Part shown: one piece after another, positions 1 to 64,000 of the stretch | Numbering within the stretch: position 1 is the first letter of the stretch | Layout: each line of letters opens with the position of its first letter | Assembly: GCA_017601345.1 (NCBI GenBank) | Contig: JAFNIT010000001.1 | Coordinates: 12,835 to 76,834 of the forward strand | DNA length: 64,000 nucleotides | Direction: 5' to 3' | DNA from: Candidatus Brockarchaeota archaeon | GTDB taxonomy: Archaea; Thermoproteota; EX4484-205; JAAOZP01 | The notes under the pieces: model-generated | The model's database searches: none | What the model was told of the DNA's origin: nothing | What the model saw: only the letters and a program-made list of their open reading frames with translations | Program-made: the position numbers and the translations under genes

Positions 1-206
1 CCTGCTATCAAAACAATTTTTTCGCTGAAGGGTTTGAGGTTTCTGCAATTACCGCAGCCATTATCCAGTATGAGTCTGGAAACTCTGGCAAAACCCCTCA
101 TTATTAACATCTCTAGAAAAGGATCGGGGGCTGTTCTCGTCTTGTTGAATTCCTCCGCCACATCATTGTAAAATTCCATAGTCTTCTTCTGATACTCGAG
201 ACCCAT
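1..206 (-). CDS. SAM-dependent methyltransferase, N-terminal part (partial, runs off the 5' edge of the window)
   Basis: Minus-strand translation from ATG at 204-206 gives MGLEYQKKTMEFYNDVAEEFNKTRTAPDPF...ILDNGCGNC..., a class-I methyltransferase motif-I-like glycine-rich segment. The frame is open to the window edge. Not in the supplied ORF track. Confidence 0.4.
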   Translation of the reverse strand, partial: MGLEYQKKTMEFYNDVAEEFNKTRTAPDPFLEMLIMRGFARVSRLILDNGCGNCRNLKPFSEKIVLIA

Positions 207-323
207 GTTGTTTCAAGGTCTCCACGAGTTATAAGCTTACAAAATGTTTAACATCTTTTACAGTAGACTATGTTTATAAGCATCTTAGCATAGAAGCTCT
301 AATAGTCTAGGCTGAAGAGGAAG

Positions 324-1316
324 ATGGTTAAGAAGGAGGAGGGGGAGAAGGCAGAGGTTTTCGAATCTATAGAGGATATTCCGGGCGTGGGGCCCTCCAC
401 CGCTGCTAAGCTTAGGGAGCTCGGTTATACTACGGTTGAAGCATTGGCAACAGCCACTATAAACGAGCTTGTTGAAGGAGGCATTTCCGATAAGATTGCT
501 GCCAAAATAATATCTTTAGCTAGAAGCAGTATTGAGGTTAAATTCGTATCCGCACTCGACATATTGAAGCAGAGAGAGCACATCCAGAAGCTTACTACGG
601 GGAGTAAAAAGCTCGACACCCTTCTTGGTGGGGGTTTAGAGACGATGACTATAACCGAGTTCTTCGGCGAGTTTGGAACCGGGAAGTCTCAGATAAGTCA
701 TCAACTAGCTGTAAACGTTCAGCTCCCCGTGGAAAAAGGAGGGCTAAACGGCAATGCTATTTACATCGATACTGAGAATAGTTTCAGGCCGGAGCGTATT
801 GTTGCCATGGCTAAGCATCTTGGCCTAGACCCGATGAAAACTGTAGAGAATATAACTGTTGCAGAAGCATTCAATTCGGATCATCAAATACTTATTGTCG
901 AAAGGCTAGACGAGGTAATTAAGAGCAAAAACGTAAAGCTGGTAATAGTCGACTCGTTAACGACTCATTTCCGGAGTGAATACTTGGGTCGGGAGAGTTT
1001 GGTTAAGAGACAGCAGAAGTTGAACGCTCACTTGCATAGGCTTGAACGTTTATCTAAAGCTTTCAACCTGGTCATCGTGGTTACAAACCAGGTTATGGCT
1101 AAGCCTGATGAAATATTCGGATTAGGCGCCTACCCCATAGGGGGGCACATACTTGCACATAGAAGCCATACAAGGGTTTACTTACGCAAGGCTAGGGGCG
1201 AACAAGGTCTTAGGGTAGCGCGTTTAATAGTTAGTTTGGATAGGCCTGAGGGAGAGTGTCTTTTTAAAATTACTGAAGACGGGATAGCAGATGTAGAAGA
1301 GGAGGCCTTAGAATAG
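324..1316 (+). CDS. radA: DNA repair and recombination protein RadA
   Basis: N-terminal HhH DNA-binding region (IPGVGPSTAAKLRELGY). Walker A is GEFGTGKSQ. RecA/Rad51-type core of 330 aa. A TATA-like TTTATAAG lies about 45 bp upstream. Confidence 0.95.
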   Translation: MVKKEEGEKAEVFESIEDIPGVGPSTAAKLRELGYTTVEALATATINELVEGGISDKIAAKIISLARSSIEVKFVSALDILKQREHIQKLTTGSKKLDTLLGGGLETMTITEFFGEFGTGKSQISHQLAVNVQLPVEKGGLNGNAIYIDTENSFRPERIVAMAKHLGLDPMKTVENITVAEAFNSDHQILIVERLDEVIKSKNVKLVIVDSLTTHFRSEYLGRESLVKRQQKLNAHLHRLERLSKAFNLVIVVTNQVMAKPDEIFGLGAYPIGGHILAHRSHTRVYLRKARGEQGLRVARLIVSLDRPEGECLFKITEDGIADVEEEALE

Positions 1317-1321
1317 GGCTG

Positions 1322-2614
1322 TTAAGGCTCAAGTCTGAACCTATCTCTTGGATAGAGAACAACTTCTCTTATATTGTCTATTTTCAGAATGCTCATTAAG
1401 AGCCTCTCAAGACCAACTCCCCATCCTGCGTGAGGAGGCATACCGTATCCGAATGCTTTGAGATGGTAGGAGAAATTGCTGGGATTCAGGTTTTTTTCGA
1501 TCAACTGTTTTATAAGCTTCTCCTTATTCTCCTCCCTTGTACCTCCTGAACCCAGTTCCAATGGGCCATAGTTTAAGTCGAACGATTCTGAAGTGCCATC
1601 ACTATTCATCTTTATGTAAAAAGGTTTGGCTTTACTCGGCCAGTGAGTTATGAAGTAATATTCTTCCATTAACTCCTCAAGATTCTTCAACTCCTCGCTT
1701 CCAATATCGTCTCCGAACTCTACTTTAATACCCTTACTATTCAACTTAGAAATAATCTCGTCGTATCTAAATCTTTTCAAGGGGAGCTCGGGAACAGTTA
1801 CTTTTACTCCCAAAGTCTCTAATTCGTCTCTACACTTCTCAATTACTTTTTCATGTACGTATTTTATCATTCTCTCGCAAATAGACATCACGTCATACAT
1901 GTTTGCGAAGGCTACTTCAATATCTACAGAGGTAAATTCGTTTAAGTGTTTAGTTGTGTTGAAAGGTTCTGCTCTGAAAAACGGCCCTATTTCGAAAACT
2001 TTTTCAAAACCTATGACCATCTGTTCCTTAAAAAGCTGAGGGCTCTGAGCAAGGTAAGCTATCCTATCAAAATAGGGTAGTGGGAATAGTGCTGCACCTC
2101 CCTCTGTTGCGGAAGCTATTATTCTAGGAGTGATTATTTCAACGAAATCGTTTTCATGAAAAAACTCTCTTAGAAACTGTAGTAAAGCACTTTTTATCAA
2201 AAACATGCTTCTAACCTTTGGTCTAAATACGTCAAGGGGCCTAGCATCCAGCCGAGTATCTAAGCTGCTTTTTATTCTCTCAGTAGGGTCTAGGGGGAGA
2301 GGGTGCTCTGAAGCATTCAGAATTCTTACTTGAAGAGGATCTATCTCCAGCCCCCTTGGTGCTTGAGGCACCTTCTTAACTCTCCCAACGACTTCTATCA
2401 CGTCATTGAGCTTTATCTCATCCAGTATCGGCTCTACCTCAGGATTAGACTTGTTTCTAGCCCAAGCTATCTGTATTTTGCCCCAGCGGTCGGCTAAAAT
2501 TATGAATTTTATCCCTCCGAGATCCCTTCTGTCAAGAGCCCATCCATAGAGCTTAACGGTCTTGCCCTCGTCCTCCGGCTTTACGTCAATACTTCTCTTC
2601 CTATCATCCAACAT
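1322..2614 (-). CDS. aspS: Aspartate--tRNA ligase, archaeal type (possibly non-discriminating; AsnRS not excluded)
   Basis: Class IIb aaRS motifs are present: FRAEP motif 2, and GGTREE plus GYGMPPHAGWGVGLERLLM motif 3. N-terminal OB anticodon-binding domain. 430 aa is typical of archaeal AspRS. gatCA are present elsewhere in the window. Confidence 0.8.
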   Translation of the reverse strand: MLDDRKRSIDVKPEDEGKTVKLYGWALDRRDLGGIKFIILADRWGKIQIAWARNKSNPEVEPILDEIKLNDVIEVVGRVKKVPQAPRGLEIDPLQVRILNASEHPLPLDPTERIKSSLDTRLDARPLDVFRPKVRSMFLIKSALLQFLREFFHENDFVEIITPRIIASATEGGAALFPLPYFDRIAYLAQSPQLFKEQMVIGFEKVFEIGPFFRAEPFNTTKHLNEFTSVDIEVAFANMYDVMSICERMIKYVHEKVIEKCRDELETLGVKVTVPELPLKRFRYDEIISKLNSKGIKVEFGDDIGSEELKNLEELMEEYYFITHWPSKAKPFYIKMNSDGTSESFDLNYGPLELGSGGTREENKEKLIKQLIEKNLNPSNFSYHLKAFGYGMPPHAGWGVGLERLLMSILKIDNIREVVLYPRDRFRLEP

Positions 2615-2628
2615 TTCTCATCATTCTC

Positions 2629-3123
2629 TTAAGCCTGAAACCTCACGTTGATTCCGATTCTTTTAGCTAGCTTCTCAAGTTTCTGTAAATACTTCTCCTC
2701 TATCTCTCTACTCTCTATCAAGACCTTGAACTCCGTCATGTTTCCAGGTAGCCACAACTTGCTTAACCCAGCTATTCTCATAGGATATACTAATTCCTCA
2801 AGCTTTCTCTTTTGATCCTTCTTATAATCTACTACAATTACCTTTTTACTACCTGTTTCCTTCATAATTTTTTCAACAAGATCCCTATTGTCCCTTAAAA
2901 TCCTTACACCCTCGTTATTGCTTAACAGAAGTAGGAAATCGTCCTCTTTATAGGCTTTTTTAAACTCTATTCTATCCAAACTCCGTATTCTACTAGTTTC
3001 CTCAAGAAGAACTCGGGAAACTACTAAATCTAACTCATCGTTTTTACCACTATCCAGAAGCTCCTTGCATTTCTGACATAGGCTTCCGCTTTTCGCACAG
3101 AAATCGCAGAAAGGTATTTTCAT
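2629..3123 (-). CDS. Hypothetical protein with N-terminal C4 zinc ribbon (possibly RNA-binding)
   Basis: N-terminus is CDFC-x6-CQKC, followed by a mixed alpha/beta domain. Lies between aspS and the L40e-tRNA-Val unit. Function could not be assigned from sequence. Confidence 0.45.
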   Translation of the reverse strand: MKIPFCDFCAKSGSLCQKCKELLDSGKNDELDLVVSRVLLEETSRIRSLDRIEFKKAYKEDDFLLLLSNNEGVRILRDNRDLVEKIMKETGSKKVIVVDYKKDQKRKLEELVYPMRIAGLSKLWLPGNMTEFKVLIESREIEEKYLQKLEKLAKRIGINVRFQA

Positions 3124-3238
3124 ACGCTACCTTTGACTTGAAGAATGCTTTTTAAATCTTCCCGTTTTAAAGCTCTGCCTGAGAAAGATAAACGGTGGGT
3201 AAATCTTTAAAAAACTCGGGGCTGGCTGAGAAAACGGT

Positions 3239-3409
3239 ATGAAGATAAGCGACCCTGTGTTGATAGAAATTGTAAAGAGGCGGAGGCTCCGCTTCATGAT
3301 ATGCAGAAATTGCGGGGCAAGGAATGCGATTACTGCCAAAAAGTGTAGGAAATGCCACAGCAAGAATTTAAGGCCCAAGAGGACTGAGATAAGGGCTAAG
3401 AAAGGATAG
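3239..3409 (+). CDS. rpl40e: 50S ribosomal protein L40e
   Basis: 56-aa ORF MKISDPVLIEIVKRRRLRFMICRNCGARNAITAKKCRKCHSKNLRPKRTEIRAKKG with the characteristic C-x2-C...C-x2-C L40e zinc motif. Below the size cutoff of the ORF track. The antisense ORFs 3127..3378 and 3167..3358 are spurious. Confidence 0.85.
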   Translation: MKISDPVLIEIVKRRRLRFMICRNCGARNAITAKKCRKCHSKNLRPKRTEIRAKKG

Positions 3410-3460
3410 ACTATTAAAAGGGGAAAAAGAATATAAGAGTATTCTTGTAATCAAGCTAGT

Positions 3461-3548
3461 GGGCCGGTCGTTCAGATGGTTAGGACGCTGCCCTCACACG
3501 GCAGAGGTCGCCGGTTCGAGAAGAACTTCGAAAATCCGGCCCGGCCCA
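3461..3548 (+). tRNA. tRNA-Val(CAC) with a ~14-nt non-canonical intron in the T-loop (between positions ~58/59)
   Basis: Manual fold: acceptor GGGCCGG/CCGGCCC plus A73. D-stem GTTC/GGAC. Anticodon stem CTGCC/GGCAG with loop CTCACAC (U33, anticodon CAC, A37). T-stem GCCGG/CCGGC encloses 21 nt TTCGAGAAGAACTTCGAAAAT; removing 14 nt (~3520-3533) restores the canonical T-loop TTCGAAT. Confidence 0.75.
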
Positions 3549-3669
3549 TTTCTCTTTAGTTTAACACCCAGCAGCATCTCCACGCGTATTGTTCATTAGG
3601 CTATTAGTCTTTTTCTATTGTGAAGACTGGGATGAAGCATTTGATCCAATGTTTCAAATCTTTGAAAAA

Positions 3670-4962
3670 CTAGACAGTATAGCTTTCTCCGAGTTTGGGA
3701 GCAAATGCCTTAAGCCCCAGAACTCTTCTTGCATATTCTGCAAGCCTTTCACAGTTTTCCGATTCACCGTGGACGATGAAAGTCGTGTCAGCATTAATCT
3801 TCTTAATCAGCGCTTCGAGCTGGCTCTTACCACTGTGGGAAGATAACTCGAAGTGTTTTATTTCAGACTTTACCCTAACCAGTTTCCCATCAACTGTAGT
3901 CACTCCCTTCTCCAATAGGAGCCTTCCAGGAGTCCCATCCACTTGGTAGCTGACAAAAGCTATTAGATTCTTCTTAGAATCTCCTACTTTCTTCAAATAG
4001 AAGTTTACTGGTCCGCCTTGCAACATGCCTGCCGGGGTAACTATTACCCCTGGATTCTTTAAGGCAGACTCCCTCTGCCTCTGAGTATTTATCCATATCA
4101 CTTCGCCAGCTGCCTTCTCCAAAAGACTCGGGTTAGATAGCCATTCTGGGAAATCGAGCAATATCTGCGTCACTGTTCTAGCCATACCGTCGTAGTAAAC
4201 TTCATATGGAAACGAGTATTTAGCGAGTATCGTTATAACTTCCTGAGACCTTCCTATTCCGAAAGCAGGTACTAACGCTATGCCTTTCCTTTCAACGACT
4301 TCTTCAAGCTTCTCGACGAATTCCTTCTCGATATCCTCCCTCACTGGATGATTCTTATTAGCATAGGTACTTTCTACAATTGCTATGTCTATGGGAGGAT
4401 AGTCTGTAAAAGCACCCTTAAGCAAGGTGGTTTCAACAGTATTAATATCACCTGTGTAAAGTATCCGCCGCCCCTTAAACTCGAGCATGACTTGGCCTCC
4501 TCCAGGAGCATGACCTGCCGGAAGAAATGTCAGTTTGAACCCGTTCTTTGAAGCCTCCTGATGGTAATTAAGTTTTTCAGACTTCTCCACGAATTTATCT
4601 ACTTCAAGTATTTCAAAGGGCAATGCTCCTTTAGACACTCTTATGAAGTCTAATAGGATGAGCTTCGCCAATGGGGCGGTCAGCGTGGTTAGAAAGGACC
4701 TTCTCCCTAAGCCTATGAAGAAAATAGGGGCAGCTCCAACATGGTCTAGGTGGGCGTGAGTAATAATTATTTCATCTACTTCTCTTGGAGGAATATGCAT
4801 CGGATACTTTACTTCCCTTCCTGAAAGCATGACACCCGCGTCTAGGAGAAAACACTTCCCTTCGTCCGCTAAATATATGGCAGACCTTCCTACTTCGCGA
4901 ACACCCCCTAAAAATTTTATAAGCATTTTCTTAATCCTCTTTTTATCAAGCATCCACTTCAC
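3670..4962 (-). CDS. beta-CASP metallo-beta-lactamase ribonuclease, aCPSF2-like (no KH domains)
   Basis: THAHLDHVG (HxHxDH) MBL motif, beta-CASP region and a C-terminal H motif (TFIVHGE). 430 aa with no N-terminal KH domains. Confidence 0.8.
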   Translation of the reverse strand: MKWMLDKKRIKKMLIKFLGGVREVGRSAIYLADEGKCFLLDAGVMLSGREVKYPMHIPPREVDEIIITHAHLDHVGAAPIFFIGLGRRSFLTTLTAPLAKLILLDFIRVSKGALPFEILEVDKFVEKSEKLNYHQEASKNGFKLTFLPAGHAPGGGQVMLEFKGRRILYTGDINTVETTLLKGAFTDYPPIDIAIVESTYANKNHPVREDIEKEFVEKLEEVVERKGIALVPAFGIGRSQEVITILAKYSFPYEVYYDGMARTVTQILLDFPEWLSNPSLLEKAAGEVIWINTQRQRESALKNPGVIVTPAGMLQGGPVNFYLKKVGDSKKNLIAFVSYQVDGTPGRLLLEKGVTTVDGKLVRVKSEIKHFELSSHSGKSQLEALIKKINADTTFIVHGESENCERLAEYARRVLGLKAFAPKLGESYTV

Positions 4963-5008
4963 ACCCTTATTTAAGGTTTAATAGGGAGGGGTATAATCTT
5001 ACTGGAAG

Positions 5009-5644
5009 ATGCTGAAAAAGATTCTAAATAACAGAATTGGAACTGCTGATTGTATGATGATATGTTTGCCTGGTATCGGTCTAGTAGGCTCCTTAACCGG
5101 AGAGCTCTTAACTGAATCCGCTTCTGAAAATACTCCGGTGTTAGAATTTTACCCAGAATCGCTTCTCTACGTTTCAGTAGCATCTAAGGAGGGGCTAATA
5201 GCCCTGCCTAAAATAAGCGTTAACAAAGTTCGTTTAATAGAGATAGGAGATCTACTAATAGTTAGAGGAACTTCACAACCTACTGTTCAAATCAACCAGT
5301 ACGAGTTGGCTGAAAACCTTGTTGAGACTGCTGAGAAACACGGTGTTAAGATCGTTATTGGTGTAGGCGGATACGCTATCCCACACGTAGGTGATAAAAG
5401 AAAGGTATATCTCTCCTCATCTGATTGGCGGGCCTCTATGATCGGGGCTTCATTAGGGTTTTTACCGCTGAGGGGGACTGTTGTCGGCGCCGCCGGTTTA
5501 GTTCCGGGCCTCGCAAGCCTGCATGGTTTAAACAGTGCATGCATACTTGTTGAAACGAAGGGTGAAGGAGCTGATTTAACAGCTGCTCAAACCGCGTATA
5601 GTAATATTAAGAATTTCCTTAAAAAATATTTGAAGGAAGCTTAG
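5009..5644 (+). CDS. PAC2-family (proteasome assembly chaperone-like) protein
   Basis: Glycine-rich core (GIGLVGS...IVIGVGGYAIPHVGD...GTVVGAAGLVPGLASLHG) typical of the PAC2/COG1938 fold. The start codon may be an internal Met. Confidence 0.45.
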   Translation: MLKKILNNRIGTADCMMICLPGIGLVGSLTGELLTESASENTPVLEFYPESLLYVSVASKEGLIALPKISVNKVRLIEIGDLLIVRGTSQPTVQINQYELAENLVETAEKHGVKIVIGVGGYAIPHVGDKRKVYLSSSDWRASMIGASLGFLPLRGTVVGAAGLVPGLASLHGLNSACILVETKGEGADLTAAQTAYSNIKNFLKKYLKEA

Positions 5645-6060
5645 AACTCTGAAATCTCTTTAACAAATTCATTATATATCTCGCTGACCTTTTCCGCAGC
5701 AAGGCCGCTTCCTTCTACAACACCGTTTTCAGTAACCCTTATTCTATTCATTACTATTATTACCCCTGCTTCCTCATTATACTGCACCATTTTAGGAAAT
5801 ACCCTTTCTATTCTCTCCGCCAGTTTCCTCAGGTCGATGATTGCTCTTTTAAGCTCTATTCTTTTTACATCTCTACCATTAAGTATAATTTTTGGCAACA
5901 CACCGCCTCCTTTTAGCTCTACGTTATTCAGAATAACCGAAAAAGTGTCTATGTCTAGAGATGCTAAAACTCCAGAAAATTCTTCACCACCCTGAGTAAC
6001 CACGACAACCTTTTTCCCTATCAAGCGGTTGACTTCTGTTGTGAATCCCGTCCTCATCAT
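5641..6060 (-). CDS. Sm-like (LSm) fold protein with C-terminal extension (SmAP3-like)
   Basis: N-terminal segment GKKVVVVTQGGEEFSGVLASLDIDTFSVILNNVE resembles the Sm1/Sm2 motifs; a ~70-aa extra C-terminal domain follows. This is a weak, sequence-only call. Confidence 0.35.
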   Translation of the reverse strand: MMRTGFTTEVNRLIGKKVVVVTQGGEEFSGVLASLDIDTFSVILNNVELKGGGVLPKIILNGRDVKRIELKRAIIDLRKLAERIERVFPKMVQYNEEAGVIIVMNRIRVTENGVVEGSGLAAEKVSEIYNEFVKEISEF

Positions 6061-6176
6061 TTTAACCCATTTTTACACTTCACCCCCTATTTTTAATACT
6101 TTCTGAAGCACGTTATTTACTTTAGAGCATAATTCTATTTCATAGCAGCTTTTATCGATTAACAGACTATCTTACT

Positions 6177-7106
6177 TTGAAGATGCGCCAAGAAGTAGTC
6201 CAAGACTTTACGAAATGCCCTAACTGTAACTCCCCTATTATAAATTCGGATAATGAGCTTGTTTGCAGCAGATGTGGTCTAGTTGTCAGTGCTTCAAACA
6301 GATATGTGGCCTATCCAAGTCCGAATCACATTATTCAAAAAGAACCTCATTACGGGAGCACTATTATAGAGAGAAACTCTCTTAGAAAAATATCCAGCCT
6401 CCAAAAAAGCATATCTTCCCCTAATAAAAGCGAAAACGAATTAAAATGGTTAATAGATAAATTGTGTGATACATTTCATTTAGGTCCCTCAATAAGACTG
6501 GAATCGCATCGGATTGGTTTAAGTCTGCTTCATGCATTCAGACAAAATCATGAGAGACCTAATAGAGCAGCTATTGCAACATATTCTGTAGTTACTGCAG
6601 CAAGGTTTCACGGCTTAAACACAACTCTTCATTACAAGAAGATAAGAACATATTTGCAAAGCATAGGTCTTAAAGTTAAAACCAGGGATGTTCTTCAAGT
6701 AATATCTGCAGCAAGAGGAATAGGCCTTATGGAAGCGAGAAATGATGCCGACAATACAATTATTGAAATTACGTCTATGATCATGAGGAATAATAGCCGT
6801 CTGGAAAAGCTTAAGCCTGAAGACAAAGTCAGTTTTATCAATCATCTTAGAACAATCTCATTCAGAATTCTCAAAGATTTAAGAGCCAAACATTATTTTT
6901 TTAGAAGCAAGAACCCGATGATATGCATAGCTTCTATAATTTACGCAGCATCTAGAGAGGCGGCATCAATCTTAAACATCAAAAACCCTGTTACTCAAAG
7001 GGAATTAGCAGAGTACATAGGGTATGCAGAATACAGTGTTAGAGAAACTTATGAGGAATTGTTTGGAAAAAGTTCATCAATATTCGATTCTTCACAGATT
7101 TCTTGA
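6177..7106 (+). CDS. Transcription initiation factor TFB-family protein, divergent paralog
   Basis: N-terminal zinc ribbon CPNC-x15-CSRC, then about 270 aa of cyclin-fold-length sequence. The B-reader/linker and core positions are poorly conserved compared with canonical TFB. Confidence 0.7.
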   Translation: MKMRQEVVQDFTKCPNCNSPIINSDNELVCSRCGLVVSASNRYVAYPSPNHIIQKEPHYGSTIIERNSLRKISSLQKSISSPNKSENELKWLIDKLCDTFHLGPSIRLESHRIGLSLLHAFRQNHERPNRAAIATYSVVTAARFHGLNTTLHYKKIRTYLQSIGLKVKTRDVLQVISAARGIGLMEARNDADNTIIEITSMIMRNNSRLEKLKPEDKVSFINHLRTISFRILKDLRAKHYFFRSKNPMICIASIIYAASREAASILNIKNPVTQRELAEYIGYAEYSVRETYEELFGKSSSIFDSSQIS

Positions 7107-7552
7107 CGAAGAAAATGTACTATATTGCTACTACGCCTAATTGAGAAAAATCCTTCACAGTCTTCTGCATAAGCCTCAACGGCTATTTGGATAACGTATT
7201 CTTCAGTATTATTGAGGAAAACAATAGAGTTTTCAAAGCGGATTTTTAATCCGCATTCTTCTAAAAATCCTTTGGTTTTTGAAACTTTTTCTATTAATTT
7301 TTCAATCCTCTTTTCTAAGGTTTCCCTCATAATTGAAAAATTCCCTCTCGAACCACTTATGCTATCATCCAGAATTGTGCTAATGCTTTTAAAGAAATCA
7401 TCTATACAGGAGTCAGCGATGATCGCTTTCCTTTTTTGTTTTAAGAAATTTACTGAAAGCTCAACGTTTACTAAGAGCATGAGGTTTACTGCAAGTAGAA
7501 CAATCATCATGAGAATTGAAAAAAACATTATAATAAGCCAGGTTTTAATCAT
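7049..7552 (-). CDS. Small membrane-anchored protein (N-terminal signal-anchor; pilin-like/pilus-associated candidate)
   Basis: N-terminus MIKTWLIIMFFSILMMIVLLAVNLMLL followed by a soluble domain. Last gene of a five-gene overlapping minus-strand operon. Its 3' end overlaps the TFB-paralog 3' end by 58 nt. Confidence 0.45.
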   Translation of the reverse strand: MIKTWLIIMFFSILMMIVLLAVNLMLLVNVELSVNFLKQKRKAIIADSCIDDFFKSISTILDDSISGSRGNFSIMRETLEKRIEKLIEKVSKTKGFLEECGLKIRFENSIVFLNNTEEYVIQIAVEAYAEDCEGFFSIRRSSNIVHFLRQEICEESNIDELFPNNSS

Positions 7553-7940
7553 TTCTAATCCCTATCGTAAGATACAATACATCTTCACCCACGATCTTTA
7601 AGACTTTGACATATCTGACCTGCTCCAAAGACTCTATTGAAACTTCCTCATTCCTTATTGTGATCCTCCCATGCTTCTCGCTGGAAAGCTCTATACTCAC
7701 CCATTTCACTTCATCAGAATTTAGAAACTTAATCAATTTATCAAGCATATTTTTAATCTCATGTTCTCGGTCAAGTATTGTAAGTGCATTAACCTCTATT
7801 CTCAAATCCTCATCGATATCGGATAATGATTTAAATTTCAACCTCAAATATTGGGAAGCAGCAACTACGGGTATAACTAGAAAGAAGCTTAAGATTATTG
7901 CTAATATACTTTCCCAAGAATCCATAGTATTTTTCACCAC
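7545..7940 (-). CDS. Small membrane-anchored protein (pilin-like candidate)
   Basis: N-terminal hydrophobic segment SILAIILSFFLVIPVVAAS. Start and stop overlap the neighbouring genes. Confidence 0.45.
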   Translation of the reverse strand: MVKNTMDSWESILAIILSFFLVIPVVAASQYLRLKFKSLSDIDEDLRIEVNALTILDREHEIKNMLDKLIKFLNSDEVKWVSIELSSEKHGRITIRNEEVSIESLEQVRYVKVLKIVGEDVLYLTIGIRND

Positions 7941-8065
7941 CTTTTGATGAAATCCATTATAATAGATATATTATGTAAGGTAAGCAAAAGAGCTAAACCA
8001 AGTTCGATTATTATCAGCAAGACTACGATTGAGGAGAATAGTGATTCAAGTAGCTTATCGCTCAT
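7937..8065 (-). CDS. Putative 42-aa hydrophobic micro-protein
   Basis: Minus-strand ORF MSDKLLESLFSSIVVLLIIIELGLALLLTLHNISIIMDFIKRW, not in the ORF track. Its ATG overlaps the stop of the upstream gene, fitting the overlap pattern of this operon. Confidence 0.3.
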
Positions 8066-8453
8066 GTCTAGTAAATACAACCTCCCTACCTGATGCTTTG
8101 ACAAAATATTTGCCTCCGGGTTCTAAAATAACTCTATTAAAGTAATAATATTCCTCTTCTCCCTCGAAAACACAGATTCCATGAACAATGATGTAATACT
8201 TGTTGCCGTCAAGCATAATGGAATAATTAATTAAGGGGGGATTTGGCATTAACAGAGTGAAAGCACATCCATGTTTCTCCGAGAGGATAGCGTATTGTTT
8301 TATTACTAAAAATATGCTTTCAAAGATATTTTTTAATGAACCAGTTTTCAGAATGTAAGTGGTATTAAAAATAACAATTCCTATTAGAAATGACGTAAAA
8401 AGCCATGAAGCATCTTTCAAATGCTCTTCAAGTATTTCGCTCAATGACCTCAC
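8055..8453 (-). CDS. Small membrane-anchored protein with beta-rich C-terminal domain (pilin-like candidate)
   Basis: Charged N-terminus, then WLFTSFLIGIVIFNTTYIL, then a ~90-aa globular domain. Confidence 0.45.
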   Translation of the reverse strand: MRSLSEILEEHLKDASWLFTSFLIGIVIFNTTYILKTGSLKNIFESIFLVIKQYAILSEKHGCAFTLLMPNPPLINYSIMLDGNKYYIIVHGICVFEGEEEYYYFNRVILEPGGKYFVKASGREVVFTRHER

Positions 8454-8458
8454 CCAAG

Positions 8459-8641
8459 TTAGCTAGCAACCAGCTTAACTACGGCATCGTATATTTGCTT
8501 GAGCATAGGAACTACTTGATCAAGCAAGTAAGCAATACTGATTCCAAATATTATTGTTGAAAAAAGTACTATCAGACTTTTCTCTAACAGATTACCCATC
8601 TCTCTAAACCTCCCAGTTTGAAATTTTCTTTCATTATTCAA
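8459..8641 (-). CDS. Small membrane protein, possible class-III signal peptide (FREMG|NLLEK...)
   Basis: 60 aa: basic N-terminus, a Gly, then a 22-residue hydrophobic helix. First gene of the minus-strand operon. TATA-like TTATAAGCATTCTTATAG in the upstream divergent region. Confidence 0.45.
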   Translation of the reverse strand: MNNERKFQTGRFREMGNLLEKSLIVLFSTIIFGISIAYLLDQVVPMLKQIYDAVVKLVAS

Positions 8642-8729
8642 CAGAAATCTCTATAAGAATGCTTATAACCTCCAATGCGCGTCAATATTGGCGGATAAAT
8701 ATTCTTTTTAAAAGTTTGGAATAGAAGTG
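8642..8729. promoter_or_regulatory. Bidirectional promoter region between the two arms of the pilus-like locus
   Basis: 88-bp AT-rich spacer. TATA-like TTTTTAAAAG lies ~20 bp upstream of the plus-strand small ORF. TATA-like TTATAAG (minus orientation) lies 20-40 bp upstream of the minus-strand ATG at 8641. Confidence 0.4.
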
Positions 8730-8876
8730 ATGTCAAAAGACGATCTATTAATTAATGCAATAATTCAAGAAATAGAAGATTTGAAGATTAGTCTAAGCAA
8801 GCTCAACAATAGGGTTTTAAGCTTAGAGAAAAAGTATCGTGAGCTAAGCAATTTCCTAAAGGTTGTCTACAGATGA
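8730..8876 (+). CDS. 48-aa coiled-coil protein, translationally coupled to the downstream ATPase
   Basis: MSKDDLLINAIIQEIEDLKISLSKLNNRVLSLEKKYRELSNFLKVVYR with a heptad-like pattern. Its stop TGA overlaps the ATG of the 8873 ORF (ATGA). Not in the ORF track. Confidence 0.4.
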   Translation: MSKDDLLINAIIQEIEDLKISLSKLNNRVLSLEKKYRELSNFLKVVYR

Positions 8877-10753
8877 ACGAGACTAGAGAAAACCTTGTAT
8901 TTTTTGCGCAAAGAACATGGTCATGGAATGCTAAGAGTAAAATCCTATACCTATCTGCTCAGAAAATCGACTCTTCTCTTTTCTGCAACATTATACATAA
9001 GCTTACACATCTTTCCCCGAGAAGAATTATAGTTCATCTTGATGATGAATGGTACGAGGTCAATAAAGAATGCTTAGATTTTCTAAAGAAATGCTCTCAA
9101 AGAGTTATTGAAGAGAAAAACAAGCGTTATAAAGCTCTTGTTGAAAAAAATTGTGACGACTACGCTAACCTGGATGATATTCAGAAAGAGCTCTGTATTA
9201 CTCCGTCTTACGGTACCTTATACTTAAAATGCTTAAACCAGATGCTGGAACTTAATATACCCGGCGAGTTATTGACCAGATGCGATATTAAAGATATGGA
9301 AAATGTTTTTAACAAGAAGTTTTCGGACAACCATAGATACGTAATAGGCCACTTACTCTACTCAATAGACGAAAGAAATAGTCTTTACAGAGTTTCCTTC
9401 TTATCAGACGATTATTTCTGGATTAATAAAGAGCTTTCGATACTCCTACGTCATGCTTATTCTGAAGAAATGCTTAAGAGTGGAAGGCTAGATCAAATTT
9501 ACAGACACAGGCTTAAAACTGGTTTAAGATTCTTAAAAATTCTGACTTCAAGAGAAATCGAGAAGTCAGTAAAGAAGTCTCTCGTTAAACATGCTCTATA
9601 CTCTTCGATTGGATTATCCAAGATCTTTCCTTTAATAATCGATGATAATGTGCAAAACTTCTTCTTAGACAATGTTGGTGAAAAGTTGTATGTAGATCAC
9701 GCCGTTTTTGGAAGACTAGATACAAACCTCAGATTTCAAGAGAAGGATTTTGAAAGCTTCATAACCCTGATCAAAAGAGAATCTAACCTTAATCTGGATT
9801 ATGCTAATCCTTCAATTAAGACTTCCATATTTTTTGATAAAATACCTATAAGAATTTCGGTAGATATTCCTCCCCTAACTTGGGGTAAGGGAGTTATAGA
9901 TGTACGGAAGCATATGAGTAATGTTCTTTCTCTCAAGTACCTTCTGGAGACGCATTATTTTTCTCCAGAATCCGTTGCCTTCTTAATCTTTGCCACACTT
10001 AACAGGGCCAACATATCTATAGTTGGAGAACCGAATTCTGGAAAAACTTCTCTCTTAAACTTTTTGAGCTACTTCATGCCCTCCTGGTGGCGCATAGTGC
10101 ACATAGAAGATGCTCTTGAAACACTCCCCCAAAGAGTTTCTGATCAACACAGGATAGTATACATTGTCGAGCCATTCGAAAGCAGGGAAGCTAAGGATAC
10201 TAAAACTCTCGAAATAATTAAGGTACTTCACAGAACCCCTTCTTATCTAATTCTTGGAGAAATCCAGACTAGAGGGCATGTAAAAGCAATGTTTCGAGCA
10301 GTTTCCGCTGGACTCAGGATAATGCATACTGCACATGCTTCCGATAGCAATGGATTTATTAAGAGGCTTGTAAAAGTATACGGTATCCCAGAGCTACTCA
10401 TATCGGAACTGGACTTGATAATAACTATGAAGAGAGTAGAATGGAGAAATACAGTTAAACGGTTTATAAGCGAGATAAAGATAGTTGATGAGAACTCTGG
10501 TTTGAAGAAAGTTTACGCTAATAATAATTTTTTAAAAAATTCTGCATACTATGATGATTTAAACGCTTCAAAGATATTTAGAAAATTAGCACGTTTAAAC
10601 TGTATTGAAGAAAATGTTCTTCAAGAAATGTATGAGGATATTAAAAGAATAATTATTAATCACGCTTTTTCAGAAAACTCCGTTATCAGGAAGCTTGTTA
10701 TTGAAACCTATTCGAAGACTTTAGGGGGAAATAGAAGCTATGAAAAGTATTAA
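8873..10753 (+). CDS. Type II/IV secretion-system ATPase (FlaI/TadA/VirB11 family) with a long N-terminal extension
   Basis: Walker A SIVGEPNSGKTSLLNF at about residue 386. Asp box/Walker B LILGEIQTRGH. His box MHTAHASD. Roughly 350 aa of N-terminal sequence precedes the P-loop. Confidence 0.85.
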   Translation: MNETRENLVFFAQRTWSWNAKSKILYLSAQKIDSSLFCNIIHKLTHLSPRRIIVHLDDEWYEVNKECLDFLKKCSQRVIEEKNKRYKALVEKNCDDYANLDDIQKELCITPSYGTLYLKCLNQMLELNIPGELLTRCDIKDMENVFNKKFSDNHRYVIGHLLYSIDERNSLYRVSFLSDDYFWINKELSILLRHAYSEEMLKSGRLDQIYRHRLKTGLRFLKILTSREIEKSVKKSLVKHALYSSIGLSKIFPLIIDDNVQNFFLDNVGEKLYVDHAVFGRLDTNLRFQEKDFESFITLIKRESNLNLDYANPSIKTSIFFDKIPIRISVDIPPLTWGKGVIDVRKHMSNVLSLKYLLETHYFSPESVAFLIFATLNRANISIVGEPNSGKTSLLNFLSYFMPSWWRIVHIEDALETLPQRVSDQHRIVYIVEPFESREAKDTKTLEIIKVLHRTPSYLILGEIQTRGHVKAMFRAVSAGLRIMHTAHASDSNGFIKRLVKVYGIPELLISELDLIITMKRVEWRNTVKRFISEIKIVDENSGLKKVYANNNFLKNSAYYDDLNASKIFRKLARLNCIEENVLQEMYEDIKRIIINHAFSENSVIRKLVIETYSKTLGGNRSYEKY

Positions 10754-11321
10754 GAAGCTTTTAACATCTCTTTACATTTTAGCACCAATAAGGAAAAAAG
10801 AAGAGAGTTCTTATGAGATAGTGACTCCATTGGTAATGGATATCATTACTGCTAAAACAATTTATAATGATTTATATAAGACATTTTATAGCGTTTCAAA
10901 AAAGGAATATGGCAATATCTACAGCTTATTAAGAAAATGTCTTAGGGAGAACTTAAATGGGAAGGATATGCAAAAAATGATAAAAAATTCTTTACAAAAT
11001 GATCCAGAACTATTAACTATTATTGATCAAGCATTTTCCATCGATGTAAAGAAAATAAGTTCAGAAGAAGTCCTAGTGCTCTTTAGGATTTTTGAATCTA
11101 AGGCAAGAAGGAAATATCAAGAATATACTCTAAAGCTTAACTCCTTGGTTTCTATTTTCTTCTTCTATATCTTCCTTGTTCCAACTCCAATTATACTGAT
11201 CTCAGAATTCCTGCCACAGACTTCCTATATACTACTGCCAATCTTTTTCATTTCCAATACCCTGATATTTAGAATATTTTTTAATAAGATTAGGAGGATC
11301 AAGAGTGAATTATTAGGTTGA
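10740..11321 (+). CDS. TadB/TadC-like platform protein, first half (single T2SSF-like unit)
   Basis: A ~130-aa cytoplasmic helical domain followed by hydrophobic helices (SLVSIFFFYIFLVPTPIILISEF, SYILLPIFFISNTLIFRIFF). Its ends overlap the ATPase upstream and the next ORF downstream. Confidence 0.55.
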   Translation: MKSIKKLLTSLYILAPIRKKEESSYEIVTPLVMDIITAKTIYNDLYKTFYSVSKKEYGNIYSLLRKCLRENLNGKDMQKMIKNSLQNDPELLTIIDQAFSIDVKKISSEEVLVLFRIFESKARRKYQEYTLKLNSLVSIFFFYIFLVPTPIILISEFLPQTSYILLPIFFISNTLIFRIFFNKIRRIKSELLG

Positions 11322-12091
11322 GGAATATTTATTATTATATATTAATTGAAGCAGGAATTCTTATTTTAGCATTTATCTTAAAACTCGAGATTCCAGCTAT
11401 AACTTCATTGCAACTTCTAGTATATACATTAATATTGACCAAAAATGGAGATGATGTGGATTCTCCAAAAACACTGGATTTGAGAGCAGTGGAGAAGATA
11501 TCCGAATATCCTGGAAACTTGGAAAATTTAGTTTTTAAATCATTTTCAGATATTAATGGGGAAACGGATTGTCGTAAGATTTTCGAAAAAGCTATTCACG
11601 ACAACATAAACGGTTTTCCAATAGGAAAAGCTCTAGTAAAGTATTCCAAACCATCAGATAAAACTATTAAAATATTGATGAAACTCGTTTCAAGCCTATT
11701 CGTTAGAGATGCGTCTTCTGTCAAAAAAGTTTTAGAAACATATATTATCATTCTGAAAGAAAACGAGATATTGAAAAATGAGAGAAGAAACATTTTTTCA
11801 GAGGCGAGGTTTAGAGCCAGAATAATGCTAATCGTTAGTGCTCTTTTAATGGGATTTCTTTCAGCAACGGGACCAGTAATCCACATGTTCTCTTCTTTTT
11901 CATCAAAGCCGATTCTTCAATTAGAAGCATCGCAAACATTTTCATTATTTACGTATTTACTGAGCGTTTCGATACTAGTACATTATTCTCTCTCTTATAA
12001 GAAGCTTTTGAAAACATTGCTATACTCCATAACCAGTTTTGCACTCTCTTTTCTAATATTTAACAAAGTACTTACAGCATTCCTATTTTAA
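11318..12091 (+). CDS. TadC/FlaJ-like platform protein, second half (polytopic membrane protein)
   Basis: Two N-terminal TM helices, a ~130-aa soluble domain, and three C-terminal TM helices. The ATGA-type overlap with the preceding ORF suggests two coupled genes rather than one fused FlaJ. Confidence 0.55.
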   Translation: MRNIYYYILIEAGILILAFILKLEIPAITSLQLLVYTLILTKNGDDVDSPKTLDLRAVEKISEYPGNLENLVFKSFSDINGETDCRKIFEKAIHDNINGFPIGKALVKYSKPSDKTIKILMKLVSSLFVRDASSVKKVLETYIIILKENEILKNERRNIFSEARFRARIMLIVSALLMGFLSATGPVIHMFSSFSSKPILQLEASQTFSLFTYLLSVSILVHYSLSYKKLLKTLLYSITSFALSFLIFNKVLTAFLF

Positions 12092-12110
12092 ATGTCTCTT
12101 AATTCCATTG

Positions 12111-12125
12111 GAGCTTATATTTTGT
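12111..12125 (+). promoter_or_regulatory. Putative internal promoter (TATA-like) for the pilin gene
   Basis: GAGCTTATATTTTG lies about 35 bp upstream of ATG 12158, inside the only non-overlapping gap (66 bp) of the operon. Confidence 0.3.
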
Positions 12126-12157
12126 TCATCTCCATTTGTAAATGAGGTGATGTAGAT

Positions 12158-12346
12158 TTGAAAATGAGAATTAAGGGATCGCAATTAATAGAAGAAGGGT
12201 TGCTTGTTGTGCTTGCACTAGTAATGCTTGGAGCAGTCTTTGGGATTTCAAAACAAATCGTGGATCACATAGCCAGTTTCTTCAACTCTCTAATAAAGGG
12301 TGTAAGTGACTTAGGCTATAGCCTATTCGGATGGCTCCTTCCTTAA
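12158..12346 (+). CDS. Flp/type-IV-like pilin with class III signal peptide
   Basis: MKMRIKG|SQLIEEGLLVVLALVMLGAVFG: a basic N-terminus, a Gly at the putative prepilin-peptidase site, Glu at +5, then a 20-residue hydrophobic helix. 62 aa in total. Confidence 0.6.
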   Translation: MKMRIKGSQLIEEGLLVVLALVMLGAVFGISKQIVDHIASFFNSLIKGVSDLGYSLFGWLLP

Positions 12347-12350
12347 AATA

Positions 12351-14123
12351 ATGGATCAAAAAATAGATCCAATATACTTCGTATTTCTTATAGTGTTACT
12401 CATATCGATGCTTAAACATATTGCAGCCGCTTTGCCTTTTTCTTTCAACAATTACTTTCCTGCCGTTTTGCCTACAGTATTCTCCCTAATAACAATCATA
12501 ATAGTATTTTTATTAAAACGCTCCAAATCTATTAAAAGTATACTACCAATTAATGACGAAAAATACTTTATTGTGAAAACAGACTCTTCTGAATTAATAA
12601 TAGGAGGGGTTTCAATATCCCCTGAAGAAAGCTCTGAATTAAGAAGTATTAAAGCCGACGATTACTATCGGAGGGTTCAGAGTTTCATAAGTGGTATTTT
12701 AAAGTCCGGAGTTTCACTCACATGCGTAACGCATATTTCTCCCGTTGAGGCTTTTGAGGACTCTGCTCATTTGACGCAGCTTTTAATAGTCAGTAGAAAA
12801 ATAGGTCGAGAGGGTATTAACGAAGCTATAAAAATGCTTGAAACAGATATTGAAAAAATGAGATCTATTTACAATACTGCTTTTCCAGAACTGAAAATAG
12901 TCAGGTTGAGTGGAGAGAAACTTATTAAGTATTTGAACAGTATTTTAATAGATAAGTCTGTCTTAGGAAAGTCTAAAGTAAGAGATTTAGCAAATTCGCT
13001 CGCACTGCATGTACCTGGATATACTTCCCTGCTTCCTTCAAATTCTTATATTGAACATGAGGGGGGAAAAGAAACGATAGATTTAGGATCGGTTATTTTC
13101 AGTGGTTCTAAAATTGCTCCGTTAAAATTAAAGATCAATATGTTTGAAAAGCATGTTGCCATATATGGTTCAACAGGATCGGGAAAGACAACTACCGCCA
13201 AACATATAGTGAGAGAATTAGCAAGATTGGGATATTCTTTAATGATTCTAGACTGGCATAATGAATACCGTCATCTTGCAGAAGAGCTTAATGGAAGAAT
13301 TTTAGGATTAGGGTCTTTCGCTTTAGATATAATTAACCCCATTGAATCTAGCAATGTATCTGAGCATGTTGCAATGGTTACAGATATTTTTGATCAAATA
13401 TATAATTTTACACCGTCACAATCGTATATGTTTAGAGAGGTGCTTTTACAAACGTTAACAGAGAACATGCTCGGTATTAAAGCATATGATCCTTTGGTTT
13501 CCTTTATAGATACGTTGGAGAAATGGAGTATTAAATCATTCTATGAAAATGAGACAAAGTTTGCATTGTTAAGAAGATTAAGACCTTTAGTAACAGGACA
13601 GAACAGAGAAATTTTCTGCAATAGGGATAAGCTAATAAGCATCAGAGATATATTAGAAGGAATTACTGTTTTCGAGCTCGGAGATATCATAGAAGTAGAC
13701 ATGCGTAAACTGACTTCACTTTTCATTTTAGCATTACTTTACGAATTTAGATTAAAGAATAGGGATTCGAAGCGCCACTTCATCGTATTAGAAGAAGCGC
13801 ATAATATACTTCCTTACAGGAGGCGTGATTCACCACAGACTATAGCTGAAAAATTATTTTTAGAGATGAGGAAGTTTAATGAAAGTTTAATACTTATATC
13901 ACAATTTCCGTCGCAAATTTCTCCAGAAATAGTAAAGTCCACCGGTTTGAAAATCTCTCACAGAATATGTGAGGGGGAGGAGTCGAGAATCTTAATGGAT
14001 ATAATGGGCTTATCTCAGGAAGATTATGACCTTCTTAAGAGGCTTCCCCCGGGATATGGCTTTTTAACGGCTGAAGGCATTTCTAAACCAATCTTTTTAT
14101 CTATCTATTTCAACGAAAAATGA
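12351..14123 (+). CDS. Membrane-anchored HerA/VirB4(CedB)-like P-loop ATPase (DUF87/FtsK-HerA superfamily)
   Basis: Two N-terminal TM helices (IYFVFLIVLLISMLKHIAAALPF; AVLPTVFSLITIIIVFLLK). Walker A YGSTGSGKTTTAKHI. Walker B FIVLEEAHNILP. A C-terminal LILISQFPSQI...ISHRI motif typical of HerA/VirB4/TrbE ATPases. Confidence 0.75.
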   Translation: MDQKIDPIYFVFLIVLLISMLKHIAAALPFSFNNYFPAVLPTVFSLITIIIVFLLKRSKSIKSILPINDEKYFIVKTDSSELIIGGVSISPEESSELRSIKADDYYRRVQSFISGILKSGVSLTCVTHISPVEAFEDSAHLTQLLIVSRKIGREGINEAIKMLETDIEKMRSIYNTAFPELKIVRLSGEKLIKYLNSILIDKSVLGKSKVRDLANSLALHVPGYTSLLPSNSYIEHEGGKETIDLGSVIFSGSKIAPLKLKINMFEKHVAIYGSTGSGKTTTAKHIVRELARLGYSLMILDWHNEYRHLAEELNGRILGLGSFALDIINPIESSNVSEHVAMVTDIFDQIYNFTPSQSYMFREVLLQTLTENMLGIKAYDPLVSFIDTLEKWSIKSFYENETKFALLRRLRPLVTGQNREIFCNRDKLISIRDILEGITVFELGDIIEVDMRKLTSLFILALLYEFRLKNRDSKRHFIVLEEAHNILPYRRRDSPQTIAEKLFLEMRKFNESLILISQFPSQISPEIVKSTGLKISHRICEGEESRILMDIMGLSQEDYDLLKRLPPGYGFLTAEGISKPIFLSIYFNEK

Positions 14124-14709
14124 GATTCAGCTTCTCGGAATGCTTAGAGAAATAACTAATCCAATCCACTTCATCACTCTTACATTTAAAGTCATTCTTA
14201 TAGCATTTCATAAACCTGTAATAGAGGTTTTTAATGCTTTTCCTAGTAGTGTCTAACTGTATGATCCTTACCTTTTTCAAGTATTTTTTAGCATTTAAGT
14301 AACAATAATCCGTAAGCTCCGATTCAACATTCTCCCTCGCTTTTTCCTCATTATATCCTTTAATTTTCCTGAGTCTATGCCAAAGAACATCAGGTCTGCA
14401 TCTCAATACGATACAACAGTCCACGTACTCAGCTGGAGAAACCTCCGCAGCATAATGGCCGTCTATTAGGAGGTTTAAATCCTCTCCAAGCTTGCTTAAA
14501 ATATATTTTCGTAAAGCCTTCTTCAGAACGCTTGTATCCACAATTCTAGTTTTCATAATACTGTCGTAGCCGATTACAGCATTCGAATCTATTGCAAACT
14601 TTCCCAAGTCAAGATGTACCCATCCTCTATTCTTTCTCACTACATAGCTGCACAGAGATGTTTTGCCGGTTCCAGCTGTGCCAGTAACAACTATGATTTT
14701 CCTCATCAC
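14110..14709 (-). CDS. Putative adenylate kinase / NTPase, Fap7-like (AAA-family kinase)
   Basis: P-loop IIVVTGTAGTGKTS at the N-terminus. ~200 aa with NMP-kinase-like layout. Confidence 0.55.
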   Translation of the reverse strand: MMRKIIVVTGTAGTGKTSLCSYVVRKNRGWVHLDLGKFAIDSNAVIGYDSIMKTRIVDTSVLKKALRKYILSKLGEDLNLLIDGHYAAEVSPAEYVDCCIVLRCRPDVLWHRLRKIKGYNEEKARENVESELTDYCYLNAKKYLKKVRIIQLDTTRKSIKNLYYRFMKCYKNDFKCKSDEVDWISYFSKHSEKLNLIFR

Positions 14710-14782
14710 TGCAATGAAAAGTTGAAGGTGTATAAAAATAGGTAACTAGGATTTGAGATTTTAAGGGTTGTCAAGATAAAGC

Positions 14783-14790
14783 TTTTATTC
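14783..14790 (+). promoter_or_regulatory. TATA-like box for tRNA-Gly(TCC)
   Basis: CTTTTATTC lies about 25 bp upstream of the mature 5' end at 14813. Confidence 0.35.
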
Positions 14791-14812
14791 ATCTTTTTTC
14801 TAAAACAATAAT

Positions 14813-14887
14813 AGCGGCGTTCGTCTAGTCTGGTTAGGACACCAGCCTTCCAAGCTGGGGATCCCGGGTTCAAATCCCGGACGCCGC
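14813..14887 (+). tRNA. tRNA-Gly(TCC)
   Basis: Manual fold: acceptor GCGGCGT/ACGCCGC plus A73. D-stem GTCT/GGAC. Anticodon stem CCAGC/GCTGG with loop CTTCCAA (anticodon TCC). T-arm CCGGG-TTCAAAT-CCCGG. 75 nt, no intron. Confidence 0.85.
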
Positions 14888-14931
14888 ATAAAAGCCTAAT
14901 AACCCATTTACCTCTTCTGCATAAGGTTTAG

Positions 14932-15282
14932 TTGGTAAAAAAGAAAGCAATCGCAATAGCGCGCGAGAGGATTGATATTTTGATAAGAATGGCCCTAGAT
15001 ACCGCAAGTGAAAACGTTAGTGATGCAGAGTCGTATGTTAAGCTTGCTTGGAGAATAGCTGAGAAGTTCAATATAAGGGGAAAAACAATACTTAGAAGGT
15101 ATTTTAGGTGTAGTAAATGTAAGAATTTTCTAATACCGGGTTATAGTTGTCGGATTAGGATATTGAAGAAAAGGGGACTGGGGGTTATTTGCATGAAATG
15201 CGGAAAACTTAAGATAATACCGATTTTTAATGAAGAAATAATAAGTCGGACAGCACGTCTAAAAGCAGGAATTGGGTCCTGA
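14932..15282 (+). CDS. rnp4: RNase P protein component 4 (Rpp21/Rnp4)
   Basis: N-terminal helical region (IARERIDILIRMA) and a C-terminal zinc ribbon CSKC...CMKCG, typical of archaeal Rpp21. Confidence 0.7.
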   Translation: MVKKKAIAIARERIDILIRMALDTASENVSDAESYVKLAWRIAEKFNIRGKTILRRYFRCSKCKNFLIPGYSCRIRILKKRGLGVICMKCGKLKIIPIFNEEIISRTARLKAGIGS

Positions 15283-15886
15283 ATTCATGATGGAGTTAGA
15301 GCATTTCGTAAAATCCTTCATTCTGCTATTTGCAATATTGGATTCTGTAGGCAATGTTCCTGTTTTCCACGCTTTCTTAGAATCTGCACCTGTAGAAAAA
15401 AGGAGGAAAATAATATGGGAATCTGTAGTTGCAGCAACTTGTGTCCTAATATTTTTCGCCCTGCTCGGCTCAGCTATGTTCAGCTTCCTCGGAATAAGAT
15501 TATCGGATTTCTACATAGCCTCGGGAATAGTGCTTGTAGCAATCTCTCTAAAATACATAATCGTTGGGGAGGAGGCCGAGGTCAGGGACGAGAAATTCGA
15601 GGAGATATCTGTTTTCCCACTGGCAACTCCACTCCTCGCAGGACCGGGAAGCATATCTACTGTCATCATAATATCCAACCCCCCCTACAATGTTTTTACC
15701 TGTATAATTGTAATCATTCTTAACGCGATTCTAGCATACTTGATACTTTTGAATGGTGATAGGATTATGAACAGCATAGGGAGAACACCGTCAAAACTCA
15801 TTGCAAAAATATTCAATCTTATAATAGTGGCTTTTGGAATAGTAATGATCAGAAATGGTTTAGAAGTATTTCTAGACATTAGATGA
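15272..15886 (+). CDS. MarC-family (UPF0056) integral membrane protein
   Basis: Six predicted TM helices and a conserved ILDSVGNVPVF-like N-terminal motif. The start may be the internal Met at ~15287. ORFs 15415..15723 and 15685..15879 are out-of-frame overlaps. Confidence 0.7.
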   Translation: MGPEFMMELEHFVKSFILLFAILDSVGNVPVFHAFLESAPVEKRRKIIWESVVAATCVLIFFALLGSAMFSFLGIRLSDFYIASGIVLVAISLKYIIVGEEAEVRDEKFEEISVFPLATPLLAGPGSISTVIIISNPPYNVFTCIIVIILNAILAYLILLNGDRIMNSIGRTPSKLIAKIFNLIIVAFGIVMIRNGLEVFLDIR

Positions 15887-16051
15887 CGAAAAGGTTAATA
15901 TAGTGCTCAACGAAGAGTTAGGGAAGGAGGTGTAGCGCGTGTACAGCGTAAATACTGCCATAAGGGGGCGAGACTACCTGCATACAGAATGCAGAAACAC
16001 CTCTAGCTGGAGAAATTAATAGTTTCAGAACGTTTTGGGGAGGCGGGTCCG

Positions 16052-17590
16052 ATGGTTTGGAGGGGATATTTTACTGAGTCCCAAATACCTGAGAAAGTTG
16101 TGCTTTTTGACACTACTTTAAGAGACGGTGAGCAAACTCCCGGCGTAGCACTTACCCCTGAGGATAAGCTTAAGATAGCCAGACAACTTGACATTCTCGG
16201 AGTACCTGTAATAGAGGCAGGTTTTCCAGTAACTTCGCCTGGAGAAGAAGAGGCTGTTAGAAGAATAGTGAAGGAAGGGTTGAAGGCGGAGATAACCGCC
16301 TTGGCGAGATCTTCAAAGCAGGATATAGAGAAGGTTGCCTCAACGGGCGCTCAAAGAATACACCTTTTCATTGCCACTTCAGATATACATTTGAGTAAGA
16401 AGCTAAAGATAAGCCGGGAGGAAGCAATTAAGAGAGCTGTAGAGGCTATTGACCTAGCAAAGTCCTACGGGATGAAAATAGAGTTCTCTGCAGAAGATGC
16501 AACTAGAACAAACTTAGATTTCCTCATAGAGTTCTACAAGGCTGTTGAGGAAGCGGGGGCAAACATAGTCGACATACCGGATACCGTTGGCGTGGCAACA
16601 CCATTCGCCATGAGAGAAATAGTTAGGAGAGTACGAGAAGCATTGAGGATTCCGGTAGCAATTCACTGTCATAACGACATGGGGTTGGCGGTTGCAAACA
16701 CTCTTGCAGGAATCGAGGGCGGGGCTACGGAAGCGCATGTAACAGTTAATGGTCTTGGTGAAAGAGCTGGCAATGCAAGCCTCGAGGAAGTAGCAGTTTC
16801 CCTTAAAGTGCTCTACGGTGTAGAAACAGGTATAAATTTCAAGGAGATATATAATACCTCTCGGATGGTTTCGTCAATAACTGGAATAACAATACCTGTG
16901 AACAAGCCGATAGTTGGAGAGAATGCTTTCTCGCATGAGAGTGGAATACATACCCATGGCATAATCTCTTCCCCCGAGACCTATGAGCCGATAGACCCTG
17001 AATTCGTCGGGACTAAGAGAAGGATCATAGCAGGGAAGCATGCAGGAACGCATGGTATTTCTGCACAATTGAAAGAAATGGGATACACTCCAACCGAGGA
17101 AGAGCTTAACAAAATAGTGAAAATAGTTAAGGAGATGGGTGATCAGGGTAAGAAGGTTACTGATGCCGAGCTCGCCTCCATAGCTGAGAGCGTGATGGGC
17201 TATGGAATCAGTGAGAAAGAACGTATTGAACTCGATGAATTGATGGTAGTCACTGGTCTAAACATTACTCCTACGGCAGCGATAAAAATAAGGTGGGGAG
17301 GCCAGTCTTGGAGGGGGGCAGAGTTCGGAGTAGGCCCAATAGATGCTTCGATAAAAGCTGTTGGCAAGCTTCTCGGGGACTTGATAAAGATAAAGCTTGA
17401 AAGCTTTAAGCTGGAGGCGATAACCGGCGGCACAGAGGCTTTTGCAGAAGTAACCGTCCGAGTTTCCGATGAGGGAGGGAGGAGCGTTACTGCAAAAGGC
17501 TTCAGTAAAGATATTGTTTTAGCTGGAGTCTACGCAATACTGAATGGTGCAAACAGGCTGATACAAATAAGAAAGGCGAGTGCTAAATGA
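16052..17590 (+). CDS. leuA: 2-isopropylmalate synthase / (R)-citramalate synthase family (LeuA/CimA)
   Basis: LFDTTLRDGEQTPGVALT DRE-TIM motif, HCHNDMGLAVANTLAGIEGGA, and a C-terminal LeuA-dimer regulatory domain (512 aa). Overlaps leuC (ATGA). Confidence 0.85.
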   Translation: MVWRGYFTESQIPEKVVLFDTTLRDGEQTPGVALTPEDKLKIARQLDILGVPVIEAGFPVTSPGEEEAVRRIVKEGLKAEITALARSSKQDIEKVASTGAQRIHLFIATSDIHLSKKLKISREEAIKRAVEAIDLAKSYGMKIEFSAEDATRTNLDFLIEFYKAVEEAGANIVDIPDTVGVATPFAMREIVRRVREALRIPVAIHCHNDMGLAVANTLAGIEGGATEAHVTVNGLGERAGNASLEEVAVSLKVLYGVETGINFKEIYNTSRMVSSITGITIPVNKPIVGENAFSHESGIHTHGIISSPETYEPIDPEFVGTKRRIIAGKHAGTHGISAQLKEMGYTPTEEELNKIVKIVKEMGDQGKKVTDAELASIAESVMGYGISEKERIELDELMVVTGLNITPTAAIKIRWGGQSWRGAEFGVGPIDASIKAVGKLLGDLIKIKLESFKLEAITGGTEAFAEVTVRVSDEGGRSVTAKGFSKDIVLAGVYAILNGANRLIQIRKASAK

Positions 17591-18846
17591 GCGGGTTAAC
17601 AGCAATTCAAAAAGTGTTTTCAAGAAAAGCAGGTAAACGCGTTGAAGTGGGAGAGATAATTGAAGCGAAGGTAGATTTTCTTATGCTCCATGAGGTAACC
17701 GGACCCTTAGCAGTCGAAGAGTTTGAGAAGATATCTGAAAAAGTATGGGATCCCGGTAGAGTTGTCGTCATTTTCGATCACGATGTCCCACCAAGCACGA
17801 TTGAACTCTCAAACCAGATGAGAAGAATGAGGATTTTCGTCAAGAAATACGGCATAAGCAATTTTTACGAGGTAGGGAGGGGAGGTATTGCTCACCAAGT
17901 GCTCTTTGAAGAAGGTTTTGATATTCCAGGTTTCTTGATAGTCGGTGTTGACAGCCACACTTGCACTGCTGGAGCAACAGGTGCCGTAGGGATAGGAGTG
18001 GGTTCAACAGACGCTGCAGTGGTCTTAGCAACAGGTGAAATTTGGCTTAGAGTTCCTGAAACAGTGATCGTAGAAGTAAGGGGAGAGTTTCAAAGGGGGG
18101 TATTCGCTAAAGACCTTGCCCTGCATATCGTTGGGAAAATTGGAGCGAATGGGGCTACTTACAAGGTTGTAGAGTATTCGGGCGAGGCTGTAGAGAAATT
18201 ATCCTTATCGGAACGTTTAACTCTTGCGAATCTCTCTATTGAAATGGGAGCTAAGACAGGAATTGTTCAAACAGACTCTAAAAGCTTCGAATACGCTAAG
18301 AGCTTTAACAAGGAGGACCAGTATATGGATGTTAAAAGCGATCCTGATTCCGACTTTGATAAAGTAGAGATAGATGCTTCTCAACTGGAACCGGTGGTAA
18401 GTGTTCCACATAGTGTTGATAACGTTAAGCCCGTGAGGGAGGTTGAGGGTCTACATATAGACCAGGCTTTCTTAGGCTCATGTACCAACGGCAGGCTAGA
18501 TGACCTTCTCATAGCCTTTAAGATATTGAAGGGGAGGAAAATCGCTCCTTGGGTAAGGCTTGTAGTAGGCCCTGCTTCAGTAAAAGTGTATAGTGAAGCT
18601 TTGAGAATGGGAATAATCGAGGAGATTGTGAGGGCAGGAGGAATAGTCACATCCCCGACTTGCGGCGCATGCTTAGGGATGTCTAGAGGAGTCCTTGCAG
18701 AAGAAGAGGTTGCAGTTTCAAGTAGCAATAGGAATTTCATTGGTAGAATGGGTGCTAAAAGCAGTAAGGTTTACTTAGCTTCTCCAGCAACCGTTGTAGC
18801 ATCAGCAATAGAGGGGAAAATAGTAGATCCCAGGAGGTATCTCTAA
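17587..18846 (+). CDS. leuC: 3-isopropylmalate dehydratase (or homoaconitase) large subunit
   Basis: Aconitase-family catalytic domain with Cys ligands (GSCTNGRLDD; TCGACLG). 419 aa. Confidence 0.9.
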   Translation: MSGLTAIQKVFSRKAGKRVEVGEIIEAKVDFLMLHEVTGPLAVEEFEKISEKVWDPGRVVVIFDHDVPPSTIELSNQMRRMRIFVKKYGISNFYEVGRGGIAHQVLFEEGFDIPGFLIVGVDSHTCTAGATGAVGIGVGSTDAAVVLATGEIWLRVPETVIVEVRGEFQRGVFAKDLALHIVGKIGANGATYKVVEYSGEAVEKLSLSERLTLANLSIEMGAKTGIVQTDSKSFEYAKSFNKEDQYMDVKSDPDSDFDKVEIDASQLEPVVSVPHSVDNVKPVREVEGLHIDQAFLGSCTNGRLDDLLIAFKILKGRKIAPWVRLVVGPASVKVYSEALRMGIIEEIVRAGGIVTSPTCGACLGMSRGVLAEEEVAVSSSNRNFIGRMGAKSSKVYLASPATVVASAIEGKIVDPRRYL

Positions 18847-19346
18847 TGATCATTCGAGGTAAAGTGGTGAAGCTCGGCGACAACATAGATACCGATGTAA
18901 TAATACCTGCGAGATATCTGGTGACGCATGATGCTACAGTTCTGGCTGAACACGTTTTCGAAGACTATTACCCGGAGTTCAGAGAGAAAGCTAAGGAAGG
19001 AGTTATAATTGTTGCAGGAGAGAACTTTGGCCTGGGAAGCTCGAGAGAACATGCAGTGATAGCTTTAAAACATTCCAATGTTAAAGCGGTCGTTGCAAAA
19101 TCTTTCGCAAGAATCTTCTACAGGAATGCCATAAACCTGGCTATGCCTGCCTTAGTACTGGAGGAAAAAAACAGAATCGGGGAAATCAACGATGGAGATG
19201 AGATTGAGATTAATTTGGAAAAGGGGATTTTAAGGGACCTTAATACCGGGAAGGAATTTTCTCTTTATAAAATACCTGATTTCATAGTTAAAATATTGAA
19301 AGCAGGCGGATTAATAAGCTATTTCAAGGAAAAGGGACAGAAATAG
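18846..19346 (+). CDS. leuD: 3-isopropylmalate dehydratase small subunit
   Basis: Aconitase swivel domain, 166 aa. Start overlaps the leuC stop (TAATG). Confidence 0.9.
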   Translation: MIIRGKVVKLGDNIDTDVIIPARYLVTHDATVLAEHVFEDYYPEFREKAKEGVIIVAGENFGLGSSREHAVIALKHSNVKAVVAKSFARIFYRNAINLAMPALVLEEKNRIGEINDGDEIEINLEKGILRDLNTGKEFSLYKIPDFIVKILKAGGLISYFKEKGQK

Positions 19347-19375
19347 AACCTCCGATAACTATTTATAAACCTGGC

Positions 19376-20224
19376 GTGAATAAGCTTTTACAGTTGCAGC
19401 GCCGGGAAGCGGTTACTAGATATTCATGCTCCGTGTGCGGACGCCCTCTCAGCGCTGAATACAAGTTCTGCCCGTCTTGTGGAGCACCGCGCAAAGGAAT
19501 CTCGTATGTGAGGAAGGTTTCTACTGGAAATCCTGCTATCGACGAAATACTAGAAGGAGGTTTTGAGGCAGGTAAGACATATCTGCTCGCGGGAGAAGCT
19601 GGAACTGGTAAAACTATCTTCAGTCTCCAATACCTGATATACGGTGCCAAAAACAATGAGCCCGGTATCTACGTGACGATTGATGAAAGACCGGAGGTTT
19701 TGGTAAAAGATGTCAGAAACTTCGGCTGGGATCTCCAGCCCCTCATAGAGACAAGGAGAATCTCAATAATACCAGTTAGGAGATATTTCACCTCTAGAAT
19801 GTGGGGTAGGGAAATGGATACTATAGTTAACAGCATAGTTGAAGAATTGGACAGGAAAAAGAAGGAGATAAATGCTAAGAGGCTTGTGATAGACCCTATA
19901 GCACCCTTGGTGACAACGTATTCCAATGAGATAGCATGGGTCAGAGAGTATATTAGAAGCCTGATATTTTCTATAGAAGAACGTTTAGGCGTAACGACGC
20001 TCATAACCTCTGAGATACCGACCGGCGAGAATGCGATGAGTAGATACGGTGTTGAAGAATTCTTAGCCTCTGGTGTCATAATACTTTCATTGACAAGAGT
20101 CGGAAATTCTATTATAAGAACGATGTTCATCAGAAAAATGCGATGGACTGCTGTCAATCCAACGATATACAGGTTTGAAATAGAACGCGGTCGTGGTATA
20201 GTTCTTAAAGAACCCTTAACTTAG
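19376..20224 (+). CDS. KaiC/RadA-paralog ATPase (single RecA-like domain) with N-terminal zinc ribbon
   Basis: CSVCG...KFCPSCGA zinc ribbon, then Walker A LLAGEAGTGKTIFSLQYL and a KaiC-like core. Confidence 0.7.
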   Translation: MNKLLQLQRREAVTRYSCSVCGRPLSAEYKFCPSCGAPRKGISYVRKVSTGNPAIDEILEGGFEAGKTYLLAGEAGTGKTIFSLQYLIYGAKNNEPGIYVTIDERPEVLVKDVRNFGWDLQPLIETRRISIIPVRRYFTSRMWGREMDTIVNSIVEELDRKKKEINAKRLVIDPIAPLVTTYSNEIAWVREYIRSLIFSIEERLGVTTLITSEIPTGENAMSRYGVEEFLASGVIILSLTRVGNSIIRTMFIRKMRWTAVNPTIYRFEIERGRGIVLKEPLT

Positions 20225-20811
20225 GAAAGTCTAGTACCGCATCTGAAGCAGAATTTATAACGCGCGTTGTTTATGGCTCCACACTTTGGGCAGGTCTTAG
20301 TGTTTGAAGTAGCGCCTTCCTCTTCCACCCTACCTGCTTCAAAACTATGGACACCAGTACCAGGTACTTCACCCTGTTCAGAAACCATATAATCCATTTC
20401 CTCTTTGAACGGGACCTGGAGTTCAGAAACCTCTCCAGCTCCACTCTTCGGGGCTATTTGAACTTCCGCTTCACTAGAAATCCGCGAAGGCTGCTTCTCC
20501 ATAGGCATCGTAGGGGTAACAACAGGCTGCTCCTTTAAGACGGCTCTAATCTCTTCACGCGACTCAGCAACAGGCTTTTTAGGCGGGGGAGTAGCAGTAG
20601 GAATGGCAACTTCTTTCTTGAGAATCACTATGTCTTCCGCAGCTTCGACCTCGCTCCATATAAACTCCATCTCACGATTATCCCTCCCTACGACAACTAT
20701 TCCAACGAGGTTTTCACCCAGTACGAAACCAATATCCTTAACTGTTCCCACATATCTGCCCTTCTTGTCGTAGACTTGAAGACCTATTATCTTCTCCTTC
20801 CTAATCAGCAA
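20221..20811 (-). CDS. PRC-barrel domain protein with Pro-rich linker and C-terminal zinc ribbon
   Basis: N-terminal PRC-barrel (KIIGLQVYDKKGRYVGTVKDIGF). Linker TATPPPKKPV. C-terminal CPKCG...KFCFRCGT. Confidence 0.55.
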   Translation of the reverse strand: MLIRKEKIIGLQVYDKKGRYVGTVKDIGFVLGENLVGIVVVGRDNREMEFIWSEVEAAEDIVILKKEVAIPTATPPPKKPVAESREEIRAVLKEQPVVTPTMPMEKQPSRISSEAEVQIAPKSGAGEVSELQVPFKEEMDYMVSEQGEVPGTGVHSFEAGRVEEEGATSNTKTCPKCGAINNARYKFCFRCGTRLS

Positions 20812-20951
20812 TTTGTAAGAAGAAGATACTTGCGGTCACTTTTATTCTTTTATTTTCGACGCGAGTTTATTGCATTACCGACGATTGTTAACTATTTTTA
20901 TGGATTTAAAATCCCCTAAAAATACTAAAAACAACTATTTAAACACGGTTT

Positions 20952-22451
20952 TTATGGAAGAGAAAAGCCTTCTACAATTCTAGCGACTTGGCCTTCTAGG
21001 AATTTTTTAGCATCCCTGTCCCTTTGAATCATCTCGTTCAACTTAGAATAATAATCTTCTATCATTTTTTCCCTTTCACGTATCATTTTTAAATCATTAC
21101 TCTGGCAACCCGCACCAGCTGAGGTTCTTAGTGAAACTAGCGTCTCCTCACTTTTACTCAAGATGTTTAGCAGGATCGGACTTATGTCCCTACCCAATAT
21201 TTGTAGAGAGACTTCTTTCAGCTCTTCCTCCTTAATGTTTTTGAAGCCTCTACCATCCTTAAGGCTCCTCTTCACCATCTCGCCAACCAGCTTATGGGCC
21301 AGCCTGAACGGAACCCTAGCCTCTTCGATAATTCTCTCAGCAACGTCTAGAGCGATGATGTTTTGCTCCATAGATGACCTTATTCTCTCCCTATTTTCTC
21401 GCATATTTTCAACGGTGATTCTAACTATTTTAAGCGTCTCTTTTACTGTTTCAATCGCTTCAATAAGAGGAGGCTTAGTCTCCTGCAGGTCCCTAACGTA
21501 GCCGCTTGGTGCCCCTTTACACACCATTGAGAGCTGGGCTAGGCTTGAGAAAACCCTTCCAGACCTTGCGCGAGCTAGCTCAAGTATGCAGGGATTCTTC
21601 TTGTTTGGCATCGCACTAGAAGGAAATGCTAATTCGTCTGGGAGAGTGAAAAAGCCGAATTCTGAAGTCAACCAAATTATTAAGTCCTCCATCATTCTGC
21701 TCAAGTTAAGCATTAGTATATTGAGATTTGATACAGTCTCTAGTATGAAGTCTCTAGAAGATACTGCGTCAAACGAGTTCTCTAATAGACCATGGAAACC
21801 AAGGAGCTTTGTTGTAAGCTCTCTGTTTACTTTCAAGGAGGTTCCAACTATCGCGACGCTTCCGAGAGGATTAAGGTTAATTCTCTTCAAAGATTCCGCT
21901 ATGCGGTCAAAATCCCGCATCAAAATGTCGAAATAACCTAGAAAGTAATGTGATAAAGGGGCTGCTTGCGCTTGTTGAAGATGCGTGTAGAACGGAAATA
22001 AAACGTCAATAGTTTCACGGGCTTTTTTCAATAATGTTTTCTCAAGATCCAGTATTTCTCTCAGGATATTGAAAACCTCCCTCCTAGTCTTAAGCCTCAC
22101 CGCAGTCACAACCTGATCGTTTCTTGATCGGGCAGTGTGAACTAATCCTCCGATTTCAATCCCGACTTCTTTAATTACGAATGATTCTATAAGCTCATGT
22201 ACATCCTCATATTTGTAAGTATCGGTCTGTACCAACTCCTTGTTTTCTAAAAGTTTTTTGATTGCGGAAACGATCTTCTTAAACTGGTCTTCCGTTATGT
22301 ATCCTTGTTTCATAAGCATGAAGTCGTGCGCAATAGTAGCTTCTATATCTTCGTAAAATATCCATGAATCTTCTTTAATGCTTGACGTGTATCTTGTTGC
22401 TTCCGGAAAAGCAGGTTCCAGTCGGCTGCGGTATATGCCCTCTTCAGACAT
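20952..22451 (-). CDS. argH: Argininosuccinate lyase
   Basis: Fumarate-lyase family signature SSAMPNKKNP. The N-terminal region resembles ArgH (RYTSSIKEDSWIFYEDIEATIAHDFMLMKQGYI). 499 aa. Confidence 0.85.
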   Translation of the reverse strand: MSEEGIYRSRLEPAFPEATRYTSSIKEDSWIFYEDIEATIAHDFMLMKQGYITEDQFKKIVSAIKKLLENKELVQTDTYKYEDVHELIESFVIKEVGIEIGGLVHTARSRNDQVVTAVRLKTRREVFNILREILDLEKTLLKKARETIDVLFPFYTHLQQAQAAPLSHYFLGYFDILMRDFDRIAESLKRINLNPLGSVAIVGTSLKVNRELTTKLLGFHGLLENSFDAVSSRDFILETVSNLNILMLNLSRMMEDLIIWLTSEFGFFTLPDELAFPSSAMPNKKNPCILELARARSGRVFSSLAQLSMVCKGAPSGYVRDLQETKPPLIEAIETVKETLKIVRITVENMRENRERIRSSMEQNIIALDVAERIIEEARVPFRLAHKLVGEMVKRSLKDGRGFKNIKEEELKEVSLQILGRDISPILLNILSKSEETLVSLRTSAGAGCQSNDLKMIREREKMIEDYYSKLNEMIQRDRDAKKFLEGQVARIVEGFSLP

Positions 22452-22559
22452 CTTTCTTAAAAACGAGTTTTAAGCCAGCTAATAAGGTTATAGACCGCAT
22501 AGGCGATTCAAAATTTAAAAACAATCCTCTCCATATGCTTTATAGCTGGAAAGAACTTT

Positions 22560-23678
22560 ATGATAATCGAGAAAAGGACAGAGATAGGGAGGCTTGTAAC
22601 ATTCATACCGAACAAGCATACTCCGATACATAACTGGTTCTACTATAAAGAAGGGTTTTCGCGAGATTTCGTAGAGTTGATTATTAGGAGCCTTAAGCTC
22701 GGAAGAGAGTCTTGGGTATTAGACCCATTCTGCGGGGTTGGAACAACCCAGCTTACTTGTAAAGAACTTGGAGTAAACGCTATGGGCATAGACGTAGCAG
22801 ACCTCCCAGTATTCGTGTCAAAAGTTAAGACAGCAGATTACGATGTTAGCGTTTTGAAAGAAGTTTCAAAGAAAATTTTTTCTGAAAAATTTAGGAGACA
22901 AGACTTAAGCGGGCTCAGCAGTATTGTTAGAAAAGCTTTCCCAAGACATGTTTTGGAGGACGTATTGTTCTTTAGGGGCATCGTTGAGGAAATAGAGGAT
23001 GATGTTGTAAACGGTTTTTTCAAATTGGGATTGATGAGTGCTGCGATTAAAGCATCCTACATAGTTAAGGACGGGGGAGTCTTAAAGATAGTTAAAAAGA
23101 AGAATATTCCTCCATTTAGAAAATTCTACAGGAATAGGATTAAACGGATGATAAGAGACTTAGAGGAGTTTAAAACACTTAATCCGACGATAATCACGTT
23201 GAAAACAGATTCCCGAAACCTAAAGTTTATGGATGATAACATTTTTGATGCGGTGATTACATCGCCTCCTTATTTAAATAAGATAGAGTATACGAAGGTT
23301 TACCGCGTTGAGAACGAGCTTTTCTTCAAGGAGGCAGAACCGATGCTGAGATCGTACATAGGGGATTTGGTTGAAAACCATGTGGATTCTGAATATGGAG
23401 ACCTGCCTGCCATAGCCAGCGCCTATTTCAAAGACCTTAAGAGAGTTCTGTCTGAGATTTATCGCGTTCTCAAGGAAGGTGGGAGAGGGGTCTTCGTAAT
23501 CGCTCAAGGGGTATTCCCCACGGGGATTGTGGAATCAGAGAAGATTTTCTCGAAAATAGCCAGTGAAATCGGTTTTGAAACCGAGTGCATGTGGTTAGTC
23601 AATAGGAGAGTAGCCACTAGAGATCGTGTAGTCAAGATAGGGTATGCAGACGAGTTCGTAATATTCCTACGTAAATAA
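22560..23678 (+). CDS. Putative amino-methyltransferase (N6-A/N4-C DNA MTase-like; RNA m2G MTase not excluded)
   Basis: Motif I VLDPFCGVGTT near the N-terminus and motif IV SPPY at about residue 226 (alpha-like order). No adjacent restriction endonuclease. Confidence 0.6.
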   Translation: MIIEKRTEIGRLVTFIPNKHTPIHNWFYYKEGFSRDFVELIIRSLKLGRESWVLDPFCGVGTTQLTCKELGVNAMGIDVADLPVFVSKVKTADYDVSVLKEVSKKIFSEKFRRQDLSGLSSIVRKAFPRHVLEDVLFFRGIVEEIEDDVVNGFFKLGLMSAAIKASYIVKDGGVLKIVKKKNIPPFRKFYRNRIKRMIRDLEEFKTLNPTIITLKTDSRNLKFMDDNIFDAVITSPPYLNKIEYTKVYRVENELFFKEAEPMLRSYIGDLVENHVDSEYGDLPAIASAYFKDLKRVLSEIYRVLKEGGRGVFVIAQGVFPTGIVESEKIFSKIASEIGFETECMWLVNRRVATRDRVVKIGYADEFVIFLRK

Positions 23679-24695
23679 TTATAAAAGCCTAATGCATCTT
23701 CCTCTTAAAGAATTAAGGTCATATGCCTCGTATCCGAGGTTTCTAAGCTCCTGAGAGAATTCTTTAGAAAAACCGTGTACTGTAAAAATCTTCTGGGGAG
23801 AGGTTTCTTCAACTATTTTAAGCAAACCATGGAAATCCGCATGGTCACTCAATGGAAAAGCCCGGTCGACGGCAAGCATTTCTTCATAACTTTTTAAAAG
23901 CGACCTGCCTGAGAACCAGATTAAAACCGCACCGTACTTCTTTTTAATAACCTGCAGGAAAGCATTCCTACCGGAAATATTCGGGTAGTAAAGCACCCAG
24001 TTACTGTCTCGTGGGAACGATTGAGACTGAGGGCACAGTATCTTTTTCTCACTTATCATCATTGAGAAAAGCCTGTAGACATCGTTATACCTTGCTATTG
24101 ATGGAGAAACATATTTCTCAACATCCGGCAGGAAACGGTCTAGAATCATTTGAACATGCTGCGATTTGCCCAACGGGTAGCCCATAAAGACCACGGGCCT
24201 GCTCTTCTTCAAGTTTTCTCGCACATAGTCAACAACTTCTTTAACTAGCTCATGTCGAGGAGGGAAGACTAGGTTTGGACGCCCGTAGTTAGACTCTATT
24301 ATCAGAGTATGTACCTTCGGAAAACATTGCTTGGGCATGTCTGCAAGAGGAGAATTGTTTACGTCTCCGGTGTAGAGTATCTTTTCACAACCCGCTTCTA
24401 AAACTATTGACTTAGAGCCCAATATATGTCCTGAATCTAACAGGAGAAAAGGACTCTCTGTCCGCTTTATTCCAAACCCTCTGAGCGTTGATAAGATGAA
24501 TGTTTCTTCTGAGCATATGGCCTCTACGTTCTGAGACTCCTGCTTACAAATGTGATCAAGGTGAGCGTGAGAAATGAAAACATAATCTGGAGAGTCATAT
24601 GATCCCATTTTTAATGCCGTCTCACTTCCATTAAGATAGATTGTTGCAAACCTGTCTAGCCTAATTGAAAGAGCCCTATTTGGAGTATGGTGCAT
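23679..24695 (-). CDS. Metallo-beta-lactamase-fold / beta-CASP-like hydrolase
   Basis: ISHAHLDH (HxHxDH), a downstream TGD motif (YTGDVN) and C-terminal LSDHADF...VHG beta-CASP-like motifs. 338 aa. Confidence 0.6.
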   Translation of the reverse strand: MHHTPNRALSIRLDRFATIYLNGSETALKMGSYDSPDYVFISHAHLDHICKQESQNVEAICSEETFILSTLRGFGIKRTESPFLLLDSGHILGSKSIVLEAGCEKILYTGDVNNSPLADMPKQCFPKVHTLIIESNYGRPNLVFPPRHELVKEVVDYVRENLKKSRPVVFMGYPLGKSQHVQMILDRFLPDVEKYVSPSIARYNDVYRLFSMMISEKKILCPQSQSFPRDSNWVLYYPNISGRNAFLQVIKKKYGAVLIWFSGRSLLKSYEEMLAVDRAFPLSDHADFHGLLKIVEETSPQKIFTVHGFSKEFSQELRNLGYEAYDLNSLRGRCIRLL

Positions 24696-24697
24696 TT

Positions 24698-26365
24698 TTA
24701 AAGGAAGAACCTGTTGTCTCTAAGCTTGTTTAAAAACTTGCTTTCAATCTTTTTTACTACCGGAGTCCACTTTCTCCTTCTCTCCTGAAGCTCATCCTCA
24801 TCCACCAACAGATCAAGCCTCCTGCCCGGAACATCTATGAGTATCTCGTCACCGTCTTTTACAAGAGCTATAGGCCCGCCTAAGAACGCTTCTGGAGAAA
24901 CATGCCCTATAGCAATCCCCTTAGTGCCCCCCGAGAACCTGCCGTCAGTAACTAACGCAACTTTCTCTACAAGACTTCTCCCAACTATGAGCGAAGTCGG
25001 CATCAGCATTTCGCGCATGCCGGGTCCGCCCAGCAGTCCTTCATACCTCACAACCACGACAGTATTCTCTTCGAAATCTTCTTTTTCAAGAGCTTTAACC
25101 ACCTCCTCTTCTGAATCGAATACTCTAGCCCTACCTCTGAATGTCCTAAGCTGCATCGGTGTTCCGGCGAGTTTTATGACAGCACCTTCAGGAGCTAGAG
25201 ATCCCCGCAGGATAGCTATACCACCTTCGCTTCTATATGGGTTCTCAGGAGGACGTATGAGAGAGCCTTGTGGCTCGGGGAAAGTTTCGACAAGCTCTCT
25301 TAAAGGCTTACCAGTTACCGTCATCGCATCCAAGTAGATATACTTCCTTAACATTTTTAGAAGCGATGGGATTCCACCAGCATTGTAGAAGTCGATCATA
25401 AAGCTTTCCCCAGACGGCCTTATGAGAACTAGCGTCGGTACTCTTCTACTAATCTCATCGAATACTTGAAGAGAGAGATCGTAACCAGCTTCCTTAGCGA
25501 GAGCGCTTATGTGGAGAACAGTGTTAGTGGATCCTCCTAAAGCATTATCTATGATTATCGCGTTAATCAGGTTCTCCCTTTTAACCACATCCTTAAACTT
25601 AAGCCCCTCTCTCCAGAGCCCGACTATTCTCCTCCCCGAGTCATAGGCAAGCCTCTTCTTCTTTTCATCTAAGGCGTGTGTTGCAGCCATGTTTGGAAGA
25701 GATAGGCCCATTGCCTCCACTAGGCAAGCCATAGTGTTCGCTGTGAAAAGCCCCGCACAGCTTCCAGCTCCGGGGCAAGCAGCCCTTTCAAATTCTCTCA
25801 ATTCCTCCAAAGTAAACTTACCCTCATGGTATTCGCCTAATACTTCAAAGACAGATACTAGGTCAATCCTCCTACCCTTAAAGACACCTGGGTACATCGG
25901 CCCGCCGGTGACGAATATGGAAGGGAGATTCAGCCTTGCAGCCGCAAGAAGATGTCCGGGAACAATCTTATCGCATGAAGAGATGAAGACAGCAGCATCA
26001 AACATGTGTGCCGAAAGCATTATCTCTATCGAATCCGCTATCACCTCCCTGCTTGGAAGCGAGTACTTCATTCCCTCATGGTTCATCGCTAACCCGTCGC
26101 AGACAGCAATAGTATTGAAGACGAAGGGCACGCCACCCTCGTCTCTAATCCCCCTCGATACTTCTTCAGCTAGAGAGTTTAAGTGAATATGCCCTGGCAC
26201 AATACTGGTGTATGAGTTAACTACTGCTATGAATGGTTTTTCAAAATCCTCCTTCTCCAGCCCAACGGCGTGCAGGAGGCTTCTGTGAGGAGCTCTGTCA
26301 ACACCCTTCTTGATTGCGTTACTCCTCATCTCGTGGGGTTTCTCCTTGAGCATGCTGGATTTCAT
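24698..26365 (-). CDS. ilvD: Dihydroxy-acid dehydratase
   Basis: IlvD/EDD family: CDKIVPGHLLAAARLNLPSIFVTGGPM with Fe-S Cys ligands. 555 aa. Confidence 0.9.
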   Translation of the reverse strand: MKSSMLKEKPHEMRSNAIKKGVDRAPHRSLLHAVGLEKEDFEKPFIAVVNSYTSIVPGHIHLNSLAEEVSRGIRDEGGVPFVFNTIAVCDGLAMNHEGMKYSLPSREVIADSIEIMLSAHMFDAAVFISSCDKIVPGHLLAAARLNLPSIFVTGGPMYPGVFKGRRIDLVSVFEVLGEYHEGKFTLEELREFERAACPGAGSCAGLFTANTMACLVEAMGLSLPNMAATHALDEKKKRLAYDSGRRIVGLWREGLKFKDVVKRENLINAIIIDNALGGSTNTVLHISALAKEAGYDLSLQVFDEISRRVPTLVLIRPSGESFMIDFYNAGGIPSLLKMLRKYIYLDAMTVTGKPLRELVETFPEPQGSLIRPPENPYRSEGGIAILRGSLAPEGAVIKLAGTPMQLRTFRGRARVFDSEEEVVKALEKEDFEENTVVVVRYEGLLGGPGMREMLMPTSLIVGRSLVEKVALVTDGRFSGGTKGIAIGHVSPEAFLGGPIALVKDGDEILIDVPGRRLDLLVDEDELQERRRKWTPVVKKIESKFLNKLRDNRFFL

Positions 26366-27345
26366 TTCCTAATCATCGCCCTTATTCTGCTCCCCACTAC
26401 TTCAATAAGATGATTTCTTTCCCTCTCCATCAGAGTTTTTAGTACAACCTGGTTAGAATTGTTCTCAAGAACCCATTCTCTAGCAAAGACTCCGGATTGA
26501 ATGTCTTCAAGAAGCTTCCTCATCTTCTTCTTAACATCTTCATCTATAAGGTACGGGCCGCGCGTTAACCCGCCGTACTTAGCGGTGTCGCTAACAGCCT
26601 GCCACATGCCGGATAGTCCTTTAGCCCATATTAAGTCGACGATTAGTTTAAGCTCGTTTAAAACCTCAAAGTAAGCAACCTCAGGTTGATACCCTGCTTC
26701 AACAAGTATTTCAAAACCGCTTTTTATAAGTGAAGACACCCCCCCGCATAAAACCGCTTGCTCGCCGAAAAGATCTGTTTCAACTTCTTCCTTGAAAGAG
26801 GATTCGATTAAACCAACCCTGCTTAAACCGATTGCCTTAGCTAATTCTCTGACTATCTTTGAAGCATTACCCGTGTAATCTTGATGCACTGCTATTAACC
26901 CGGGTACTCCAGTACCATGGACGTAAGCATCTCTCAAAGCAGGACCTGGAGCCTTAGGGGCTACAAGCACAACGTCCAGCCAAGTCGCAGGAACTATTTG
27001 TCTGTAATATATGTTGAATGCATGGGCAAACACGAGAGTAGAGCCCTTTAAAATGTTTGGTGCCACGTGCTCTTCGTAAACCTTAGGTTGAGCAGGGTCT
27101 GGGAGAAGCATCATTACAATATCGCCTTTCCTAACAGCTTCTCCTATCTCATAGACTTCGAAACCGTCTTCAACAGCCCTCTTCCAGGAGGCCCCGTCTT
27201 TTCTTAAACCAAGTATCGTCCTAATCCCACTATCCCTAATGTTCTTAGCTTGTGCTTCACCCTGTGAACCATATCCTATTACAGCAACAGTTTTATTTTT
27301 TATCAGTTCTATTGTTATATCATCATCCCTTATTATCCTAGCCAT
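26362..27345 (-). CDS. ilvC: Ketol-acid reductoisomerase
   Basis: N-terminal Rossmann VAVIGYGSQGEAQAKNIRDSG and a C-terminal KARI knotted domain. 327 aa. Confidence 0.9.
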   Translation of the reverse strand: MARIIRDDDITIELIKNKTVAVIGYGSQGEAQAKNIRDSGIRTILGLRKDGASWKRAVEDGFEVYEIGEAVRKGDIVMMLLPDPAQPKVYEEHVAPNILKGSTLVFAHAFNIYYRQIVPATWLDVVLVAPKAPGPALRDAYVHGTGVPGLIAVHQDYTGNASKIVRELAKAIGLSRVGLIESSFKEEVETDLFGEQAVLCGGVSSLIKSGFEILVEAGYQPEVAYFEVLNELKLIVDLIWAKGLSGMWQAVSDTAKYGGLTRGPYLIDEDVKKKMRKLLEDIQSGVFAREWVLENNSNQVVLKTLMERERNHLIEVVGSRIRAMIRK

Positions 27346-27380
27346 TTCAAATCACATAGTTGACGGATTTACTAATTCTT

Positions 27381-27887
27381 TTAAGCTTTTAACTTTCTGT
27401 AGTGGTTTAATGTATGAATCATCACTCCGCTCCGCGAAAAGCTTTCTATACGGTCTGAGAATTCCTCTTTAAACTCATTCACCATCCTAGGGTCTGCCAG
27501 TAACTCTACTAAAAGCCTTGACTCGCTTAACAAAGTTGTCCTAGCACGATACCTAATCCTGATATAGTCGCTAACGTTAGCATCACAATCCCTAAGAACA
27601 GCTACAAAAGCTTCTCTTACAACGTCTGATTCAAGCGATCCTATTTTAACCTCAAGCACACACGGGTTCTTCTCTAAAACCTTTACAATATTCTCAAACT
27701 TATCCTCGGGAAGATCGAATGTAAGGGAGATCTGAGAAGATTTTCCGTTTATCACTCCAACAGTGATAGTATCTATATTAATTCCTCTTCTTGCAAATAT
27801 CGATGAGATTCTTTCCATCACCCCCGGTATGTTAAGAACTCTGAGAACGATGAATCTCTTATTCTCATCTATAGCCATATTTTTCAC
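27381..27887 (-). CDS. ilvN: Acetolactate synthase small (regulatory) subunit
   Basis: ACT domain (FIVLRVLNIPGVMERISSIFARRGINI). 168 aa, immediately downstream of ilvB. Confidence 0.8.
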   Translation of the reverse strand: MKNMAIDENKRFIVLRVLNIPGVMERISSIFARRGINIDTITVGVINGKSSQISLTFDLPEDKFENIVKVLEKNPCVLEVKIGSLESDVVREAFVAVLRDCDANVSDYIRIRYRARTTLLSESRLLVELLADPRMVNEFKEEFSDRIESFSRSGVMIHTLNHYRKLKA

Positions 27888-29572
27888 CTCCCAGTTATGA
27901 CATGATCGAGCGTTGCTGCAGGCGGAACCATTGGAAACACGTTGTCCTCCCGCTCAACGATCACGTCTATTACAGTTGTCTCATTCTGTTTAACAGCTAT
28001 TTGTAAAGCTTCTTTAAGCTCGCCGACCCGTGATACTTTGAATGCTCTAGCACCAAATCCTTCTGAAACCTTTGCTATATCGGCCTTACCCTTAAGATCT
28101 ACAGCTATGTATCTCCTGTCATAGAACAATTCTTGCCATTGTCTAACCATTCCCAAGAAGTAATTGTTGAGAACAACCACTATGATGGGGAGGTTGTAGT
28201 CTACAGAAACCGGTAGCTGGTTACATGTCATGAAGAAGCTGCCATCGCCAGCAATGTCGAAAACTCTTTGTTCGCGGAAAGCAGCCTTAACGCCTATTGC
28301 TGCAGGAAGCCCGAAGCCCATTGTTCCAAGTCCCCCGGAGGATATGAATTGCCTTGGGCGTTTCGCTAAGAAATGTAGAGAGGCATACATTTGGCACTGG
28401 CCGACTTCAGTAGTTACAAAGTCGCTGGGAGTAACGTAATCGTTTAGAACTCTGACGACAGTACTCGGTTTTATTGGCACAGCATCGTAATCATAAAGGA
28501 ACTCAGACTCCTTTTTAAGCTGTTTGAGTTTCTCACCCCATCTCCCAGCCTTACCTTTTTGAACCATCTTTACCAGGTTTGAGTAAAGCTTGCTCAAAAC
28601 GTATTTTGCATCTCCCACTATACCGATATCTGGCTTGAGGAGTTTCCCTATTTCAGACCTATCTATGTCGATATGTATTTTCTTAGCTCCTGGAGCAAAA
28701 CCACTTAACTTACCTGTGGTCCTATCGCTAAATCTTGCACCCACAGCGATGAGAACATCGCTTTCTTGAACAGCTCTTATCGCACTCAGTTTACCATGCA
28801 TGCCTACACAACCCAGTGAAAGAGGATGGTCCTCCGGAATACTGCCTTTCCCCATTAGAGTAGTCACCACTGGAGCGTTTAGCAACTCTGCTAAAGCAAC
28901 GAGTTCGCTGGAGGCTCCTGACATTATTACTCCGCCGCCAGCAAGTATAACAGGCCTTTCCCCGTCTGCGATCATTCTCGATGCTAGAAATATTTCCTCG
29001 TCGGACGGTATTGGAGGATTATATGAATACGAGAAGATATTGTTCTTCGGATCACCCTCCATTAGTTGAACATCTCTCGGAATATCGATATGCACTGGGC
29101 CAGGCCTTCCGGAAAGTGCTATTTTGAAAGCATTTTCTAGAGCGGAATTCAATTCCTCCAGGTTTCTCGGCAGAAAGTTCATCTTAGTCAGCCCTATCAT
29201 CATGGAGAAGATATTAGCCTCCTGGAAAGCATCGTAGCCTATTAAGAATGTTGGCACTTGGCCAGCCATACTTATCACTGGAGAGGAGTCTAAGTATGCG
29301 TTTGCAATGCCAGTGGCCAGGTTAGTGGCACCTGGGCCAGATGTTACTATTACAACACCAGCTTTTCCAGTCGCCCTGGCATACCCATCAGCCATGTGGG
29401 TAGCGCCCTGCTCATGCCTCGTTAGAATAAACTCTATGTCGCCAGCCTTGTATAGCTCGTCGAACAGTGGAAGAACTGCTCCTCCAGGTATTCCAAATAC
29501 CGTCTTAACCCTATTCTCCCTAAGCTTATCAACTATTAGTCTAGCTCCTGAAACCATTGAAAACACCTCCAT
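27884..29572 (-). CDS. ilvB: Acetolactate synthase large subunit (ThDP-dependent)
   Basis: ThDP-enzyme N-terminal, central and C-terminal domains with the GDG...NN ThDP-binding motif (IAGDGSFFMTCNQ...VLNN). 562 aa. Confidence 0.9.
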   Translation of the reverse strand: MEVFSMVSGARLIVDKLRENRVKTVFGIPGGAVLPLFDELYKAGDIEFILTRHEQGATHMADGYARATGKAGVVIVTSGPGATNLATGIANAYLDSSPVISMAGQVPTFLIGYDAFQEANIFSMMIGLTKMNFLPRNLEELNSALENAFKIALSGRPGPVHIDIPRDVQLMEGDPKNNIFSYSYNPPIPSDEEIFLASRMIADGERPVILAGGGVIMSGASSELVALAELLNAPVVTTLMGKGSIPEDHPLSLGCVGMHGKLSAIRAVQESDVLIAVGARFSDRTTGKLSGFAPGAKKIHIDIDRSEIGKLLKPDIGIVGDAKYVLSKLYSNLVKMVQKGKAGRWGEKLKQLKKESEFLYDYDAVPIKPSTVVRVLNDYVTPSDFVTTEVGQCQMYASLHFLAKRPRQFISSGGLGTMGFGLPAAIGVKAAFREQRVFDIAGDGSFFMTCNQLPVSVDYNLPIIVVVLNNYFLGMVRQWQELFYDRRYIAVDLKGKADIAKVSEGFGARAFKVSRVGELKEALQIAVKQNETTVIDVIVEREDNVFPMVPPAATLDHVITGR

Positions 29573-29745
29573 GAAGAATTGTAGCTATGATCGCTAAAGG
29601 AGGTAGGGCTCTTAGGGCGTAAGCAGTTGGCGGACGGGATCTCGCCCCCTTGGAGCATTATTCTTCGGGTACACTCACTGCACCTCCTGAGCAGAAGCCC
29701 TCACGCATAGGGGCTATATTAATTTTTCCCCGATTAATTGGGCAG

Positions 29746-30462
29746 CTAATAACCGTCTACGCGAATGCTTTTAGCAGCATTAGAGTTTACGTATACTGCT
29801 ATAGCGTAGAACACTATAGATAGAACAGAAGCAACCAGGAAAACCGGCTCAGTAAGGTTGTTTACTCCACCATTTTCTAGCGAAGGCGTTGGCCAAGGCA
29901 CTAGGGGGAGAAGGGGAATAGGTGATGAAAGATGTTTGTTGAATACGAAGAAAATAATCGTGTTGAAGATAGACACGCATAGAAAAGACGCTGTTGAATC
30001 CGCTAGCTTACTAAACGCTTCCTTTGAGAAAATACTCCCTATGGAGAGAGAGAGAAGCCAGTTAACATGTGTAGCGATCATAAAAAATAGTAGGGAGGGC
30101 ATTTGAACATACTGGAGTGATAAGTATGGCAGGATGAAAACCAGCGTCTTAAACTCCAGTAAAACCAACGAGGCAACTGAGTGTACCAGAAAAGGGGTTT
30201 GAGAAGAATAGCTAGTATAAATCTTAATTTTAATACCTTTGTTTAAGAACCATTCACGCCATATTTCGAGTTCGAAGTACGTAGAGTAGAGGATGAGCAT
30301 TAACCATATGACTGGTAACAATTTGTCTAGAACTGCTAGATCGCTAAAAATACTTCCGACGATTTTTAGCACCGCGATTACAACGACTGAAACAAGCTCT
30401 AGGCTTATGAAGAGCGGCGAAGTAAAGAAGAGCTTTAACTCCTGGGAGAACAGGCTCGCCAA
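29746..30462 (-). CDS. ABC-2-type permease (polytopic membrane protein)
   Basis: Six hydrophobic helices. Immediately downstream of the ABC-like NBD gene in the same orientation. Confidence 0.5.
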   Translation of the reverse strand: MASLFSQELKLFFTSPLFISLELVSVVVIAVLKIVGSIFSDLAVLDKLLPVIWLMLILYSTYFELEIWREWFLNKGIKIKIYTSYSSQTPFLVHSVASLVLLEFKTLVFILPYLSLQYVQMPSLLFFMIATHVNWLLSLSIGSIFSKEAFSKLADSTASFLCVSIFNTIIFFVFNKHLSSPIPLLPLVPWPTPSLENGGVNNLTEPVFLVASVLSIVFYAIAVYVNSNAAKSIRVDGY

Positions 30463-30467
30463 CCTTG

Positions 30468-31406
30468 TTAAACCTCCATAAACCTGTTCGCAGACTCAAG
30501 CAGGTGCTGCCTACTGCTTATTATCTTGTCCACTACAGCACCTTTTTTAACAAGCAGATCCAGAAGACCCTGTATCTTCTCTGGAGCATTATCCAGTTCT
30601 ATAACCGCCTCGTTCTCCCCGGTAGCATACCAGCTTACGCCCATTTTCTCAAGAGCATCAATATTAGCCTCTATATTAAATTTTGAAACGTGGAAGGAAA
30701 GTATTCCGGGGCCCCCAACGCCTGTGACAAAGCTTTCAACATGATCCATAGCGGTCTGCTGTCCATTGTGTAAAATCACGATTCTGTCGCATACTTCGTC
30801 GAGCAATAGCGGAGTCGTTGAGAAGATTACCATGGATTTCCCTAAGTCTATGGAAGTCCTTATGAAATTCCTCATTAACACTGCAACATCAAAGGGAATT
30901 CCTCTAAAAGGATCGTACAATAACACTACGGCTGGGTCGTGTATGAAGGTCGATGCGAAGCATAGCTTCCTTCTCAATGATAGGGGGAGCCTAAACCATT
31001 TTACCGGAGCCAAGTCGGATGCTTCGAACAATGACAGTATTTCCTTCGCCCTGGCTAGGGATTTTTCCTTGGGCAAGCCGTGCATGGAGGCTGAGAGAAG
31101 TAGATTATCCAATACCGTGGAGTTTCCAAGTAGGTCCATCTGACAGGAGTAGAAACCGATTCTTTTAATCAAATCCTTCCTCCGGATCACCGGATTGTTG
31201 AAGTATATTATGGTGCCTGATGTCGGCTTCTCTAAGAGAAGAAGGATTCGGAACAAGTGGTCAACGGGCTCGATCCTGTTGGAGACTACTCCAAGTATTT
31301 CAGAATGGTCTAGAACAAAGCTGATGTTTGAAAGCAGGAAATGATCTCCCCTTTTTAAACTTAAATCCGAAACTCTGAGTGGGGCACCAGTGGGTTCTAG
31401 ACTCAA
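30468..31406 (-). CDS. ABC-transporter NBD-like protein with degenerate catalytic motifs (probable pseudo-ATPase)
   Basis: ABC fold is recognisable, but Walker A is VVSNRIEPV (no GxxGxGK[ST]), the signature is LSLRR (not LSGGQ), Walker B is VLLYDPF (no D-E) and the H-loop is STT. A ~90-aa C-terminal domain follows. Confidence 0.7.
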   Translation of the reverse strand: MSLEPTGAPLRVSDLSLKRGDHFLLSNISFVLDHSEILGVVSNRIEPVDHLFRILLLLEKPTSGTIIYFNNPVIRRKDLIKRIGFYSCQMDLLGNSTVLDNLLLSASMHGLPKEKSLARAKEILSLFEASDLAPVKWFRLPLSLRRKLCFASTFIHDPAVVLLYDPFRGIPFDVAVLMRNFIRTSIDLGKSMVIFSTTPLLLDEVCDRIVILHNGQQTAMDHVESFVTGVGGPGILSFHVSKFNIEANIDALEKMGVSWYATGENEAVIELDNAPEKIQGLLDLLVKKGAVVDKIISSRQHLLESANRFMEV

Positions 31407-31726
31407 TATTCAAACCCCCTGTAGAAGAATGGTGGAAGCTCATAACTCAAGATCTCGGGAATCATGGTCCCAAAGGCCAGAGAATTCATCGCCTTCCACC
31501 ACATTAAAGTGGTTTTGAAAGGGGTGTTTTTAAGCTTTCCCTCTGGGAAAAACAGTTGTACCTACTCGAAAGCCCCTTTAAGTAAAGAATTCTCTTTCAA
31601 ATAGTGAAAACGCGGAGGAAGCCTTTTATCCGCATTGTTTTTAGTCTAGAAATATAAGAGAGTAAAGAAGCAGACATAATTCGCTGTAAAATTTTTATTC
31701 ACCATTTTACACATTAACTTGGATAA

Positions 31727-31817
31727 GCGGCGCTGGTCTAGCCTGGTAGGACAGGCCTACTTTCCTAAAACCAGCCCCCCAAGCTGGGAATCCCGGGTTC
31801 AAATCCCGGGCGCCGCA
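31727..31817 (+). tRNA. tRNA-Gly(CCC) with a 17-nt non-canonical intron between positions 26/27
   Basis: Acceptor GCGGCGC/GCGCCGC plus A73. D-stem GTCT/GGAC. Intron GGCCTACTTTCCTAAAA at 31754-31770. Anticodon stem CCAGC/GCTGG with loop CCCCCAA (anticodon CCC; C at position 33 is unusual). T-arm identical to tRNA-Gly(TCC). TATA-like ATTTTTATTC ~25 bp upstream. ORF 31719..31955 is spurious. Confidence 0.7.
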
Positions 31818-32032
31818 TCCAATGTCATTAAAGATCTAAAATTGATCAAACAATTAGAACAGGAGACGCTGTCAATTGTTTTTACTCAATCAATTTTATT
31901 TGACCTTCCCCCCGAAGCCAAGAACTTAGAAAGGCTTCTTAAGTATGAAGAGTGAGATAAGAATTCTCTTTAAATAATTTTGAAAGCCCTATTGGAAAAA
32001 AGAAAAGAAAGATGAAAGCTGGGATTAAAGAC

Positions 32033-33688
32033 TTAGTCTAGTTCTCCTCCGCCTGCTCCCTCAGAGGGCGGAGACGGGGGCTTCTCCTTCTCCTTAAGCT
32101 TGCCTGCAGCAATCACATCGTCTATTCTCAGAATCATGCTGGCGGCTTCGCTAGCGGATTTTATTACCTGCTCTTTTACCAGAAGAGGCTCTATGATCTT
32201 ATTAGCCCAGCTGTCAGCAGTTTTCTTAGCGTACACGTCGATTCCATACCACCTGTTGCCACCCTCATGATTCTTCCTCAATTCGGCGACTATGTCTATC
32301 GGATCCATACCAGCGTTTTCTGCAAGCGCCGACGGTATTGACTCCAATGCGTCTGCAAACCTTAATACTGCAAGCTGCTCCTTGCCAGCTATCGTCTCAG
32401 CCTTCTTCCTAATTCTCATCGCCACCTCTATCTCCGGAGCCCCTGCCCCAGCAACGATGTACGGGTAGGTGACAACATCCTTTACAACGCAGAGAGCATC
32501 GTGCAGAGCCCTATCGGCCTCGTCAATCATTTTCTCCGTCCCGCCTCTTATGAGTATGGTTACAGACCTCGGATCCTTACACTGCTCTATGAATACCCAT
32601 TTATCTTCTCCGACTTTCCTCTCCTCCACTAAGCCAGCGTAGCCAAGGTCTTCCTTGGATAGCTCGTTAACGCTGGTGACGATTCTTGCTCCGGTCGCCT
32701 TTGAAGCCTTTTCTATGTCGGATTCTTTAACCCTCCGGACTGCGAGTATTCCTGCTTTAGCAAGATAGTGCTGCGCAATATCGTCAATACCCTTCTGACA
32801 GAGCACTACGTTAGCACCGGCTTCAACAATCTTATCAACCATGCCCTTAAGAATCTTCTGCTCCTCGTCTAAGAAGGCCTTAATCTGCTCAGGGCTTTCA
32901 ATGCTTATCTTAGCATCGAACTCAGTCTTCTCTATCTCGAGCGGACTGTTCAGAATAGCTATTTTGGCGTTAACCACTTTCTTAGGCATACCTGAATGGA
33001 CAACTTCCTTGTCTAAAACAATGCCTTTAATCAGCTTGGTCTCCATGACTGAGCCACCCGCTTTCTTCTCGACTTTAACATCGTCGATTCTAACGCTGTA
33101 CTTGCCGTTCTCCTCCCTAGCAACGTTCAAAATTGCCTCCACCGCTATGTTTGCAAGCTGCTCAGCATAGTCTCTAACAACCTTGCTCGTTAAAGCAGTC
33201 ATGGCTATTAGTTTAAGAACCTCCCTGTCAGTAGGCTTAACCTCCTGGGCAATCTCCTTCAGGAAGGAAAGGGCCATGGTAGTAGCCTTCCTGTAACCGT
33301 CAACTATGATGGTCGGGTGGACATCCATGTCGAGAAGCTCCTCAGCCTTCTTCAGAAGCTCTCCAGCGAGTACAACAGCAGACGTAGTCCCGTCGCCAGC
33401 CTCCACGTCGGTGCTCTTCGCCACCTCAACCATCATTTTTGCAGCAGGGTGCTCAATCTCCATCTCTTTCAAAATGGTTGCACCATCGTTGGTTATCGTA
33501 ACGTCGCCAAGAGAGTCTACAAGCATCTTATCCATGCCTCTTGGACCCAGCGAAGAACGGACTATTTCGGACAGTGCTATTGCAGCATTCAGATTGTTTC
33601 TTTGCGCTTCTCTGCCCCTCGTCCTCGTACTGCCCTCTTTGAGTATGAGAACAGGCGTTCCTCCCACTGTTGCGGGTATAGCAGCCAT
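32033..33688 (-). CDS. ths: Thermosome subunit (group II chaperonin, CCT/TCP-1 family)
   Basis: [24 protein letters not shown] motifs and a C-terminal Gly-rich tail. 551 aa. The antisense ORFs are spurious. Confidence 0.95.
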
Positions 33689-33726
33689 TCTAATATCACC
33701 TCGGAAACCTCTTTTGAAGATAGGGG

Positions 33727-33734
33727 TATAAAAA
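33727..33734 (-). promoter_or_regulatory. TATA-like box upstream of the thermosome gene
   Basis: TTTTTATAC (minus orientation) lies ~40 bp upstream of ATG 33688. Confidence 0.3.
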
Positions 33735-33795
33735 CTTTAATCTACAACTTGATTAAGGAAAACTTTAAGACAGACCTAAAGTAAACTTAGGGAAA

Positions 33796-34125
33796 ATGAG
33801 TCCTACACTAATCTGCCCCTGCGGCAGGAAGATAGAGAACGCTTCTGAATTCAAGCTTCTCTACCTCAAGAAGGAGCTTAACGAAATAGACATTTTATGT
33901 CCCAACGACAACTGTTACCTGAGAGAAGTAGGCTATATAAAGTTTGAAATAGTGGAGGGAAAGCCTAAGTTCAAGGAGGCAAGCTTCTACCCTCCGTTCG
34001 TGACTTGGAATGCTAGCCAACTGGGTAGGGAGAAAGCATTGGATGAGCTTAAGAAAGTTCTTAAAGACCTTGTGAACAGGATAGACTGGAGCCTTATTAA
34101 GGCGCCTGTTGAAAGCAAAACCTAG
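33796..34125 (+). CDS. Small hypothetical protein with Cys4 cluster (CPCG...CPNDNC)
   Basis: 109 aa with two CxxC-like pairs near the N-terminus. No recognisable family. Confidence 0.45.
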   Translation: MSPTLICPCGRKIENASEFKLLYLKKELNEIDILCPNDNCYLREVGYIKFEIVEGKPKFKEASFYPPFVTWNASQLGREKALDELKKVLKDLVNRIDWSLIKAPVESKT

Positions 34126-34129
34126 TCCA

Positions 34130-36316
34130 CTACTCTATTAGATCCTCTACCCTCGGAATCTCCGCTGGAAGCCCCTTCCTCTTCCTTATTTCAGCAACCA
34201 CAGTGTTAAAAAGCTGGCTCGGAACAGGCTCCCACCTGGCGAAGCTAGTATCCCAGAAAACCCTGCCTCCGGTAGCACTCCTCAAATCCTCAGACAGGGT
34301 GAAGCTCTCCGCTGCAGGAAGCTCTCCGACGATGAAAGTCATTAACCCTTTCTGCTCTATGCTCAGGATCTTGCCCCTAATACGACTCAGAACCCTCGTG
34401 ACGTTTCCAACCTGATCCATGCTCGTCCTCGCATCTATTCTGAGAATGGGCTCCAAGATAACTGGGTCTGCGAGAAGAATAGAGGCGTGAGTAGCCCTCC
34501 TCACGGCCGGAATAATCTGAGCGGGACCGTGGTGAGCAGGGTCCTCGTGAATAGTAGCGTCTAGAAGCTTAACCTTAACACCTCTAACAGGCTCCCTCGC
34601 CAGAATACCCTCGTTCATGGCTTCGATGAAGCCCATCCTAATGCTGCCAGAAACCTGCTCCAGCCTCTGAACACCTTTAGTCGCGTCGACAAGTATGCTG
34701 AAGCTCTCGCTAATAGCTTGGACACCCCTAGCCTCGTCAGCAGGCCAGCCGCACTCCCTAAGCATTCTAGCAACCTCCCTTCTATCAGTGAACTCCGTTA
34801 TCCTACCTGTTGCAATAAGCTCTATAACCTTCGGCTCAAGAGGCTCAACCTCTATCAACACTTTGTTATGCCCATTTGGAGACCTAACCAGCACAGGGCT
34901 GCCCTTCCTTCTAATGCTCTCCCTGTAAATAACTATCGGACGTGAAGTAGTTATCTGAATACCAGCCTCTTGAATAAAGGTGGTGGCAACCTCAAGATGG
35001 AGCTGGCCCATGCCTGAGAGAAGATACTCGCCAGTCTGTTCGTTAATAGTCACCTTGAGATTAGGATCCTCAATGCTAAGCCTATGCATCACGTTAACCA
35101 GCTCAGGGAGCTGAGCAGGATTCTTAGGCTCAATGGAAATCGTCATAACAGGCTCGGAAACATACCTGATGCTCTCAAAGGGTACAAGGTCCTGCATTGT
35201 CGAAATAGTCTCCCCCGCCCTCGCAGCATCCAAGCCCAGTAGAGCAGGAATATTACCCGCGGACATAGCTCCCACGACCTCCCTGTGCGGACCCATGTAG
35301 AGGCAAACCTGCTGAACCCTACCCTTAGACCTAGAGTTGATAAGATAAACCTCCTGACCCTCGTAAACCGTCCCTGAAAATAGTCTTCCAGTAGCCACGA
35401 CACCAGCCTGAGGATCAACCCTAATATGAGAAGCAGCCATCACGACCGGGCCACTGGGATCACACTTCAACATCGCCTTCCCCACATCACTATCTAAATC
35501 ACCCCTCCAGATCTTCGGAATCCTATAGGCCTGAGCAACCGAAGGAGGAGGAAGGAATTTGATAACCATGTCGAGAACAGCATCGTGCAGAGGAAGAGAC
35601 TTAGTAAGCTCAGACTGTCTGCCCTTTTCGTATGTGGAAACAATATCGCTGAACTTCAAACCAGCCTTCTGCATTCTAGGGATAGTAAAGCCCCATCTGT
35701 CCTTAGCACTCCCGAAGGCAACCATACCCTTCAAAGGATCAACACGCCACTGAGACCTAAACTCCTCAGGACCATAAAGCTCAATAAGCCTATTAAAATC
35801 AGCAATAATCTTCAGAAGAGTCTTCTCAACCTCCTGCGGAGTAAGCTTAAGCTCACGAATCAAACGGTCAACCTTATTGATGAAGAGAACAGGACGAACA
35901 TACTCCTCCAAAGCCTGACGAGTAACAGTCTCGGTCTGAACCAAAACACCCTCAACACTATCAACCACAATAACAGCACCATCAATAGCACGCAGACTAC
36001 GAGTCACATTCCCCGTGAAATCTATGTGACCAGGAGTGTCAATCAGGTTGACGATATAGGATTTTCCATCTATCTCATGATATAATGATACATTTGCAGC
36101 CTTGTATGTGAACTGTCTCTCCTGCTCAATCTTAAGGTAGTCTAACGCGAGTGCTTCGCCCGCAACCGTCGGCGATAATAATCCTGAAGCTGCAAGCAGA
36201 GAATCTGATAATGTGGTTTTCCCATGATCGACGTGGGCGCAGATAGAAATATTTCTAATATTCTCTAGGTTTTTCGAAAGCCTCAATACCTCTTCCGTCG
36301 TCTTGTATCTTGGCAA
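34130..36316 (-). CDS. fusA: Translation elongation factor 2 (aEF-2)
   Basis: G-domain AHVDHGKTTLSDSLL, DTPGHIDF, NKVDR. Domains II-V and the diphthamide-region His loop. 728 aa. Confidence 0.95.
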   Translation of the reverse strand: MPRYKTTEEVLRLSKNLENIRNISICAHVDHGKTTLSDSLLAASGLLSPTVAGEALALDYLKIEQERQFTYKAANVSLYHEIDGKSYIVNLIDTPGHIDFTGNVTRSLRAIDGAVIVVDSVEGVLVQTETVTRQALEEYVRPVLFINKVDRLIRELKLTPQEVEKTLLKIIADFNRLIELYGPEEFRSQWRVDPLKGMVAFGSAKDRWGFTIPRMQKAGLKFSDIVSTYEKGRQSELTKSLPLHDAVLDMVIKFLPPPSVAQAYRIPKIWRGDLDSDVGKAMLKCDPSGPVVMAASHIRVDPQAGVVATGRLFSGTVYEGQEVYLINSRSKGRVQQVCLYMGPHREVVGAMSAGNIPALLGLDAARAGETISTMQDLVPFESIRYVSEPVMTISIEPKNPAQLPELVNVMHRLSIEDPNLKVTINEQTGEYLLSGMGQLHLEVATTFIQEAGIQITTSRPIVIYRESIRRKGSPVLVRSPNGHNKVLIEVEPLEPKVIELIATGRITEFTDRREVARMLRECGWPADEARGVQAISESFSILVDATKGVQRLEQVSGSIRMGFIEAMNEGILAREPVRGVKVKLLDATIHEDPAHHGPAQIIPAVRRATHASILLADPVILEPILRIDARTSMDQVGNVTRVLSRIRGKILSIEQKGLMTFIVGELPAAESFTLSEDLRSATGGRVFWDTSFARWEPVPSQLFNTVVAEIRKRKGLPAEIPRVEDLIE

Positions 36317-36329
36317 TTCTAGTCACACC

Positions 36330-36830
36330 TTGCCTGCTGTCAAGCCTCTAGGAAAAAGGGTTATTAAGCCTTTCCTCTGCATATAGTTGTCTCCCGGCCT
36401 AGCCATGTCGCCCGCTCTAGTCCTGGCTATGCTCCGGAGACGCAGCTTGAGTAATATTGTCCTTCTAAATACTCTTCTGGTCCCAGCTCACTTTTCTCTT
36501 TGAACTCCCCGCCCCGAATTTCCGAATGGCTGCCGCCAAAACAATGTGATCCTTATTCAGCTGGTCCCAGTTCAGCATCAGCCCCTTCTTTGTATCGATA
36601 AGGTATTTCTCCCTGTACTCAGGGTTCTTGTGGAGGAATCTTTTAAGCCATTATGTCAGCGCGATCTTGACCCTCTTCAACGATTATCTGTATGATTGTC
36701 TTGACGTTTCCGGCTTTTTTCCGTTGAACAGGATAACCGGGAACACTGGTTACAAGCACTACTTGATCATCACTGACGATCAATGTGCTTGCGTAGCGGT
36801 TCTTGCGGATGAGAAGGCTAAAAGTTAATG
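36330..36830 (-). pseudogene. Possible degraded gene remnant (two consecutive minus-strand frames, no start)
   Basis: Minus frames read ...STLIVSDDQVVLVTSVPGYPVQRKKAGNVKTIIQIIVEEGQDRADIMA* then, +1 shifted, WLKRFLHKNPEYREKYLIDTKKGLMLNWDQLNKDHIVLAAAIRKFGAGSSKRKVSWDQKSI*. No intact ORF of any size spans the region. Confidence 0.25.
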
Positions 36831-37068
36831 GACGGAAGAAGAGGGATCTTCTTTGGTGGGAAGAGTGTTGAGACCTTTTCGAATACTATTACTTACCGGT
36901 AAATAACAGTAATCTTATAAAGACCACCTTTTCATATTTTTCCTACGGAAAAGACGGAGAAGGAAACTCTTGAGTTCAAGAGTTCTTCCTAACCCCTATA
37001 CTTCTTAGAGTCCCCCAAAGCGCTTAGAATCATGTTCACAGTCTTCACCTTGAACGGTAATGCATAAA

Positions 37069-37076
37069 GTTTATAA
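37069..37076 (+). promoter_or_regulatory. TATA-like box for vapBC (leaderless transcript likely)
   Basis: TTTATAAATTATAA lies 25-32 bp upstream of ATG 37101. Confidence 0.35.
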
Positions 37077-37100
37077 ATTATAATTCATTATTTATTAATT

Positions 37101-37301
37101 ATGAGTACTATTCCGGTAAGTAGGGAAACTAAGAAACTGTTGGAGAGCATTAAGGGGGATAAGGCGTGGGATGAGTTCTTGAATGAGCTTGTGAATATGG
37201 CTCTAACTGAGAAGAGGTTTAAGCATAGGAAAAGAATGCAGAAGCTATTGGAAATGGGGTATGAGGAGACTAGGGTTAGGAAATGGGCGAGAGAATACTA
37301 G
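37101..37301 (+). CDS. vapB: Antitoxin, VapB-like small DNA-binding protein
   Basis: 66 aa, basic. Overlaps the downstream PIN-domain gene by 19 nt, which is classic toxin-antitoxin organisation. Confidence 0.55.
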   Translation: MSTIPVSRETKKLLESIKGDKAWDEFLNELVNMALTEKRFKHRKRMQKLLEMGYEETRVRKWAREY

Positions 37302-37648
37302 TGGATACTGATTGCCTGATCGACTACTATAAGGGGGAGTTGGAGCTAGACCCCGAGGATTCCCACCATATTTCTGAAATAACTGTTTACGAGTTCATTA
37401 GGGGGACGAAAAATGTTAAGGAGGCGAAGAGAATTCTTGAGGAATCATTTTTCATCGTTTGGCTCGACAACGAGATCCTGGAGAAAGCCTCAGAAATATG
37501 GAGGAGCCTCAGGGCTTCAGGCAAGCTTATTGAAGACCGTGACCTGGTAATAGGGGCTACGGCAGTTGTGAAAGGGCTTAAGCTATTAACAAGGAACACT
37601 AAACATTACGACGTACTGCAAGCATATGAATTGAAATTTTATCGCTAA
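37283..37648 (+). CDS. vapC: PIN-domain toxin VapC
   Basis: ILVDTD (first acidic residue), EF..., and a distal DLVIGATA...LLTRN PIN signature. 121 aa. Confidence 0.8.
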   Translation: MGERILVDTDCLIDYYKGELELDPEDSHHISEITVYEFIRGTKNVKEAKRILEESFFIVWLDNEILEKASEIWRSLRASGKLIEDRDLVIGATAVVKGLKLLTRNTKHYDVLQAYELKFYR

Positions 37649-37980
37649 CTTCAATTCTCCATCGTGGAGAAATAACAATTGCAGCTGACAAGGAGGATAC
37701 TGGCATCCTGTTAAAACCTCGGGGACTCTAGCCTACTAAAATGCTCTAAATGCCATTTTTACAAGCTTTTACTAAGCCTCCTCGCCTTCATGGGTTAGGT
37801 GGCGATGATCCTGAAAAGGAAAGCCTTTCACTAGCAGTTTAAGTAATTGTTAAGAACTAAATCCTAGGATTGTGTTAACTACGCTATAAAAAGCTTCAAT
37901 AGTGTTCTAATTTATGGACAGGCTGTCCTAAACTCTAGGATAATTAGAAGAATACTACTTCTTAAATCGGTGAAAAAGTA

Positions 37981-39840
37981 ATGAGTAGAATGTTTACAGC
38001 CTTCATGCCTTTAACTTTGATTGCATCGATTCTTTTAGCCACTCTCGTCGTTAACTTAAGTGGTAACAATAGCGGACTAAGAAGCTTTACGTCTTATGGA
38101 GAGCTAGAGAATTTTGTCAAAAGCAGGGTTATTGGAAAATATTTGAAGGAATTTTTCGGAGATTTGAATTACTGGGTTGAAAGCCCGTATTTATCGCCAA
38201 GGCTTTCTCTTGGGGCTGATGCTATTGGTACGCTCGAAGCCGAATACTCGACTACTAATATCCAAGTCTCTGGTGTTGACGAAGCCGATATTGTTAAGAC
38301 AGATGGCAGATATATCTACATGTTTTCTGGGAGAAACATATTCATAATTGAAGCCTATCCTCCGGAGAAGATGAATAAGGTCTCTGAGATCAAGATTAAA
38401 GGAAATCCCATTGGTCTATTTGTTAACAATGACAGGCTTGCTGTGTTAAAATATGATTCTATCGCTTTCAAAGAAGAGGATTATCCTTGCTATCGATGGG
38501 TAACGGTTTTAGAGATTTACGATATTTCAAATATAAACAATCCCGTTCTGAAGAAGCGTGTTTCCACCGATGGTTCTTACTTGAGTTCTAGGATGATTGG
38601 GAGGTATGTTTACATCGTTGCAACCAGTCCCGTTATCAGGATTTTTGACGATGATTGGAAAGTTCTCACTCCTCAAGTAATGGTTGGAGATAACGTTGTC
38701 AACATTCCTCCAAACAAAATATTCTATTCCGATACTATTGAGGTTCCTGAAAGCTACACCACTATAATTGCAGTAGACCTGTATTCTGAGGAAGGCTTAG
38801 AGTATAAGTCTGTTTTAACAGGCTACGCGTCCTGCATGTACGTCTCTTTGGACAATATTTACGTCACCATGCCGAAGCAGTTCTGGGTATGGGAAATTGA
38901 AGGATCGACTGAGATACATAGGATTAGGATTAATGGTCTCGATATAAAGTGTGAGGCGAGCGGCGAGGTTCCAGGCAGGGTTTTAAACCAGTTTTCGATG
39001 GATGAGTATGAAGGCTATTTCAGAATAGCAACTACTACGGGGCATGTGGCGAGGATCCTGAGCGAGGCTACAAGTGCCAACCATGTTTACATCCTTGATT
39101 CCGAGACGCTCAGGGTAGTTGGCAGGCTTGAAGACCTGGCCCCCGGAGAACAGATATACTCGGCCAGGTTCATGGGCTCAAGGTGCTATCTCGTCACCTT
39201 CAAAAAGGTTGATCCGCTTTTCACAATAGACGTGAGTAATCCTGCCGAGCCAAGAGTTCTCGGCAAGCTTAAGATACCTGGGTACTCCAACTACCTCCAC
39301 CCCTACGACAGCGATTACCTCATAGGCATAGGTAAGGAGACTGTTGAAGCAGAGGAGGGGGATTTCGCATGGTACCAGGGTTTGAAAATATCGCTGTTCG
39401 ATGTTTCAAACGTGACTAGCCCGAGAGAGGTTGGCAAGATAATCATAGGCGACAGGGGAACGGATTCGCCAGTCTTAAGTGACCATCACGCCTTACTTTT
39501 TGACAAGAAAAGAAACCTTCTTGTAATACCCATATTGGAGGCTAAGATTTTTAGAGAGAAATATTCTGGAGACATCCCGCCTTATACCTATGGCGAGTAT
39601 GTTTTCCAAGGAGCGTATATTTTCAACATTTCTCCTACGGAAGGCATAAGCCTGAGAGGCAGGATAACACACTTTGAAAACATCGAAGACCTGGATAAGA
39701 GCGGTTACTATTTCAACTCAAAGTATCAAGTGATTAGAGGCCTCTACATCGGCGATGTTTTATACACTCTCTCCAGCAGGATGGTTAAGGCAAACAGCCT
39801 TACAGACCTCTCTGAAATCTCTAGCGTTAGACTAGACTAA
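37981..39840 (+). CDS. Secreted/membrane-anchored beta-propeller domain protein (COG4880-like)
   Basis: N-terminal signal-anchor (FMPLTLIASILLATLVV), then about 580 aa of beta-rich repeats with many N-glycosylation sequons (NLS, NNS, NVT). Confidence 0.6.
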   Translation: MSRMFTAFMPLTLIASILLATLVVNLSGNNSGLRSFTSYGELENFVKSRVIGKYLKEFFGDLNYWVESPYLSPRLSLGADAIGTLEAEYSTTNIQVSGVDEADIVKTDGRYIYMFSGRNIFIIEAYPPEKMNKVSEIKIKGNPIGLFVNNDRLAVLKYDSIAFKEEDYPCYRWVTVLEIYDISNINNPVLKKRVSTDGSYLSSRMIGRYVYIVATSPVIRIFDDDWKVLTPQVMVGDNVVNIPPNKIFYSDTIEVPESYTTIIAVDLYSEEGLEYKSVLTGYASCMYVSLDNIYVTMPKQFWVWEIEGSTEIHRIRINGLDIKCEASGEVPGRVLNQFSMDEYEGYFRIATTTGHVARILSEATSANHVYILDSETLRVVGRLEDLAPGEQIYSARFMGSRCYLVTFKKVDPLFTIDVSNPAEPRVLGKLKIPGYSNYLHPYDSDYLIGIGKETVEAEEGDFAWYQGLKISLFDVSNVTSPREVGKIIIGDRGTDSPVLSDHHALLFDKKRNLLVIPILEAKIFREKYSGDIPPYTYGEYVFQGAYIFNISPTEGISLRGRITHFENIEDLDKSGYYFNSKYQVIRGLYIGDVLYTLSSRMVKANSLTDLSEISSVRLD

Positions 39841-39880
39841 TCATTTTTTAATTTTCTTTCTCAAGCTTCTAAAAGCCTTT

Positions 39881-40786
39881 CTAAAAACTGATTATCTCGT
39901 TCTCAAGTTTCTCTGCAAACTCTCTGTCCACCGAGGCCCTGAGACGCTTTACAGTATTGTCATACGGGTCTATAGTTTCTTCCTCCAGCGTCTCAGCATA
40001 TCTTGCCTCCGGATCTATTTCATCAAGCATCTGGATTAGGATCTTCCTCTCCTCCTCCGGCATTATTCTCTTATCGGTCATGGCAGCTGCCCTAACGTGA
40101 ATACCTTCGTCGAGAAGATGTTTCAAGGCTTTGAATGGAAGCTTGTAGAACTCTCCCTGAGCACCCGTCCTGATTGTGAAACCCTCTGGTGTAGCGGCTT
40201 TAAACGATACCCTGACATAAAGCCTATCCTTAAACTCTGCCAATCTTTTAACATGGTTAATATTCGAACCCAAGATTATCCCATTCGTTTCCAAGATAAA
40301 CAGGGGGCAGTTTGAAGATTTAACATACTCCAGAACCTTAAGCAAATGCTCCATGCCTATCGTGGGCTCACATCCAGAGATTCGGAGCTTACTAATCTTG
40401 GGCAATATTCTTCTCCAATACCCAGAATACGTTACTCCTTCTTCAGTTGCCTTGAAAAGCAGTCTAGACGCTTCCTTTGGAGAATAGAATTCTCCGAATT
40501 TCTCCGGAAAATCCCTCGACCAGTTTGACCAGCAATATACGCATCGGAGACAGCACCCCACGGCATAGCCGGTAGCAACGCCTCTGTAAACGGGAACAGA
40601 GTAGAAACCAGTATATTTTCTCTCCAACCCCTCTGGCCCGCATCTTGTTACTAACCGTTCGGTTTCTTCAGCTAGCTTAACAGGGTCAAATGGCTTAAAA
40701 CCAGGAGATAGGAACCTCTGATACTCCTCCACTTTACACCTGATCATTATACGCTGGAGTCTAATAAGTGGATATGTGGAAACCAT
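39881..40786 (-). CDS. Radical SAM domain protein
   Basis: CxxxCxxC cluster GCCLRCVYCWSNW. The longest ORF (to 40849) would run through tRNA-Ala, so the start is placed at the Met at 40786; the Met at 40747 is an alternative. Confidence 0.65.
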   Translation of the reverse strand: MVSTYPLIRLQRIMIRCKVEEYQRFLSPGFKPFDPVKLAEETERLVTRCGPEGLERKYTGFYSVPVYRGVATGYAVGCCLRCVYCWSNWSRDFPEKFGEFYSPKEASRLLFKATEEGVTYSGYWRRILPKISKLRISGCEPTIGMEHLLKVLEYVKSSNCPLFILETNGIILGSNINHVKRLAEFKDRLYVRVSFKAATPEGFTIRTGAQGEFYKLPFKALKHLLDEGIHVRAAAMTDKRIMPEEERKILIQMLDEIDPEARYAETLEEETIDPYDNTVKRLRASVDREFAEKLENEIISF

Positions 40787-40791
40787 AGAAG

Positions 40792-40863
40792 TGGACCGGG
40801 AGGGACTCGAACCCTCGACCTTCCGGGTGCAAACCGGACATTCTACCACTGAACTACCGGCCC
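40792..40863 (-). tRNA. tRNA-Ala(TGC)
   Basis: Reverse complement folds with acceptor GGGCCGG/CCGGTCC (G3:U70 Ala identity pair) and A73. Anticodon loop TTTGCAC. T-arm GAGGG-TTCGAGT-CCCTC. 72 nt. Confidence 0.85.
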
Positions 40864-40956
40864 GAGCTTTATTTTTCCTCCAGAATATATAAATGCTTCC
40901 TAAAGAAAGGGGAGAGAAAGTTTTAAAACAGGACCTTAATACTCTTGGCTCATCTT

Positions 40957-41030
40957 GGCCGCTGTAGCGTAACCAGGCAGCGCGGTGGCCTGTGGAGCCA
41001 CTTGTCCGAGTTCAAATCTCGGCGGCGGCC
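40957..41030 (+). tRNA. tRNA-His(GTG) with genomically encoded G-1
   Basis: Extra 5' G pairs with discriminator C73. Acceptor GCCGCTG/CGGCGGC. Anticodon stem GTGGC/GCCAC with loop CTGTGGA. T-arm CCGAG-TTCAAAT-CTCGG. Confidence 0.85.
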
Positions 41031-41118
41031 CTTTAAGCAACTAGCTTTTTTAGCTAGGAGAATCTTAGGATATTCTAAGGAAAACGTTTTAAAACTCCTA
41101 AGGGAAAGAATTAGGTGA

Positions 41119-41192
41119 GCCTCGGTAACTCAGCCTGGTAGAGTGGCAGCCTCGTAAGCTGCAGGTCGAGGGTTCAAATCCCTCCCGAGGCT
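41119..41192 (+). tRNA. tRNA-Thr(CGT)
   Basis: Acceptor GCCTCGG/CCGAGGC plus U73. Anticodon stem GCAGC/GCTGC with loop CTCGTAA. T-arm GAGGG-TTCAAAT-CCCTC. Confidence 0.85.
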
Positions 41193-41258
41193 CCTAAGAT
41201 TTTTCAAAGAATCGTCAAAGAACGTATTTTTTAAAAAAAAGATTAGGATAGCTGACAG

Positions 41259-42287
41259 CTAAGTCTTTCTTTTAAGCATGTAATAGGCTACTATTATGGC
41301 TACGATTATTGCTATAATTATCCCCGCTGCGATCTCTGCCCAAGACAGTGTGGGAGCAGCCTTCTCTGCAGTTGGAGCCAGGTTTACTGTTATCATGTTA
41401 GTGACATGGCTCAGCCAGTCTTCCCACCATCCGCCACTAGGAGGCTCGAGAGAATCATTTGGCATTACGTCGGCGAAGTCGCTGCCTCTATCATTTTCTG
41501 GACCGCAGGTACCCCAGGCCGCTTCCCCTGGGCATCCCGGATGCTGAGGGTCGAAGGCATGCGCCCAAGTGCCCCAGCTACCCTTCGGCTCACCCGGTTT
41601 AATCGAGGCCACTAAGACCCTTGCTGTCCCAAGCTCTCCAAACCTCTCCTTAAGCAAAGCTTTACTAACTCTCATTTCGAAAGAACTTCTGGCTAAGTCA
41701 ACGCCGAAGTCCTCGATAGGAACTGTGCTCCAGTCAGGAAACTGCATGAAGGGCTTACCATAGTCCTCCCCATACAGACCCGCATCAAACTGTATGTTAA
41801 ACTCCCATTCATATCCATTTCTTTGAAAATCAACGTCTGAGGCAGCTGCACTATCTCTCTGGCCACCCGGTATTAAATCAAAGTAGAGATGGTAAGCACT
41901 TACGTTCGGGTAGGTAACTTGCTCATTATCTTCAGTAATCTTTGTGCTTACTATGCTCCAGCCCTCGTATAGCTCTGCAACATCGATTCTTATATACATC
42001 CATTCTTCATCACACCAGATATAGAGAGCCTTTAGATCTCTGCACTTATCGTTAATAGCAACCTTATCCGGAGGCTCAGCAGTCGAACCTACTCCGAGCA
42101 CGGAAGGGTCTTTAGACCATGCTTCAGTATCGCCAACCGGATCAGTATATACTGGTTGAATTCCTAAAGCATCCCAATCGCTAACGTCGCCGTCAATGGT
42201 GATTGTTTGTTGTGCTCTTAAAAAGCAGAGCTGTACTGACAAGAGAAGCAGTGTAGCAACAGTAGCGTACAAGAAGAGTCTTCTCAT
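41259..42287 (-). CDS. Secreted protein with N-terminal signal peptide and C-terminal TM anchor plus basic tail
   Basis: The start is moved to the Met at 42287 (MRRLFLYATVATLLLLSVQLCFLRAQQ) because the longest ORF overlaps tRNA-Thr(GGT). The C-terminus is AEIAAGIIIAIIVAIIVAYYMLKRKT. Confidence 0.6.
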   Translation of the reverse strand: MRRLFLYATVATLLLLSVQLCFLRAQQTITIDGDVSDWDALGIQPVYTDPVGDTEAWSKDPSVLGVGSTAEPPDKVAINDKCRDLKALYIWCDEEWMYIRIDVAELYEGWSIVSTKITEDNEQVTYPNVSAYHLYFDLIPGGQRDSAAASDVDFQRNGYEWEFNIQFDAGLYGEDYGKPFMQFPDWSTVPIEDFGVDLARSSFEMRVSKALLKERFGELGTARVLVASIKPGEPKGSWGTWAHAFDPQHPGCPGEAAWGTCGPENDRGSDFADVMPNDSLEPPSGGWWEDWLSHVTNMITVNLAPTAEKAAPTLSWAEIAAGIIIAIIVAIIVAYYMLKRKT

Positions 42288-42345
42288 AGAGATCCACCGA
42301 TTTTCATCTATACAAGGCTCATTATAAGTCTTAACCCTTATAAAA

Positions 42346-42437
42346 AGCCCCAGGTGGGCTTCGAACCCACGACCTCCTCCATCAGCGCTTTTCAGCATTA
42401 CCAAGGAGGCGCTCTAACCAGGCTGAGCTACTGGGGC
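42346..42437 (-). tRNA. tRNA-Thr(GGT) with canonical 17-nt intron after position 37
   Basis: Reverse complement: acceptor GCCCCAG/CTGGGGC plus U73. Anticodon stem CCTCC/GGAGG encloses TTGGTA-[ATGCTGAAAAGCGCTGA]-T, so the anticodon is GGT. T-arm GTGGG-TTCGAAG-CCCAC. Confidence 0.75.
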
Positions 42438-42635
42438 TGTAAAGTTTCAGCATGCTTATGATTTAAAGTTTTTCTAGACCTGATTTTCGAGTATGTTTCG
42501 TCTCTTTCTGCATAATTTGTTTGATGCTAATAAAATCATGCTTTTTTCTTTAATGATGATGCCTCTGTTTTTGTGAATAAACTAGTAAAAAAGATTGTAT
42601 TGAAACCCATATAAAAAAGCTATATAAGTCGGCAG

Positions 42636-43019
42636 ATGCGTGAGGAAATGATGCAAAAAGCACTTATCGAGGATGTAAAGGAGGAGTTCTCGGAAGATAA
42701 ACTTGTATCCGAGATCCTGGAGATAAGGAATATGATAAATGTGGTGGAGAAGAACATTCTTAAATCAAATTCCAGTGAGAACCTTGAGAGACTCGAATAC
42801 CTCTTAAGGGTGCTAAGGCTTGAGATGGTTAAGAGAACCATACTATTGGCTAATAAGCACGGCCTAAGCATTGGGATTCCCATAGCTCCTGTATCGCATA
42901 ACGGTGGGACGATTCTTCGAGAACCCTTTTACGAAGACTTCTCAAGGCTTGAAAAAGAGTTGGATAGAGCTTATCGCACTGCCATAGATATGTTAAACAA
43001 TTTGAGCAGGCTGGTTTAA
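42636..43019 (+). CDS. Hypothetical coiled-coil protein
   Basis: 127 aa, acidic N-terminal half with heptad character. No recognisable domain. Confidence 0.4.
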   Translation: MREEMMQKALIEDVKEEFSEDKLVSEILEIRNMINVVEKNILKSNSSENLERLEYLLRVLRLEMVKRTILLANKHGLSIGIPIAPVSHNGGTILREPFYEDFSRLEKELDRAYRTAIDMLNNLSRLV

Positions 43020-43022
43020 GGG

Positions 43023-43748
43023 ATGAATAGCCTCCTTGCCAGCCTTAGAAAATCAGCATCGAGAAAGGCGTTGACTCATATTAAGCCAGGAATGATTGTC
43101 GGCCTCGGCTCAGGGAGCACTATTGCAGACTCATTCCTACCCTTATTTGTGGAAGAAGCCTCCGATGTGATGCATAATGTTTTCTTCATCCCTTCTTCAC
43201 GCCAGATAGAATTCAAAGCTCTAGAGATGGGGCTTAAGATTCTTAGCTTTAACCAAATCGACCATGTCAACGTCACGATAGATAGTGCAGATTTCATAGA
43301 GAGGAAGACACTGATCGCAATAAAGGGTGGGGGAGGAGCCTTCCTCATGGAGAAAGTACTGAGCTCAGTGTCTGATGAGCTTATTCTCATAGCTGACGAG
43401 AATAAGCTTGTTGAAAAGATTCAACCTGGGGTCCTAATTCCTGTGGAAGTGCCTTCTGACTTTGTCATTCTTATTAAGAAGCGGTTAGAGAAAGCTCTTG
43501 GTGTAAACGTTAGAATCAGGACTGGGAGCGGAAAAGTCGGCCCAGTAATAACAGACTTGGGGAACGCTATTATAGATGTACCCCTCCCGGAGGATTATAG
43601 CTTGGAGCAGTTAGACGGTTTACTTAAAAGCATACCAGGGGTACTGGAGAACGGTATTTTTAAAGACCTAGTGAGTAGGGCTTATGTGGGCACGGGCGGT
43701 GGAGTATTGGAGTTGGAAAGGGGGAGAACAGCACTATATGAATATTGA
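43023..43748 (+). CDS. rpiA: Ribose-5-phosphate isomerase A
   Basis: RpiA family: GMIVGLGSGST phosphate-binding motif, DSAD catalytic region, KGGGGA. 241 aa. Confidence 0.85.
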   Translation: MNSLLASLRKSASRKALTHIKPGMIVGLGSGSTIADSFLPLFVEEASDVMHNVFFIPSSRQIEFKALEMGLKILSFNQIDHVNVTIDSADFIERKTLIAIKGGGGAFLMEKVLSSVSDELILIADENKLVEKIQPGVLIPVEVPSDFVILIKKRLEKALGVNVRIRTGSGKVGPVITDLGNAIIDVPLPEDYSLEQLDGLLKSIPGVLENGIFKDLVSRAYVGTGGGVLELERGRTALYEY

Positions 43749-44454
43749 AAACGTGGAAAGGGTGAGGTTCCTGCTAAGAGAGTCGTTGACAGATATAGAG
43801 TTAGTATCCTACAATTTAGACAGGATCGTTAGGAATCTAAGACAGAAAGACAGCGAGTATTTGCAAAAGGTTAGTTTCTTCCTTGAAAAGAAGGATCATG
43901 AAAGAGCTAGAGTGTACGCGCATGAGATAGCTATGCTCAGAAAGGTTGCGAAAATAATCTACCATTCGAGCCTCTTAGTGTTGACTATTAAGCTTAGGCT
44001 CGAGACGCTCATCGAATCTGAGGAATTATACGGAATGGTACCCTCGCTCATCAGGCTTTTGTCCGCGGTTAAAGAGGCGGGGCCATTGCCAAATCTAGAG
44101 AAGGAATTTATGGGTGTTAGGGCTAAGCTCGAGGAGGCTGCCGCGATAATAACGAGCTCGACCGAGATAAAGCTTGATACTATGGGTGACGAGGTCGAGA
44201 AAGTGATTAAGGATGCTGAAAAACTGGCTTTGATGAAGATTGAAAGCACTTTCCCCAAGGTTCCTCAAGCAATCGTCGCGAAGGAGGAGGCGAAGCAAAG
44301 GGTTTTCGAGTATCTTAAAGCGAATTCAAACGCATTCAGCATCGAAAAATGTGCAGAAGACCTTTCAATGAACAGGGAAGAGGTTGAAAAACTATTAGAC
44401 GAGCTTGTTAAGGAGAGGAGGGTTATAATAAAGCGTGAGGAGGAACCTGTTTAG
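43738..44454 (+). CDS. cdvB: ESCRT-III (Snf7-family) protein with C-terminal winged-helix domain, CdvB-like
   Basis: Start moved to MNIENVERV... (the longer ORF overlaps rpiA). About 150 aa of Snf7-like helical hairpin, then a C-terminal wH-like segment SIEKCAEDLSMNREEVEKLLDELVKERRVII. Adjacent to Vps4. Confidence 0.65.
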   Translation: MNIENVERVRFLLRESLTDIELVSYNLDRIVRNLRQKDSEYLQKVSFFLEKKDHERARVYAHEIAMLRKVAKIIYHSSLLVLTIKLRLETLIESEELYGMVPSLIRLLSAVKEAGPLPNLEKEFMGVRAKLEEAAAIITSSTEIKLDTMGDEVEKVIKDAEKLALMKIESTFPKVPQAIVAKEEAKQRVFEYLKANSNAFSIEKCAEDLSMNREEVEKLLDELVKERRVIIKREEEPV

Positions 44455-45605
44455 ATAGAGCCCTTCTCCTTCCTCCACTCTTCCATCTTAACCAGGCTTT
44501 CTTTGCTTATGCTACTTCCTCTGCTCCTTATTGCTTTAACAAGATCTTCCATTGTTACGGGTCTCGGGTTCCCCTTCATCAGATCACCCTGTTCAAAGAA
44601 TTCTTCAATAGTCATTTTAAAAGCGTCTTTACATATGTTCTCAATATCGTGAGCAGAATATCCTTCAGTCAAGCGAGCGAGCTCATCGTAGTATATTGGG
44701 GGTTTAAGGCTGAGCTTGGAGGTAAAGTACATGAACAATCTTTTCCTCGCCCTCAGATCTGGAGGAGGAACATATATCCTTTCCTCAAACCTTCTAAGGA
44801 AAGCATCTGGAAGAAGCCAGGGATTATTCGTAGCAGCTATAACGTATACGTGTTCAGTTCTACCCTTGCTTAATAGACCATCCATTTCCTGCTGTAGCTG
44901 CAGCCTAGCCCTTGCCTCACCACCGGTTTCATAGATATGCGTTCCAACGATGCTCTCAACCTCGTCGATAAACATTATCGCAGGCTCGCTGGAGCTAGCA
45001 TTCTTCCTAGCGTGTTCAAAGAGCCGAGCTATGTTCTTTTCAGACTCGCCAAGCCATTTGGAAAGGATCGACGATGCTTTAACCAAGTAGAAAGTAGCCT
45101 TAATACTATTAGCTAAGGCAGCTGCGAGAAGAGTTTTTCCACACCCCGGCGGACCGTAGAAAAGAATACCCGTAGACCATGGCAGCTTGTACACGTCGGG
45201 CCTGATCGTCGGGAATATCACGTTCACGTACAGCTTTTTCTTGGCCTCATCTAAGTTGATAATATCATCCCATTTAACAGAGGGTTTTTCTATGAGTACA
45301 ACGTCCTGGAGCCACTTGTCCTCCTCTTTCTTCTCGGCTTTATCAATATAAACAACCTCCTCCTTCTTCTTAGTCAAACTGTCAAGCTTCTCAACCCTCT
45401 TCTGGTATTCTCTTATCCTATCAAGATACACTCTCTTCATGCTGTCGTTATCCGATAACGTGTACAGCTGCATGAGTATTTCAATAGTCTCTCTGTAAAG
45501 TCTTACGGCAGACTTGTATTCTCCTTGACTATCTAGGCTAACGGCTTCATGAGCTTTTCTTATTGCAGTTCTTTCAAGCTCAGTCCTCCAGCTTGGACTG
45601 GACAC
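44451..45605 (-). CDS. cdvC: Vps4/CdvC AAA+ ATPase (MIT domain plus AAA)
   Basis: N-terminal MIT three-helix bundle (AIRKAHEAVSLDSQGEYKSAVRLYRETIEIL). Walker A GPPGCGKT. Walker B IMFIDEVES. Vps4-type C-terminal helix. Confidence 0.9.
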   Translation of the reverse strand: MSSPSWRTELERTAIRKAHEAVSLDSQGEYKSAVRLYRETIEILMQLYTLSDNDSMKRVYLDRIREYQKRVEKLDSLTKKKEEVVYIDKAEKKEEDKWLQDVVLIEKPSVKWDDIINLDEAKKKLYVNVIFPTIRPDVYKLPWSTGILFYGPPGCGKTLLAAALANSIKATFYLVKASSILSKWLGESEKNIARLFEHARKNASSSEPAIMFIDEVESIVGTHIYETGGEARARLQLQQEMDGLLSKGRTEHVYVIAATNNPWLLPDAFLRRFEERIYVPPPDLRARKRLFMYFTSKLSLKPPIYYDELARLTEGYSAHDIENICKDAFKMTIEEFFEQGDLMKGNPRPVTMEDLVKAIRSRGSSISKESLVKMEEWRKEKGSI

Positions 45606-45759
45606 TTCTATTCTGACTCAGTAGAATACGTTTCCTAATTAAGTTTTATCGTTTTCAAAAGCTTTATGAACCAAGCTCGCTGGAACATATCCATGTTTTC
45701 CCGCCGTAAATAATGAATAAAAATATTTAAGCCACGTTAAGAAGGGTAAACGATTAAGG

Positions 45760-46374
45760 ATGTCACCGTTACCGTGGAAAAAACCCCGGCCTCCTCCTCA
45801 CCCAACGAATACTCCTGCTTTTCAAGACACTCTAAGAGAGGCTCTCATGATGCTTAAAGTTCAGGAGCAGAATCTAGACCGTATTTACAGCAGGATTAAG
45901 ATGAGGGATGAGCAGCTTTTCAAAGAAGTGGAGAAAGCGCTCGTGGAACGGGATAATCCTCGCGCACTAGTATATGCGAATGAAGTTGCTCAAGTAAGGA
46001 AGATGGGCAAGATAATCCTTAGCAATAAGCTTGCCCTCGAAAGAATAATACTAAGATTAGAAGACACTCTGGATTTCAAAGATACCCTTAAAGTATTGGG
46101 TCCTGTTGTAAATGTTGTTAACAGAGTTGGGAGCGAGATAAGGAATGTTGCACCGCAAGTTGCGGAGAGTCTGAAGCAAATAGAGGATATGATGAACCGT
46201 GTACTGATACAGGCTGGCGAGGTATCTGGTTATGAACCGTATGTTTCAACAGATAGAGAAGCAGACCAGATTCTAAGAGAAGCATCTGTATTAGCATCTC
46301 AGAAGATGAAGTCTAGTTTCCCAGATATACCTGAACCCCTTAAGCAACAACTGGAAGAAACTGGCTCGGGGTAG
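45760..46374 (+). CDS. ESCRT-III (Snf7-family) paralog without winged helix
   Basis: Pro/basic N-terminus, then helical-hairpin Snf7-like core. Divergent from cdvC, with a TATA-like AAAATATTTAAG ~35 bp upstream. Confidence 0.6.
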   Translation: MSPLPWKKPRPPPHPTNTPAFQDTLREALMMLKVQEQNLDRIYSRIKMRDEQLFKEVEKALVERDNPRALVYANEVAQVRKMGKIILSNKLALERIILRLEDTLDFKDTLKVLGPVVNVVNRVGSEIRNVAPQVAESLKQIEDMMNRVLIQAGEVSGYEPYVSTDREADQILREASVLASQKMKSSFPDIPEPLKQQLEETGSG

Positions 46375-46378
46375 GGGC

Positions 46379-47200
46379 TTAATCGAACTGTGATCTGAGT
46401 TTAGTAGCAAGTTTCATAATTTTGGCGTAAGCAGTCAACTCTTCCAAGAGACCGTTAAAGTCTCCATATTTCTCTTCAATAAGCCTTACGAATGCACTGC
46501 CTACTATAGCCCCGTCAGCTCCACAAGATATTACAGATCCTACATGCTCCGGCTTAGATATGCCGAATCCGACTGCCAGAGGAACCCTATTAATTGTATA
46601 AGGGCGTATTTTTCTTATAGTTTGCATAGTGAGCTGGGCGACGTGTTCCCTCATACCTGTCACGCCGAAAACGGAAACAAGATAGAGGAAGCCCGAGGCC
46701 ATTTTAAGTATCTTCTCAAGTCTGTTTAAGGGTGTTGAAGGAGCTGCGAGGAAAATCGTGTCAACACCGTTCTTCTCAGCATGGTTCTTATATTCTTCAG
46801 CCTCTTCAACAGGCAGGTCAGCTACGATCACGCCGTCTACATTGCTCCTACTAGCACTCTCCAAAAATCTTCCGACACCTCTTCTGAAAATTATGTTGTA
46901 ATAAGTTAGAATGACGATGGGTATATTAACAGTCTTCTTCACCTCTCTGACTATTTCGAAAACGGTGTTAGGAGTTGTACCAGCATTGAGAGCCCGGACA
47001 TCAGAAGCCTGTATTACAGGACCGTCCGCTATCGGATCGGAAAAGGGGATTCCGATCTCAATAATATCTGCACCGCCCTCTACAAGCGCTTTAACTATTC
47101 GAGGAGTATGCTTCGGAGAAGGATCCCCTCCGGTTACATAGGCTATTAACGCTCCCTCGTTACGCTTCCTCAACTCTCGGAATGCGTTAGCAATACTCAT
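46379..47200 (-). CDS. trpA: Tryptophan synthase alpha chain
   Basis: TIM-barrel TrpA with catalytic region [16 protein letters not shown]. 273 aa. Overlaps trpB. Confidence 0.9.
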
Positions 47201-48399
47201 ATTTTAACACCCAGCCTGTTTGCAACAACCTCTACATCCTTATCTCCCCTGCCGGATAGGTTTACTACAAGTATCTCGTCTTTACTCATTTTTTCAGCCA
47301 ATTTCTTAGCGTAAGCTAAGGCGTGGCATGGTTCCAACGCGGGTATTATGCCTTCAAGCCTAGAGAGTTCGAGAAAAGCCTCTAGAGCCTCCTCATCAGT
47401 GACCGCATCATATTTAACTCTCCCAATGCTCTTGAGGAAACTATGTTCTGGTCCGACTCCAGGGTAGTCTAGACCAGCTGAAATACTATGTGTAGTCAAT
47501 ATCTGTCCGTTCTCGTCTTGGAGAACATATGAAAGCATTCCGTGGAAAACTCCTTCGGAGCCAGCGCAGAGGCTCGCTGCATGCCTTCCGCTTTCGAGGC
47601 CTTCTCCAGCAGCCTCAACTCCGTAGAGCTCTACGTCTTCATCCTCAATGAATGGGTAGAATATTCCGATCGCATTGCTTCCTCCTCCAACACAAGCAAC
47701 TATTGCATCTGGAAGCCTTCCTTCCTGGACGAGTATCTGTTCCCTCGTCTCAAAACCGATAACGCTCTGGAAGTCCCTAACTATCATAGGATAAGGATGT
47801 GGCCCAACGACGGAGCCTATTAAATAATATGTTGTCTGAACGTTAGTAACCCAATCTCTCAGAGCCTCGTTTATCGCATCTTTAAGCGTCCTCGAGCCTG
47901 ATTCAACAGGATGTACTTCCGCACCTAGAAGCCTCATTCTGAAAACGTTTAAGCGTTGCCTCTTCATATCTTCAGCACCCATATATATCTCAGCCTTCAA
48001 GCCCAGTGCTGCGCAGGCCATTGCTGTTGCCACACCATGTTGACCAGCACCGGTTTCGGCAATTACCCTTGTCTTACCCATACTCTTGGCTAAAAGCGCC
48101 TGCCCTATCGTATTGTTTATCTTATGAGCACCACCATGCGCCAAGTCCTCTCTCTTCAAATATATCTTAGGACCGCCAAATTTCTCAGTAAGGTTTGCTG
48201 CATAGTATAGTGGGGTGGGTCTTCCTGCAAATTTCTCAAGATAATACTTCAGCTTCTTCTTAAACTCTGGATCCTCCTTGAACTTTAAATATGCTTCTTC
48301 AAGCTCTTCTAATGCAGGCATTAGCGTTTCCGAAACAAATCTTCCTCCGTAACGTCCGTATTTTCCACCCCTAGGATACTCGTAAACTATTCTGCTCAT
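47197..48399 (-). CDS. trpB: Tryptophan synthase beta chain
   Basis: PLP-fold type II. PLP lysine context [22 protein letters not shown] loop. 400 aa. Confidence 0.9.
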
Positions 48400-49043
48400 G
48401 CCTCTGACTCCTTTGCTCTCTTGATAAACATTGATACTTTCCGAGGGTCCTTAATACCTGGTCTTGCTTCAACACCGGTTGAAACGTCGACAGCATACGG
48501 TTTAACTATCCTCACCGCAGCTGCAACATTCTCAGGAGTCAAGCCTCCAGCTAATATTAATGGTTTGGGTTGAAGCCTTTCTCTTATAATTCTGCTTAGC
48601 TCCCAGTCATGGGTTTTACCGGAGCCTCCTGACCCATTATCCATCAAACTGTCTAAAAGTACAATATCGAATATTTTAGAGTATTCCACTGCCAAGTCTA
48701 AAGCATTTGGAAGTCTGGCATTTACCGCTCCTATGATCCCTTTTCCACGAAATTCCTCAGTTAAACGGATTAGTAGACTAGGCTCCCCATGCAACTGTAT
48801 ATAGTCCGCAGCGAGTTGTATAACGCTGTTTAAGTCTTCTAGGCTCTTTGGGATTGTGACAACTACGCTTTTAACATCGGTTGGAACGGCAGATATTAAG
48901 CGGGCGGCAGCATCGTGCTTCAGGTTCCTTGGAGAAGAAGGAACGTTCACGACAAATCCCACGAAATCTGCTCCAGCATTTACTACGAATTCAAGGTCTT
49001 CAACTCTGGTTATTCCGCATATTTTTACTCTTACCATCTTCAA
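48396..49043 (-). CDS. trpF: Phosphoribosylanthranilate isomerase
   Basis: TrpF TIM barrel (VKICGIT...ADFVGFV). 215 aa. Coupled to trpB and trpC. Confidence 0.85.
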
Positions 49044-49855
49044 TCAGCCTCAACAAAACTCTTGATTTTTTCCTCAACATTTTCTGAAAGCATAATCGAG
49101 GTCCCGATTAGAAATGCGTCTACACCGTATTCTCTTAAAAGCTTTATTTGCTCAGGGGACTCTATGCCGCTTTCGCTTACAATTATTTTTCCGAATTTAC
49201 CGTATCTGCTGAGTATTGCTACAGTAGTATTGATATCGACTTTCAGATTAGAAAGGTCTCTATTGTTTATCCCAATCATATCTGCTTCTGAATCTACAGC
49301 TTTGAGAAATTCATCTTCAGTATGAACCTCCAGTAGAACCTCCATGCCGTAAGAATGAGCAAGGCAAATCATATCCTCTAAATCGGCTTGAGAAAACTTT
49401 CTATCGAACAGTGTTTGAATGAGAAGTATTGCATCGGCTCCGATTTGCGAAGCTGCTCTAATTTGAGTATCACTTACAAAAAAATCCTTCATTAAAAGAG
49501 GGAGGTCTACAACCCTCCTAATCTCCTTGAAGACACTTAGTGAGCCATGGAAGTATTTAGGTTCTGTCAAAACCGAGATGCCGACTGCTCCAGCCCTTTC
49601 TGCAGAAAGGGCTATTTGAACAGCTTCGTCCCTTTTTCTCAAAAACCCTTTTGACGGGGATGCTGGTTTAAACTCGGCTATAACCGGATTCTTATCACAG
49701 GATAATATTGCTTTTCTTAAGCTAACTTTTTCATGTTCAACTGGATCTACATTGTAATAGCCGGATTCTATGGTTTCTATAACATTCTTTGTAATTTTCT
49801 CAAGAAAATCAACCATTCTTTTCAAGCTCCTCCAAGACCGACAGGTTTCCTCCAC
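49040..49855 (-). CDS. trpC: Indole-3-glycerol phosphate synthase
   Basis: IGPS family (VIAEFKPASPSKG...LLMKDFFV...IGINNRDL). 271 aa. Confidence 0.85.
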   Translation of the reverse strand: MEETCRSWRSLKRMVDFLEKITKNVIETIESGYYNVDPVEHEKVSLRKAILSCDKNPVIAEFKPASPSKGFLRKRDEAVQIALSAERAGAVGISVLTEPKYFHGSLSVFKEIRRVVDLPLLMKDFFVSDTQIRAASQIGADAILLIQTLFDRKFSQADLEDMICLAHSYGMEVLLEVHTEDEFLKAVDSEADMIGINNRDLSNLKVDINTTVAILSRYGKFGKIIVSESGIESPEQIKLLREYGVDAFLIGTSIMLSENVEEKIKSFVEAD

Positions 49856-50876
49856 TATACTTTATTAGGTCCTTAAGCTTATTGTAGGCTGCGCCGCTTT
49901 CTAACGATTCCCTCGCTATTTCTAATGCTTTAGAAAGATTCTTAGCCTTCCCGCCTAAGAATATTGCAGCTGCAGCATTAATCAAAGCCATGTTTCTTTT
50001 AGAAACAAGCCTATCGTCATCTTCCGCACGGTTTCTTAATATGTCTAAAGCAGCCTTTACACTTTCATCTTTAGAAGAGACTTGAACGTAACTTTTATCT
50101 GCTCTTTTTAGACCGAAATCCTCGGGTTCGATGCATTTTGAAACAATCCTTCCATCAGATATGAGGAAAACATTAGTCCTACCGGTTATGGAGATCTCAT
50201 CTAATCCATCTGAGCCATATACTACCATCGCTTTCTCTACGCCGAGGTTCTTGAGGACGTTTGCAACGAGCTTGAGGAGATGCTTCTCGCAGACTCCCAG
50301 AAGCTGAGCTTTGGCACCAGCGGGATTAGTCAGAGGACCTAGAATGTTGAAGACTGTTCTTATTCCTATCTCTCTCCTTGGCCCTACTGCATGCTTCATA
50401 GCTGGATGGAAAACTGGGGCAAACATGAATCCTATTCCAATGCTTTCTATAGACTTCTCCACAGCCTCAGGGCTCATGTTAAGGTTAAATCCTAATGCTT
50501 CAAGAAGGTCTGCACTACCGCACTTACTCGTTACGGAACGGTTTCCATGTTTCGCTACGTAAACACCTGCTCCGGCGGCGATTAGAGCAGCTATAGTGCT
50601 TACATTAAAAGTCTTAACAGGATCTCCTCCTGTCCCGCAAGTATCAATAAGCCTACTTTTAATACTTGGGTTAATGCGGATGCAGAATCTCCTCATAACC
50701 GATGCGAATGCGGTTATCTCTTCAACGGTCTCTCCCTTCATCCTTAATGCAGTGATGAATGAAGCTATCTGGGCATCACTTGCCTTACCAGACATTATTT
50801 CAGTCATCGCTTCCTCGGCTTCTTCTGGGAGAAGGTCTTCTCCTCTAACCAGCTTCGCTATACATTCCCTTATCAA
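49809..50876 (-). CDS. trpD: Anthranilate phosphoribosyltransferase
   Basis: TrpD motifs DTCGTGGD and KHGNRSVTSKCGSADLLEALG. 355 aa. Confidence 0.9.
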   Translation of the reverse strand: MIRECIAKLVRGEDLLPEEAEEAMTEIMSGKASDAQIASFITALRMKGETVEEITAFASVMRRFCIRINPSIKSRLIDTCGTGGDPVKTFNVSTIAALIAAGAGVYVAKHGNRSVTSKCGSADLLEALGFNLNMSPEAVEKSIESIGIGFMFAPVFHPAMKHAVGPRREIGIRTVFNILGPLTNPAGAKAQLLGVCEKHLLKLVANVLKNLGVEKAMVVYGSDGLDEISITGRTNVFLISDGRIVSKCIEPEDFGLKRADKSYVQVSSKDESVKAALDILRNRAEDDDRLVSKRNMALINAAAAIFLGGKAKNLSKALEIARESLESGAAYNKLKDLIKYSGGNLSVLEELEKNG

Positions 50877-51463
50877 AGCTTAACCCCTCCGTCAAGAAAG
50901 TTCTTCAATATCCTCTTCCCCTCCCTGGTAAGTATAGACTCCGGATGGAACTGTATTCCTTCAACAGGGTACTCAACATGTCTCAAACCCATTACCTCAC
51001 AGTCTTCCAGAGAATATGCAGTTATTTTCAATAAGGGAGGTATGTCAAAGGCACTTACTACTAGAGAATGATAACGTGTTGCCTCGAATGGATTTGGTAC
51101 CCCTCTGAATATCCCTCTACCATCATGCTTAATCATACTCGTCTTCCCGTGCATAAGCCTGCTCGCATGAGAGATTCTTGCACCAAAAGTGTACGCAATA
51201 CCCTGATGTCCTAAGCACACTCCGAGGATTGGAATCTTAGGACCTAGCTTACGTATTATTGAAATACAATTGCCGAAGTACCTTCTGTCCTCTGGGGTGC
51301 CTGGGCCGGGCGATATTATTATCCTATCTGGCTTAATTTTGTTCGCCCTCTTAACGTCGATAGCATCATTTCTAAAAACCATTACAGACGCGCCTAGCTC
51401 TCCCACGTACTGGGCAATATTGTACACGAAGGAATCGTAATTGTCTATTAAGAGGACTCTCAT
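50873..51463 (-). CDS. trpG: Anthranilate synthase component II (glutamine amidotransferase)
   Basis: Class I GATase triad: GVCLGHQ, H, E. 196 aa. Confidence 0.9.
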   Translation of the reverse strand: MRVLLIDNYDSFVYNIAQYVGELGASVMVFRNDAIDVKRANKIKPDRIIISPGPGTPEDRRYFGNCISIIRKLGPKIPILGVCLGHQGIAYTFGARISHASRLMHGKTSMIKHDGRGIFRGVPNPFEATRYHSLVVSAFDIPPLLKITAYSLEDCEVMGLRHVEYPVEGIQFHPESILTREGKRILKNFLDGGVKL

Positions 51464-52872
51464 TACCCACCACCTGCCACTTTCAGAGCTTTCAGTAAGG
51501 CTCTTGCCTTATGCTCTGTTTCAAACCATTCCCTCTCGGGAATGGAATCCGCAACGATTCCTGCTCCAACCTGAATATGTCCCCTGTTTTTGTTTACTAC
51601 GAGGGTTCTAATCGTTATTGCAAAGTCAGCATTACCATTGTAAGAGAAGTATCCTACTGCACCAGCATAGGGTCCTCTCTTAGTCGGCTCAAGCTCCTCG
51701 ATTATCTCCATCGCCCTGACTTTAGGGGCTCCGGAAACCGTTCCAGCGGGCAGCATGGTTCTCAGAACATCGAAGCAATCCTTGTCTGATGCAAGTACTC
51801 CAACAACCCTCGAGACGATGTGTTGGACATGGCTATACCTATGTATTACCATAAAATCGGGCACTTTTACCGAACCGTATTCTGCAACCCTACCTAGATC
51901 GTTCCTGGCTAGGTCTACAAGCATTACGTGTTCTGCTTTTTCCTTGGGGTCTGCTAAGAGTTCTTTCGCCAGCTTATCGTCTTTTCTCGGATTCCCAGTC
52001 TTCTGACGTGTACCCGCTATCGGATATGTTTCAATAATCCTATCCTCAACTCTAACAAGCATTTCTGGGCTTGATCCTATTATCCAAGTATTACCGTGTT
52101 TTAAGAAATACATGTAGGGAGAAGGATTGATTCTACGCAGAGCTCTGTAGAAGCGTATAAGGTCTCCACTGATGTTAAAACTATATCTTTTTGATAATAC
52201 TACTTGAAAAATATCTCCGTTGAAAATGTACTTCTTAGCCTTAGTTACTATTTCCTCATATTCTTCTTTGCAAATATTCGGCTTCGGCTTGTTAAACTTT
52301 AGGCTCCCAAAGCTTCTACTAGACTTTAGTTTTCTTTTTAAAATATCCAGCCTATTCTCAATGGTATAGAAGTAGTATGCCTTTCTCCTAACGTGATCAA
52401 ACACCATCCCATCATCATAAATGCCCATCTCCAAATCTGGAAGCTTCAAATCGTCTACAGCTATAGATGGAAGTCGCTCCCAGTATCTTACAGCATCATA
52501 GGAAAAATAGCCAACAGCACCCCCGGTAAACCTGGGATATCTCCGCGGGAGCACTTTAACACTCATTTCTTTCCTTATGATTTCGAGCGGGTCACTGGTT
52601 TTAGTAACATCCTTCTTCTCACCCGTTATCTCTGCCTTACCATTCTTAACTTTGATTACCATATTTGGGTCAAAACCTATGAAGGAGAATTCTGCGAGCT
52701 TTTGAGGACCAGTTACTGATTCCAGCAAATACACGTAATCATACTCGTCCACTAGGTTGGAGAAAACGTCAAGTGGGCTTTCATAATTTATTTCCTCGAT
52801 TTTAAAATCCAGGCTTTGAACAATTCCGCTAGAATGCCGATTACTGAGAGAGATGATGGTTCGAGCAGCCAT
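51463..52872 (-). CDS. trpE: Anthranilate synthase component I
   Basis: Chorismate-binding enzyme C-terminal domain (GAGIVADSIPEREWFET). 469 aa. First gene of the trpEGDCFBA operon. Confidence 0.9.
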   Translation of the reverse strand: MAARTIISLSNRHSSGIVQSLDFKIEEINYESPLDVFSNLVDEYDYVYLLESVTGPQKLAEFSFIGFDPNMVIKVKNGKAEITGEKKDVTKTSDPLEIIRKEMSVKVLPRRYPRFTGGAVGYFSYDAVRYWERLPSIAVDDLKLPDLEMGIYDDGMVFDHVRRKAYYFYTIENRLDILKRKLKSSRSFGSLKFNKPKPNICKEEYEEIVTKAKKYIFNGDIFQVVLSKRYSFNISGDLIRFYRALRRINPSPYMYFLKHGNTWIIGSSPEMLVRVEDRIIETYPIAGTRQKTGNPRKDDKLAKELLADPKEKAEHVMLVDLARNDLGRVAEYGSVKVPDFMVIHRYSHVQHIVSRVVGVLASDKDCFDVLRTMLPAGTVSGAPKVRAMEIIEELEPTKRGPYAGAVGYFSYNGNADFAITIRTLVVNKNRGHIQVGAGIVADSIPEREWFETEHKARALLKALKVAGGG

Positions 52873-52894
52873 AAGTCATTTAGCAAAAATAAAG

Positions 52895-52908
52895 CAATAT
52901 ATAAAAGG
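52895..52908 (-). promoter_or_regulatory. TATA-like box for the trp operon (near-leaderless)
   Basis: CCTTTTATATATTG (minus orientation) is centred ~30 bp upstream of the trpE ATG at 52872. Confidence 0.4.
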
Positions 52909-53041
52909 TTCTGAACAAATGAATGCATGTATACATTCGTACATAATGGGAATAGTAAATCCTCCGAAAATTTTTCATCTATTTTTGTTAAAAGCAATTA
53001 GGAGACCGAATAAGAGAAACCAATAAATAGCTATTCCACAT

Positions 53042-53353
53042 ATGGGTGAAGTTCAAATGAGCGGGAAAATAACCATATCTAGAGAAGAAATGCTACATTA
53101 CGCTAAGCTTTGCAGAATCTCGTTAAGCGAGCAGGAAATAGATAGGCTTTTAAAAGATGTTAATGAGATACTTGAATACTTTGAAACCATAAGAAGCCTT
53201 CAGTTGGACGTTGAACCTATGACCTATGTGACAGGCGTAAACGAAACCCTTAGAGAAGATGAACCTGGTGAAACCCTTAGAGAAGAAGATGTTTTTAGAA
53301 ATGCTGGAGAGAAAGAAGAGAGATGGTTCGTATCCGGCCAACTATGGGGTTGA
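53042..53353 (+). CDS. gatC: Asp/Glu-tRNA amidotransferase subunit C
   Basis: Small acidic helical protein (ISREEMLHYAKLCRISLSEQEIDRLLKDVNEILEYFE), ~100 aa, immediately upstream of and overlapping gatA. Confidence 0.7.
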   Translation: MGEVQMSGKITISREEMLHYAKLCRISLSEQEIDRLLKDVNEILEYFETIRSLQLDVEPMTYVTGVNETLREDEPGETLREEDVFRNAGEKEERWFVSGQLWG

Positions 53354-54771
53354 ACAGCGTTTTGGATCAGGTTGAGATTCTAAAGGAAGCTATTGACCCT
53401 GTAGAGAGAGTATATAAAGCTCTCGAAAAGATCGAAGCAAGCAGGGAGCTAAACGCATTCGTAACTATAGATGCAGAAGGCGCTTTAAGGAAGGCTGAGG
53501 AGATTAAGAGAAAAATAGCAAGAGGTGAGATACTTGGAAGACTTGCGGGTCTCATAGTGGCCGTTAAGGACAATATTTCTACAAGAGGTTTAAGGACTAC
53601 ATGTTCTTCTAAAATGCTTGAAAACTATATCCCCGTTTATGATGCCACAGTCATAGAGAAGATAAAGGCCGAGGATGCGATTATAATAGGTAAAACTAAC
53701 ATGGATGAGTTTGCAATGGGGTCCAGTACTGAAACATCATTCTTTGGACCCACGAGAAACTTTTTTGACCATTCTAGAGTTGCCGGAGGAAGCAGTGGTG
53801 GAAGCGCGGTCGCAGTTGCATGCGGAGCTGTTGACATAGCATTAGGTAGTGATACAGGCGGATCAATAAGGAACCCCGCTGCCTTTAACTCCATAGTTGG
53901 TTTGAAACCGACATACGGTAGGGTTTCACGCTACGGCTTAATAGCTTATGCGAGTAGCCTTGACCAAATAGGACCCATGGCTAAGAATACTTTGTCGACA
54001 GCGCTTCTCCTCCAAGTAATAGCCGGATGGGATCCCAGGGATTCAACCACGCTTAACAAGCCTGTTCCAAACTATGTTGAAGAAGCTTTGAAAGAAACCA
54101 GTGGCCTTAAGGTAGGTGTGATAAAAGAGGGTTTTGACAATGTTGATAAAAAAGTTTCTGAAAAAGCCTACGATGCTTTAGAAGCTCTTAAAAGAGTCGG
54201 ATGTCTTGTTGAAGAGGTTTCTATGCCTTTCATGAAGTATGCTCTCCCAGCATATTACATAATAGCCATGGCAGAGTGTTCGAGCAACCTGGCTAGGTTT
54301 GACGGAATCCGTTACGGAGGGAAACCTGTCAAAGGAAAATGGGAGGAGCAGCTTGTAAAGATCAGGACAGAATGCTTCGGAGAAGAGGCTAAGAGGAGAA
54401 TATTCTTAGGTACTTTTGTTCTCTCCGCAGGCTATAAAGAGGATTTCTACATAAAGGCTTGTAGAGTTAGAAGGAGGATATACGATGAGTTTAAGCTTTT
54501 GCTAAAGAATTATAATGCTCTGGCAATGCCGACAATGCCAGTCCTGCCTTGGAAGATAGGGGAACTCCTCTCCCCATTAGAGATTTATATGATGGATATT
54601 GAGACTGTGGCTGTTAACCTAGCTGGATTACCCGCAATAAGTATTCCAGCGGGTTTTGTGAACTCTCTGCCTGTTGGACTCCAGCTAATAGGAGACCATT
54701 TTGATGAGGCAACTTTGCTGAGAATTTCATATGCCTACGAGAACGAAACTGGATTTACTAAGTGGTTTTAG
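53323..54771 (+). CDS. gatA: Asp/Glu-tRNA amidotransferase subunit A (amidase signature family)
   Basis: Amidase signature GGSSGGSAVAVACG, with the Ser-cisSer-Lys triad region. The start may be the Met at ~53344. Confidence 0.9.
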   Translation: MVRIRPTMGLNSVLDQVEILKEAIDPVERVYKALEKIEASRELNAFVTIDAEGALRKAEEIKRKIARGEILGRLAGLIVAVKDNISTRGLRTTCSSKMLENYIPVYDATVIEKIKAEDAIIIGKTNMDEFAMGSSTETSFFGPTRNFFDHSRVAGGSSGGSAVAVACGAVDIALGSDTGGSIRNPAAFNSIVGLKPTYGRVSRYGLIAYASSLDQIGPMAKNTLSTALLLQVIAGWDPRDSTTLNKPVPNYVEEALKETSGLKVGVIKEGFDNVDKKVSEKAYDALEALKRVGCLVEEVSMPFMKYALPAYYIIAMAECSSNLARFDGIRYGGKPVKGKWEEQLVKIRTECFGEEAKRRIFLGTFVLSAGYKEDFYIKACRVRRRIYDEFKLLLKNYNALAMPTMPVLPWKIGELLSPLEIYMMDIETVAVNLAGLPAISIPAGFVNSLPVGLQLIGDHFDEATLLRISYAYENETGFTKWF

Positions 54772-54827
54772 ATTCTCTGGAAAACCCGGAAAGGTTATAA
54801 ACCGGTTTTAAACCACTCGTTGAGAAA

Positions 54828-55922
54828 ATGCTCCAGAAGACACCTATGCTGCTCATACCCGGTCCGATAACGCTTCCTGAGAGAGTTTTGAAGACCATGG
54901 CTAAGCCTATAATAAATCACAGGGGGGAGGAATTCCACAAGCTTTACGAAGAGATAGAAAATGGACTAAAGTACGCTTTCCAGACTGAGAATAACGTTTA
55001 CATAATAAGTGGCTCAGGCACTGCTGGAGTAGACATGGTTTTCCAAAACTTCGTTTATGAGGGCGAGAAAATTCTGATACCTGACTTCGGAGATTTTACA
55101 GAAAGAGCCGTAGAGAATGCTATAAAAGTTGGCGCTAAGCCGGTTATTGTTAAGGCGGAGTGGGGAAGAGTCCCTAGCTTGAGGGAAATAATCGACGCAA
55201 TCGAGAAAGAAGATGTAAAGAGCATCTTCATAGTACATAACGAGACCTCTACTGGCGTGACGTTCAGAATGATGGAAGAGATACGCAACGCTATTGGAAA
55301 CAAGGATATACTTATTTTCGCAGATACTGTTTCAGACCTTGGCGTAGAGCCTTTTTACACTGATAAGTGGCGTGTCGACGTCTGCGTGACAGCCAGTCAG
55401 AAAGGACTTGGAGGACCTCCCGGATTATCCTTCGTATCAGTAAGCGAGAGAGCATTGGAAAAGGGTTTGAGCAATCTGCGGAGGAGAAGCTTTTACCTCG
55501 ACATTGAGAAACTGCACAAGTTTCATTTGAAGAGGGAAACACCGTTTACTCCCGCCGTCACACTGTTATACGGTATGGCTGAGGCTCTTAACATACTTAA
55601 GGAAGAAGGATATGAGGGGAGGATTAGGAGACATAAGGAGAATGCTGAAATGATATACGAGTTCTTAGAGTCTGAAGGGTTTGAAATCTTCCCGCAAGAG
55701 AAGGATTATCGATCCATATCAATAATAGTTTTTAAAAACAAGAATTTCGATGCTCCTAAAGCAATTAAAAAACTGTACGAGGAATATGGGATACTTATCG
55801 CGAGAGGAATGGGTAGATTAAGAGATGAAACCACTAGGATAGGAAACGTCGGATATGAAGGGAGAAGGGAAATAGAATACTTCCTCAAATCGTTCAAAAC
55901 CATATTAAGCAACATGCATTAA
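54828..55922 (+). CDS. Class V aminotransferase (serine-pyruvate/alanine-glyoxylate aminotransferase-like)
   Basis: PLP fold type I, AAT class V: IPGPITLPERVL N-terminus, SGSGTAG, and PLP lysine region TASQKGLGGPPG. 364 aa. Confidence 0.8.
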   Translation: MLQKTPMLLIPGPITLPERVLKTMAKPIINHRGEEFHKLYEEIENGLKYAFQTENNVYIISGSGTAGVDMVFQNFVYEGEKILIPDFGDFTERAVENAIKVGAKPVIVKAEWGRVPSLREIIDAIEKEDVKSIFIVHNETSTGVTFRMMEEIRNAIGNKDILIFADTVSDLGVEPFYTDKWRVDVCVTASQKGLGGPPGLSFVSVSERALEKGLSNLRRRSFYLDIEKLHKFHLKRETPFTPAVTLLYGMAEALNILKEEGYEGRIRRHKENAEMIYEFLESEGFEIFPQEKDYRSISIIVFKNKNFDAPKAIKKLYEEYGILIARGMGRLRDETTRIGNVGYEGRREIEYFLKSFKTILSNMH

Positions 55923-55973
55923 ACTTATGTGAAAAAGATCATTTTTACTAACGCTTTAAATGAATGCCAATTC

Positions 55974-56492
55974 TCATAATATCTTCTTCACAGCAAGCAT
56001 CGGCTTTAATTTTTCAAAGAAGAAGGAAGACGATAATAGTAAAACCCCGATAATAAGGACGATAAGCATATCCGTATATTCTGATTCCGAAACCCCTTGA
56101 GAGAAAAGCCTTAAGCTTAAAGACTGAATAGGCCTACTGAAATTTAGAACAATAGCGTGAATGCCCCTCTGTTCTATCTGGAGAGTGGTGGTGAAAGAAC
56201 CTGAGTACCGGCTTGTCCTAACCCCCGTTGGAAACCGATTCTGCAAGTAATCATTTATCTCCCCTGGAGTAGTTAAGAATAAAAGAGTCGAATTAACATT
56301 CCTAGGGAGCTCTATAGAAAAAGTAATACTTGACGCACGAGTAAAGAAGAAACAGTTTATTGATATGGTGCCATTTCCCATGTACGGCTCCACCAGGAAA
56401 CCTCCAGGAGTGTTGAAAAAAGGTTGGCGTGCAATTATTAATGTCAGAGATATCAAGATCAAGAACAACCCGAGCCTCAATACCAGTTTCAT
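55974..56492 (-). CDS. Membrane/extracellular protein with N- and C-terminal hydrophobic anchors
   Basis: N-terminal LGLFLILISLTLIIA, a central domain with sequons (NGT, NST, NFS), and C-terminal LIVLIIGVLLLSSSFFF. Third gene of an ABC-2 operon. Confidence 0.45.
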   Translation of the reverse strand: MKLVLRLGLFLILISLTLIIARQPFFNTPGGFLVEPYMGNGTISINCFFFTRASSITFSIELPRNVNSTLLFLTTPGEINDYLQNRFPTGVRTSRYSGSFTTTLQIEQRGIHAIVLNFSRPIQSLSLRLFSQGVSESEYTDMLIVLIIGVLLLSSSFFFEKLKPMLAVKKIL

Positions 56493-56493
56493 C

Positions 56494-57252
56494 TCATTTC
56501 ACCTCGTAGAAGCGGGTAAAATAGATAAAAGCGATTGATAAGAATCCGAGAGAAATAATGAAGGCGACTATTAAATTGTTAACTGCTTCATGCGGAACAA
56601 GAAGAAAATTGGACGTAGAAATCGGCGGAATATTATATAGGAAAGATCCCGGTTGAGGATTAGAATGTTTAATCAAGTTATCCAACGAGTAAAAAATTAA
56701 AGCACTTGACAAAATCGAAATAATAGTTCTATCTGAAACAGTAGAGATAAGGACATTTAAAGATATGATGAATATTGTTTGAATTAATAAAGAGAAACAA
56801 GGAATTAATAAAGAAAATAATGTTTCTACTAACCAAGCCCCTCTTAAATTGTAGACGAGGAGCACTATGGTTGAAGTAAAAAGACATATGATGCCGAAAA
56901 GAATTAAAGCTATAAGTTTAGCTGCAAATAGCTCTGTTCTATTTCGCGAATATACAAGTTCCATATCTAACATACCGGATTCGCGTTCATACGGTAATAT
57001 AATTGCAGTTATCACCCCCATGAGTATTCCTTGTATTACGAAAGCAAAAGAAACTACTGGATATAGAATTTGTTCAGCAAAAAAATGGATAATGGTATAA
57101 CTTTCTAAGGAGCCTATGTCTTCTGAGGATATGGAGCCCATAAGACTTGGTAGCATTATCGTCCCATTGAATATCATGCTGGCGATCACGATCTCCGGTA
57201 TTGGGAATGCAAGCAGTTTCTTCAGTTCCCAACGGATGCTTTCAAGATTCAA
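56494..57252 (-). CDS. ABC-2 type transporter permease
   Basis: Six TM helices. Overlaps the upstream ATPase gene. Confidence 0.6.
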   Translation of the reverse strand: MNLESIRWELKKLLAFPIPEIVIASMIFNGTIMLPSLMGSISSEDIGSLESYTIIHFFAEQILYPVVSFAFVIQGILMGVITAIILPYERESGMLDMELVYSRNRTELFAAKLIALILFGIICLFTSTIVLLVYNLRGAWLVETLFSLLIPCFSLLIQTIFIISLNVLISTVSDRTIISILSSALIFYSLDNLIKHSNPQPGSFLYNIPPISTSNFLLVPHEAVNNLIVAFIISLGFLSIAFIYFTRFYEVK

Positions 57253-57968
57253 ACCTGAGCACCCCCCATGATTCTTGCATAAGCATTTACCAAAGTGCCG
57301 TCGAGCGAGAAGCTTTTGATGAATTTCCCTAAGGTGTCCTGCGCAATGATTTTTCCCTTATCCATAACAATTATGAAATCGCATATCTGTTCAAGCTCTT
57401 CCAGAATGTGGGTTGAAACTATTATTGACTTTCCACCATGACGTTTGATTTCCTGAATGAGCTTTACCATTTCAACCCTGCCAAGAGGATCTAGGTTGGT
57501 AGAAGGTTCATCCAGTATGATGAGAGAAGGATCTCCGATCAATGCTTGGAGAAGACCTAGTCTCTGAACCATGCCCGCAGAGTAAGTACCTATCTTTCTT
57601 TCTAGGAAGTCTCCTTTAACAACAGAATGGTGAATAACATTCTGATCTAAATCCACCTGTTTCAACTTGGCTACATGCCTTAGATAATCTATTCCAGTAA
57701 CCCATTTAGGGAAAGCACATTTCTCCCTTAAATAGCCGATTTTAGAAAAAACCTCGTCGTGACTGTAGAAAGGATCCTTACCGAATACGAGGATCCTACC
57801 GGATGATGGTTTTTGAAGACCCAGCATGATTCTGATGAATGTTGTTTTACCAGAGCCATTTGGCCCCACTAACCCATAGACCCCGTTATTAAAAGAAAGA
57901 TTCACGTTCTCAAGCGCAATGATTTTCCCAAATCTCTTAGAAACGTTAAATGCTTCTACCACACTCAT
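57249..57968 (-). CDS. ABC transporter ATP-binding protein (intact motifs)
   Basis: Walker A LVGPNGSGKTT. Signature YSAGMVQRL. Walker B IILDEPSTNLD. H-loop STH. Confidence 0.9.
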   Translation of the reverse strand: MSVVEAFNVSKRFGKIIALENVNLSFNNGVYGLVGPNGSGKTTFIRIMLGLQKPSSGRILVFGKDPFYSHDEVFSKIGYLREKCAFPKWVTGIDYLRHVAKLKQVDLDQNVIHHSVVKGDFLERKIGTYSAGMVQRLGLLQALIGDPSLIILDEPSTNLDPLGRVEMVKLIQEIKRHGGKSIIVSTHILEELEQICDFIIVMDKGKIIAQDTLGKFIKSFSLDGTLVNAYARIMGGAQV

Positions 57969-58079
57969 TTTCAGTATGATTAGAATGTTTTAAAGCAGAT
58001 ATTTAAACATGTTTTATGCCACTGAGACGCAGCATAAATTTTATATAGCTTAATTAACTTAAATTGTTGATGTGGAAAC

Positions 58080-58499
58080 ATGGTATTTGAGAGAAGAAGA
58101 ATAATAATCCTACTTCTAGTTTCAGTAATTCTCTCATTAGCAACGGTGCTAAGTATGAGTGATCAATACTACAGTTGGGATGATGATTACAGAAAGGGAC
58201 ATGCCTCAGATTATTCTTATTCTTGGTGGGCACATGCTTATGTAGGAGCTTGGCATGTACCCTCCGTTGGCTATTTCAGCTTTACGCATAAAGGTTCAGG
58301 CGGAGGTACTTATTACTCCAATCCTAATGTCCAGTTTTATACCAAAATTCAAGCAGGGTCATCTATAAAAGATGGAGGATATACTAGGGCTCTAGTATAT
58401 ATGAAATATGAGGGTGTTTCGGTTGGGCCAATTGGGTGTGTAATCGCCGGAATCGGAGCATTTGCAGGTATAAAGTATTATTTAAAGTGTAAAAGTTAA
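58080..58499 (+). CDS. Small aromatic-rich extracellular protein with N-terminal signal-anchor and C-terminal hydrophobic tail
   Basis: N-terminal IIILLLVSVILSLATVL. A Tyr/Trp/Gly-rich middle. C-terminal GPIGCVIAGIGAFAGIKYYLKCKS. Confidence 0.45.
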   Translation: MVFERRRIIILLLVSVILSLATVLSMSDQYYSWDDDYRKGHASDYSYSWWAHAYVGAWHVPSVGYFSFTHKGSGGGTYYSNPNVQFYTKIQAGSSIKDGGYTRALVYMKYEGVSVGPIGCVIAGIGAFAGIKYYLKCKS

Positions 58500-58502
58500 A
58501 GC

Positions 58503-59417
58503 ATGAAGAACCTGCTGTTCTTAACAATACTGTTTTTTCTCATCTTTCCTCAACCAATTACCATCAGGCTCAGGCCTGAGCCTGAATGGCTCAAGCCCGG
58601 GTTTTACGTAGAGTATTTCGTAGATTCTACAAGTATTGGACTCTGGATACTCCCTAACTCCAGCCTCTACAATTCGCTGCCGAATCTCACAGGTCTGGGA
58701 GAAATAACACGTGAGGGTCTCTATCCATGCAATGGTACTTATAGATTCGAACTTATTGATATGAATGCCACTTTCGCGCGTTTTAATGTTAGCCTAGATC
58801 TTAACGCATGGAGACCGCATAAGCGACTCATAATGCCCGGCGAGAAAATAATCTGGATCCCGTTTAAAATGCTGCAAACATCATTTACATGCGACGTTGA
58901 GCTGGAGACTTTAGCAACGTATAAAGACGGAAAATTCATCGGTATTTTCCCCCTATGGAGAAGCTTTACGTCTCAACGTAACCGGACTATTCTTCTCCTA
59001 AATTTATTCGGAAAGAGGGTTGATGCAAACTATATTTTTTTAGAGAAACTCGTCTCATTTGAAACTCCTCTTGGAACCTTCAGATACGTGTTTGTAGTCG
59101 ATGCTGAAATAGTACTGTCTCTCCCGTATGTAAATTCGCCTTGCATCTTCACAACTAACAGTGTATATGAAAGGGATAGTTCACTCCTGGTCTTTGGTGG
59201 AATGTATATGGACGATATACTGCTAGAGAACGGTATATTGTGTTTCGACTGGATAGAAATCAAAGAGACTACTGTAGAGTTTCCTCAGTTGAAGGAAGAG
59301 AGAAGCAGTTTTGTCCAAGGTGGGCATTTTTTCCTAGCTCTTCTATTCGCGGGGGTAGCTTTACCTTTTCTTTACAAACTACTGATAAGATTTAGAATAG
59401 TTAAGCGTTTAGTGTAG
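58503..59417 (+). CDS. Extracellular protein with signal peptide and C-terminal TM anchor
   Basis: N-terminal LLFLTILFFLIFPQP, sequons (NSS, NLT, NGT, NAT, NVS), and C-terminal FFLALLFAGVALPFLYKLLIRFRIVKR. Confidence 0.45.
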   Translation: MKNLLFLTILFFLIFPQPITIRLRPEPEWLKPGFYVEYFVDSTSIGLWILPNSSLYNSLPNLTGLGEITREGLYPCNGTYRFELIDMNATFARFNVSLDLNAWRPHKRLIMPGEKIIWIPFKMLQTSFTCDVELETLATYKDGKFIGIFPLWRSFTSQRNRTILLLNLFGKRVDANYIFLEKLVSFETPLGTFRYVFVVDAEIVLSLPYVNSPCIFTTNSVYERDSSLLVFGGMYMDDILLENGILCFDWIEIKETTVEFPQLKEERSSFVQGGHFFLALLFAGVALPFLYKLLIRFRIVKRLV

Positions 59418-59472
59418 AAAACAGTTTTATCTAAACTTATATGAAAGAAGTTACGTTTGGAGTTTTAATTGT

Positions 59473-60207
59473 TTACTCTACTTCCCTAACGGCTACTTCA
59501 GCCCTGGTTTCGATTCTCTCAATCTTGCCATCACGTAGCCAAAATATTCTATCTGAGACGTCGATCATTTTGAGATCGTGAGTTGCATTAATTATTGTTA
59601 CTTTTTTCTCTGTGTTTAATGTTTTTAAAAGATTAATTATTTCTAATCCTGTGTGCAGGTCTAGGTTTCCCGTAGGTTCGTCTGCTAGGACTATTACTGG
59701 GTCGTTGACTAGTGCTCTTGCTATTGCTACCCTTTGCTGTTGTCCTCCCGATAGTTCTCCAGGCTTATGGTCCAGTCTCTCCCCAAGTCCCACTCTGGTA
59801 AGCATTTCTCTAGCCCTCCTAATCCTCTCGTCTCTCTCAACGCCCGTGAAAATCATCGGCAGTAGAACGTTTTCCATCGCCGTTAACACGGGTATTAGGT
59901 TGAAGGTCTGGAAGACGTATCCTATTTTCTTAGCCCTTAGCCATGCCAGCTCATAAGCGTCTAGGCTTGCTATATCCACTTCGTCGATGAAAACCTTTCC
60001 CCTAGTAGGTCTGTCTAAGCCTCCGACCATGTTGAAAAAAGTAGTCTTTCCGCTTCCCGAAGGACCCATTAGAGACAAGTACTCCGATCTCCTTATCTTC
60101 ACACTCACGCCGTCCAAAGCTTTAACGGTCACAGGACCCATTATGTAGTATTTAGCAAGATCTTCGGTTTCCACAGCATATTCGTATCTCATAACCATTT
60201 GAAACAC
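59473..60207 (-). CDS. ABC transporter ATP-binding protein, MacB/LolD/FtsE-like
   Basis: Walker A LMGPSGSGKTT. Signature LSGGQQQRVAIARAL. Walker B VLADEPTGNLD. H-loop ATHD. Confidence 0.9.
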   Translation of the reverse strand: MFQMVMRYEYAVETEDLAKYYIMGPVTVKALDGVSVKIRRSEYLSLMGPSGSGKTTFFNMVGGLDRPTRGKVFIDEVDIASLDAYELAWLRAKKIGYVFQTFNLIPVLTAMENVLLPMIFTGVERDERIRRAREMLTRVGLGERLDHKPGELSGGQQQRVAIARALVNDPVIVLADEPTGNLDLHTGLEIINLLKTLNTEKKVTIINATHDLKMIDVSDRIFWLRDGKIERIETRAEVAVREVE

Positions 60208-60210
60208 CTC

Positions 60211-60861
60211 CTAAGCCTCGTATCTCAAAGCCTCTGTTGGGCTTAGTTTAGCAGCAATATAGGCGGGCACTATTGATGATATTAGTGCAATGAATACGCT
60301 TAGAGCTATGCCTATTAGTGGATTCGACAAAAAGATTAACGGCTCATTAACGTTGAACTCTAACCATAATCTTGCCGCAATAACCAATGCCTCAGTCTGT
60401 GCAGATCCCTGCTGCATCATTAGGGGTAGGAGGTATTGCCATAAGGCAGCTATACCCCAGCCGCTGACTGCCCCTATAGCGCCGCCTATCAACCCTAGGA
60501 AGAATGCTTCTATTAAGAATATCTCCAGCACGTGTCTGTTCCTCGCACCCAGGCATTTTATGGTGCCAATCTCCTTATATCTCTCTGTCACGCTCATCAG
60601 CATACTGTTTACTATTCCCACTGCGCAGATGAGTATTGCTATGATTGCCATCCATATCTGGTATGCTTGTACAGCAGTACCGGATTGCTGTCGCATAACG
60701 GCCATTATTCTCCCAGTGGTGAGAAGGAAGGATAGGAACGAGATACCAAGTATTATTGACGCCATGGTTACGAGGGCCCTGCCGAATCTTCGCTTAATAC
60801 TCTCTAGGCTGAACGAGAAGGCTTCGGAAACCGGGAATTTAACACTCTCTTCCCTGCTCAA
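60211..60861 (-). CDS. FtsX/MacB-type permease with minimal extracytoplasmic domain
   Basis: Four TM helices in 216 aa. Only ~15 residues separate TM1 and TM2, where FtsX/MacB proteins normally carry a large extracytoplasmic domain. C-terminal FtsX-like region (LSVFIALISSIVPAYIAAKLSPTEALRYE). Confidence 0.65.
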   Translation of the reverse strand: MSREESVKFPVSEAFSFSLESIKRRFGRALVTMASIILGISFLSFLLTTGRIMAVMRQQSGTAVQAYQIWMAIIAILICAVGIVNSMLMSVTERYKEIGTIKCLGARNRHVLEIFLIEAFFLGLIGGAIGAVSGWGIAALWQYLLPLMMQQGSAQTEALVIAARLWLEFNVNEPLIFLSNPLIGIALSVFIALISSIVPAYIAAKLSPTEALRYEA

Positions 60862-61111
60862 CTCCGCTCCACCTACAGGTGTTTTTCTCTACTAATTTAA
60901 AGCTTATTAACCTTTGTTCTAAGCTAATAGGGCATGAGCTTAAGCGATTTCATAAGTAATTTAGAGAAGATAACGCTTATTCTGGCAATTGGCATCCTAA
61001 TAATAATTATCTACTTCATCGCCAAGAGGGCTGCTAAACGCTAGGCAATGAATGTGTGTAAATATCTTAAGCCACGTATTAAGCTAGGGTTTAGGATGGG
61101 AGAGGGGGCGG

Positions 61112-62614
61112 ATGTCTAGAGAGGAGCTTATCCAGAAGTATATTGAGGCTATTCTCGAGAGGAGGAGAGACATGTCTAGAGAAGAACTTATTCAGAGAAT
61201 AGAGGAGAAGAAGAAGCATGCGCGTGTTAGCGAAGCCTACAGGGAGGTTTGGGCTGTCTTCAGCGTGGCGAACGAATTGGGAATAAGACTAGAAGAGGTT
61301 TCGTTAGAGAAGGAGATTAAGATTGGCAGTATTGTTTCAGGCCTCACAAGCGTATCGACGCGTGGAAGAGTCATTGCAATCTTAGAGCCGAAGGAAGTAG
61401 AATCTGCTGACGGCAAGGTTATGATAACTAGAGTAATAATAGGAGACTCCTCAGGGTGGGGCTACCTGTATCTGTGGAGGGAAAAAGCGAATCTGCTTCG
61501 GGAGCTTGGTATTGATGTCGGGGACGTGGTTAGAGTGACAAGAGCATATAGTAAAGAGGGGAGGATGGGAACCATAGAGATACATTTAGGAAATGCTGGA
61601 AGCATATCGAAGATTGAAGATAGCCTGGACATACCTACTAGGGAAGCCTTCTTTAAAAAACTTGGAGAATTAAGTTATAACGATAACGTTGTTAATGTTA
61701 AGGCCGTAGTGACAGGGGTTTCAGAGATTAAGAAATTTTCAGACCCGATAAGAGGAGAAGGTACTGTCAGGAGGATAGTCTTAGCAGAGGGTGATTTGAG
61801 GATACCGCTAACCCTTTGGCACGAGCATTCTACTAAAATAACTGAAAAAGATGTTTTCAGCACTGTTCTAATAGCTGGAGCCAGAGTTAGGAGGGGTTTA
61901 AGTGGAAGCCTAGAGCTGGAGCTTAATTCAATGGGGTGCTTAGAGATACTGAGCAAGATAGGGGAAGCAGAGTATAGCGTTCTTTCTAAAGCAGATCCGG
62001 GTAAACTCGTTAATCTGAAGCTCCACGTGCTTAAGATGTTTAAAGAGAACGTTATTTCCCTATCCGGCAGAGCGAGGAGGATGGTAGACGCTATTGTTTC
62101 AGACGGAGAGTCCTACGCTGTATTAACATGCTGGGGCAGTATTATAGACAAGCTTAAACAAGTAGATGCTGAGGGAAAGAAAATAGCTTTTCTAAATATT
62201 CTTGTAAGAAGCAGGGGGAGACAGATTTTACTGAGTACAACATCATCCACAACGATAATTGACGTTGAAAAAGATATTTCAAATCTGAAGGTTCCTGAGA
62301 AAACTTATAGAATCAACGAGCTTGAACCTGGGATGAGGAAGATTCACGTTGAAGGAATTGTTTCAACAATCCCAGAAGAACAAGAAGTTATTTTAGCATC
62401 TGGTGAAAAGATAAGAGCATGCCGCCTAAACCTAATGGATGACACGGGGGTGGTGGAGGTAATAGCTTGGCGCGAAAACACTAGTAAAATACTTGGCTTA
62501 CAACCAGGGATGGGTGTAAGAATTAAATGGTGCAACGTTAGGGAAAGAGGTATAGGAAGATTATGCCTTGAGGTTACTGGTGACAGTGAAGTGGAGATGA
62601 TGAATATTGAGTAG
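61112..62614 (+). CDS. RPA-like single-stranded DNA-binding protein with multiple OB folds
   Basis: At least three OB-fold-like segments, each with a G-x-V...LxDxTG-type pattern (e.g. GRVIAILEPKEV...ITRVIIGDSSGWGYLYLWRE; VKAVVTGVSE...RIVLAEGDLRIPLTLWHE; VEGIVSTIPE...CRLNLMDDTGVVEVIAWRE). The N-terminal MSREELIQ motif is tandemly duplicated. Confidence 0.65.
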   Translation: MSREELIQKYIEAILERRRDMSREELIQRIEEKKKHARVSEAYREVWAVFSVANELGIRLEEVSLEKEIKIGSIVSGLTSVSTRGRVIAILEPKEVESADGKVMITRVIIGDSSGWGYLYLWREKANLLRELGIDVGDVVRVTRAYSKEGRMGTIEIHLGNAGSISKIEDSLDIPTREAFFKKLGELSYNDNVVNVKAVVTGVSEIKKFSDPIRGEGTVRRIVLAEGDLRIPLTLWHEHSTKITEKDVFSTVLIAGARVRRGLSGSLELELNSMGCLEILSKIGEAEYSVLSKADPGKLVNLKLHVLKMFKENVISLSGRARRMVDAIVSDGESYAVLTCWGSIIDKLKQVDAEGKKIAFLNILVRSRGRQILLSTTSSTTIIDVEKDISNLKVPEKTYRINELEPGMRKIHVEGIVSTIPEEQEVILASGEKIRACRLNLMDDTGVVEVIAWRENTSKILGLQPGMGVRIKWCNVRERGIGRLCLEVTGDSEVEMMNIE

Positions 62615-62891
62615 TGAGGCTATAGTTATCGTGGGGAGGAAGAAGCCTTGGAACTATGTTACTGCATGCATCACTGTGTTTAATAGCGGGAACAAAACCC
62701 TCATTATAAGAGGGAGGGGGGAAAACATTTCCAGAGCAGTCGACGTTGCCAATCTTCTGCGGAGAAATATAGCGGGAATGCAGATAATTGAAGTAAGGAT
62801 TCTGGAGGAAAGCGAAGAAGGTACTTCAAGAATAATCCCTGTGATAGAAATAGTTGTGGAGAATCCTCACTTAAAGGAAGCTAAGCAGTAA
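62607..62891 (+). CDS. albA: Alba DNA/RNA-binding protein
   Basis: IVGRKKPWNYVTACITVFNSG...IRGRGENISRAVDVANLLRRN matches the Alba/Sso10b fold and basic loop. 94 aa. Start overlaps the preceding stop. Confidence 0.85.
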   Translation: MSSEAIVIVGRKKPWNYVTACITVFNSGNKTLIIRGRGENISRAVDVANLLRRNIAGMQIIEVRILEESEEGTSRIIPVIEIVVENPHLKEAKQ

Positions 62892-64000
62892 AGCATTCAT
62901 CAGTATTATAGCAAAAAATAGGATACGTATTACTCTATCACAATATTCCACGAAGTTTTCAAATATGTTAAAAATCTCTCCAGTAACCTTGACTCCATCA
63001 ACCCTCCCGATCCAAACTTTCACCGAACAAGGAGAAAGGTTCTTCATAGCAATATTAATAGACTCTAAGCAGGATTGGAGGATAAGCTCTCTCCCTGTTT
63101 TAAAACCTATCGGGAAATATCCCTTCCTAGACTTCCTAATACCGGTCAGGAGATGAGTGTCTGTAGTAATGATCTCAAGTGTCGATATATTGAGCAGGCT
63201 TTTAAGGTTGTTAACAAGGTAATTGCGTAAGCCGCTAACCATATTATTCCCGTCAATCAATATAAGAACGTGATTCTCATCCCCAGTATTGAAAACCAGC
63301 GTGGATATTCCCCCGGGTCCTATTTCGTCTTCAGGAAGAGTAGCAGGCCGGATCCTGTTAAAACCAATTTTCAAATCTTTTTGAGGCACTTTCTTTAGTA
63401 TTTCCAATGCGTTATGCAAGAGCCTAGAAAGTATTTCCCTATTGGGTTCAGATACTTTCCAATTTGAAGAATCTATCGAGTTATGCGCATCAGCAACTAT
63501 TAGTGTAGTTAGGCCGTGGCGGCTTACAATATCCGAAAATACTGGCAACCATTCCGGAGGAAGGTCTTCCACGGAATACCCCGGGCAGGATAATAGAACA
63601 ATACAGTAAGAACAGATACGGATCGCGGTAATACAATATCCTTCAGCCTCTTCTTGAATTATGCTTGCCCGACACTCCTCCAAGTATTCAGCAGAACTCA
63701 AAGCCTCCATCATCTTCTCCCTAATCTTCTCAACTTGTCTCCATGACGGAAGGTTAAAACGGTGGTCTGACAGATTACGGAGCAGAACTATTCTAAGACC
63801 ATTATTTTCAAACTCCCCAATCAAACGACTCGGCAATGAACTGCTGCCAATCATACCGAATGGCCCAAAGTGGGCGGATAAGCCGAAGATTGACAAGCTC
63901 TCTCCAGCCTGAGGAATTAAGAGCAGCAGGGACAACGCCAGGTCCTCTTTACTACTCATTTCCTCAATAATGGTTTCAAACGGTTCAGGATTCTTGTTTA
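62871..64000 (-). CDS. Hypothetical membrane-associated protein (N-terminus beyond window edge)
   Basis: The frame stays open upstream of the listed Met to the window end. C-terminal hydrophobic helix VIRILFFAIILMNALLLSFL. No confident family assignment. Confidence 0.45.
   Translation of the reverse strand, partial: NKNPEPFETIIEEMSSKEDLALSLLLLIPQAGESLSIFGLSAHFGPFGMIGSSSLPSRLIGEFENNGLRIVLLRNLSDHRFNLPSWRQVEKIREKMMEALSSAEYLEECRASIIQEEAEGYCITAIRICSYCIVLLSCPGYSVEDLPPEWLPVFSDIVSRHGLTTLIVADAHNSIDSSNWKVSEPNREILSRLLHNALEILKKVPQKDLKIGFNRIRPATLPEDEIGPGGISTLVFNTGDENHVLILIDGNNMVSGLRNYLVNNLKSLLNISTLEIITTDTHLLTGIRKSRKGYFPIGFKTGRELILQSCLESINIAMKNLSPCSVKVWIGRVDGVKVTGEIFNIFENFVEYCDRVIRILFFAIILMNALLLSFL

Follow-up and report, generated by a model that had tools for sequence, protein, structure and literature searches.

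A conserved candidate pseudo-ATPase of the ABC type and its divergent permease-like partner in Brockarchaeota

ATP-driven dimerisation of nucleotide-binding domains (NBDs) defines ABC transporters, and a gene found in a Candidatus Brockarchaeota archaeon raises the question of what an NBD may be kept for once its catalytic motifs are gone. The gene lies at 30468..31406 on the reverse strand, as do all elements of this gene and of its membrane partner described below, within the window, i.e., the whole 64,000-nucleotide stretch of DNA that was analysed. Its open reading frame (ORF) begins with TTG, ends with a TAA stop codon at 30468-30470, and encodes a 312-residue protein, referred to here as pNBD; its sequence is the same (100% identity) as that of FGF52_00260, an NCBI entry belonging to a Candidatus Brockarchaeota MAG. 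The predicted protein matched the Pfam ABC_tran family (PF00005) at 27 bits, for a cut-off of 25, as well as the NCBIfam models for the second NBD of RbbA, DrrA, NodI, and GldA (E values of 1e-20 to 1e-15), with scores that were all far under the equivalog cut-offs. A search of the PDB with pNBD reached 1vpl at 4e-12, and the best match between the profile of the pNBD family and NBDs of known structure was 2.5e-16. According to these sequence comparisons, pNBD is a true homolog of ABC NBDs, and it falls into the DrrA/NodI/NatA-like subfamily, whose NBDs carry a C-terminal domain. The ORF, its homology, its motifs, and its dN/dS values together led us to describe the product as a putative pseudo-ATPase made of an ABC NBD homolog followed by a C-terminal domain of regulatory type. 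A scan against PHROGs returned a generic ABC match only, and PADLOC matched neither pNBD nor the membrane partner, which leaves no evidence of a defence system.

The state of each nucleotide-binding motif was read from alignments of pNBD with intact NBDs. An initial sequence-only reading had proposed that this ATPase lost every catalytic motif, and the alignments bear this out: judged by sequence, all seven motifs (A-loop, Walker A, Q-loop, signature, Walker B, D-loop, and H-loop) are confirmed as non-canonical. The aromatic residue of the A-loop is replaced by K/R. In the former Walker A or P-loop (residues 39-50, GVVSNRIEPVDH, 31257..31292), for which per-column counts were also used, the consensus GPNGSGKTT has become SNRIEPVDH, with the P-loop lysine replaced by an invariant Val48. 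Acidic residues occupy positions 46 and 49, and G39, S42, N43, and E46 are invariant along with V48. The Q-loop glutamine is unconserved, since position 89 is T, S, or Q across orthologs. The former ABC signature (residues 140-148, LPLSLRRKL, 30963..30989) aligns to LSGGQxQRL, so that LSGGQ corresponds to LPLSL (residues 140-144), in which position 2 is P, S, or A and position 4 is Ser; the register LSLRR, in which the signature had initially been placed, is thus incorrect. In the aligned block containing the former Walker B and D-loop (residues 159-173, AVVLLYDPFRGIPFD, 30888..30932), the hhhhDE pattern reads VLLYD, with the aspartate replaced by Tyr164 and the glutamate by Asp165, both invariant, as are L162, P166, F167, R168, and G169 around them. 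This block is the least variable of the NBD core (block entropy of 0.35), and the D-loop aspartate itself is replaced by P or T. Finally, alignment and per-column counts for the former H-loop (residues 195-199, FSTTP, 30810..30824) revealed T or V in place of the histidine and invariant F195, S196, T197, and P199. As far as can be judged from sequence, this loss of motifs argues against canonical ATP binding by pNBD.

Motif loss on this scale could mark a decaying relic, either a pseudogene or a gene whose constraint has been relaxed and in which an open frame happens to be left. The Pfam score only barely above threshold is compatible with such decay, and pNBD evolves faster than its housekeeping neighbours, with 64-69% identity where the nearby ilvB gene product displays 78-82%. 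We therefore turned to selection and conservation, for which pairwise dN/dS values were computed by the Nei-Gojobori method on the same genome pairs for all genes compared. The values for pNBD ranged from 0.03 to 0.16, compared to 0.04-0.10 for ilvB, 0.02-0.05 for the thermosome gene, and 0.18-0.37 for the gene encoding the membrane partner. Of the 312 positions of pNBD, 104, i.e., about a third, are invariant, the former motifs included, and the replaced catalytic positions rank among the most conserved of the protein in 22 orthologs. No frameshift was found, the frame is intact in all 16 loci examined, length stays at 312-313 residues in these loci and in more than 22 clusters, and not one ortholog with intact motifs exists within the family. 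The sequence-only reading had named both comparison with orthologs and frameshifts as the way to tell a repurposed protein from a pseudogene; the degeneration proved to be conserved and under purifying selection, and a relic is refuted to the point of being a negligible prospect. Because the former catalytic positions are invariant, the active site of pNBD does not seem to have drifted, but to have been rebuilt and subsequently frozen, and the substitution patterns show strong purifying selection on pNBD, similar to that acting on ilvB.

This conserved protein is found in a narrow set of organisms. A word-indexed search recovered 27 clusters of pNBD sequences, with 64-100% identity and lengths of 312-326 residues, below which the E value falls off from 1e-129 to 1e-27. 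When 1.84 billion representatives were searched exhaustively with a profile, a single full-length cluster was recovered (630 bits) besides one fragment, and the next matches were generic ABC proteins with at most 137 bits. Among GTDB species representatives, the gene was present in 14 genomes, all of them Brockarchaeota-like MAGs from geothermal sites. These 14 are included in the 16 Brockarchaeota loci examined, and pNBD was intact and syntenic in all 16. The searches thus show that pNBD is restricted to one deep branch of the Brockarchaeota.

We then examined predicted structure. An AlphaFold2 (AF2) model of pNBD was built on the 22-sequence family alignment, and its core was poor, with a pLDDT of 57, residues 1-91 below 50, and Foldseek TM-scores of only about 0.4. 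Consequently, neither the fold of the N-terminal part nor the geometry of the former site was inferred from the model. Still, all 50 among the PDB matches listed by Foldseek were ABC NBDs (best E value of 2e-10), and those with regulatory C-terminal domains (MetN, PmtC, NosF, and ABCA) came first. Unlike the rest of the model, the C-terminal domain (residues ~228-312, about 85 residues, 30471..30725) had a pLDDT of 75-90, with secondary structure elements in the order beta-alpha-beta-beta-alpha-beta-alpha. It is also the best-conserved region of the protein (SWYATGE and RQHLLESANRF). DUF4162 was not detected in pNBD by the Pfam scan.

The invariance of the rebuilt motifs can be read in another way, in which the former ATP pocket would accommodate a different ligand, or bind a nucleotide non-canonically, and gate the membrane part, so that pNBD would be a switch and not a scaffold. 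Residues S42, N43, R44, E46, V48, Y164, D165, S196, T197, and P199 are more invariant than most of pNBD, which suggests a specific site, and the C-terminal domain resembles the regulatory domains of MetN, NosF, PmtC, and ABCA, which sense ligands or states in some systems. A ligand or switch site is therefore a possible explanation, and would explain just as well why the replaced residues are invariant. However, the acidic P-loop residues and the lost lysine and Ser/Thr argue against phosphate binding, and a protein-protein interface would give equal invariance. We consider a ligand-binding switch rather unlikely, and favor a structural or regulatory role for pNBD, which directs attention to the protein encoded next to it.

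Immediately downstream of pNBD, a gene at 29746..30462 encodes a 238-residue membrane partner with six transmembrane (TM) helices, here named TMD and delineated with an AF2 model and Foldseek. Only 5 nt separate the stop codon of pNBD from the TTG start codon of TMD, and a GGAGGT Shine-Dalgarno-like element (30472..30477) is located within the 3′ end of pNBD and precedes the TMD start by 10-15 nt. The two genes are adjacent in 16/16 loci. The coupling of the ATPase gene to its permease, already pointed out from the sequence, is thus real, and we regard the two genes as translationally coupled. Gene order across the 16 loci was EF-2, a small ORF, thermosome, tRNA, pNBD, TMD, ilvB, ilvN, ilvC, and ilvD; these surroundings consist of core metabolism and information processing genes, with no mobile element, and an Rfam scan of 29400-32100 detected the tRNA only. 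A functional tie between the pNBD-TMD pair and ilvBNCD was considered and rejected: the adjacency is clade-wide, but a sister clade has a rhomboid gene at that place, so no function can be inferred from it.

The membrane partner is itself highly divergent. It had no Pfam or NCBIfam match, the ABC2_membrane families included, and a homolog search retrieved homologs only in Brockarchaeota. The AF2 model was of medium confidence (pLDDT of 66, pTM of 0.65) and comprised an N-terminal amphipathic helix and the six TM helices, with a short helix linking TM2 to TM3. The top Foldseek matches in the PDB were NosY, CcmB, PmtD, Wzm, TarG, ABCG, and KpsM, which are all type V permeases, with TM-scores up to 0.64 and weak E values of 0.03-0.1. 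Based on this model, TMD is likely a very divergent ABC-2 (type V)-like permease, which we propose as a candidate assignment. The lysine and arginine residues of its sequence cluster in the predicted cytoplasm-facing loops, in agreement with the positive-inside rule. The two faces of the predicted protein evolve differently, with a mean column entropy of 0.99 in the cytoplasmic half versus 1.79 in the external half (p = 3e-12), and dN/dS values of 0.10-0.34 and 0.23-0.66, respectively. The conserved cytoplasmic half includes the N-terminal helix RELKFFFTSPLF and the end of TM2 with the coupling region (STYFELEIWR..FLNKG.K). Conservation on the inside with hypervariability on the outside is the pattern expected if pNBD still docks there, as would be predicted from these sequences.

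A degenerate NBD might also serve as the heterodimer partner of an active NBD encoded elsewhere, as the sequence-only reading had offered. Such a pair would have one working ATP site, like heterodimeric ABC exporters or the fused RbsA/NupO ATPases. There is precedent for NBD halves that are devoid of the Walker A lysine and Walker B residues and are paired with an active half (PMC11466899, PMC7756269), and the window contains two further intact NBDs (57249..57968 and 59473..60207). Dead NBDs paired with an active one nonetheless retain the motif that completes the site of their partner, as in RbsA/NupO (PMC11466899) and heterodimeric exporters (PMC7756269). In pNBD, the signature (LPLSL) and D-loop are degenerate as well as Walker A, so neither composite site would be canonical. 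In addition, no second NBD gene stands beside pNBD-TMD in any of the 16 loci, each having a single NBD gene, and only one half-size TMD is encoded there. Each of the two other NBDs of the window comes with a permease of its own and is from a different subfamily than pNBD, the second being part of a MacB/FtsX-type system (59473..60861). Given the degenerate signature and Walker A and the missing second NBD gene, a heterodimer appears improbable, more so than a ligand-binding switch.

The NBD at 57249..57968 had also been presented as the intact counterpart of pNBD, within a module (55974-57968) of supposedly identical architecture. It is a 239-residue protein that is only 20% identical to pNBD and does not include the C-terminal domain of about 85 residues, and the module is composed of three genes, the third encoding 172 residues; the architectures are therefore different. 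Accordingly, the proposal that pNBD is a paralog repurposed as a pseudo-ATPase holds as regards a conserved pseudo-ATPase but fails as regards its parentage, because this NBD is too dissimilar in identity, domain content, and gene organization to be the source. The nearest relative is instead a family of 314 residues, which we call the sister family.

The sister family (P0152, P0300, and P0302-P0310, incl. P0309) is labeled Candidatus Brockarchaeota or Thermoproteota at NCBI and provides the best single-NBD match of the pNBD profile. In a per-domain profile search run over all proteins fetched, it accounted for 18 of the 19 top matches with pNBD (117-135 bits, the next protein scoring 105) and for all 19 top matches with the C-terminal domain, whose profile recovers only this family (23-38 bits, the next at 19.6). 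Its members retain Walker A (GPSGSGKTT), Walker B (LLFDEPT), and the D-loop, while the Q-loop glutamine is replaced by Asp, the H-loop histidine by Asn or Ser, and the signature reads LPRGL or LSSGI. The NBD gene is followed by a permease gene, the product of which has about 240 residues and matches Pfam ABC2_membrane. Thus, pNBD and the sister family are alike in length, in their C-terminal domain (VSW..TGE.E and LE.A), and in an island of divergence in the permease, but they differ in that the sister family kept Walker A, Walker B, and the D-loop along with a recognisable permease, and the two share only about 29% identity. An hhalign comparison of TMD with the sister permease was not significant, whether as a single sequence or as a profile (E value of 0.055).

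Partial synteny further links the two families. In the sister clade, the gene order is epimerase, NBD, permease, rhomboid, a 329-residue RMMBL-like protein, (PGM), argH, and argG. The window has counterparts of the 329-residue protein (23679-24719, 39% identity) and of argH (20952-22469, 42%), which share the strand of pNBD-TMD and follow it in the order of the sister clade, with ilvBNCD and a methyltransferase gene inserted. On the basis of sequence and gene order, pNBD and the sister family are probable positional orthologs. This relationship is argued from profile scores and synteny and not from a tree, as the distance (neighbor-joining) tree leaves the grouping unresolved, with a bootstrap of 31/200 overall; taken separately, the C-terminal domain gives 55/100 and the NBD core 0/100. 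From the motif states, we infer an order of losses in which a canonical ABC-2 NBD would have given rise to an NBD without the Q-loop and H-loop residues and then to a fully dead NBD. P0188, which has intact Walker A and Walker B motifs, a signature reading LSLSL, and an Asp in the H-loop, was considered as an intermediate and rejected; it lies on a 1.4-kb contig without context and scores below the sister family.

We propose, with a probability of roughly 60%, that pNBD is a selected pseudo-ATPase that serves, on the cytoplasmic side, as a structural or regulatory subunit in an ABC-2-derived complex working without ATP. The ancestor would have been an ordinary ABC-2 exporter with a regulatory-type domain at the C-terminus of its NBD. 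In the lineage of the window, the P-loop, signature, Walker B, and D-loop would all have been rebuilt and the new residues fixed, yielding a presumably non-catalytic protein without canonical nucleotide binding. We infer complex formation, the mode of dimerisation, and ATP independence as follows. The complex would most likely be (pNBD)2(TMD)2, derived from an ABC-2 (type V) exporter, in which pNBD would dock on the conserved cytoplasmic face of the permease formed by the N-terminal helix, the end of TM2, and the coupling-helix region. Dimerisation of pNBD would probably involve the C-terminal domain together with the remodelled Walker B/D-loop surface. The role of pNBD could then be that of a scaffold or a gate-keeper. 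As for TMD, it may for instance passively export or flip a component that is hydrophobic or belongs to the envelope, or have a role at the surface that differs between strains; in any case, its activity would no longer be powered by ATP hydrolysis at pNBD.

Taken one step further, this proposal would describe an “ATP-free ABC transporter” existing in nature, in which a homodimeric type V complex has done away with the nucleotide but still requires the NBD as a protein. We put this forward tentatively, as a clearly less probable reading than the pseudo-ATPase subunit as such. The permease, whose outer face is hypervariable and whose old alleles are swapped among nearly identical genomes, would then either flip or export passively, or serve as an envelope or receptor component specific to the strain. 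E46, E/D49, and Tyr164, at the former phosphate/Mg2+ site, could act as a mimic of the nucleotide-bound state that holds the dimer closed, or could take part in gating by something other than ATP.

The pair resembles known systems in its organization. As in NosFY, PmtCD, DrrAB/NodIJ-type systems, and ABCA, an NBD is followed by a predicted 6-TM half-permease, modelled with an N-terminal amphipathic helix, and ends in a C-terminal domain of about 85 residues, and the best structural matches point to the same group, i.e., NosY, CcmB, PmtD, and Wzm for TMD and MetN, PmtC, NosF, and ABCA for the NBD. Unlike all of these, pNBD is devoid of every nucleotide-binding and catalytic motif, and TMD has no ABC2_membrane match in Pfam. 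A catalytically impaired NBD that is retained by selection also occurs in heterodimeric ABC exporters and, as a dead second NBD, in RbsA/NupO; however, only one composite site is degenerate in those systems, and the impaired NBD supplies a working signature or Walker A to the other site, whereas pNBD is single-copy, presumably homodimeric, and without either motif. To our knowledge, degenerate ABC sites are known only as one of two, with the other site active. The literature covered, which was partial and hence gives weak evidence of novelty, contained no description of an ABC “pseudo-ATPase” of the pNBD kind. The nearest conceptual precedent for an ABC membrane domain without ATP is SbmA/BacA (SLiPT), in which an ABC-type membrane domain works without ATP by proton-driven secondary transport (PMC13316013). 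In SbmA, the membrane domain is type IV-like and the NBD was lost entirely, whereas the system described here kept the NBD protein, lost its chemistry, and has a type V-like membrane domain. A loss of this type under selection as strong as that on an enzyme would show that NBDs have a structural or regulatory role separable from catalysis and, if true, pNBD and the sister family would provide a natural three-step series of an ABC system losing its dependence on ATP. Since the proteins are small and could be expressed heterologously, the question is directly testable.

Comparison of closely related loci uncovered a further feature of the permease gene. Loci L010 and L011 are about 96-97% identical in DNA sequence over 7.9 kb, except in the permease gene, where identity drops to 51-66%. 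At the protein level, ilvB and pNBD are both 98% identical between these loci and TMD is only 47% identical. The allele classes of TMD also cross-cut the relationships given by pNBD and ilvB, with L011 grouping with L013 and L008 with L014. That 98%-identical pNBDs serve such dissimilar TMD alleles fits docking through the conserved cytoplasmic motifs. The same pattern was observed in the sister family, where the NBD gene is 87-94% identical and the 3′ two-thirds of the permease gene display 48-66% nucleotide identity, which would make the island older than the death of the ATPase. Since the overall dN/dS of TMD is below 1, the island is better explained by old alleles exchanged through recombination and by relaxed or diversifying pressure on the outer face than by demonstrable positive selection. 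The permease island constitutes a separate lead: in hot-spring archaea, the outer face of this module may be under frequency-dependent or diversifying pressure.

The gene for the permease that partners pNBD, the 312-aa ABC NBD homolog with degenerate ATP motifs, forms a sharp island of sequence divergence (window 29746-30462, with counterparts at 6832-7537 and 1911-2616 in L010 and L011, two pNBD-permease loci of Brockarchaeota). At the DNA level, the permease genes are only 51-66% identical, whereas their flanks are ~96-97% identical (L010 versus L011). In addition, the permease allele classes are incongruent with the relationships of the neighbouring genes. The same pattern was found in the sister family (L083/L086), the 314-aa NBDs of other Brockarchaeota-labelled MAGs in which Walker A and B are kept. 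A sugar epimerase/dehydratase gene precedes the sister-clade ABC pair; on one contig, L086 (9399-9869), it is truncated and encodes 156 aa compared to 351-355 aa in L083 (2-1057) and L088 (7975-9042). GT4 glycosyltransferases are also encoded nearby. Together, these neighbours give a hint that the ancestral module belonged to an envelope-glycan setting.

Within pNBD itself, a conserved glycine-rich linker, TGVxGPG (residues 228-234, window ~30705-30725), joins the NBD core to the C-terminal domain; the sister family carries RGIAGSG at this position. Between the permease stop codon and the ilvB start lies a GC-rich intergenic stretch of ~170 nt (29573-29745, minus strand, as for the pNBD-permease pair), located upstream of ilvBNCD and without any Rfam match.

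Two other ABC systems are encoded in the window. The intact ABC-2 module includes a third, translationally coupled gene (55974-56492, minus strand) whose 172-aa product had no family match. Both the N- and C-terminal segments of this protein are hydrophobic, and it possibly serves the module as an accessory subunit on the extracytoplasmic side. A third system (59473-60861, minus strand) belongs to the MacB/LolD type and combines an NBD carrying canonical motifs with a short 216-aa FtsX-family permease.

ARAGORN also detected two tRNA genes of 91-94 nt, for which it could not assign an anticodon. One of them (31727-31817, plus strand; Rfam tRNA, 38 bits) sits between pNBD and the thermosome gene, and the other is found at 42345-42438 on the minus strand. 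Both are probably intron-containing archaeal tRNAs. A tRNA-Gly gene (14814-14888) adjoins a low-GC block spanning ~6000-14700, with a GC content of 0.33-0.35 versus ~0.43. Along with a T2SSE/VirB11-like ATPase (8873-10753) and a HerA/TraG/VirB4-like ATPase (12351-14123), this block encodes a TFIIB-Zn-ribbon protein and several small unknown proteins, and it looks like a conjugative or plasmid-like element integrated beside the tRNA gene.
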